Source: Macrostomum lignano
Taxonomy: Eukaryota
Length of the DNA: 44,325 nucleotides
Assembly (NCBI GenBank): GCA_002269645.1
Contig: NIVC01004491.1
Coordinates: 1 to 44,325, forward strand
Reading direction: 5' to 3'
Part shown: positions 1 to 44,325 of the stretch, one piece after another
Layout of the letters: every line of letters begins with the position of its first letter
How positions within the stretch are numbered: position 1 is the first letter of the stretch
Program-made: the position numbers and the translations under genes
Notes under the pieces: generated by a model
Databases searched by the model: none
Told to the model about the DNA's origin: nothing
What the model saw: only the letters and a program-made list of their open reading frames with translations

Positions 1-718
1 CACACGACTTTTATATGCAACCAGCTAATATATCTGCACCTAGCAGGGTGAGCTCTAGATGAATTCTCAGTGTAATTGCGCAATGTATACTTAAGCGTAT
101 TGGACGAGGACGTCGAAATTCCCGGAGACTTTCTGGCCATGAGTGAGGGACAATTTGAAGCGCAAAATTCGAGAGAAAAGTAAAGCCTCTTCTTTCAAGA
201 CGGTTAATTTTTTTAAAAATTGAGAACCGGAACTGCGGCAAGAAAAGGCGCCCAGAACAGCAGCGGCGTGTGCTCTTTACGGAGGATGGAGTAGGGAAAA
301 GAGCAAAACACTGCACGTCGAGTCATGTTAAATGGGAATGAAGAGCATCATTGGCATGGGGGTCTATTGAAGATTAGGTATATATAAGTTTTTGGGGGTC
401 GAAAGGGGATGACAAACTAAAGGAAAATGGTATATTCTTCTGCAGTCGGGATGCTTGATATTGTATTACCGCGGCGCTGATGAGTGCATTGACAGTGTTT
501 CCCTATAGACTAGTAGTCTATGGTCTGGAAAGACAATAACACGCAGCCTTGGAAGAACTTCTTGGGGTGGGGAGTTTATGGCCATAGACAATTTTAATTT
601 TAATAGGAAAGCCAGAGTTTTTGTATTAAAGTCGAAGCTGAGGCGAGATATCAAGCTCAGACAAATGCTAAATGCAGAACATTTTTAATTAAAAGCGTGA
701 CATATCGAAATCAACTAG

Positions 719-1094
719 ACTTCTACCACCGTTACTTAACTACAAAGCTCTGCCAACGGATGAGATTAGTGGCGTCACTGATAATGAGTTGGATGTCATT
801 ACGATGAATGTCGGAGCTTATCGACACTTCATGAACTTCCTGGCGAAGGAGACCGAACAACTTGACGATTTACAGGAGTTCGAAGAACAACTAGCTGATA
901 GCGGTGATCTGAGTGATGAGTTGCTCCAGTTAGATGGCATCGAGATTCAAGGTCTGCCCGCTAGCACCAGGTGGCAAATAGAGGACGATCAGTTGAAATG
1001 CAAGCTAGTCCGTCCAAAGAAATGCGCGTCCGTATCGATGGCACTAATAATTCAATCAATATTGAATTCGAGTGAGGACTCTTTTAGACAGTGA
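719..1094 (+). CDS. Possible terminal coding exon of an unidentified gene (acidic, helical-looking peptide)
   Basis: Frame open from 693 to the TGA at 1092-1094 (..YKALPTDEISGVTDNELDVITMNVGAYRHF..EQLDDLQEFEEQLADSGD..); candidate acceptor AACTAG at 713-718; no recognised domain and no upstream exon identified. Confidence 0.25.
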
Positions 1095-1825
1095 TTAAAT
1101 TTATTATATTTGCCTGTTAAGGAACAATCTCTACTAGGGTGTTGAACAATTAGCGACTTCAATAGGCGACCAAAAAATCGTACAATTTCGTTAAATAGCT
1201 TTTTTAAACCTGTTATCTTTCGTATTCTTGTTAGTTTTCTGTTATCTTAAAATATACCAATGGACAATAACACGCAAAAATGTTGACAATAGCACGCATC
1301 TCAAAGTGCAGTTAATGGGCAGCGAGACGCTTGTAAATGACCAATGACCAGGGGCATTTCATGCACGAAACTATATATAGTATTTAGAAGCATTTAAATT
1401 TTTCCTAACTCAGTAATTTTACATCCTTGAAACAATTTCACTTAGTCTTTTTGTTTTAAAAAGCATTTTTTAATACATTATCGTTCTTTGACCCGGACAT
1501 CACCAATCCGGATATCTCAAAGCAAACATTAGTTTCTCGGCCGGATGCTTCAACCTAGCTTGTGACTTCCGGGGGAGAGACTGCAAGTAGCTTGAGATAT
1601 CCGGACCGGATACTTTGAAATGCTTGAACTATCCGGGGGGGGAGATCAGAAAGCACTTCCAATGTCCAGGGAGATCAGAAAGTACAATATAAGTACAATA
1701 TTTCAATATTTCAAAGTACAATATTTCACTTGTACTATCTGGGCGGATAACACAAGACACGGATATCCGAAAGTATAACACCGGCCAGAGGGCTACATAA
1801 AGACTCTATATCGTACCCTCCCGTT

Positions 1826-1855
1826 CCTTTGAAATTTCACAATAGCAATCCGGCC
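1826..1855. repeat. Short fragment of the hAT-MITE family seen at 40991 and 42435
   Basis: CCTTTGAAATTTCACAATAGCAATCCGGCC matches CCTTTGAATCCTCACAATAGCAATCCGGCC inside the 42435-42738 element. Confidence 0.5.
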
Positions 1856-2049
1856 CGCTACAATGCACGCGAAGTACGCAGAGCAAAGATAGCGTCTCAC
1901 TAACTTTGGCTACATTTGATGGCGACCGTACCTCGATGTACAATATTTCACCAAGTTCGGGACTTGTCAAACAAGTGAACATCCTTTCCTTTTTTAAAGT
2001 CAAGTCTTTCGCGTTTTTGAACTTTTTACTTTCTAAGGTTTACGATACT

Positions 2050-3328
2050 TTAGGGTTCTTTATTGGGATTTGATACACTGCTCCCCCCCGGGCCCAAGGT
2101 AAATTCCTGAGCACGCCCCGCTGCACCCATCTCTGCCGGGGGCTCACATGCTGCGGTCTCGTCCGAAGCATCGAAAGCCTCGTTGGCTCGCCAGCTGGGT
2201 CTCAGTAGTCCAGACCCCTGCTGCTCCTGTTGCTTAGAAGCCTTGGAATCTTCGCCCTCCCTCTTTGGCGACTCAGCTGTTTGAAGCATCGAGTTTGCTC
2301 TCGAACGGTGCTGCTGCTGCAGCTGGATGCTGCTGGCCCCAGCAACGGCATCATTAACTGCTGCAACTGGCAGCCGTCTTGAGCATGAGCTGCCCCGTCT
2401 CGATCTGGAGTAGCCGCTCCTGCTACTGCCATTGTCGTGATTCTCCTCCGCCTCTTCGCTGTCCTGCCACAGGAACCGCAGGCCGCGAAGAATGTCAGCG
2501 TACAGCCGTCGGCGCCCGATCGTCCGGGCGTCCTCACTTGGACTCCGCTGCCGGCGCAGGTGCTGGCGATACTCGGTGCCCAGCACGGCCAGCACAATCA
2601 GCAGGAACAGGCCAACGCCCAGCAGGAGGCCGCCAAGCCTGCCGTACAGCATGAGGCTCACCTGAGCTCGAATTGATTGATTTGGTGGAATTGAGTTGCT
2701 CAGCTACACAGTGTTACACACGGAGTTATTGAGCTCTATTTTTCCATTTGTACTGTAGGATTTGACTGTAGGATTGGGTGCTGTCGGCTGTGCGATGTAC
2801 ATGTAACAGTGTGTATATAGTGCCTGACCATGAGAAAGTCAGTGCCGATGTAAACCCTGTGTGAGCTTGTGACTCCGTATGTGCGTTGACTGCTTGCCTC
2901 TTTGCTGGATAAAGCACATTAGTTAGCGAGCTTTCTAACAAAGAAAGAAGGCTGTCATCGTCAAGGATCGGGTGCTGTCCATACATTTAGGCTCGTCTAC
3001 CACATTGTGGAAGGTTTCACTCATGAAAACAATAGATATGATTTTTACCAACCTTCGCAGCAACCGCCTCCTCTTTTGTGAGGCTGACCATCTCCCTTTG
3101 CAGTCGGTCGGCAGTGGGCAAGCCATAGACTATTAGTCCAGCTCCGATGCAGCTCACAGCGGCTCCAATCGCTCCCAGAATCACGGCCGCAACGAATTGG
3201 CACCTGTAGTCCCTGTCCCAGTCTCTGCGCGATTGCTGCTGCTTCCGCAGTTTCCGCTCCTGGCGCTGTTGCTTCTTTTGCCAGGATTGCAGCGAGGAAG
3301 CTGTCTGGACTGACTCTCGGCACGACAT
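2050..3328 (-). CDS. Orphan two-transmembrane (hairpin) membrane protein, ~295 aa, 2 exons
   Basis: Exon 1 3328-3053 (GCC-ATG after an in-frame TGA; 92 codons; TM1 FVAAVILGAIGAAVSCIGAGLIVYGL; donor AAG|GTTGGT). Exon 2 2661-2050 (acceptor CTCAG|GTG, phase 0; TM2 LGGLLLGVGLFLLIVLAVLG, then a long S/R/Q/E-rich tail). Splice phases match. Confidence 0.6.
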
Positions 3329-3837
3329 GGCACTGTAGACTGCCTCCCGCCTTCAACTGCTACCATCGATGATGCGGCCGCATGAAGTCCGAGTCCTGGG
3401 GCCTGAGTCGACTCTTAAATAATTTATTCTTGGCAGGCAGTTGTGTGCGCGGAATGCGCCTCAATGTTTGCGCAGCGGAGCAGCGAGCGCTCCAGTGCTG
3501 CGCTTCTGCCAAGTTATTGACCTGATCGCCTCCCCTCTAGCCAGCGGAGATTGGGTATGGCGACAGGTTTTCCCTTAGTAGAGGCGATTTGCCCGCCAAC
3601 CACTTTTGCTTTCTTTGCTCCCGCACTCTTCTTTTGTGAACTACGGCCTATTGGATTTCTCGCTGCCCTATGCCTCAGCCAATGGCTGGTGACATTCTGT
3701 ATTCCTGTATTGAGCAGTGCTCACCCGGCACCCTTCATCATCGATTGATTCGTCGCAAAAGACACCAAAGAAAAATTCTTAATTTAATTTTCAACTCTTG
3801 TCATGCATTGATTTCATCGTTTTGCTCTTGTAGCTTT

Positions 3838-4155
3838 TTACAGATTTGGGTCCAGATGTAGCGTCTGATCAGGCAATCCAATTGTCGGCGAGGTCACGTG
3901 ATTCAAGCTCCCGACGGTGTGTACATTCCTGACAATGGGAAAGTCAGGGTCGCTGTTATACCCGATGTGAGCGTGTGCCTGCTCAGGGTTCATCAGGATG
4001 GGGACGACTGCGGGTCGTTCCTTAGTTTCTGACCGATCGATAAACCGGTGCACACTGCTCGAACCCGATGAGGAACCGCCCTTTCTTCCCGTTGGTGCAT
4101 GAAGCATTGCGCTCGATTTGACCTGCATAAAAGTGGGCGGAGCCTCGTGCAGCAG
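3838..4155 (-). CDS. Possible terminal exon of an unidentified gene
   Basis: Open frame LLHEAPPTFMQVKSS..GYNSDPDFPIVRNVHTVGSL..DPNL* preceded by TAG (4158-4156), which is either an acceptor or an in-frame stop; no recognised domain. Confidence 0.22.
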   Translation of the reverse strand: MLHEAPPTFMQVKSSAMLHAPTGRKGGSSSGSSSVHRFIDRSETKERPAVVPILMNPEQAHAHIGYNSDPDFPIVRNVHTVGSLNHVTSPTIGLPDQTLHLDPNL

Positions 4156-4587
4156 CTATTCGCCTTGAGCAGCGTCTTCTTGACAATAGTGAAAATTGTA
4201 TAGCTCCTAATGCCTCTACGTATGAAGCATACAATTTTATTATGCACTTCTCAGAGTTCCAGTCAACAAAAGACAGTCGCGGCTCTTTAGCTCGTCTTCT
4301 TCTTCAATCTCCGCCCGGACCTAATTTCATTTGGCTTCTGATTTGCAACAGGTGACCGCACCTGCTTCCGCTGTGTTGCCAGGGCTGTCCGCATAGCTAC
4401 TGAGTAGAAAGCAGGCAAGAAATCCCTTTGTGTAGAAATATTTCATGCTGTTTCAATGTGCATAGCGAAAGCAAAAAGTTTCAAAATATATTTTTACTAG
4501 TGCTACTTATAGTAGCAATCAGTGCATATTAAATGTTTTTTATAACAAAGCATAAAATTTCATCATGGATTTTCGACGAAAATTAAC

Positions 4588-5250
4588 GGTGCCCGCATTG
4601 GGGTGAATGGCACATTCTCCAGGTGCCCGCATTGGGGTTAATGGCACATTCTCCAGGTGCCCGCATTGGGGTGAATGGCACATTCTCCAGGTGCCCGCAT
4701 TGGGGTGAATGGCACATTCTCCAGATGCCCGCATTGGGGTGAATGGCACATTCTCCAGGTGCCTGTATTGGGGTGAATGGCACATTCTCCAGATGCTCGC
4801 ATTGGGGTGAATGGCACATTCTCCAGGTGCCTGTATTGGGGTGAATGGCACATTCTCCAGGTGCCTGTATTGGGGTGAATGGCACATTCTCCAGATGCCC
4901 GCATTGGGGTGAATGGCACATTCTCCAGATGCCCGCATTGGGGTGAATGGCACGTTCTCCAGGTGCCTGCATTGGGGTGAATGGCACATTCTCCAGATGC
5001 CTGTATTGGGGTGAATGGCACATTCTCCAGGTGTCTGCATTGGGGTGAATGGCACATTCTCCAGGTGCCTGCATTGGGGTTAATGGCACATTCTCCAGAT
5101 GCCTGTATTGGGGTGAATGGTACATTCTCCAGATGCCCGCATTGGGGTGAATGGCACATTCTCCAGGTGTCTGCATTGGGGTGAATGGCACATTCTCCAG
5201 GTGTCTGCATTGGGGTGAATGGCACATTCTCCAGGTGCCTGCATTGGGGT
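4588..5250. repeat. 34-bp minisatellite, ~19.5 copies
   Basis: Unit GCATTGGGGTGAATGGCACATTCTCCAGGTGCCY; GCATT recurs from 4595 to 5241 at 34-nt spacing. It explains the repetitive minus-strand ORFs. Confidence 0.97.
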
Positions 5251-5335
5251 TTGAATGTTTTGAATACCTTTCATTTTTACAGTACGTGAACATTTTGTGA
5301 CCATCTTTTATGTTACAAATTTGTTAACTAATTTA

Positions 5336-5636
5336 GGGGTTGTAGCCTAGTGGTTAGAGCGTCGGACTCACGACTTGAAGGTTGGAGGTTCGATTCCCGA
5401 TCCCACTGAAACAATTTGTGTCCTTGAGCAAGACACCTAACTCTACATTGCTTCAGTTAACCCAGCTGTAAAAATGGGTGCCAGCATTAGCTGAGGTAAT
5501 TGAGGCTGTGTGGCGACCCCAGTCCTTGGACTGAACAGCCGTACGCAGCCTTCAGATGCGCCGCGCAATAGCTGCGGCTGAGCTGTCGGTTGCACATCTG
5601 CCCGTTAGGCAGGTGTAATCAGTCGTTATTATTATT
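5336..5636 (+). mobile_element. tRNA-derived SINE, family 1 (CORE-like central domain), copy 1
   Basis: A-box TAGCCTAGTGG, B-box GGTTCGATTCC, central TGTGTCCTTGAGCAAGACACCTAAC..CTGTAAAAATGGGT, (ATT)n tail; four more copies in the window. Confidence 0.85.
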
Positions 5637-6048
5637 GGTAGCCAAGGAAAACAAGACAAAATAGGAAATTCGATTGTTTCAATTTAACGAAATGTTCAGG
5701 TGCCAATTTTAGAAAAACCCTGCTATATCCCCCAAGCTTGTAACCATGACGATTTCCCGAACTAGCCAGTACACATGCATACATACAGTACAAGATAAAT
5801 AGCGTTGAGCATTGCTAGTCTGCCTAAATGCTTAATGGAATTTATCACCTATCCCCCCCTGCGAATGAATGTGAGCAAACAGCAGCTGTCCCAGCTAAAG
5901 AGCTCAAAGGTAAGAAAAACTGCATCAGGCATTGCCTGTTCGCCTGGGTGAGCCTCCATTATCCAGCTATGCACAAATGCTGTAGTGCCGACTGAATTTT
6001 ATAATCCTCCTATTTTTCAGCGAGCTGCATTTCAATGCTGGTATTGAG

Positions 6049-6052
<4 letters not shown>

Positions 6053-6092
<40 letters not shown>
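6053..6092. repeat. (GA)20 microsatellite
   Basis: Perfect dinucleotide run. Confidence 0.97.
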
Positions 6093-6094
<2 letters not shown>

Positions 6095-7693
6095 ATAGCC
6101 AGCGTTCATCATCAAATGCAAACACATCACCAAGCAGTGAATGGCAACTTTTCATCCGTATAGCCCCCCCCCCCTGCTTTCCTGCATGCTTTGCCGTGGC
6201 GCGGGCCTCCGCTCCATTTCCTTCAACGCGTTAATCCCTTGTTCAAGACATGTGGACAGAAAAGCCCCACACCTTCCCAGACTTGGCTCGCCTGAGACGC
6301 ATGATCCATGAGACCGGGGGGGGGGGGCTCGGTCGTAGCTTGCGGCCTTTCAGCTGAATAATTCAGCAGATAATGTAGGAAATTTGTGCCCGAAGAGTTG
6401 TGAGCAGCTAACGGCGTATACTGAGTGCTCAACCAGCCACTTTGTACGCCATGCATTAAAGATTTGGGAAGGAATATGGGACACGCATGCTCAACCTATG
6501 CTCTAAACACTTTCTCAGCCTCTTAGCCAGAGAAACCCGAGCAAATGAAGGTCTCGAAGCATTGCTTGCCTGTTGGGCGCAACTTGCCACCTCTTCACTA
6601 CTGGCGGAGCATTTCGATGTATGTAGACGTTCGGTTGGGGGCAGTTCTCATTGCAGATATGAGTTAGTCTGTATATGCTCAGAAGTCAACAAAATGAACA
6701 GAATTTCCTACTCTCTCCGGAATCAGCACTGTCCTCCTTATTTGAAAAATCTTCTAATCATGAGCATGGTAGTAAAGCGTTTGCAATTTAACTCAATTCG
6801 GATTGCATCATAGAGTTTCAAACTAGTTAAAGCAGCTGTCTGATTGCACTGTTAGAAGTGGATACTCGAATAAAAACTGCTGGCCAGACGAGTATAATCA
6901 GAATGGGAATCGAAAAATTGCAGACAAGTTTTCAGTCTGAGTATGCACTCCCGCTGGAATTAATGCGAAATCCTAACGCCTGCATCCCAGCTCTTCCAGT
7001 TGCAGTTGCCATTGGCTCAATGAGAGATCCAATAGTAAGAAGGCAACAGTAGATGAGGCATAGGATTCCGATATCAGCATCAGCTAGGCAAGATGCTGAT
7101 GATACTGATAAGGGAAGAGAACTATCGAACTCAAACCCCACCAAATCTGCTCGAAAACTGATCGGAAAAGTTACAAGTCAATTGAGGTAAGAAGTGATAT
7201 TCTGTTTTTGTGCCGACAATGCACCAGAGGTAGTTCGCACTTTCTTCCAAATTTCAGTCTCAAATAAACTGAACGTTTAAATCGTGCTGTCGCAACGTAT
7301 TATTGAGGCCCAGCCACGAATGCATTGAATGGAAGAGGGTCCTTACTATCGGGACATCGACCACCGCACAGCCAGAGGTCCAAGGCGTTCTTTTTCAAGG
7401 TACGGTCATTTGAAAATGCTTTGGTTTGTTTTAGCAATGTCTGAACTGAACACTTTACAAGAGTTTATTTGACGATACGCAGAACACCGGATATGCACTC
7501 AGCAACATTTAAAAGTGCCCACCCTTGCGCCAAGGGTCCATGGGCAGCACGATCGATGGTTTCGCCAATTGGTTTTGGGCCATAGAAAAATAGGTAAAAA
7601 AGGGCAGGAAAGTAAAGACCGATATCTGGTGTCACAGGGAAAAGCGTTACAGTAACGAGTGTACAGGAGTTAACTGGAGGCATCTGGACGCGG

Positions 7694-7960
7694 GTGACAA
7701 CGATAGTCCGCCAAATGACTGATTGGCGCACTTTGCGTTGGCCGTCCAGATCACCGGATATGAACTCGATTGAGCACGTGTGGGATTTCCTGAAGCGCAC
7801 GATTCGGTGCAACAAACTCTATCCCCCCAGAACATGGTCCAGCTGCGCAATGCGCTTTCAGTCGCGTGGCAACAGCTTCCACAAGACTTTCTGCGGCGCC
7901 TTGCTCGGGAATTACTCGACGAGTGAGCGGTCTGTTTGACGCTCGTGGTTGCTATCTATA
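7694..7960 (+). mobile_element. Degenerate Tc1/mariner transposase C-terminal remnant
   Basis: WPSRSPDMNSIEHVWDFLKR (Tc1 D..E motif WPxxSPDLNPIExxW); after frameshifts, NMVQLRNALSVAWQQLPQDFLRRL and RRVSGLFDARGCY, resembling Tc1 C-termini. Confidence 0.8.
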
Positions 7961-8230
7961 CCTGTTACTGACTGTGTTTTAGACATGTACACAGCGTGGA
8001 AATGGGTATGGACTTGTTTCGTTGATCCTTCTTTGCTGCCTTATTTTGATTGTCTATGGCCTAAACATAGTTGAAAAACTTTTCAATCCCTAATCGGACA
8101 AGAACGGAAAGATTCTACACGGACAAACCATAGAAAGCCATAGACAGCAGAAACCTATTTGGGCCACACAGCTGGAAGGCATGGGTAAGAGTAAAGAATG
8201 GCGCAGAGTGGACCATTTCCGTGTGTACAA

Positions 8231-8987
8231 GTTTAGTATAGCTTTTGGCAGCCTATTTGGGCTTACGCGCATTTAATTTAATCCAAGATAGGTTTGCCAA
8301 TGTAATGGAGCTTTGTCTATGGTAGCAAGGCTACCGCAGCGGCATTTAATTTGGTCTAACAAGCACCAATTTGGTCCAAATGCTTGTGAGCCAATGGCAA
8401 ACTCTTGCCTTCTTGCAACTGCCTAAGGGAATGTCAGCGTCTGTACCAGCAATTTCCAGTCGCTTTCCAGAGCTCTGCTGATAGTCCAAATCTGATAACC
8501 AACTGGAACTGTTCCTTCAACTGCTGCTGCATTTTCTGCAACGTCAACAAAGGGTTCGTCTCAATTGCATTAAGTAGCAGTTGGACCTGAGTCTCTAGCA
8601 ACTTGCCTTGGCGATTGCCACCTTACCACAGGCGACCTATGCCAGAAGTGGTTTCAACACGCTGATGGATTGCTGTAAACCATCTTTCTTCTATATTCAG
8701 CAGCCTTGCAATGTCCTTTGGGTGTTCACCTCTGTTGAGTGCTTTGATGACAAGCCAGTGGCACACGTTCGACAACCTAGCATGGTTCACAATTCTGGGG
8801 CTGGTGTTGCTCCTCCGCAACAGTTGAAAATGAAGCTATGGACCAAATTGATGCTTGTTGGACCAAATTAAATGGCGCTGTGGCAGTCTTGCTACCATAG
8901 ACAAAAGCTCTGTTGTATTGGCAAACGTATCTTGGATTGAATTAAATGCGCGTAAGCCCAAATAGGCTGCCAAAAGCTATAGTAAAC
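8231..8987 (-). mobile_element. Internally deleted IS630/Tc1-mariner derivative with ~148-bp terminal inverted repeats
   Basis: 8231-8378 is the reverse complement of 8839-8987; TATA at both outer ends. The interior (minus strand) encodes only the HTH region LVIKALNRGEHPKDIARLLNI..*GGNRQGKL..NPLLTLQKMQQQLKEQF, with a stop at 8625-8623 and a later frameshift. Confidence 0.75.
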
Positions 8988-9371
8988 AATCTATTGGGCA
9001 TTCTTGTGAGTTTCGCTTCCTATAAGGAGCGAAGCGAGCATTAGGGCTTCCCTGACAATACGTTAATATCAGTCTCGGGACAAAGAGAGGACAGTGAACG
9101 CATACGTGACTTTGTCGTTTGGAGTTTGATTGTCCATGAAAAAGTCAAATTGCTTGGCGATTTCAGCTCTTAGTCTGTGGGGAATATGAACTCTGCTGGG
9201 GGCTCTTTGCAACATCAAATTGGACGCAGTGAACACCAAGTAGGCAACAAAAAAGATATTTTGCGCGCCGAAGCTCTCCAGCTTTTTTCAAATTTTGTTG
9301 AACAACTTGTGAAACAAACCAGAGGAAATAGGCATGCTTTAATTTGATAATTAAAAGTTCAACAAGAAAGC

Positions 9372-9675
9372 ATAATATAATAATTAATAATTGATTACAC
9401 CTGCCCCAATTGGGCCAGATGTGCAACCGACTGCTCAGCCGCAGCTATTGCGCGGCGCATCTGAAGGCTGCGTACAGTCCAAGGACTGGGGGTCGCCACA
9501 CGCACCCTCAATTACCCCAGCTAATGCTGGCGCCCATTTTACAGCTGGGTGAACTGAAGCAGTGTAGAGTTAAGTGTCTTGCTTAAGAACACAAATTGTT
9601 CCAGTGGGATCGGGAATCGAACCCCCAACCTTCAAGTCGTAAGTTCGACGCTCTAATCACTAGTCTACAACCGCC
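9372..9675 (-). mobile_element. SINE family 1, copy 2
   Basis: Reverse complement of the 5336-5636 element along its full length, with an AT-rich tail at 9372-9392. Confidence 0.85.
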
Positions 9676-10205
9676 TTCAAGAAGGGGGAACACCCTTCTA
9701 CAAACCCCCTTCCTTGTGCTTCATTGTGCCTAACATTGTGCTTCAAAAAGAAAGCATTAGGTGTAAAAAATACTTCAACAATATCACATAATATTCTATT
9801 TATATTCTCCCTCATCGAACAGCTGTTGAGGCGCGGACTCGGGCTAAACTCAATTTTGGGGGTTCAAATCAGTTCGGCCTTACCGATCCGAACCAACAAG
9901 CCCAAGCCGTTCAGGCGGTGTTCCCGCGGCCACTAAATTGGGGCTAATTCAATTCTGCCTCCTCGTATAGAGCGATACCCTAGGCCAGCTTTTGGCAGGG
10001 TCTGAACTCTGCAATCTTTTGTTTTTCTTGCGCTCGGTTCCGATTTGGGCGGAGACAGTGGATTAAGGCAGTCCGGCCTTGCAAAGTTTACAGAAAGAAA
10101 CATCTGAAGCGACAAACAAAGTACAAAGTGTGCAAGCAAACATGTCAAGTTCAATGGCGAGCATAAGAATTCCACGGCTTTACACAAGAAACACAGGGCT
10201 GAGTA

Positions 10206-10725
10206 CAAGGGCGTCGCCGTGGATTTTATTGTGGGGGGACAAAGCTGAGAATTCAACATGTACATGACTAAATTCCTAAATTTCCATTATTTTGAGAAAT
10301 TTGCTGTCAGACTCAGCACTCATTTTAGCGCCGCAGCAGGCACTCATTTTAGCGCCGCAGCAGGCACTCATTTTGGCGCCGCAGGCACTCATTTTGGCAC
10401 CGCTGGCACTCCTTTTAGCGCCGCAGGCACTCATTTTGGCACCGCAAGCATTCATTTTGGCGCCGCAAGCACTCATTTTGGCGCCGCAGGCTCTCATTTT
10501 AGCGCCGCAGGCACTCATTTTGGCGCCACAGGCACTCATTTTAGAGCCGTAGGCACCATTATGGCGCCGAAGGCGCTATATTTTGGTGCCCTGAAGAAAA
10601 ATTATTGATTATCACGAGTCACAAGGTGGGTGGGGGGGACAAAGCATTGGCATTTCCCCCATAGCTTTTACTGAGGGCCGAGGGGACATCTCCCCCTTGT
10701 CCCCCCCCCGGTGGCGACGCGCCTG
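10206..10725. mobile_element. hAT-type MITE with perfect 8-bp TSD
   Basis: TIRs CAAGGGCGTCGCC / GGCGACGCGCCTG; TSD GCTGAGTA at 10198-10205 and 10726-10733. Confidence 0.85.
10316..10572. repeat. 21-bp (first two units 24-bp) tandem array inside the hAT MITE, ~12 copies
   Basis: Unit GCACTCATTTTGGCGCCGCAG; produces the spurious MSACGAK/ALILAPQ/AGTHFGA repeat ORFs. Confidence 0.92.
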
Positions 10726-10820
10726 GCTGAGTACGTGCGGCTCACCTGCAGTCACAGCTCATGACTTAGCAATCAGCGATCCAAGAGTCACAGAATTTCA
10801 GTAATTCTCCTCCCAGTTTG

Positions 10821-10975
10821 ACATCTCAGCAACTTTCCTATGAGCCTTGATTTCTCAGCAATTTTCCAAATGATTAACACCTTGACATCTCATCGATTCC
10901 CCCTGTAAGTCATGACATCTCATAAATTCCCCCATGAACCTTGACATCAAATGACATAAAATTCCCTATGAGTCT
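10821..10975. repeat. Degenerate ~29-bp tandem repeat, ~5 units
   Basis: Recurrent TTGACATCTCA..TTCCCYATGAGYC. Confidence 0.5.
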
Positions 10976-12446
10976 TTTATGTTCTACAGGGCGATTCCTA
11001 TATGGTTTAACCCTAACTCTGACCCTAACTCTAAACCTAACCTTGTTGAAAGTCAGAATTTCAGAGAGTCAGAACTTCCCATAAGCCCCAAAATTTCTGA
11101 GTAATTTGAATTTGAATATTTTGAGTAAGTGATTTATATACTCAAAGAAGACAGCATGCAGTATTCTCCAAGCCGTCACACCAGTACAACCCACCCCGTT
11201 CAGCCAGGCAAGTTCTCATCTGATATCTTACCTATGAGTCACTATGAGCTTACCTATGAGCCTTAATTTATATAGCCCTTTATTAAAGCGCGTCCATTGA
11301 GGTAACGTCAGTTGCTGGGGGAATTTCAGTGAGTTCCTCATGCCTGCAACCAAATAATTAATATAATGCAGACTCCATTAAGGTTCATAGGAGCCAAAAA
11401 GTCTGACGCGATCTCGCAGTGGCAGCCTTGGACCGCGATTGATGGCGACAAACTGCCCGGATGCTTCCCAGGAAGCTGGGGAGGTGGGTCAAAGCTAAAA
11501 GCAGTCCCTTAAGCTATTGTGTCGCAACGATTGGGGCTGTCAAGAGCCCGTGTCAAAGAAAACAGAATTATAGCATACTCAAAAACGCTTGAAGCAGCAT
11601 TGGTTCAAAACCTCTAGCATTTAATGCATAAAGCAAGCTGGAAATGGAGCTACAGTATGCTGCCGTGCAAGCATTAGACCCCCCCCCATGCAGAGCTATA
11701 CAGATAATATGCGCGGCACAAAAGCTAAGGAGCAGAAACAGGAGAAAAGAGAGATTGGTAAAAAGCAGAAAAAAGACAAAAGAGACACCACACTCCAGTC
11801 ACTCCATGGGCCATGAAAAACGGCATTATGCAGCCACACGAATCGGTGCTGCTGGGCAGAGCAGAAGCGAAATGCACTCAGCTTGGCCTGGGATGGCTGG
11901 CTCCGAGAATGTCGCCGCTCTCGATTCGCCTTTCTGAAAATCTGATAAAACACTGCGGCCTTCATCGGCCGGATCTGCGTTTCGGTTCGAGTGCCTTTTG
12001 TGGAGCAATTCTTTAAGACAGAGGAGATTTTTCTCTTTCAACTTGATACGATCAATTTCCCTCTTTCGATTGAGTAGTTTGTGTTGCTTAACGGACCTGC
12101 AGAGGGAGCTCATCTTCCTGTTCGCTGCTCTTGACTGAAGCGGAAGCTTATTCAGCCTGATGGCTCCCTCCCAAAGCACGGCTTGTAGTTGACTTTCAAG
12201 CCGGTTTGTCTTTGATTAGCGTTTGCCCGTCTGCAGAAACTCTACAGACCGAACGCATGTGATGAGTGCTTCAATGACCGGCTAAGGCTAAAATTAGCGA
12301 ACAGCAGATAGGTACGTAGAAACGCGTCTTAATAAATCAGGTACCGCTGAGCTGACCAAGGTTTACGAGCCAACGCAAAGAGCGGGCTGTTCAGACTTCA
12401 ATATGAATATTTCAATACATTGCCGTATCTTCCCTGTAAGCCGGCC

Positions 12447-14621
12447 TTAGCGTCGCTTAGACAAGGAGGTGCCTCGCCACGACGCTTCGTGCCTGAAGAA
12501 TGGCGAACGCATCCCCACTGTGTAAGTAAAGCCGGTTAATGATGCATTACAGTCTCCCACAGTTCTGCAGCTCTTCAAAGCGGATGCGGTCCCGATCTCA
12601 TATCTTATTATCTGGGGGATTAGCTGAGCGCGGCTCTCAGCCCTAAGCTCATCGCCCCCTTCCCAGCGGACCCATGCCTTCGTTTTCCTGCGGATTTCTT
12701 CTTCTGTAAAAGAGGCGACAAACGCATTGATAGAGTCGGGATGTAGGAGACTAGAAGATAGAAACTGATATGGAAGGCGAGATCGCGGCTATGGCAGAGG
12801 GGAAACGCCGCATCGCGACCTGAGACATGCTACGCACGCTCAAAATCTGCTAAGTTTCTTCAAATTTTCCACACAGACATCAAGGCCCCAGGCCGCCAAA
12901 CTCATTTGAAGGACATTTTAAATGAAAGGGCTGAAGGCTCATTACAGCAGCTGTACATAACTACAAAAACTCTATAAGGAGGAAGGAATTTTAGGCTTGG
13001 TTTTTTAATTTTAAGTCAGTAAAGTTTAACTAAGGGGCAACTCGAAACAAGGATGCAATTTCTACAGTAATTTGTGACCGTGATCAATGCTCTCTACCTG
13101 AAGACGTCCTGGGACTCTCTCACTAGTTTCTAGCCAGATCTTCCATTCAGGCAACTTTGAAGACATGAAAAAACGGCAGGAAATTCGGTGTGAGATCGGC
13201 GTGAGATCTACAGACGCCTACAAATGACAGTTTGGTGAAAGTTTTGATTGTATCACAGCCGTCTGTTGTGAGATCGGTGTGAGATCTACAGACGCCTACA
13301 AATGGCACTTCGGTATCTAAGCCCTGAAGCAACAAAATTTCAAGCAGCTTCGATATGAATTTGTCTTACTTTAGACTTTTTTCACAGAAAATTGATGACC
13401 AAAAAAGCTTAGAATTTCTGCACTGCCGCCTGAATGTTTCACATAAGCAGGACTGGTGCGAGACCCTTATTATCACGTATCTCTAATGCTATATATGCTC
13501 TCATATAGGCTTAGAGATGCTCATTTCTCCTCGATGAAGCATACATATCCTGCTGGCCTCGATTCGATAATGGCCCCGTGATGGCGGCCGGCTGATTGGA
13601 CATGAGAGGCTGGCAGCGCAGCAGTCTCAGCTTGCCGGATCCTGCAATTCCTTGCTGATGAGGCCGCACAGATTTTTGGCTGCCTGCCGACACTTCGCAC
13701 GCAGCCCCCCCCCCTCTCGGACTGACCGGACCTACATGGAGGCGGCGACTGTAATGGACTGAGAAGGCGATCAGTGGGTGGGGCAAACTGCGCGCTGTGC
13801 ACTGCAGTCGGAGCATTTAACGGCGGCCATTAGATTGGAGAAAAAACTGCTTCATCGCGTGGGAGCGCAATTCTAATTGGCTCAGCCCACTGGCCTGCAT
13901 CCGGTGCGGAGGCCCAGGACAGACCAGCCAAACTCGGAATTTTGTTATCGAATCTGCAGAACCAAATTCGAGTTTAAAACTTGGAATCCTACTAGAACTT
14001 TTTTCATAATGTCTAAGTGTTGAGTGTAATCGTGTCCTAGTAAGTTATCCCCTGATTTGCTATCTCATTAGTCAAGTCGAGTAGATAAGCTTGATAATAA
14101 TAACTATCTTTTGGGCAAATTCCAGGCTAATTAGTAGCTGTGATCTTCTCCATCTCATGAGGCTTCTGACCTTGGGCTTTGATTGACGAACTGCAGTTAA
14201 ATTTAGGTTTAATACTGCAGGTGAGCAGCTCGGATCTAATGAAGAGTATTCGACTTCTTCTCGAATTGTATATAGTGTGGGTTGCAATTAATCCTGTTAC
14301 TCCGTAGGTCAGCCTAAGCACAGTTTGCGAAAATGTTAGTGCTACTATCAGTAGACTGTACCCTCAGCACTCGGTAATTCACGCTTTGACGCACAGCGAT
14401 CTGACGCAAATTCAACAATCAAAGCCCAAGATTTGCGGATGAAATCTGCATTGTAGCTCCCGAGCCGCTCTGCCCGTCTGTTTATTTCTGCAACAGTCTC
14501 GGGTTTCAAGCGCTCCGCGGTTGCTTTCCAATGTGCAGGGGCGCTCCAAAGAGGTACCTCTCTCCCACTCTCTACGGCCATATATTCCAAGAATCGCTTC
14601 CTCTCTTTTCCCGAAAAAAAA
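12447..14621 (-). CDS. Possible unrecognised two-exon (or larger) gene
   Basis: Exon 14621 (or ATG 14581) to 14362 with donor GAG G|GTACAG (phase 1) joins in frame to exon 12703-12447 (acceptor CTCTTTTACAG|AA GAA, TAA at 12449-12447); ~158 aa from MAVESG; no recognised domain. Confidence 0.3.
13190..13304. repeat. 37-bp direct duplication (13190-13226 and 13268-13304)
   Basis: GTGAGATCGGYGTGAGATCTACAGACGCCTACAAATG occurs twice. Confidence 0.8.
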
Positions 14622-15977
14622 CTGGAAGAAGCACAGAACAACGGAAAGGGAAAAGCGGGAAGTCCGACTGCAAAACAACGATGCAGCAGGGGCCCGTCGT
14701 GTCAGGCTCATTTAGCGCTGGACATCGTGCGCGACTTCTGTAAGTTGCCAAGGTTCAATTGCTTTTCAAAGCTGTTTTTTTAGGTCGAAATTGCCAAAAC
14801 TATAGTTGGAAAGTCTCACCTGAGCTACAAGGGTCTTGGCAAACTTCTGCAACCAAAACTGCCTGGAAGCTGATTCATCATCGCAGCAGCCATGCAGTAT
14901 AGCTCATGCAAAGAAAACTTGCAGTACTTCACAACAGGCTTACAGAGGCGAACTCTGCAGAGTGGGTCTCTGTTAACGCTTTTTGTCTAGGTTAAACAAT
15001 CTCCAACATAAATATTGACAACACTCAGGCACTTTGACAAACTTCACTTTTATACACGTTTGCAAATGGTTGGCCAAAAAAATTTCCTAGCTAATTTCCT
15101 TTAACCACAAAGGGCGTTTACCCCGCCACGCTTCTAAACAGTAAATTTCGCTTCCAAAAATTAAAATTTGAATCTAACTTTTCAATTGTAAGATGATTAA
15201 TATTCTTCAGATCTTATAATATGACAATTAACTCTTATGACGAAACAGATCAATAGTGAAGTTCTCGTTTTACTAAAGCGGATTTAATTCTAAGCTGACA
15301 AAATTGAAATTATTCATTTTGCAAAGCCTGTTTCGCGTTTATGCCTGGTGCCACTTAATAGTAATTTTAAAGTACTTTTCTTTAGTGAACCGAATTAAAC
15401 AAGATATTGGGAACAAACAGCGAATGCTATTTTAGTTGAGCGAAAATTCTTTGAGAGCTCTTGGTAATCTCTTAATACTCTTGGTAAGCTACGCTTAATA
15501 AGTACAATTATAATTTAAAAATATAAAATACTTTTACTAGTCTTGATTGCCTACTATGAGTATGCGGACATGTACATGCATGCGGGAAAGATTCGATAAA
15601 ATGATGCATCCATGGTCCCGACAGGGCACGAATACGAGGCTCTGCTCACAGGCATCTCTATCCAACAGTTTAATGAAATAGTGAAGTTTCCAACGTTGCA
15701 AAAATGCCGAGAGAAGTATCGAGAAATTTTATTTCCGCTAATTTTTCTTATAGCATAGCTCCTAGCTCCGGAGTTGCTGATAATCCATAGGTACAGAGGG
15801 AGCAAAATTGTCCTCAAAGCAGAATCTACAGGAAACGGATAAAGCTTCGGTAGTCAGAGTCGGAGAGTCAGCTGAGAGTCGGAAGTCCCCAGCAGCTCTA
15901 ATTAGTTGAAAGGAGTTTGCACCTGCAAGGTAGACTTGCATCAGCTGTGGCACTGCAAAACTGCAGCGTTTCCTGAT

Positions 15978-16510
15978 CTCGTCTCCTCTCCGTCTTTTCT
16001 TCTCTCCTCCTCTTTCCTCTTTTCTAATCGCCTATTTTCTCATTTCCTCACCCCCCTCTCCTCTTCGCTCTTCTCCTCTCCTCTCCTTTCCTCTCCTCTT
16101 CTCTTCTCCTCTCCTTTCCTCTCCTCTGTTTCTCCTCTCGTCTCATCTCCTCTCCTCTTCTTTCCTCTTCTCTCCTCTCCTCTCCTCTCCTCTCCTCTCC
16201 TCTCCTCTCCTCTCCTCTCCTCTCTCTCTCTCCTCTCCTCTCCTCTCCTCTCCTCTCTCTCTCTCCTCTCTCTCTCCTCTCCTCTCTCTCTCTCTCTCCT
16301 CTCCTCTCCTCTCCTCTCCTCTCCTCTCCTCTCCTCTCCTCTCCTCTCCTCTCCTCTCCTCTCCTCTCCTCTCCTCTCCTCTCCTCTCCTCTCCTCTCTC
16401 TCTCCTCTCCTCTCCTCCCTCTCCTCTCCTCTCACCTCTTCTCCTCTCCCCCTCTCCTCCCCACTGCCCTCCTCTCTTTTCTTTTCCTCTTTTTTAATCT
16501 CTTTTCCTCA
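15978..16510. repeat. (TCTCC)n / CT-rich simple repeat
   Basis: Near-pure pentanucleotide core at about 16290-16395 with degenerate flanks; source of the SSPLL and RGEER ORFs. Confidence 0.95.
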
Positions 16511-17924
16511 CCTGTTTGAGGGAAATGATTAATTTTTAATCGCAAAATAATGTTTGACCTCAGCATCCTACAATGCGTCCATCTCCAGCACCAAGAGTTT
16601 GGCAGCTAGCTCAGCATGTATTAGTAGGCACAAGTCAGCCAGCAGGTGGCCAAACAAGCCCGAGGCTCTCAACGCAGACCCGCATTCACTCAATTTCTTT
16701 CGGCACAGAACGAAATTTAATCTCCCTTTTCACCCAATCTCTTGAAAGCACCCGTTTACCTTCTATCCCGCACTCTTCCCTCCTCAGCTAAGTGGCCGCC
16801 AAAAACCGTAAGCCTTAAACAAAGTCAGAAGTCGGCCTAATATTATATGGAGTTAAAAATACCTTCATCATGCGTTCAAGCACCAACCATGCCCAGTTTT
16901 TATCCTCCAATCCATGCCAATTCAAGCGATCCCGCTTTGGCGGCCTGCAATCTCTTTTTGCTAGCTTAACTATCCGACTAATCCGTGTTGCCATGCGGGC
17001 ATCTCCACCCCCTCTGATCCCCTGATTCGCTGACTCGCCTCTCCTAAAACTATAAGGAAAACCGTTCTCACACTAGCATTTGACGGTTGAAATGCTGATA
17101 TTCAAGCATATCCATTGAGCTTCAGACTTATCAAACTTTTCTCAACATGTACCGCAGTCACAGAACACGGTAAGAAGTTGTTTATTCAAAAGTTTAATTG
17201 AAACAGAAATTATTTTAATTGAAGTTCTTGTGGACATTGGAATTCGGAATTTCGGATGCTCATTAGTAGGAAAGTTGCATTGATATTCCACAGCCATATG
17301 CAAGGTCCAAGGGCCGTATAGCTATTTTAGTATTCTCATTCAAGCCCATCCTTCTTTCACCTAAGGGGCCTCCGCATTCCTGCCAAAATGCACATTTTTA
17401 TCGCTCTATAGGGATCGCGATGAAACAGGAGCGTGTAGCTTGGCTTTGGCTGTTTACATGGGACTGAGGCCTTAGCAGCATTGGAATGGATTACAATTTT
17501 ACAACCGCAACTCGATATGTCGGCTAACAAGGTGTGAATTCCTTCTTAAATTGACATCCAACTTAGCACTATAAGTGCTATAACACTATAACACTAATAA
17601 TGCTAATAGTGCTATAGTGCTATAACACCTTGTCTCTTAGTTGATTCCACCTTCGTATCTTCATACTGCTGCTTCCAGATGATCCAAAACATTCAAAATC
17701 ATTTATATTTCTTCTCTGATCTACCATGTCGCTCTTTTCGTTTAGCTCACATTGAAGTCGATTTTTTTCCATGGTTAAATCATTCGGAAACCAGGCAAGT
17801 TTGATATTGCTTTTTGCTTTGCATTGCTTTCTGTAAATATTTTCTCAACCTCTCTAACTTTTTCTTTTGGCTCCGCCTTTTTCTCTTCGGTCTACCTCTA
17901 GGTTATAGCGTGCGTAAGCGCTCC

Positions 17925-18410
17925 TGTCTATCGTCAAAAGATACCATGATCGGGACAAGATAGAAAGATACGATCCTGACTATGGTCGAAGGATACCACG
18001 ATCGGCACAGGACAGAAAGATACGCTCTTGTCTATGGTCGGAAGATACCCTGATTGGCGCAAGATAGAAAGATACGCTCTTGTCTATGGTCGGAAGATAC
18101 AATGATCGGCACAGGACAGAAAGATACGCTCTTGTCTATGGTCGGAAGATACAATGATTGGCGCAAGATAGAAAGATACGCTCTTGTCTATGGTCGGAAG
18201 ATACAATGATTGGCGCAAGATAGAAAGATACGCTCTTGTCTATGGTCGGAAGATACAATGATCGGCACAGGACAGAAAGATACGCTCTTGTCTATGGTCG
18301 GAAGATACCCTGATTGGCGCAAGATAGAAAGATACGCTCTTGTCTATGGTCGGAAGATACAATGATCGGCACAGGACAGAAAGATATGCTCTTGTCTATG
18401 GTCGCAGGAT
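17925..18410. repeat. 52-bp minisatellite, ~9.3 copies
   Basis: TGTCTATGG recurs at 17925, 17977, 18029 ... 18393 (52-nt period); unit TGTCTATGGTCGGAAGATACAATGATCGGCACAGGACAGAAAGATACGCTCT. Confidence 0.95.
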
Positions 18411-19457
18411 ACTTTGCTAGTTTTAGACTAGCAAAGTGCCAATCTAAAACAGTATCTGATGTTCTTTGGCATCGAGCTGAAAAACCTGCAGTATTAGTCA
18501 AGACAACAGGTGGCTACGTGAAGTGACATGAGACGCGGCAGCACTGAGGATTAAATTTTCCAATTTTGCCTGCACAGTATTGAATTTCCGTCAGAGGCCG
18601 AGGGTGAGGGTGGCGCGTGCCATCGTAGACTTCGCAAGTTGAACTAAAACTCGAACGATTTCCGGAGCTGCTCTAAAGCATAGAAGAGGCATACTAAAAC
18701 TTTGAGCGAAAGCTCATCGCAATCCACCACAAAAAGCCATTACGGATTGCTCAAGCTAGACAAAAAATTATGATTCCTTTTGTGAATCAAATTCAAGGCC
18801 AGCGGAATGCCTATATCTAACTGTGCATTGCGCTGGGGAAAGTCTAAGATCAAAGCCGGCTTTTAAGCCATCCCTAATGCCTTTATACGGTGATAAAAAG
18901 TGGAACCCGATGGAGGAAAGCTGACTGCTCAACGGCAGTAAATCTCTGATGGAATTGAGGCTTTGTATTAGCAATATGGAGCAGATGCTTACTACATTAG
19001 ATGAAGGCATTGCTTTGCGACTTAGTGAGTATCAATGAGGGCGCGAGTAATAAAAACAGTCCTATTGGCTCACTGCTTAGTAAAGATATGTACGAGTGTA
19101 TTCTTTGGATTGAGGATTTTGGTCATTATTTTAGTTCTTCTTAACTTCGAAATTCATGCTCGATTGTATAGGGTGTACTCTAGAAAAGACTAAAAAACGT
19201 GGGACAGTGCGCATGAGTGCGTACCTGCGTACAGTATATCCGCGCACTTGCATGTGCTCAGGGGTCAGAGGAATGGGCGGAATTGACTTAGCACTGATTG
19301 CGAGGATCCGCACAGCCTTCCTGCGAATTTTTTTTCATCATCTTCCACAGCTGGTTCACTGACGTCCCACTGAGTCAGTTGTTGGCGCCCCCTAATCGCA
19401 GTATTTCTGCCAATATCCGCACGCAGAAACTTCGAGCATGTGACGGGCGCCTTTCCC

Positions 19458-21662
19458 ATGGACACAGCTTTCATCTCCGGCCTGTCCAAGTTCCATCTGG
19501 ACGCGGCTCGCATGCGCAAAGACGACGACTTTTCGGACCGGATTTCGCACACCTTCACGACCGCCCTGATCGTGCTGTTCTCGCTGGTGATCTCGTGCAG
19601 ACAGTACATAGGCAAGCCAATCGCCTGCTGGGTGCCCACTGAGTTCACCAGAGCGCAGGAAGAGTACACGGAGAATGTCTGCTGGGTGACCAGCACTTAC
19701 TATCTGCACACGAACGATCCCAGCTTCCCTAAGAAGGACGAGCAGCGGTACAATATCCAGATTGGCTACTACCAGTGGGTGCCTTTGGTGCTGCTGATTC
19801 AGGCGTTTCTATTCTATCTGCCCTGCCTGATCTGGCGCCTGTTCAACTGGCAGTCCGGCATCCAGGTGAACTTTACCTTTGGGGCTTTTTCTTTAACGTA
19901 AAACGAAGTTTAATAAGAAGCTTGTCCGTACGTTCGCACATTCGTAAGGCCTAAGTTTTTTTAAACTACTGCATGTATGGAAATCTCAGTAGGAATATTT
20001 TTGCAACTCTATTCCCAAATCTGATTAGGACATTCTATGTTTCTCTGTCAGGTGAAAAAATTGCGGGAACCTGCGCTCAGTTCTACTCAAAGTTCAACGA
20101 CTGCTCTAGGGCAATTGTTTAAAGACTTCACAGCTCTAGCCAAAGCAATTTTCTCCAAAATTTGTCTTTTTGTATCTCGACAAATGGTTTATTTCTCAAA
20201 GCAGTCAGTACATTACAAATCTAAGAATGTGTTCATCTTTAAGAATTAATAAGAGTCAAATTATCATGATATGGAATTTTTTAGTTTTTTAAACGAAAAT
20301 TAGCCGCTCCTCACTTCCGAGGATCATTTTCTCTAGTAGCAAGACTATTAATTAATATTACTCTTTGAAACAGACAAAACTATTGTACAAGTCAAGCAAA
20401 ATTACATCTCTAGATCTTCCTACCTCTCTAATGTTCGGGGCTATTTTTTACGTCTAAAATTTTACAACAATGGCCCTATTCGACACAATGCTACAATACC
20501 ATACACAGAGTTGCCTCTATACGTATTAGAGGTACGATAATGAGAAATAGCTGAAAGCCTACATAACATAACCCCGCTTCCTCAGCTGTCCAACATCATG
20601 GAGGTGGCCTGCGACGTGGAGCTCATCAAGGATCCATTGAGCCGGCAGACAAGCGTGCGTTATGTTGCCAAGCACATTGAGGACTCACTGGGTCCTCAGC
20701 GCGAGCTCCGAGCGGGCTGCGTCACCAAGCTGAAGCAGTGCGTGGCCAAGAATTGCTGCTTCTTCTGGTTCGGCAAGCGCTATGGCAACTTTCTGGTGTG
20801 TCTCTATCTCATCTGCAAGTCCTTCTACATCTGCAACGTCATCGGACAGTTCTTTCTCATGAACAAGTACGTTGAGTAGCTCTGACTGGATACAAAAGAA
20901 CTGATGGTCCTGATTCAAATTATCTTAGCATTCCCTGCACTGAATTTTAGGTACCTGGCAACGAACTACACCTTCTACGGCCTGGAGCTGCTGAGAGACC
21001 TGGCGGAGGGTCGGCAGTGGGAAGAGAGCGGCAATTTTCCACGCATCACCATGTGCGACTTCCATGTGAAACGCATGGGGGCCAATCTGCACCGCTACAC
21101 CGTGCAGTGCGTTCTGCCTATTAACATGTTTAACGAGAAGATCTACATCTTCCTCTGGTTCTGGATGGTTCTCGTCACAGTCGTGGCCGTCAGCAGCTTC
21201 GCATTCTGGATCTACAAGTCCGCCTTCCGCAGCAACCGTGCCCATTTTGTGCGAAAGTTTCTGAAGCTGCGGAGCATCCTTGAGCCCGGAGATAAGAAGC
21301 GCAGTTTCAATTTTGTAGACGATTACCTCCGCCCAGACGGCGTGTTCATTCTCCGCTTGGTTGCGCAGAACGCTGGCGAGCTGGTCGCTAGCGAAGTCAC
21401 CGAAGCCCTGTGGCTGATGTACAAATCCAAATCGATGATGTCAGTGGGGCTGCCCAACGATCTCACAAAAGACGTTGTTGGCAGCGGCGGCGGTGGAGGC
21501 GGCGGCGGCGGAGGTGGCGGAGGCGGCAGCGGTGGCATCGGAAGCGGTGACCCCGGCATCGCCAGGAAGATGGCAGCCGCGGCAAGGCGCCGCCTGCCGA
21601 ACACGCACCCGCACACCCAGCCACTCAACGGGAACGATGACGACCCTGGAGAGTTTGTCTAG
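19458..21662 (+). CDS. Innexin (gap junction/hemichannel protein) A, 466 aa, 3 exons
   Basis: Exons 19458-19865, 20586-20866, 20951-21662 (GT-AG; phases 0 and 2; 1401 nt). Signatures: DDDFSDR, EL1 CWVP..CWV, YYQWVP, P in TM2 (FYLP), EL2 FPRITMCDF..CVLPINMFNEKIYIFLWFW. Confidence 0.95.
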
Positions 21663-23025
21663 TGATTGAATCTCTTTGCTATTTAGGCTTTAACTATATA
21701 TATGTATTTTTTGCTTGTGGTATTGATTGATTGGTGTGATTACTGTGTTTACTTGTCCTAATAACATTTGTAGAAAAAAACCCGTTCTATTTACGCTCGT
21801 ATAGTCACTATTTTTGTTGTTCATTACGTATTTTGAGGTAAACCAACCTAAAAAGCGCTCGTAACTTGCTTTTTTAAGCTGCGAGTTTGCCCGTTCATTA
21901 GTTCGGCACATCCCGATAATTATCTCGAAAGCCTCTCTTAGACCTACCGTCACAGCTATGCTTCCTCTGGCTGTGAAGAAACACCTTCTGGATGGTAAGA
22001 ACCAATTTGCAGATTTCTGCCCCGCCCCCTGGTTGGGTTTGTGTTTGTGCCCTAAATTTCCAACATGCAACTTGTATCTTGTATCTAACATGTCTAAAAA
22101 TAAAACTTTGTAGAAAATGACGAAGAAGATGCAGAATAAAAGTACAGTACGATGTAGTTCAATACCTTTTAACAATTATTTCTGAGCACATTCTTGTCTA
22201 TCTTTACTTTTTGCTATCGTAAATGTACTACATGTACGTAGATTCTTAGAAAATCTTTACTAGTTAATTACACACAGCGCTATTTTCTTTTTTAATACTC
22301 TGCACAAGCTATGGTTACTACTTGTACATTTTTACACTCGTATATTTAGTGTACAGGCTCAGTGCTTTTTTGTTATACTTTGACCATCAATGTTTTGTTG
22401 CCGTACGTTAAAGAGCCAATCTGATATATCTGCTCCGGAAAAATTGATTTACATGTAAGATTGTGCAAACTACATGCAGTGAAAATTGGCTTGTCAACAG
22501 CAATGGCTGTACATGTACTACTGTTCCTTTATTACTTATTATCTCCTTAAATCTTTCTTCTTTGCAACCTCACTCGCATCTCGCTGTCACTGACCGCGAG
22601 GCTCAATGAGATCGCGTTACAAAAAATATACCTCCGTATAATGCTCTTCAATAGTTAGTATTTGCATTGAACGGTAGAGACTTGTGGCTTGTTAATGTCA
22701 GTTTAAAGTGTTTGCCTCTTAATAATAAGCTGTTCTATTGCTTGCATTAACTTGCGAAGCAAGTAAACTGTTTGTCGCGCTATTCTTTAGCTGCTTTTAG
22801 ATGTGAATCTTTATTTGTTAAATCATTAGTTCGGAATTTAACTGAAATATTACTGAATATCCGTTCGCGCCAGGGTTTGAGGCCAAACTTTCAAAACTCG
22901 GATTGATGAAAAAGTCAGGGTTACTGAGCACCATGTGGGCATGGCCACAGATGCTAAATACTCTAGATTGTTCACTCAGAACTATCTTCATGTGTCAGTT
23001 TGACTTGCTACTTTCTGCCGCTGTT

Positions 23026-23160
23026 AAAATCTGCCCCCCTCCTACCCCCAAAAAGCGTAGAGTCTTGGCTATAGACAGCCGAAATCGATTGACTTTGCTG
23101 TGTAGTTAGCAGTCAAGTGGGACGAGATACACGGGAGTTTAAATGGATGAGGCAGGACCA
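23026..23160 (+). repeat. Dispersed ~130-bp repeat, copy 1 (copy 2 at 29532-29660)
   Basis: Shared GAGTCTTGGC..TTAGCAGTC.AGTGGGA.GAGATACACGGGAGTTTAAAT. Confidence 0.75.
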
Positions 23161-23319
23161 TGGATGAATAATATAACTGGATCGCCAAAAGCTCGATTTT
23201 TTTGTCCTAGCCATAAACAAGCACCAGCATCACAAGAAGCTCAGGATGCTGTACTTTTACACATACTTTTGACTGACATCAACACGGCCTGTGTTCAGTG
23301 CTCTCTCGCACCGGCGAGA

Positions 23320-23625
23320 CAGAGATCCACCAGACAGGATGCGGTGCTTCTGGGCCGCCTCCGTTCCAGCCACTGCTCAATCTTGCAAGCCTACAGGGCC
23401 CTCATGAACCCGAGTGTCTACCCCGGCTGCCCCCGCTGCGGTGCGCAGACCGAAACGCTTGAAAATTGGCTTTCCTGCCCCGGAGAGCTCGACTTGAGTT
23501 TTTTGACGACGACGGCGTGGGCCTGGCGGCGCTCACCGCTGACCCCGGCAGGTCGGTGGTGCTAGCCAGGCCCTGCTGAGCGCCTGGGCGCCTCTGCTCC
23601 CAACAACAACAACAACAGCAGCAGG
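23320..23625 (+). mobile_element. 3' fragment of a non-LTR retrotransposon (C-terminal zinc-knuckle region plus (CAA)n tail)
   Basis: TRQDAVLLGRLRSSHC..YRALMNPSVYPGCPRCGAQTETLENWLSCP resembles the RLRxGH..CPxC..ETxxHxLxxCP motif downstream of RT/RNase H in I/R1-group LINEs; followed by CAACAACAACAACAAC. Confidence 0.7.
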
Positions 23626-23628
23626 GGG

Positions 23629-24162
23629 CCCTTATCCCCGATCCCCTTATCCCCGATCCCCTTATCCCCGATCCCCTTATCCCCGATCCCCTTATCCCCG
23701 ATCCCCTTATCCCCGATCCCCTTATCCCCGATCCCCTTATCCCCGATCCCCTTATCCCCGATCCCCTTATCCCCGATCCCCTTATCCCCGATCCCCTTAT
23801 CCCCGATCCCCTTATCCCCGATCCCCTTATCCCCGATCCCCTTATCCCCGATCCCCTTATCCCCGATCCCCTTATCCCCGATCCCCTTATCCCCGATCCC
23901 CTTATCCCCGATCCCCTTATCCCCGATCCCCTTATCCCGATCCCCTTATCCCCGATCCCCTTATCCCCGATCCCCTTATCCCCGATCCCCTTATCCCCGA
24001 TCCCCTTATCCCCGATCCCCTTATCCCCGATCCCCTTATCCCCGATCCCTTTATCCCCGATCCCCTTATCCCCGATCCCCTTATCCCAGATCCCCTTATC
24101 CCCGATCCCCTTATCCCCGATCCCCTTATCCCCGATCCCCTTATCCCCGATCCCCTTATCCC
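23629..24162. repeat. 15-bp minisatellite (CCCCTTATCCCCGAT)n, ~36 copies
   Basis: Near-perfect 15-nt period; the opposite strand carries two G4 runs per unit. Confidence 0.97.
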
Positions 24163-24927
24163 TTTATCACTGATCTACTTATTTCCGTTTGTACCTGCAT
24201 GTTTGTGTTGCGTTCCATTTAGCCCATTAATACGAGCGTAATCCAATCCCCCTTATCTAGTTTTTAAATTTGCCGCAGCCTCTTCATCACGACTATTTTT
24301 AACTGCTTCCAGCGAATTACTCAGTCTCCCATTCTATTTTTTTAATCCCGACTGTTCTTCGTCTCACTCAGCTGCAATGATTTTATTTCCATAGGCAGCC
24401 AAAAGTTAACCCTCGCTTTGTCATGAGTTTTGCGTCTTTTTGTATGAGCTTAGCCTAATGAGTCTTTAGGTTATAAGTCCTTATTAACAAAATAAAACAA
24501 TGTATTCGTAAACTAATTTTCAAGCTGAAACTGAATGCTGAATCTATGCCATTTATACTCAGCAACATTGAAAAGTCGCCTCCCTTTGCTTCAGTGAGCA
24601 GTGTCTTTCGACCAGCGTCTATCACCTGGCCAACCATTTTGAAATAAAAAATGCTTTAAAAAACAATGAAACCGGGCGGAAGCTTCAGTCCATCCAATAT
24701 TTACCCTCCACTCCTCCCAATCCCTCCTCACGCAGCCCAACTCTGCGTTGCGTGGCGCAAGTTGCGTCACTCAAATGTCAATACTGAGCTGGAATTTACT
24801 GCGCGCTCTCAAAGGTGGCGACTTTTTAATGTTGTTGAGTATAGTTTAAAATAATTTTCCCTGAGTCACTGCTGCCACAGAACACACAGACGCACCCGCC
24901 TCCTGATCTCCGTATCAAGCCGCTCAG

Positions 24928-25436
24928 GGGGGTGTTTCTCGAAACTCACGTAAGTTCTATGGTAAGTTCGATCGTAAGAAAGAAATTTACGTGTAGCTTA
25001 AGTTTGCTCGTAAGGTACTTTCTCAAACTCACTTAAGACTTTGCGTGGCTTACGCTGTTCGTAAGTCGTATCTGAAACGAAAAGTTGCATGTCTATGGTC
25101 ATAAATCTGCAAATATCTTTACTTAGTCTATCGTAAGTTGCTTTCGATAAAGTTTAACTTGACTTGGCTTGACTAAAGCTTCACGTACTATGCGATTAGT
25201 GCTTAAATGCGTCTTACGACTGATACCGAGCAGTCGTAGGGTTAAGATCAACCTTACGAAAGACCATAGACATACGAACGTTTCGAGAAACAGTCTTTTG
25301 CGCAAAGTTACGAACTCGTAAAGTTGCGATCAATCTTACGCATAGCTAACTTGCGAGCCCTTCGAGCAACCCGTAAGTGTAGCTTACCCAACTTACGTCT
25401 ATGGTCGATCGTAAGTTGCTTTCGAGAAAGACCCCC
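24928..25436. mobile_element. PIF/Harbinger-type MITE
   Basis: TIRs GGGGGTGTTTCTCGAAA / TTTCGAGAAAGACCCCC (1 mismatch); 3-bp TSD CAG at 24925-24927 and 25437-25439; interior packed with CTTACG/CGTAAG motifs. Confidence 0.8.
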
Positions 25437-25685
25437 CAGGCGTGCAGACTGAGCCCCCCACCCAGATTACGTACCCATGCAGTTGTGTACGCGCACCCGA
25501 ATTCATTGCGAGTGCCAACAATGGCATTCCAAATTGCCTGCTTACGTCAATGGCAGTTGCACATTGCAGAAAGCTATGATAAAAGCTGGAGTGCGGGACT
25601 GGTTCGCTTTACGCTGCTCTTAACATTGAAAACGTTTTATACCTTTACTTTGACTGTATAACTTTCTCTACCCCCGATAAACGCC

Positions 25686-26628
25686 ATGAAAGTGTCAACT
25701 TATCTGTGGCTTTGCTTTCTGACTCTTGCTGGCACATTGCTTGGAGGTAAGATTCAAAGCAATCACACGATTGCAAGGCTTCAGTGTAATCCTGCTTATT
25801 AGACACCTGTGATCCACCCCATGCACTGAGAATCACCCCTGATCCGCCCGGACTCTGAGAATCATTCCTATTAACTCATTCCCATTAATAGATCTGCTAA
25901 TGTTTGCTTAACTAATAGATGATTTTGAACTTGTCGAAAATACTTTTTTGTTTTTTAAATATTGAATATATTTTAAATGGAAAAAGTTAACTTAAAAATA
26001 ACTGCAACATACGCAAGCAGTAAAGTTTAAATAAAATACAACACGGTTATATTAATATTATCGATCTTAGTTAAGTTGACCACCTGTATTGATAATACAT
26101 GTATGATTATACCAAACAGACACAGTAATCAACTTAACTATTTGATGCATTTCAACATTCAAAATTGCAACTGCAACACCCGAAAACACAGAAGCTGCAG
26201 CCAGAGGCGGTCGCGGCGCCAGTTGGTCATACTCCTCCTACAGGTCCTCAACTTATTCACATTCATCATTCCATGACTCTAGTGGCGACAGCGGTTACTC
26301 TTCAGCTGACGTCCTCCTGATCTCATTGCCGTTGGCAAGTGTTTCAATTCTGCTGACTCCAGTTATTATCCTTTGCTGTTGTAAGCACTGTTACTGCTGT
26401 CATAAGCACTGCCGCAATGAAGAGTATCTGGAGAGGCCGCGGAACCGGGAGACCACTGTGACAGAAGTGCCCGGAGCTGCAGCAGCAGCCAGCAACTCAT
26501 CTCCCCCCTACCCAGCTGACGCGCAGCACAGGCCCAGCAGCATCGACAACCCGGAGCCGTCCACTCCGCCGCCCACCTACGAGTCTTTTATCCGTGAAAG
26601 CGGGCCGTATGTAGAAAGCGATGTCTAG
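25686..26628 (+). CDS. Orphan small type I membrane protein, ~165 aa, 2 exons (signal peptide, Ser-rich ectodomain, TM, Cys cluster, PPxY, C-terminal ESDV)
   Basis: Exon 1 25686-25746 (GCC-ATG; MKVSTYLWLCFLTLAGTLLG; donor G|GTAAGA, phase 1). Exon 2 26192-26628 (acceptor CACAG|AA; alternative in-phase acceptor at 26201); 498 nt in total, in frame. Confidence 0.7.
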
Positions 26629-27860
26629 GGTAGTCTATGCTTGAGACACTCGTATCTTGGTACTGGCAGCTTTTAGCAGAACCTGGCTGCCCTCGAAGGG
26701 ATAAACCAAGGGCACTGTGTCCCGATGCTACTGGGAGGTGGCATTGAATCAGAGCATTGAATCTACACCCATGTCAGAATCCTAGGGCCGCCAAATAAGC
26801 AATTTCCGAACGAATTAGTCAACCAAAAAGCTTCCATTGGATTAATTTCTTGTTCACTTTGTTAGTTACAGATTCCCACACACTTGCTAGTCGCTTTCTA
26901 CATGCTGGAGTTTGCACTTTGGACCGAATAGCAGGTGGGTGTTCATCCAAGGCAGCCAGAAGCACACTTTCATGGTTCTGCGTCATTCTCTGGTGCTCTT
27001 CTTTGATAGAGTTTGCTTACAAAATTTCTTTTGAGTCTATGGGAAGCATTCCAAGAAGCGGTGATTTCAGCTACGCTCGTTTTCAGTAGTTATTGCGCAT
27101 ATTTGTCAGTAGTTGAAAACGAGTATTAAATTACCTTTTTATTTAGCTGTGTCAGCGTAAGACTTAGTATGCCTTTGCATGACCAGTGTAAGATTATAAT
27201 CAGCAGAGTGAGTCAGAGAGAAAGCAATCGTCAGTAGTAGTGTTATATAGTAGTCAGTAGTAGTGTGGCTGCTCCACACTTATTACTACTATCGTCTATA
27301 CATTTTCCCGGGTCAGAAGGCTGTTGGACAGCAGTGTATTTTTAAAGAAAACTAAAAAGTTGGCTCAAAATAGCGGACCCACTCCTCTACACAATTCTGC
27401 GGCAGAGCCCCTCCCCGGGCTGATCCGCGTCTAGCCTAGCTAGACTCCCCGTTTAACAACGACAAACAACAATGCAGACCGGGTTAGTTGAATATGGTTT
27501 AAGCAGACAAGTAGTACACAAACGGCAGAAACAACAATAATACATAGAGTCAAAGCAAGAGAAGGCAGCTAGCGTCTGCTCTGCTAAAAATTTTAGCTGC
27601 GTTATTTTATTGCGATTAAAATAGATTTTTTCGTCCATGTCCATAGACTACTGACGATTAGTTTTCAGCATTGCATTTGACATTTGTCCCCGATTCATTT
27701 TTGGGTGTCATTTTCTATGCATTAGCTGAATGGAGAGTGGCCTATCTAGTGTATATTAGATCTATGGTCTGGACTAAGTTTTCTGCATGCGGCCCAAAGT
27801 CTGATAAATGTATTTTTGTACATTTTCTGTAAGTTTGAAAGTTGGAGCTATACGCATGCA

Positions 27861-28689
27861 CTGAGTCTTCAGTGCTGCCCCTCAGCAAACCTTTCTGAGT
27901 CTTCAGTGCTGCCCCTCAGCAAACCTTTCTGAGTCTTCAGTGCTGCCCCTCAGCAAACCTTTCTGAGTCTTCAGTGCTGCCCCTCAGCAAACCTTTCTGA
28001 GTCTTCAGTGCTGCCCCTCAGCACACCTTTCTGAGTCTTCAGTGCTGCCCCTCAGCAAACCTTTCTGAGTCTTCAGTGCTGCCCTCAGCAAACCTTTCTG
28101 AGTCTTCAGTGCTGCCCCTCAGCACACCTTTCTGAGTCTTCAGTGCTGCCCCTCAGCAAACCTTTCTGAGTCTTCAGTGCTGCCCCTCAGCAAACCTTTC
28201 TGAGTCTTCAGTGCTGCCCCTCAGCACACCTTTCTGAGTCTTCAGTGCTGCCCCTCAGCAAACCTTTCTGAGTCTTCAGTGCTGCCCCTCAGCAAACCTT
28301 TCTGAGTTTTCAGTGCTGCCCCTCAGCACACCTTTCTGAGTCTTCAGTGCTGCCCCTCAGCAAACCTTTCTGAGTCTTCAGTGCTGCCCCTCAGCAAACC
28401 TTTCTGAGTCTTCAGTGCTGCCCCTCAGCAAACCTTTCTGAGTCTTCAGTGCTGCCCCTCAGCAAACCTTTCTGAGTTTTCAGTGCTGCCCCTCAGCACA
28501 CCTTTCTGAGTCTTCAGTGCTGCCCTCAGCAAACCTTTCTGAGTCTTCAGTGCTGCCCCTCAGCACACCTTTCTGAGTCTTCAGTGCTGCCCCTCAGCAC
28601 ACCTTTCTGATTCTTCAGTGCTGCCCCTCAGCACACTTTTCTGAGTCTTCAGTGCTGCCCCTCAGCAAACCTTTCTGAGTCTTCAGTGC
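27861..28689. repeat. 34-bp minisatellite, ~24 copies
   Basis: Unit CTGAGTCTTCAGTGCTGCCCCTCAGCAAACCTTT; no spacers. Confidence 0.97.
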
Positions 28690-29531
28690 GGCACCTTTGA
28701 TGTTAATGTTTTATACCAGCTATGTTTTATTACAAAATCTCGTCTTAAAAAAATTTAATGGTGTAGTTGGAATGCATGTTTTCTAAATTGTCGAGTAGCC
28801 TTAGCTGAAATATTGTAGCCAATTGAACTGTATGTTTAAAGTTTTCACAACTAACCATAATGATGTGTACATGAAAATACGCACCTATTATTTTTATCTT
28901 GTGTCAGGAGTTATTACAATTTTTACTAACCAATTAATAAATCGATGCTTGCCTGCCTGTTTGTTTTGCTGGCTAACTTCTGACGCATTTCTTTTAACAT
29001 TTTTATTACCCTTTTGTTATTATTGACCTTGGTGCTGGCGCCTTCACGTAACTGGCGCCTCTATCTACTTAGCCTTCATGCACGAAGTATTGTCATCACG
29101 TGACCTTTTGTTATTCTACCTGTATCTGGTCCTGTTTATGTCACCAAATAAAATAAGCTGTGTGCAGTAGAAATAGATTTGCAAATTGTGCAACTGTTGT
29201 TCCCATTGCTTACCCTGTACTAATCTCTGCACGAAACACAATAGCATTTAGAGTACACAAAAAGCGCTAGTTTCTACTAACGGTTTTTTGGTGTACGGTT
29301 TTTTCATTTATGGCAGATGAGCGCTCTTTAATATCTTTCACTCTCTGCAATACTTTTAAATCGTAATCGAAATTCACGTCACATCCTATGTCGACGGTAT
29401 TGAACGATTTCGGGCCACGAGCAAATTAAATAAAATGATGACTACATAGCTGCTCGTGTCCCACGCGGGCGAATTTGCTGCTTTCAATTCTTTTTTATCT
29501 ATGGCCAAGCTTCTCAGGCGTAAAACCTGAT

Positions 29532-29660
29532 AAAATCTCCCCCCACCACCAAAAAGTGTCGAGTCTTGGCCATAGATAGCCAGAATCGGTTGAATTTGCT
29601 GTTAGTTAGCAGTCGAGTGGGATGAGATACACGGGAGTTTAAATCGATGGGGCAAGACAG
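29532..29660 (+). repeat. Dispersed ~130-bp repeat, copy 2
   Basis: Direct-orientation homolog of 23026-23160. Confidence 0.75.
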
Positions 29661-30305
29661 AGCAAATAAAGATCTTCTTCGGGTCACTAGGATCCGTGGG
29701 CATGACTGCATCCCCACAGGCTGTTGCCTTTATTGAGCCAATTAACTAATAGTCTATAACATGTAATACTATATTAGAAGACTTATGATTAATAAAAGTT
29801 AATATTGCTATAAGATGGATTTGTGCAAACTACAGAAAGTCTGAAAATTAACTTTTACCGCAGCTGACCCATATAACTCGGCGAAATAAATTACCGAAAA
29901 GAAACAAGAAGTTCTACTTGGTCAAGTTCTATTGGGTCAAAAATCTATAAAAAATTGCAATATTCAATTCAGCACGAACCTTATTTACGCATAGTTTCAG
30001 CAAGTTATGAGCTAAAGTGACAGGAGAATCCTCATATTATTCCGCTGTTTTTGTTGCTATCTGCACCAATCAACTAAATGCCAGCTGTCACAGCTTGCAT
30101 CGCACAGCGACCGAGTCAGTGGAATCGCAATATGATTGTGCTAGGACAAATATATAGCTAGTTAAGCTCCTTTAGGCAGCATATGTGGGTCGAAATCTTC
30201 TGCAAGGTCATGTGGACAAGTGCCCAGTTATAGTCCTAAAGCAGCCGGCTGTGACACAACCTCAGTGTATCTGCTGTCGAGACCGAGAGACAACAAGCCA
30301 AACTA

Positions 30306-33300
30306 ATGAGCCGAGTGGCCAGGGACTTCTGCAGCTTTTTGTCCGCATTCCTAGCCGGTGTGTGCCTGGCGCTCGCAATCCACCAGTTTGTCTACCTTGC
30401 TTCTTACACAACGAATGCTCAGGTAGCCTCAGGTGCCGACTGCTACGCTCGAGAGGGCGGCTGCTCTCTTAACGCCAAGGTTGACTTGAAGTCGAAACAC
30501 AGAGACGCAAAATCTGGCAATGCGTCACAGATCAGAATCTTCTGCTGGATTATGGTGCCATACATGATGCCTCTAATGACCATGATGATCATAAATGAGT
30601 CCTGGGGTCCCAGATGCAACGGATTTGCTTTTGTGGCTCCTCGGATAGCCGTTGGTGAACTGAATTTGCCACTAATTGGTAAGTTACGCTGCCTACAGTG
30701 CATGCAATTCGGCCCGAGTGGCAATTAAGCAGTATTTTCTTTACAAAAAGGTTCTTTCAGTAAGGCCTTAAATTTGTATTGTATTTTGAATTTTGATTTC
30801 TGCTGTCAAGATAGTACAGGACATTCGAAAATTCTTGTCACTTGTAGCAGAGTTTTTGATGCATGGAATTTTAAATTTCTTTCAGGTTTTATTTATACTT
30901 GTGTCAGAAGAAGACATGAAGGGCAATTTAAGCTATTACTTAAACAAATTAATATTCACTGATTTTTTGTTCAGATAATAAAATGAATGAGCTTGCTTAA
31001 CTTTGTGTAAAATAGTGCAAAAATTGTGTGAAATAATTAAAACTTCGACTTAGATCATGCCCCTAGCTAAGCCCCAGTCTAGCATATGCACAGATTCTAA
31101 AATAACTGGGCCACTCAGGCATATCCTTAGTACGAGGTAAAACAGCTTTCTACTTTCAGTTCAGTAGCAAAACCGAATACATAAGCTATTTTATCAAAAT
31201 AATGGCAGCTGAAATGACTTTGATAAGTTTAAAAGCCCAAGCTTGCAGGCGTAAACAACTGGCTAATTGGGTCAGCAGTTATGTACGTTAGCCAGTCCAC
31301 TGAAATGTACATAGCAGCTTTAGGCTGGAATTCCGATAAGGACAATAAAAATCAAGGTGGGAGGGGGTAGTGAGTAGAGTAAAGGCGCGGTTAAGAGGGT
31401 TTAAGCTAGGGGCGGTAAAAGCCAATAAATGGGCCTGGGCTTTAAAAATGCTTTAAAATTGGTCTGTTTACCTTACTACTGAACTGAAAGTAGCTTACAC
31501 GCAAGTGTGATGAGTGGCGCATCTAGTTATTCTAGTATCTGTGAGCATCCGCAAAAATAATAGCAGCTTGTCTTGTATGGTCATTTTTTCAACAAAGCGA
31601 CATGGCAGAAAAAGTGTTTTGTACATTTATTTTACTCAGCACAGATGCCATTGTAAATAACTATTACCCAAACACAGGGACGAGTCAAAACGGTCATTAT
31701 TACACCATTGAGCGACTCCACCCGCAGATTTTTTCGAATTGCTAGGTGCAGGCATACTGCTATGATTTTATTAAACTAATTAAAAATTTGAGTGCGCTCC
31801 GAAACATGAGTGCGCTAACGATATAATTTACCATGAAATTTGTACACGGGTTAAATGTACATTGAGGAGCAGCTGTGGAATAATGGCCAAAATCAATTGC
31901 TATTGCATCTGGGTGAAATTACATGTATATATACACTGCATAAGCGTCCTATACTTACGAAGTTCTAGACCGCAATGTATAACAAACACCAATCCGCAGA
32001 CGTGAACGCCCCAGCATTCGAGGCGAGCCAGTTTCACACGGTGGAATGGAAACGAATTTGGCTGTCAGCCTGGCAGCTGCATAGCAACGGAGCAGAGCAG
32101 AAATACGACTATTTCCTGCTGGTGCGCTCAAAAAACTACGTGGTCGTGGAAAATGCTCGCCGCATGTTGAGCAGCCTGGACCCCAGTAAGCCGTTCATGC
32201 TTGGCAGGCGGATGCAACGGAAAGTCATCGAACTCCAGGGTGGTCAAGAGAGCTACGATGCCGACTACCTGACGCGGACGCCGGTATTGTACTATCGAAT
32301 GGCGCCTTCGCCAAGATGGTGACGCTCGGATTCAGTGGCACCAGCTCTGATCCAGTCATCCGACTGAACTGCGGCTCGCATAGCGTGACCAAGTCCTACG
32401 ATACCCAGCTGTGTGAGTCAGCTCACTCGGTCAATCGAATTTCCAGTCAGGCTCGAATCCTGATACTTACTTGCTAGCCTTTACCCTGCTAAACAAATCC
32501 AAATAAGTATCGAGATTTATTATGTAAATTGGGTTTCTGCATTAACTAATCAGACCCCCAGATTCACAGGGGAGCGTTGATACAAGGTAGACTGATAGGC
32601 AATGGAATTAAAGCTTTAGCTATCGAAACTCTGTAGGTGACTAATACTGAAGCAACTTTTTTTCTATTCATTCTTTCTTTCATCCAAGTTGAGAGTATGC
32701 GTAAAATTGTCCAGCTATTTTGTAATCAAAGCAGTTCTCAGTACTAATTAGTAATATATTACAGCGGGAAATTATCTCAGGATAAATGTTGAAATTTTCA
32801 GCGGCCTGCCTGAAGAGCCTGGGCGTAGAAACGATGGACAGCCGGGACAGCCGCGGCCGGGAGCGGTTCCACCCGGTGCCGCCTGGCAACCTGCTGGAGG
32901 ACGGCCGAATGCCGGCCTGGCTGAGAAACGCCAGCTACTACAGACCGGTCCGAGCGGTACGGGTGCTCAGCGGGGGCAGCTAAAGTAGAAAGACCAAATT
33001 TTTCCCGCACTAAATTCCCAGTACATACAAGTTTTACTCACCTTCTGGACTTTTAAATTCGAAAATGAAGCATGTATTTTTGTCTGATTTTTTAATTTCT
33101 TGGAAGCAGGGGACTGTGTGCACCCTGGGGCACTTTAAGCGACATTGTCACACAACCGGTAAAAGGCATTACTGCCCATTCCGCCGACTCCCCTCAGCAG
33201 GCACACAAGCGCACGGATATGTACGCAGTCATACGCAGAGGCACACACTCACACAGGAGTGTACAGCGACCCTTATTTATCGTTAGGCATGTACACTTCA

Positions 33301-33740
33301 CTGTGCCTTGGGGTTGGACCACAAGGTCGTTAATTGCACGAGCAGAGCCAAGCCGAGATTCCGATTCAGCTCCGAATTAATGTGACGGCACTTGGAATCG
33401 AGCCTGCGTCGCTGGCACATAACGCCGTGCTGGACCACTGGGGATACTTCATCCTCATATTTGCCCAGTCGCTTTCAATGTCATCTGATGAAGATATGAG
33501 CTCGAGTAGAACAACTTTGAGCAGTGATTAAGTGGTTATCAGATTGAGAACGACCTTCTGCTTATTTTAGTGGCTGAATTACATGTAATATAACTGAATT
33601 TAATTTTCCAGTGCCTGAGCTGTCCTAGTCCCGAGTCCGTCACCTTCTTCGACGTCACTGAGTTTCACAAGACCGACGCGCTGATTCGCCACATGGGACC
33701 GGCGCTGCTTCCGTACAAGACGACGTCTGAAGAGAGATGA
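30306..33740 (+). CDS. C1GALT1/COSMC-family (GT31) type II membrane protein, ~356 aa, 4 exons; predicted catalytically degenerate; 1-nt frameshift near 32271
   Basis: Exons 30306-30678, 32000-32412, 32802-32956, 33612-33740 (GT-AG). Motifs: N-terminal TM, IRIFCWIM, WGPRCN, YDYFLLVRSKNYVVVEN..DPSKPFMLGRR, DAGIVLS, CLKSLGV..DSRDSRGRERFHP, SVTFFDV. The exons total 1070 nt, and the splice phases are consistent only if one base is missing in exon 2. Confidence 0.82.
31150..31493. mobile_element. Small MITE with 18-bp perfect inverted ends (TA-flanked, Tc1/mariner-like), in intron 1 of the GT31 gene
   Basis: CTACTTTCAGTTCAGTAG (31150-31167) versus CTACTGAACTGAAAGTAG (31476-31493). Confidence 0.6.
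33088..33453 (-). mobile_element. Candidate second tRNA-derived SINE family, in intron 3 of the GT31 gene
   Basis: The minus strand starts GGATGAAGTATCCCAGTGGTCCAGCAC..GGCTCGATTCCAAGTGCC (A- and B-box-like), has an unrelated ~300-nt body and ends in an A-rich tail; single copy in the window. Confidence 0.45.
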
Positions 33741-33802
33741 TCATTGCCTAAATGACTCATTCTGTTTGGGCTCATTTACAAGAATTTTGTATGTACTCAG
33801 CT

Positions 33803-34109
33803 GGGGTTTTAGCCGAGTGGTTAGAGGGTCGGACCCACGACTTGAAGGTGGGGGGGGGGTTCGATTCCCCATGGCACTGGAACAATTTGTTTCCTTGAGC
33901 AAGACACTTGACTCTGCATTGCTTCAGTTCACCCAGCTGTAAAATGGGTGCCAGCATTAGCTGTGGTAATTGAGGGTGTGTGGTGACCCCCAGTCCTTGG
34001 ACTGAACAGCCGTACGCAGCCTTCAGATGCACCGCGCAATAGCTGCGGCTGAGGTGTCGGTTGCACATCTGGCCCAATTGGGGCAGGTGTAATCAATGTT
34101 ATAATCATT
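33803..34109 (+). mobile_element. SINE family 1, copy 3
   Basis: Full-length match to 5336-5636; lies just 3' of the GT31 stop codon. Confidence 0.85.
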
Positions 34110-35057
34110 TCATTACTCAAGTCCCTTAGCTAGTGCTCTATTCTCTACTCCTCAAGGCTCGAAATAAAAAAGCAGAACTCACGTGACAGATTGACCCGGG
34201 AGTTGACCCGAAGATACGGCCTCAACAGCCAAGCCTCGAAAACACTGATAATGAACGTCGCGGGCCCTTGCCTGAGGGCCTAAGATTTGAGCATTCTTCT
34301 ATTAGTATAGGCTTTATGCTTGTTGTAAAGCGTGTTGTAAACTTGTTACACTAAGCATTAGGAGTTTTCTACTCGCACACTTTTAAGAATACATTTAAAC
34401 TTGTATATTTTGAGCATAGCGCAAAAATCTTTCCTTTGAATCTAATTACTCATTATTTTGGCATCTGTATTGCTACACTTTCAGTCTGGCAAGGACGTAA
34501 GATGGCCAACAATTAAACCCAACGTAGAACTGGGATTGTATTTAATCAATGGAAATTGGAACGAAATTTTAAGCAAAAGCGACATTGACAAAATCGACCA
34601 TTATTTTGGCGGCAGATTTTCAGTCTGTGTCCAGTTGAATCATTTTGGATTAATTTAGACGAATAGTGAATTACAATCGCGATCAAAATTGACTCATTTG
34701 ATAATGAATGAGCCCAGGACATGCACTAGTGCGGACACTTGCAAAAGCTTACGGCAGATATTTTACAGTGACTGACAAAATAAACTGATCAAGCCACATA
34801 TGAAAATTAATTATTATAAAATTATCTACTTAGTAGAGCGTGACGTACATATCCATGTAGGCGTAAATTTTTTTTGTTTTTTTAGTCAGAAATATTTGTT
34901 TCTAGTTAATTGCGGTCGCAATCCAACTACATTGTATAATTTTTGTCAGCGCATTTCTGAGACTGAAATTAAACATAAAAAGTTGGAACCGCTGCTAACT
35001 TGGCAAGCATGACAGTGTCTGTTGCGGCTTGAAATAGGTTTGCACTAATTCAATCTT

Positions 35058-37226
35058 TTACACGAATGTCCCCTTCTCGCTGTTGGGCTCTCCGGTGGCG
35101 GATAGCATCGGGTCGGCGTAGTCATTGTCACGGATGGGCCTGGAATTCTTCGTGCTGGGACTGGCGCGATAGCTGTCCCACAGTTGCTTCACAACGTCGC
35201 TCACGACCGGGTCGCCGGCATTTTTGCTGATTATTCGTAGCACAAATGCGCCGTCAGCGCGCAGGTGCTCCTCCAGGAAGTCTCGGAGCATTCGGCGCTC
35301 CTGCTGGTCAGCCGGGGTGATGTACTTTTTAATGGTGGCGTATCGTCGCTTGGATAGCAGGGTCCACAGGAACCAGGCGATTGCGTCCACAATGGTGATG
35401 ATGGACACAAAGACGAACAGAAACCAAAGAAATATGTACGCCTGTCGTGTAATTGGCAGGTGGCTAGTATTAGACTAGGACACACATGAGAAGTTATGGC
35501 TACTGATTTCACGTTGATTAAACCCTTGATTAATTCTTCATATCGGCTATCGTAATTTTAACACCCTGTACTCTATGTAAAAACTTTTTATCCAAGGCTC
35601 ACCTTTTCGTTAAATAGGTTGACAACAAGAACGCATTGCAGGGTCCTCGGGTGCATATTTCCAAGCACTCGAATGTCAAAGTCGCACAGAGTTACTCTAG
35701 GAAAGTGCCCAGTGTGGTGCCAGTCACGATTGTTGATCAGATCATTCAGCACCTCCCAGCCGTAGAACTTGTAGTCCGTGCCAAGGAAGCTGTTGAGCAG
35801 GAAGAACTGGCCCACGACATTGGCGATAAACAGCAGCTTGATGCCGAGGTACATCATGGTGAGATAGTTGCCTGTCTTCGTGTAGCCGCAGAACAAGATG
35901 CGGAATATGAGTCGCTTCGTGCGCACAATAAGACCGTACTTCTGAGTGCGTTGCTTCACTATGGTGAGCTCGATGTGTCGCGTCAGCAAAGCAACTTTCT
36001 CCTGACGTTTCTGCTTATCATCCTCAAGGCAGTTTAAAGCGGTGGAAACCAGGTCGCTGATGTGAATTCCTGTGCAGTGGGTTGAAATATTGAGAGTTAT
36101 AGCGCGAGTTTATAGCTCAGTCGCTAGCATGCACATATTAGGTTATCTAGGCCCTACCTATGTGAATGTCATGTCTGAATTTGGCTTCCAAGACTCTTCT
36201 ATGAGCGTAATTGTCGGCTTTTACACTGAAGTACATATACCGGATGCTACAACTTACCGACCTGTAACTTTGTCACTAATTTTTACCCTAAATAGTACGA
36301 ATACACACGGTAATAGTAAATATTTATTAGTTTGAGTGGTTGTTCCAGCAATAATATTAATAATAATTAATTACACCTGTCCCAATTGGGCCAAATGTGC
36401 AACCGACAGCTCAGCCGCAGCTATTGCGCGGCGCATCTGAAGACTCCTACGCTGTTCAGTCCAAGGACTGGGGGGTCACCACACACAGCCTCAATTACCA
36501 CAGCTAATGCTGGTATCCATTTTACAGCTGGGTGAACTGAAGCAATGCAGAGTTAAGTGTCTTGCTCAAGGACACAAATTGTCCCAGTGGGATCGGGAAT
36601 CGAACCAACGAACTTCAAGTCGTGAGTCCGACGCTCTAACCACTAGGCTACAACCCCTTCAATCCAGCTGGCTACAATCCAGCAATAGAAACAAGCAGTC
36701 ATAGAGAGCGCGAGTTGTTTATGAGAAAAGCACACAAGCCATCTGTTCATTAGAATCCTGAACATTAACCAACGCATATTCTGGTCTGTATAACCGACAT
36801 GAACCTGTAATCGAGTTAGTCACCTGACTGCCAGTTCAGCAGCTTCCAAATCGCACTAGGCAAGTAGAACAGCAAAGCCTGCAGAGCCAGCACAAACGGC
36901 ACCCACTGGTAGTAGGTGAGCTCTTCTCTGCTCCGATCCAGTTTGTCGCTTGGAATCGACTCGTTCTCTGGCACATAGTAGGTGTTCTTCACCCAGCAGT
37001 AGTTCTCGGCGAATTGCTCCCAGCCGTCCTTGAACTCGGGCGGGATCCAGCACTGAACCGGATCTCCAACCAGGTACATTTTCGTGCCGATTATGGTCGA
37101 AATGAAGATTATAATAATCGGCGTATAGTACGAATTGATTCGGTCGACGGCATCCTCGTCGGAAATCCGGTGCTTGCGGCTGGTGAACTTCAGCTCCTTC
37201 ACCTTGTCAAAGAACCCCGTATCCAT
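35058..37226 (-). CDS. Innexin B, 417 aa, 3 exons
   Basis: Exons 37226-36824, 36069-35603, 35441-35058 (GT-AG; phases 1 and 0; 1254 nt). Signatures: DEDAVDR, CWIP..CWV, YYQWVPF, FYLP, FPRVTLCDF..CVLVVNLFNEK|AYIFLWF. Confidence 0.95.
36350..36657 (-). mobile_element. SINE family 1, copy 4 (in innexin B intron 1)
   Basis: Reverse complement of family 1; candidate TSD TCCAGCAATA at 36344-36353 and 36678-36687. Confidence 0.85.
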
Positions 37227-39704
37227 TTTCGATCAGAATTACCCCCTGACCTGACGCAGTTGCTCTGCTGTTGACGCCCTCTGCAGTTGCTCACCAGCTC
37301 TACAGGTCCACACGTGCTCCAGAAACTTAACTAGCAAGTATACTAGTTGCTCAGGAGTTCTCCTCAATTTAGGCAACAAAATGAAAAGCAATCTGCTGAT
37401 AAGAGCAGGCCTTTGGCATGTGAAATTCTCTGGAACTCCCTATCTGAATTTCTTTTTCTTTTCAAGTCCTCCAGCTGAGGCGCAGGCGCATGAGCCTGCG
37501 ACAGCTGCTCTTGCATTCGCTGAGATAGCGGGAGTGAAGACAGGCACACACAGCGCAGACAGCGAATCAATTCCTTGGAGGAGAGACAACAGAAAGAAAT
37601 GAAGCCTTCACGAATTTTCTTTCTTTCACTAAACGTACTCAAAAAAATTGAAGGCGTTAGGCTATCCATAAAGTCAAAGCATTTTGTTTCAGAGGCGCTG
37701 TGAGCAAGAATAATAAGGCAGACATCGATAAAGATTGATAAAGGAAATTAATTCAATGCAACTGTCAAAGATTAGGTGAACCTGCTGACAGGCTGCATTC
37801 AGACCTTCATTAGACCTTAAATTTGAAACGCCACGTTTCTCTAGCAGCAGTCACTGCCTGAGCCTAGCGGCGGCTGAGCATTTTAGTGAGTTTATTTTAG
37901 CCGTGAATATTACTCATTCGCGACACGCAGCCGCTTTTTGGTTGGGGTAGTCGGATTTTTCCATAAGCGTCAGTGCATTCAGTATGCAAATCAAAGCCTT
38001 CAAATTTCATGGGCATCGGCCATCACCCAGACGGAGCTTCTGGGCCTTCATCAGGTTTTACTATGTTTCTGGTACTGAGTAGTGTATTTAAAGTGTACAA
38101 ACTTTTTCTGGAGGCTACTCTATAGACTCAGTCAGTAGTAGGTTGCCAGTTATCCTCGTCACAACTCAAAGGGTCTCAAGAAAAGTGTCTACAAAACTGT
38201 TTGAGCTCCAGGGTAAATGGTGAGGAGCTATAAGGGGAATGCATGTCGCCTCAATCGAATCTTTGATTGCTTTTGGACTAATTTTCTTTGCGGTAGGAGG
38301 CTTTCAGTTTTCGCTTTTACGACTAATTTCTACTCATTAATAGATAAAAACTATATTTGTTAGAACTCGTCAGCATTCATTATATTTGCTGTTTATGTGT
38401 GAAAAAACAAGTCGTTAAATGGTTAGAGCTCGTCTTTCTGTACCATGAGAATAATTTTTTAATTTTTAGCAAATGTAGATTTTCTGAAAGCTCCCTCCAC
38501 TCCAAGGCCTGAAAACTGGCTAACTGCTCTAAGAAAGAAACTAGACTTCTCAAACTTTACCGTGCGCCAAATTTGCAGTGTTTTGCCTAATACTTATCTG
38601 TACAACTTTGCAGCTAGTCAGAGAGCTAGGGAGACAAAATGCCTGACATTGATATAAAGACAATACCAAAGTCATTGTTAACATTAGATAAAGCAATGGG
38701 CAAAGAAGTTCTCCAAGTTAGTTTTGTATATATTAAGTGGAAGTACTTGCACAACGGTCAGAGTGGTTTCTGTCACTTGAGTTCAATTCCGCTACTGTTA
38801 CAAGCCAACACTGCTCTCTTTGTATGGTTGCAGAAGCGGTTAAAATATCCTTCTCAGTCGCAAATGCACACAAAAATATTTAAAATCTGTCTTTTCATAG
38901 TAATAATACAGTAATATGCAGATCCTGACGAAAAAACAACAACATTTAATAGCAATTTGAACAAATCAGATAAACAAGTCAGAAAAAAATGAATAACATA
39001 ACTCTGGAGTACAAAAAACTCATTTAATAAATATGAGCACAAGGGGACAGAAATCCATAGCGAAAACATAGGGTCAGTTAGTGATGCTCACCTAAAAAGA
39101 ATAAATGAATGAAGGATGCCAGTAGCATTTGCAGTTAATGCCAACGCGTACACATCAATAAAATTTTCATAATCCGAATCGCGATCGATATTGAAAATGG
39201 TCATAATGTTGACAGCTCATTCTTAGCATCCAGTCATAAACATCGAGGGCAGTTTAATTTTTCAATCTAATCACTCAGGCCTGATCCAAAGATCATATGT
39301 ACACAAGATGGGCCACTCATTAACCGCTTATGTGGCCATTGAAGCCAATGCGAGAAATTCCTCAACTCGCGACAGCGCTAAAATCAACTACTGAACTCAA
39401 ATTCGTCAGTAGTCTCTGCAGTGCATGCATCATTCTTATTTTGATTGAGTAGGTTTATATTTAATTCATTAAAAAGTTCTATCACATTCTCAAAAATAGC
39501 GTCTATGTCCCTATGAGCTGTTGAACTCCAAATTTAAGCAACCCATGTCGTGCTTTTTTCGCATAAGTGACCAAAAACAGCGGTTGAACTTCCCTATACC
39601 CGCAATACAAAGTGCTGTATGGCCTGATCTAAGACCCAAAGACAAATTCTACACGACTTAGCTTGGGCTGCGTTACTCACGCCTGAGTTCATAGGTAAAA
39701 AGTT

Positions 39705-42700
39705 CTAGGTGTTCAGCTGACACAGGGCGCAGACACCCCGGTTAATCCAGTGAGTGGCCTCTCTGTCTGTCGGCAGGTCGATGCACAAGACGAAGTTGGT
39801 CGAATGTCCCGTGGTTGACAAGACGCCGCGTCGAATGAGGGTCTTGTAGACTGAAATTAATTTGTTCGGCGCATTTTTAAATCAAATATGCAGCGTGGCT
39901 AATGGTGTCATGTTGCTTTGTGTGATGGAAAGTAGAGAGCCAACCAATGCAACTATGCCACGATTGGAGCAAGATCTGAAGTCATGGAATCTCCATTCTA
40001 GCTCGTATTATTGAGGGAGATTGAAGAGCCAATCAGAAGGCAGAGAGAGAGAGAATAACAAGACTGAACTGGACAGTCGGGGGGGATAGAGAAAACAGAG
40101 AGTAGCTCGTAAACAGATCCAAGTGCAGATGAACTAAAAAATAACTAATAAAGTCTCGAAAACAGTCCATTAAGGCGTGAACTATTTTCATTGAGATTCA
40201 TTGAGATTTCATTGAGTTCTACAGAAATATTACTCCCTGTCTTCCACGATCTTTTCTTCCTTCAATCTTCGCAGTCATAATATGGCCAAAGAACTCCAGC
40301 TGTCGTCTCCGAATGTTTGCCATCAACTTCCTTCACCAACCAGCTCTTAGCAGAATACCTTCATTCTGTGAATTCTAAACATTCTTTCTAAACATAAACT
40401 TCGTCTTCATATTAAGTTCCCCATTTGTCAGGTTTTTCCTCATTCTGTTGAAAGGCATCCTTTACCATGCTGATTATCCGTTTGAAAGACTTGAAAAACT
40501 AAGAGCTTAAATAACGAATCGAAGGTATAACAGGATAACAGATACAGCATAAATCTCACCAGGACAAGAGTAGGTGCTCGCAGATGCACTGCTTGCAGAG
40601 CTGGACTCCGCCTTCTTCACTGGCATGAACAATATAACTGGCAGCTCAGCAAACAATATCTTAGGGTGGGACTCGGCCAACGAGTGTGACTCGCTGCACC
40701 ATCTGGCGCCTTCCAGGAACAAGCCTTTTACGTAGGCTCCAGCGGGCTAGAATGGTTTAGTTACAATTGACTGTTGAATATCACCATACTATCTAGATGG
40801 ATGTGGCGGATAGAACATTACCAGCTTCTTATTCCACAAGCACTTTTACGTACTTCATTTATAAAAAAGTATTGGCTTAGAGTCTTACTGAAAGTAGCAT
40901 TTATGTATTCTCCAAAATAATAAAAATAGAAATCTTTCAAAAGTTTTCCTAGAAAACACGATCAACCAGAAGTCGAGGCATGCTTCAGAACAGGGGCTGG
41001 CAAACTTGTATCTCAAGGGGCCAGATAAAGAACCTAAATCATTGCTGCGGGCCAGATAAGAGAGGAAGATGAAATAGAGGAGAGAGAAGGGGATAGAGAA
41101 TATGAGAGGCGAGAGGCGAGATGAGAGATGCAATGAGAGAATAGATGAGAGAGAAGATAAGAGGAGATAATAGAGGAAAGGAGAGGAGAGGAGGATGTGA
41201 GGAGAGGAGAGAAAAGAGAGAAGATGGGAGATAGGAGAGAACTGAGAAGAGAGATGAGAAGACAAAAGCTGTGAGGGGGCCGGATTGTTATTGTGAAGTT
41301 CCAAAGGACCCCTGGGCCGGATAGAGAGGCTTTGCGGGTTTCATGTGGCCTGCGGACCGGAGTTTGCCGACCCCTGCTTTAGAAGAAATGTCGAACAAAA
41401 TCAATGTATCCAGAAGCAGTAAAGGCTCGCATAATTCATTACCGGAGGCTCAATTGAGTCCTCGTGAGGTCCGAATTTCGTCACCAGGAAGTTCAGAGTC
41501 AGGTGGTCGATCGGTATCTGTTTTGTACGCGCAAAGTTCTGCAGCACTCCGGATAGGAAGGATTGGGTGAAGTAGAAACCGCTGATCCAGAACACGGACG
41601 GGGTACCAGAGTCGATCCAGTTCTATAAGAGTTTTTGCGATCGGATATCTTATCAGACTGAGATGCATCTTCGGATGGTGAAAAGCTATACGCAAAACGG
41701 AACACAAAAACCCAATTGATTTTTACTGACTAGAAGATAACGAAACAAACCTGAAGGAATGTTATCCTGTGCAGCAAATCGGTGATGTAGCTACCCAGAG
41801 GCTTGAGTGAAGGATAGCTCTTTTCAAGCCACATCTGCGGTATCTTGCCGAGTGTCATGCTGTCGAAGACCTCTTCTAATTCCGCGGACAGAATGATCAG
41901 GCCTTTCATGGCCTTCAGGAGAGCCTTCAGCGATTCGGTTATCACGTTAATCAGAACGTTGAACCGGATTAGCTCCTGGATTAGCACAGTGTTCATGCTC
42001 TCCTCGTACAGAACTGGGTGTTTCAGCTAAAAGAGAATTCGGAGTGAAAAATGCTTCAATTGCTGACTTTGACATCGCGTTCAGGAATGAAGCACGGATT
42101 TTGATCTTCTGCTCACCTGTGCATCGTCTACATCGAATGCGCCGGGCAGTTTGGCGAGAATCTCTGAGCTGATCTCTTCAATGAGCTGCTGACTGTCTGA
42201 GGCGCCAGCAACCTCGCGAGGCAGCGTTTTGAGAATCTGGTTGAATAACAGACTGGTCTCATTCTGCTCCTTTGTTATGTCGGCGTTGTCGTGAAGTCCG
42301 AATATCTGAAAAATATCATTAGCAATCATAATTAAGTTATGCAGAAATTACACAGCTTGTTAAATTTTGGTCAGAAGACATTAGGCATCGCCCTGTACCC
42401 ACTAATTATCTGCGCAAGGATTTTGTGTTTAGAACATGGATCGGCAAACTACGGCCCGCGGGCCACATGCGGCCCGAGAAGCCTCTCTATCGGCCCTCGG
42501 GTCCTTTGAATCCTCACAATAGCAATCCGGCCAGCTTTAAGGTTTTTGTCTTTTCTCCGCTCTCTGTCTCTCTTCTCTCATCTCTTCTTTCGATCTCCTC
42601 TCTCTCTTCTCTCTCCCCTTTTCTCTCATCTGTCATCTTCTATTCCCTCTCTTTTCTACTCTCATCTGGTCTGGCCGGCAGCCATGAGCTGGATTCTCCA

Positions 42701-43457
42701 TCTGGCCCTTGAAGTAATAAAAGTTTGCCGATCCCTTGGTTTATGCATTCCATGCATTCCATGCGTGCGAGTACATACTCATAAATTTAGTTTAATCCCC
42801 AAAGCGTGGCTGACGTTCAAGTTCCTACTACTCGGAAACCGAATAGTGGCTAGAGCATTAAAATTTGGCTTCAACTAGAACTCAATCAGGTTTTTGCCTA
42901 CCTCAGGCCTAGGATTCATAGGCAGCCTCTTGATGTGCTCTATACAAGCGTCAAACTCCGTACTGACAGGCAGTCCGTACAGTCCGCTATCGGTGAACTT
43001 GTACTCAACATCGCTGAGTAGCTGGTGATTGTAGAACTTGCCCAGCAGGCTCATGATCAGGCGCCTGTCCATGCTGTCCGACACTCGACCGCCGTAGTTG
43101 CACTCGCCCGCAAGGTAGGACAAAGCGTCCAGCGGTGGCTCGGCGTAGTCGCACACGAACATCTGAGGCGGAAGCGGCATTGGAAAATAGCTACGTTCAT
43201 GGGAAATGCTTGCGCAGAAAATACAAAGAATTTATATGGACTGCTGGTACTATGTAACTGGATGGAATGAAGAGAGGGAGGAATTATTCAAGGGAAAAGG
43301 AAGGGAAGCAAAATAACAAAGAAAATTCGGAAGGATAAAAGAAGGAAAGGAGGGAGGGAAGAAGGTTAGAGACCCATTCGCTGTCTCTGCGCTTTTTCAC
43401 TAATCTTTTTTAGTCACGGGTTTTTATGCTTCAAGTCTTTAAAATTTTACTGTACGA

Positions 43458-43548
<91 letters not shown>

Positions 43549-44325
43549 TTGCATCTGCACCAATTGGGTCATACGATCAACCGACAGCTCAGCCGCAGCT
43601 ATTGCGTGGCACATCTGAAGGCTACGTACGGCTGTTCAGTCCATGACTAGGAGGTCGCCACACAAGCCCTCAATTACCCCAGCTAATGCTGGCACCCATT
43701 TTACAGCTGAGGGACCTGAAACAATTTAGACTTCAATGTGTCTAGCTCAAGGACAAAGAAGAACAAATTGTTCCAGTGGGATCGGGAATCGAACCCCAAA
43801 CCTTCAAGTCGTGAGTCCGACGCTCAAACCACTAGGCTACAACCCCCCCTATACGGGGGTTACGAGTAGTAGGAGAGGTAACTACTTCCAGTTAATACTC
43901 ACATGCAACTGCCTGCAAGATATCTGCAAGTCGGAGTCGTTGAATTCGTACGGTATGTTCCATCCGAGCGGGCCGTACTTGCGCCTCTCTTGGATGAGCG
44001 CGTGAAAGAAGCACAGGCCGAAGAGCAGTTTCCGAAACACTTCCGGCTTGTTGCAGGTGTCATAGAAAGACGGATCGTTAATAGGGTGGCTCTGATATGA
44101 GCGCAGCAGGTTGGAACGCAGATTCATGGGCGTTTCATTCGTCATTTTCACCGCTCGCTGCAGAATGCTGACTGGGAAGTCTGGTGTTGGTAACTGGTAA
44201 GCCACAGTCGGAACTCTTTGTGCAGTCGGTCGGCATTCGTGATAAGAGAGTCAGATTTTTTCCAACTCCGGAAGCCACGACACGGCCAGATGGCAGTTTG
44301 CAGCACCACCGCAGCTGCCTGTCTT
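39705..44325 (-). CDS. Axonemal dynein heavy chain, 3' end (AAA6 and C-terminal domain), single-headed inner-arm type (DNAH3/7/12-like); partial, continues beyond the window
   Basis: Exons >44325-43903, 43162-42902, 42305-42117, 42026-41751, 41622-41443, 40746-40560, 39850-39705. Motifs [94 protein letters not shown]; several indels at 44189-44312. Confidence 0.93.
40991..41376. mobile_element. hAT (Charlie-like) MITE with internal GA-rich SSR, copy 1
   Basis: TIRs CAGGGGCTGGCAAAC / GTTTGCCGACCCCTG; TSD CTTCAGAA / CTTTAGAA (7 of 8). Confidence 0.85.
42435..42738. mobile_element. Same hAT MITE family, copy 2, opposite orientation, with internal CT-rich SSR
   Basis: TIRs CATGGATCGGCAAAC / GTTTGCCGATCCCTTG; its first ~100 nt are the reverse complement of the last ~100 nt of copy 1; degenerate TSD GTTTAGAA / GTTTATGC. 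Confidence 0.75.
43459..43546. repeat. (AAT)~29 microsatellite
   Basis: Perfect trinucleotide run forming the tail of SINE copy 5. Confidence 0.97.
43459..43846 (-). mobile_element. SINE family 1, copy 5, with expanded tail (dynein intron)
   Basis: Reverse complement of family 1 from about 43547 to 43846; tail expanded to (AAT)~29. Confidence 0.85.

Follow-up and report, generated by a model that had tools for sequence, protein, structure and literature searches.

Vertebrate T-synthase depends on a private dead paralogue, the ER chaperone COSMC, whereas the fly and worm enzymes do not. What makes COSMC necessary in vertebrates is a standing puzzle of O-glycan research, and a gene of the flatworm Macrostomum lignano bears on it: its product resembles T-synthase (C1GALT1) but carries, like COSMC, substitutions at the metal-binding motif. 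Does this gene descend from the same ancient duplicate as COSMC, or did M. lignano arrive at a dead T-synthase-like protein on its own? We examined the gene in contig NIVC01004491.1 (assembly GCA_002269645.1), whose 44,325 nucleotides of forward strand are hereafter called the window.

A four-exon gene with a GT-A fold

The GT31/C1GALT1-like gene lies on the plus strand at 30306-33740 and comprises four exons. Exon 1 (30306-30678) opens with an ATG and encodes a short cytoplasmic tail (MSRVARD), a signal-anchor helix, a disordered stem, the first strand (RIFCWIM) and the WGPRCN motif, ending in phase 1 within the D125 codon. Intron 1 (30679-31999; 1321 nt, GTAAGT..CCGCAG, GC 0.375) contains a 21-nt inverted repeat with arms at 31150-31170 and 31473-31493. 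Exon 2 (32000-32412) covers the core of the GT-A domain, including the former DxD strand, the glycine-rich loop and the xED position, and is separated by intron 2 (32413-32801; 389 nt, GTGAGT..TTTCAG, phase 1 within the S262 codon) from exon 3 (32802-32956), which encodes ACLKSLGVETMDSRDSRGRERFHP...AWLRNASYYRPVRA and whose nearest match is the M. lignano paralogue P0298 (CLKGLGVEFIDSRDSSGLERFHP). Intron 3 (32957-33611; 655 nt, GTACGG..TTCCAG, phase 0) precedes exon 4 (33612-33740), with the motifs CLSC and TFFDV (33642-33656) and a TGA stop. None of the six splice sites departs from the canonical form, and GC content is 0.51-0.70 in exons (GC3 0.69) compared to 0.37-0.46 in introns. No second GT31 gene was found in the window, hence this gene is not part of a local tandem pair.

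A sequence-only reading of the window had taken the product for a GT31 homolog of core-1 beta3-galactosyltransferase, and this assignment was borne out by profile, structure and fold comparisons. The protein scored 154.6 bits on a profile built from 47 active C1GALT1-like proteins and matched the closest solved structure, Drosophila C1GalT1 (DmC1GalT1, 7q4i), with an E-value of 4.6e-14. The Pfam Fringe family (PF02434) scored marginally for the conceptual protein (20.4 bits, curated cut-off 21) and is precomputed for the UniProt copy P0001. An AlphaFold model of the first 261 residues includes a helix (2-41), a low-pLDDT stem and a Rossmann-like domain (76-240) mostly above 90, for which Foldseek returned 7q4i as the best PDB fold (probability 1.00), followed by CHSY3-CHPF and Manic Fringe. 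Profile score and modelled fold together indicate that the resemblance to C1GALT1 is not due to chance, and its modelled architecture is that of a type II membrane protein, comprising a signal anchor and a GT-A fold. Beyond topology and fold, it has in common with T-synthase the motifs RIFCW, WGxRCN, PFxLGRR, xVLS and DSRDxxGRERFHP as well as the catalytic-base Asp, and its gene agrees with that family in the position and phase of three introns. It differs by insertions of 5 and 10 residues and by the loss of the DDD motif, C-terminal His, Y325, R152, L155, K158 and the Gly and Tyr residues of the glycine-rich loop (active-site and dimer-interface residues are numbered as in DmC1GalT1, following an alignment to 7q4i and two multiple alignments).

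Replaced metal- and donor-site residues

In DmC1GalT1, D181, D183 and H324 bind Mn2+, D182 the ribose and Y325 the pyrophosphate, and D255 is the catalytic base (PMC9065035). Pairwise and multiple alignments gave the same replacements at the metal, ribose and pyrophosphate positions, namely D181R, D182S and D183K (codons CGC TCA AAA, 32125-32133) at the DDD (DxD) motif, which a profile alignment also gave, and, in exon 4, H324F (33648-33650) and Y325D (33651-33653). This confirms the loss of the DDD motif and C-terminal His previously read from YFLLVRSKNY and TFFDV, and the other strings quoted in that reading, SYDTQL/SACLKSLGV (split by intron 2), DSRDSRGRERFHP and LGRR, are likewise all present. 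The UDP contacts EGR, L155 and K158 are not conserved, with a 5-residue insertion that makes per-residue matching uncertain in this segment. The glycine-rich loop (motif IV, GxxYxxS) is degenerate, D-A-G-I-V-L-S (32277-32297) against a consensus G-A-G-Y-V-LS; together with the two codons before it, TADAGIVLS replaces SGGAGYVLS, at the cost of two Gly and the motif-IV Tyr. The xED motif reads Y-D (TAC GAT, 32397-32402), with the base Asp kept (GAT, 32400-32402) and the preceding Glu changed to Tyr. Around the acceptor, Y213 and Y304 are lost, while Y218, S220 (as Thr), the catalytic base D255 and W300 are kept; the kept W300 and the lost Y304 both fall in exon 3.

The fold and splice sites are intact, as the sequence-only reading had stated, but the cysteines are not entirely so: five of the six conserved ones are kept, and C-P stands in place of the vicinal CC, preceded at a distance of three residues by a new Cys (CLSC, a CxxC). 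The conserved dimer-interface Tyr (Y336 in DmC1GalT1) is Ala in the window protein and Phe in the other flatworm paralogues; an Ala at this position lends no support to a canonical dimer of the window protein and a paralogue. Since the Mn2+ ligands, D182, Y325 and most uridine contacts are replaced, canonical binding of UDP-Gal and Mn2+ is most likely impossible.

These substitutions could in principle describe an enzyme of a different kind, i.e., a GT31 that needs no metal because the donor diphosphate is contacted directly by Arg and Lys at the former DxD positions, possibly with a new donor or acceptor. The two metal-binding Asp were replaced specifically by the basic residues R and K, the catalytic-base Asp, Y218, S/T220 and W300 are retained in a maintained open reading frame, and metal-independent GT-A enzymes using basic side chains in place of DxD do exist, e.g., in GT14 (PMC7185993). 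However, the concurrent loss of uridine and pyrophosphate contacts (R152, L155, K158, Y325), the loop glycines and Tyr and the xED Glu speaks against an active site of this type. No GT31 member is known to work without a DxD, and we consider retained catalysis unlikely.

An open reading frame under apparent selection

The gene might instead be a decaying or recently dead pseudogene, with relaxed selection behind the residue losses, the long branch described below and a frameshift. The frame correction introduced by the sequence-only reading reflects a true feature of the window DNA: the CDS is 1070 nt long, and a Thr codon at 32272-32273 in exon 2 lacks its third base (between 32273 and 32274), producing a one-base frameshift (32272-32274, CTG AC_ GCG GAC). 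Once one base is added, the protein reads DADYLTADAGIVLS, identical to three UniProt copies of the gene. Three M. lignano proteins in UniProt match the window protein at 99-100%, and these copies are labelled as active N-acetylgalactosaminide beta-1,3-galactosyltransferases. Because the three copies read through the site, the frameshift is not fixed, contrary to what a scenario of decay raised in the earlier reading would have entailed, and its presence in the window copy could come from an error of assembly. What is lost amounts to a two-base run cut short, a frequent occurrence in long-read assemblies.

The window CDS includes no in-frame stop over 356 codons, with nearest relatives that are only ~30% identical; when neutral drift was simulated down to 50% identity, stops averaged 8.5 per run and none of the 300 runs remained free of them. 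Together with GC3 and the absence of the frameshift from the other copies, this stop count is best read as a sign of selection preserving the open reading frame. A pseudogene would be consistent with the frameshift in the window copy, the very long branch (pendant 1.2-2.1), the apparent lack of a protein for this gene in the Mlig_3_7 NCBI annotation (only UniRef entries matched), and the lack of orthologues elsewhere. Specifically, no orthologue outside M. lignano was detected among 1.84 billion representative proteins in a HMMER scan using the truncated UniProt copy P0003 as query. A word-indexed search for homologues of the conceptual protein returned nothing beyond its own cluster and a single weak match. 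Exact-protein look-ups of P0001 and of the exon-1 ORF matched no contigs. Nevertheless, the absence of stops where about 6-10 would be expected under neutral drift, the canonical splice sites and high GC3, the three copies intact across the frameshift site, and the conservation of structural motifs, signal anchor and five of six Cys make a pseudogene improbable. Judging from these sequence features, the window protein is most likely a pseudo-glycosyltransferase that lost catalytic and cofactor residues while keeping its open reading frame, fold and gene structure.

A putative non-catalytic partner

A pseudo-glycosyltransferase of this type would act non-catalytically in the ER/Golgi lumen. By analogy with COSMC/T-synthase and CHPF/CHSY, it would most plausibly bind an active paralogue, either as the second subunit of a heterodimer or to help that enzyme fold. 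CHPF/CHPF2 with CHSY1/3 (PDB 9o4g, 9q8z) belong to the same fringe-related GT31 branch, provided the second-best fold matches, and represent a precedent for a catalytically impaired GT31 paralogue serving as obligate enzyme partner (PMC8022947), although they are much larger two-domain proteins of the chondroitin pathway.

Binding of GalNAc-peptides would also be possible, since Y218, S/T220, D255 and W300 are kept in the acceptor site. Taken further, instead of partnering a paralogue the protein could be a lectin-like binder whose dead site forms a Tn/GalNAc-peptide pocket. The contrast between these kept acceptor residues and the destroyed donor site would fit such a function, but the pocket would have to do without Y213 and Y304, and acceptor binding by DmC1GalT1 itself is weak, about 9.5-fold weaker than that of UDP (PMC9065035), so we see this as a rather doubtful option compared to a role as partner of an active paralogue.

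Origin among M. lignano paralogues

The three best single-domain matches of the window protein were M. lignano paralogues (P0011, 131 bits; P0023, 118 bits; P0298, 116 bits), and its identity to the species' own active paralogues (29-32%) exceeded that to COSMC (24-25%). The nearest sequences are P0298 (Mlig023313g3), P0023 and P0011 (Mlig000072). Rare characters common to the window protein and P0023/P0298 include a CxxC or CxxxC in place of CC, a GF(S/G)(G/S)T loop insertion and CLKxLGV. M. lignano possesses an enlarged family of such genes, with at least five paralogue groups and a tandem cluster in L005. All three introns of the window gene are found at the same position and phase in the M. 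lignano paralogue P0155 (L002), and introns 1 and 2 in Fasciolopsis P0059 (L001); shared introns were dropped as a sign of a specific sister gene, since they also occur in a trematode.

Likelihood placement put the window protein inside (P0023, P0298) with a weight of ~1.0, whether alpha was set to 0.6, 1 or 2 and whether other long branches were included or not, and eight known sequences used as controls landed as expected. This placement relied on our own script, which combined rates derived from BLOSUM62 with a tree backbone built by neighbour joining, and shared species composition may add attraction to it. The pendant branch is very long (1.2-2.1 substitutions per site), the N-terminal half taken by itself was placed ambiguously, and in neighbour-joining bootstraps the window protein drifted among long branches without a supported position. 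A first run was drawn to P0148, which was removed as a case of long-branch attraction, being intronless and located on a gene-dense metagenome contig. The best reading of these sequence comparisons is that the gene represents a lineage-specific duplicate of M. lignano's own T-synthase-like genes, close to P0023/P0298. It would have originated by DNA-level duplication beside these active-looking genes, followed by very fast evolution.

Resemblance to COSMC

The sequence-only reading had also considered a deep COSMC-lineage relative, which would make the window gene an orthologue of vertebrate C1GALT1C1 derived from the same ancient duplicate. The C1GALT1C1 lineage has been argued to predate Bilateria, and C1GALT1C1-lineage genes were reported in Hydra and Branchiostoma (Petit et al. 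2020, PMC8022947). Both proteins are C1GALT1-derived type II membrane proteins lacking the DxD motif and C-terminal His, and local likenesses include FLLVR vs FFLAR, SYDTQLSACLKSLGV vs SEDKQLAVCLKYAGV (9/15), and a glycine-rich loop with an acidic residue and an Ile (xEGGIVLS in COSMC, xDAGIVLS in the window protein), a segment in which the window protein is the best COSMC match among 287 relatives (8/14).

Part of this evidence does not withstand a broader comparison, in which the C1GALT1C1 lineage was represented by vertebrate COSMCs only. The xED-helix segment (SxDxQLxxCLKxxGV), SYDTQL/SACLKSLGV in the window protein, had been presented as COSMC-like, but the active paralogue P0298 reaches the same 9/15; six of 287 sequences do so in all, at least four of which retain the DDD motif (P0133 and P0137 in a census of 300-420 aa proteins, P0298 and P0322 in a no-DDD check). 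This likeness, which active paralogues show too, was no longer counted as specific to COSMC. Arg in place of the first Asp of the DxD was likewise abandoned as a synapomorphy with COSMC, since COSMCs themselves vary there (Tyr in owl, Thr in Xenopus, Gln in skate). The window protein scored 51.6 bits against a profile of vertebrate COSMCs, ranking 152nd of 162 GT31 proteins, while ordinary active C1GALT1s scored 110-150 bits. The deletions typical of COSMC in the EGR and W300-Y304 segments are absent from the window protein, which has insertions or normal length there and keeps the W300 region; conversely, COSMC keeps the vicinal CC that is a CxxC here. Introns of C1GALT type interrupt the window gene at three places, and the coding sequence of vertebrate COSMC lies in one exon (PMC8022947). 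Finally, the COSMC stem was 21-26 lnL units worse as a placement (weight <1e-9) and was also disfavoured by each protein half alone (8.3 and 14.0 lnL), and the window protein grouped with COSMC in only 11-12 of 200 neighbour-joining bootstraps. The best 120 matches to human COSMC were vertebrate COSMCs only, and a sequence search of the PDB reached no COSMC structure.

Profile score, identity, indels and likelihood placement all argue against a COSMC-lineage orthologue, which we deem highly improbable. The COSMC-like loss of DxD and C-terminal His is instead best read, from these sequences, as independent and convergent, and we tentatively attribute the likeness of the glycine-rich loops to convergence as well. 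The other option of the sequence-only reading, a convergently evolved, catalytically dead GT31, was partly upheld: placement and indels point to a separate origin and the substitutions to a destroyed metal and donor site, whereas the chaperone, regulatory-subunit and lectin functions suggested in that reading are putative.

Implications for core-1 O-glycan synthesis

Overall, we think it probable that the window gene is a real, lineage-specific pseudo-glycosyltransferase that evolved independently through duplication within the C1GALT1-like family of M. lignano. A bolder version, which we advance tentatively as a less likely one, is that M. lignano separately invented a COSMC-like helper, a fast-evolving dead paralogue dedicated to the folding of one of the worm's several active C1GALT1-like enzymes or joined to it as a heterodimeric regulatory subunit. 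If true, animals would have acquired private pseudo-enzyme partners for core-1 synthesis on at least two occasions. In a variant of this version, the protein would be the first metal-independent GT31, with Arg/Lys in place of DxD-Mn2+.

The claim that this gene is novel-looking is weakened by the Hydra and Branchiostoma genes (PMC8022947) and by other DxD-altered C1GALT1-like proteins, which we found in Pecten maximus (XP_033762497.1, P0121), in Gigantopelta aegis (XP_041366422.1, P0144) and among Logan proteins (P0119, P0147). These are single-domain proteins with substituted DxD and C-terminal His, annotated only as "C1GALT1-like", but they carry other replacements (TDE, IGS, DGN) than RSK and displayed no specific kinship to the window protein under likelihood placement. 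The surprise is therefore limited, as such DxD-less proteins occur in molluscs and dead members are common in expanded enzyme families. The main present yield is a correction of the active-enzyme annotation in UniProt and the recognition that its likeness to COSMC arose by convergence. Nonetheless, a dead T-synthase paralogue of independent origin would supply a second comparative case on the role of such proteins, and one that is testable, since M. lignano allows RNAi and transgenesis.

Active-site residues and predicted fold

We compared the C1GALT1-like protein encoded in the window with the solved Drosophila C1GalT1 (PDB 7q4i; E 4.6e-14) and in two multiple alignments, with residue roles taken from González-Ramírez et al. 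2022 (PMC9065035). The Mn2+ ligands D181, D183 and H324 are replaced by Arg, Lys and Phe, respectively, the ribose-binding D182 by Ser, and the pyrophosphate-binding Y325 by Asp. The uridine and pyrophosphate contacts EGR, L155 and K158 are likewise unconserved, with a 5-residue insertion in this region that makes the correspondence inexact, and the glycine-rich G-loop reads TADAGIVLS, versus SGGAGYVLS. Retained features include the catalytic-base Asp (the xED motif reads YD), Y218 and W300 of the GalNAc-peptide site, with S220 present as Thr, and the motifs RIFCW, WGPRCN, PFMLGRR and DSRDSRGRERFHP. The alignments to 7q4i and relatives thus confirm the loss of the DDD motif and C-terminal His from a GT31 homolog, as first proposed from the sequence alone, and all strings quoted in that sequence-only reading were found in the window. 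Its description of the cysteines as intact holds for five of the six conserved residues, but C-P replaces the vicinal Cys-Cys pair, and a new Cys lies three residues before it (CLSC). At the level of aligned residues, these comparisons show a canonical UDP-Gal/Mn2+ site that has been taken apart, with the scaffold and some of the acceptor pocket still in place.

In an AlphaFold2 model of residues 1-261, built from a UniProt copy with 40 homologs, residues 2-41 form a confidently predicted signal-anchor helix, the stem is disordered, and pLDDT in the GT-A domain is mostly >90. The best fold matches in the PDB were, in order, 7q4i, CHSY3-CHPF heterodimers, and Manic Fringe. A 10-residue insertion (IELQGGQESY), modeled with low confidence, lies immediately upstream of the G-loop segment.

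Gene structure and reading frame

The gene (30306-33740, +) comprises four exons at 30306-30678, 32000-32412, 32802-32956, and 33612-33740 (all +), with GT..AG borders at all three introns, and GC content is 0.51-0.70 in exons (GC3 0.69) versus 0.37-0.46 in introns. After splicing, the CDS is 1070 nt long, one base below a multiple of three, with a frame slip in exon 2 at 32272-32274 (CTG AC_ GCG GAC); inserting one base at the slip yields a 356-residue protein containing ESYDADYLTADAGIVLS. Residues 1-261 are 99-100% identical to three M. lignano UniProt entries (A0A1I8FTT9, A0A1I8J1E8, and A0A1I8J2M7), which identifies the window as DNA of this flatworm. Because all three carry DADYLTADAGIVLS in frame, the frameshift is, judging from these copies, not fixed in the gene. 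The lost base equals a two-base run made one shorter, an error typical of long-read assemblies, and the frameshift may be either an assembly error or a mutation specific to the window copy.

The three public models end with exon 2 (261-262 aa), and window exons 3-4 supply the remainder of the protein. UniProt automatically names them as an active enzyme, “N-acetylgalactosaminide beta-1,3-galactosyltransferase”, despite the absence of the DxD, and no NCBI-sourced protein for this gene was found among the search matches. Intron 1 contains a 21-nt inverted repeat (arms 31150-31170 and 31473-31493, 95% complementary, 302 nt spacer), which may represent a small foldback or MITE-like insertion.

Relationship to COSMC

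A deep relationship to the COSMC lineage, one of the origins initially suggested for this gene, was rejected based on profile scores, BLASTP identity, rare characters, indels, motifs, likelihood placement, and gene structure, including introns. Against a profile of 14 vertebrate COSMCs, the window protein scored 51.6 bits, placing it 152nd among 162 GT31 proteins; the range for ordinary active C1GALT1-like enzymes was 110-150 bits. Against a profile built from 47 active C1GALT1-like proteins it reached 154.6 bits, with vertebrate COSMC at 170-190 bits; by these scores, it has diverged from active C1GALT1-like proteins about as much as COSMC, but in another direction. Its top three single-domain matches were the active-looking M. 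lignano paralogs P0011, P0023, and P0298 (BLASTP identity 32%, 30%, and 29%), with 24-25% identity to COSMC. The EGR and W300-Y304 segments deleted in COSMC are both present in the window protein, whereas the CC pair kept in COSMC is not. In three respects the window protein resembles P0023/P0298: a CxxC/CxxxC motif replaces CC, a loop carries an insertion (GFSGTS / GFGSTRAPG), and E..DSRDS.G.ERFHP comes after CLKxLGV. Finally, vertebrate COSMC is encoded by a single exon (PMC8022947), unlike the four coding exons of the window gene.

The 15-residue xED-helix segment, previously highlighted as COSMC-like, matches COSMC at 9/15 positions, but six of 287 relatives match equally well (P0298 and five others), and at least four of these six retain the DDD (P0133, P0137, P0298, and P0322). 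The DxD strand matches at only 3/13 positions, poorer than most active enzymes, and COSMCs vary at the first Asp position, where the window protein has Arg. In the G-loop region of exon 2 (32260-32297), the segment DADYLTADAGIVLS is the closest to COSMC DLEYVTVEGGIVLS of 287 C1GALT1-like proteins (8/14), which we take, short of proof, as convergence in a degenerating loop.

In neighbor-joining bootstraps, the long branch of the window protein was unresolved, grouping with COSMC in 11-12 of 200 replicates and with a flatworm sequence in about one third. Likelihood placement was performed with our own script, using a reversible BLOSUM62-derived matrix, four gamma categories, and a neighbor-joining backbone of 46-47 taxa. 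A first run drew the window protein to P0148, a Fringe-like GT31 whose DxD is altered (FCGDDVY), at 10001-11176 of locus L003 (metagenome contig ERZ25039508:contig_104366). This contig carries MCM and CobW genes and presumably comes from a microbial eukaryote. Because P0148 is intronless and its contig is gene-dense, we judged this a long-branch attraction artifact and removed P0148. The window protein then fell inside (P0023, P0298) with a likelihood weight of ~1.0, a result unchanged across alpha values of 0.6, 1, and 2 and whether or not the other long branches were included, while the COSMC stem was 21-26 lnL units worse and control placements were as expected for eight of eight sequences. 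Placing the two halves separately also disfavored COSMC, by 8.3 and 14.0 lnL, the first half being otherwise ambiguous.

Origin and genomic neighborhood

The three introns are identical in position and phase to those of the active paralog P0155 (Mlig000072g2, locus L002), and matching introns occur in a trematode homolog. The C1GALT1-like genes of M. lignano form at least five paralog groups (the window gene, P0023/P0297, P0298, P0302, and P0011). At least three copies are clustered in tandem/inverted order around P0298, at 3-1644 (+), 4132-6895 (-), and 10001-13669 (+) of locus L005 (M. lignano NIVC01000363.1), an arrangement that shows, from sequence, a recent local expansion of the family. 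The pendant branch of the window protein measured 1.2-2.1 substitutions per site in the likelihood placement. When 1.84 billion representative proteins were scanned in full with HMMER, nothing beyond the cluster of the gene itself came closer than 86 bits, and, together with the paralog groups, this points to a lineage-specific duplicate that is evolving very fast.

The gene lies alone between two multi-exon innexin genes at 19440-21662 (+) and 35058-37226 (-) (Pfam PF00876, E-values 1e-46 to 2e-9 per exon ORF), which flank it in a divergent or convergent arrangement; no second GT31 gene is present in the window. Minisatellites occur at 4588-5250 (34 bp x19.5; a source of spurious 171-236 aa ORFs in three frames), 10316-10590 (21 bp x12.8), 15977-16476 ((TCTCC)n x100), 17919-18412 (52 bp x9.5), 23629-24162 (15 bp x35.7), and 27861-28696 (34 bp x24.6). 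Four copies of a dispersed repeat containing a tRNA-like B-box (GGTTCGATTCCC...), versus none expected by chance, lie at 33858-33880 (+) and at 9601-9623, 36584-36606, and 43773-43795 (-), one copy beginning ~60-120 nt past the GT31 stop codon. Since neither ARAGORN nor Rfam calls a tRNA at these copies, the repeat is probably a tRNA-derived SINE.

Proposed role

The window protein would be a luminal type II membrane protein devoid of catalytic activity. By analogy, its most plausible role is that of a partner or folding helper for one of the active M. lignano paralogs, because precedents exist within the same branch of GT31, namely the pairs COSMC/T-synthase and CHPF/CHSY. The conserved dimer-interface Tyr (Y336 in Drosophila, Phe in other flatworm paralogs) is Ala here, a substitution that speaks against a canonical dimer. 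Alternatively, the protein may act as a GalNAc-peptide binder. It may also be a metal-independent enzyme in which Arg/Lys substitute for the DxD-Mn2+ unit, as has a precedent in GT14 (PMC7185993), but the remainder of the nucleotide pocket is degraded too.

A further alternative is that the gene died recently. Its 356 codons contain no in-frame stop, with the nearest relatives only ~30% identical; simulated neutral drift of the CDS to 60, 50, and 40% identity introduced on average 6.5, 8.5, and 9.9 stops, and the open frame was kept in none of 300 runs at 50% identity or below. Together with the canonical splice sites, high GC3, signal anchor, and fold, this absence of stops indicates that most of the divergence occurred under open-frame selection.

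Pseudo-glycosyltransferases derived from GT31 are already known (COSMC and CHPF), the C1GALT1C1 lineage has been placed in Hydra and Branchiostoma (Petit et al. 2020, PMC8022947), and the DxD is altered in 27 of the 287 C1GALT1-like relatives scored at that position, including Pecten, Gigantopelta, and other assemblies. Within this family, the window gene is an uncharacterized, independently derived probable pseudo-glycosyltransferase that public databases label as an active enzyme.
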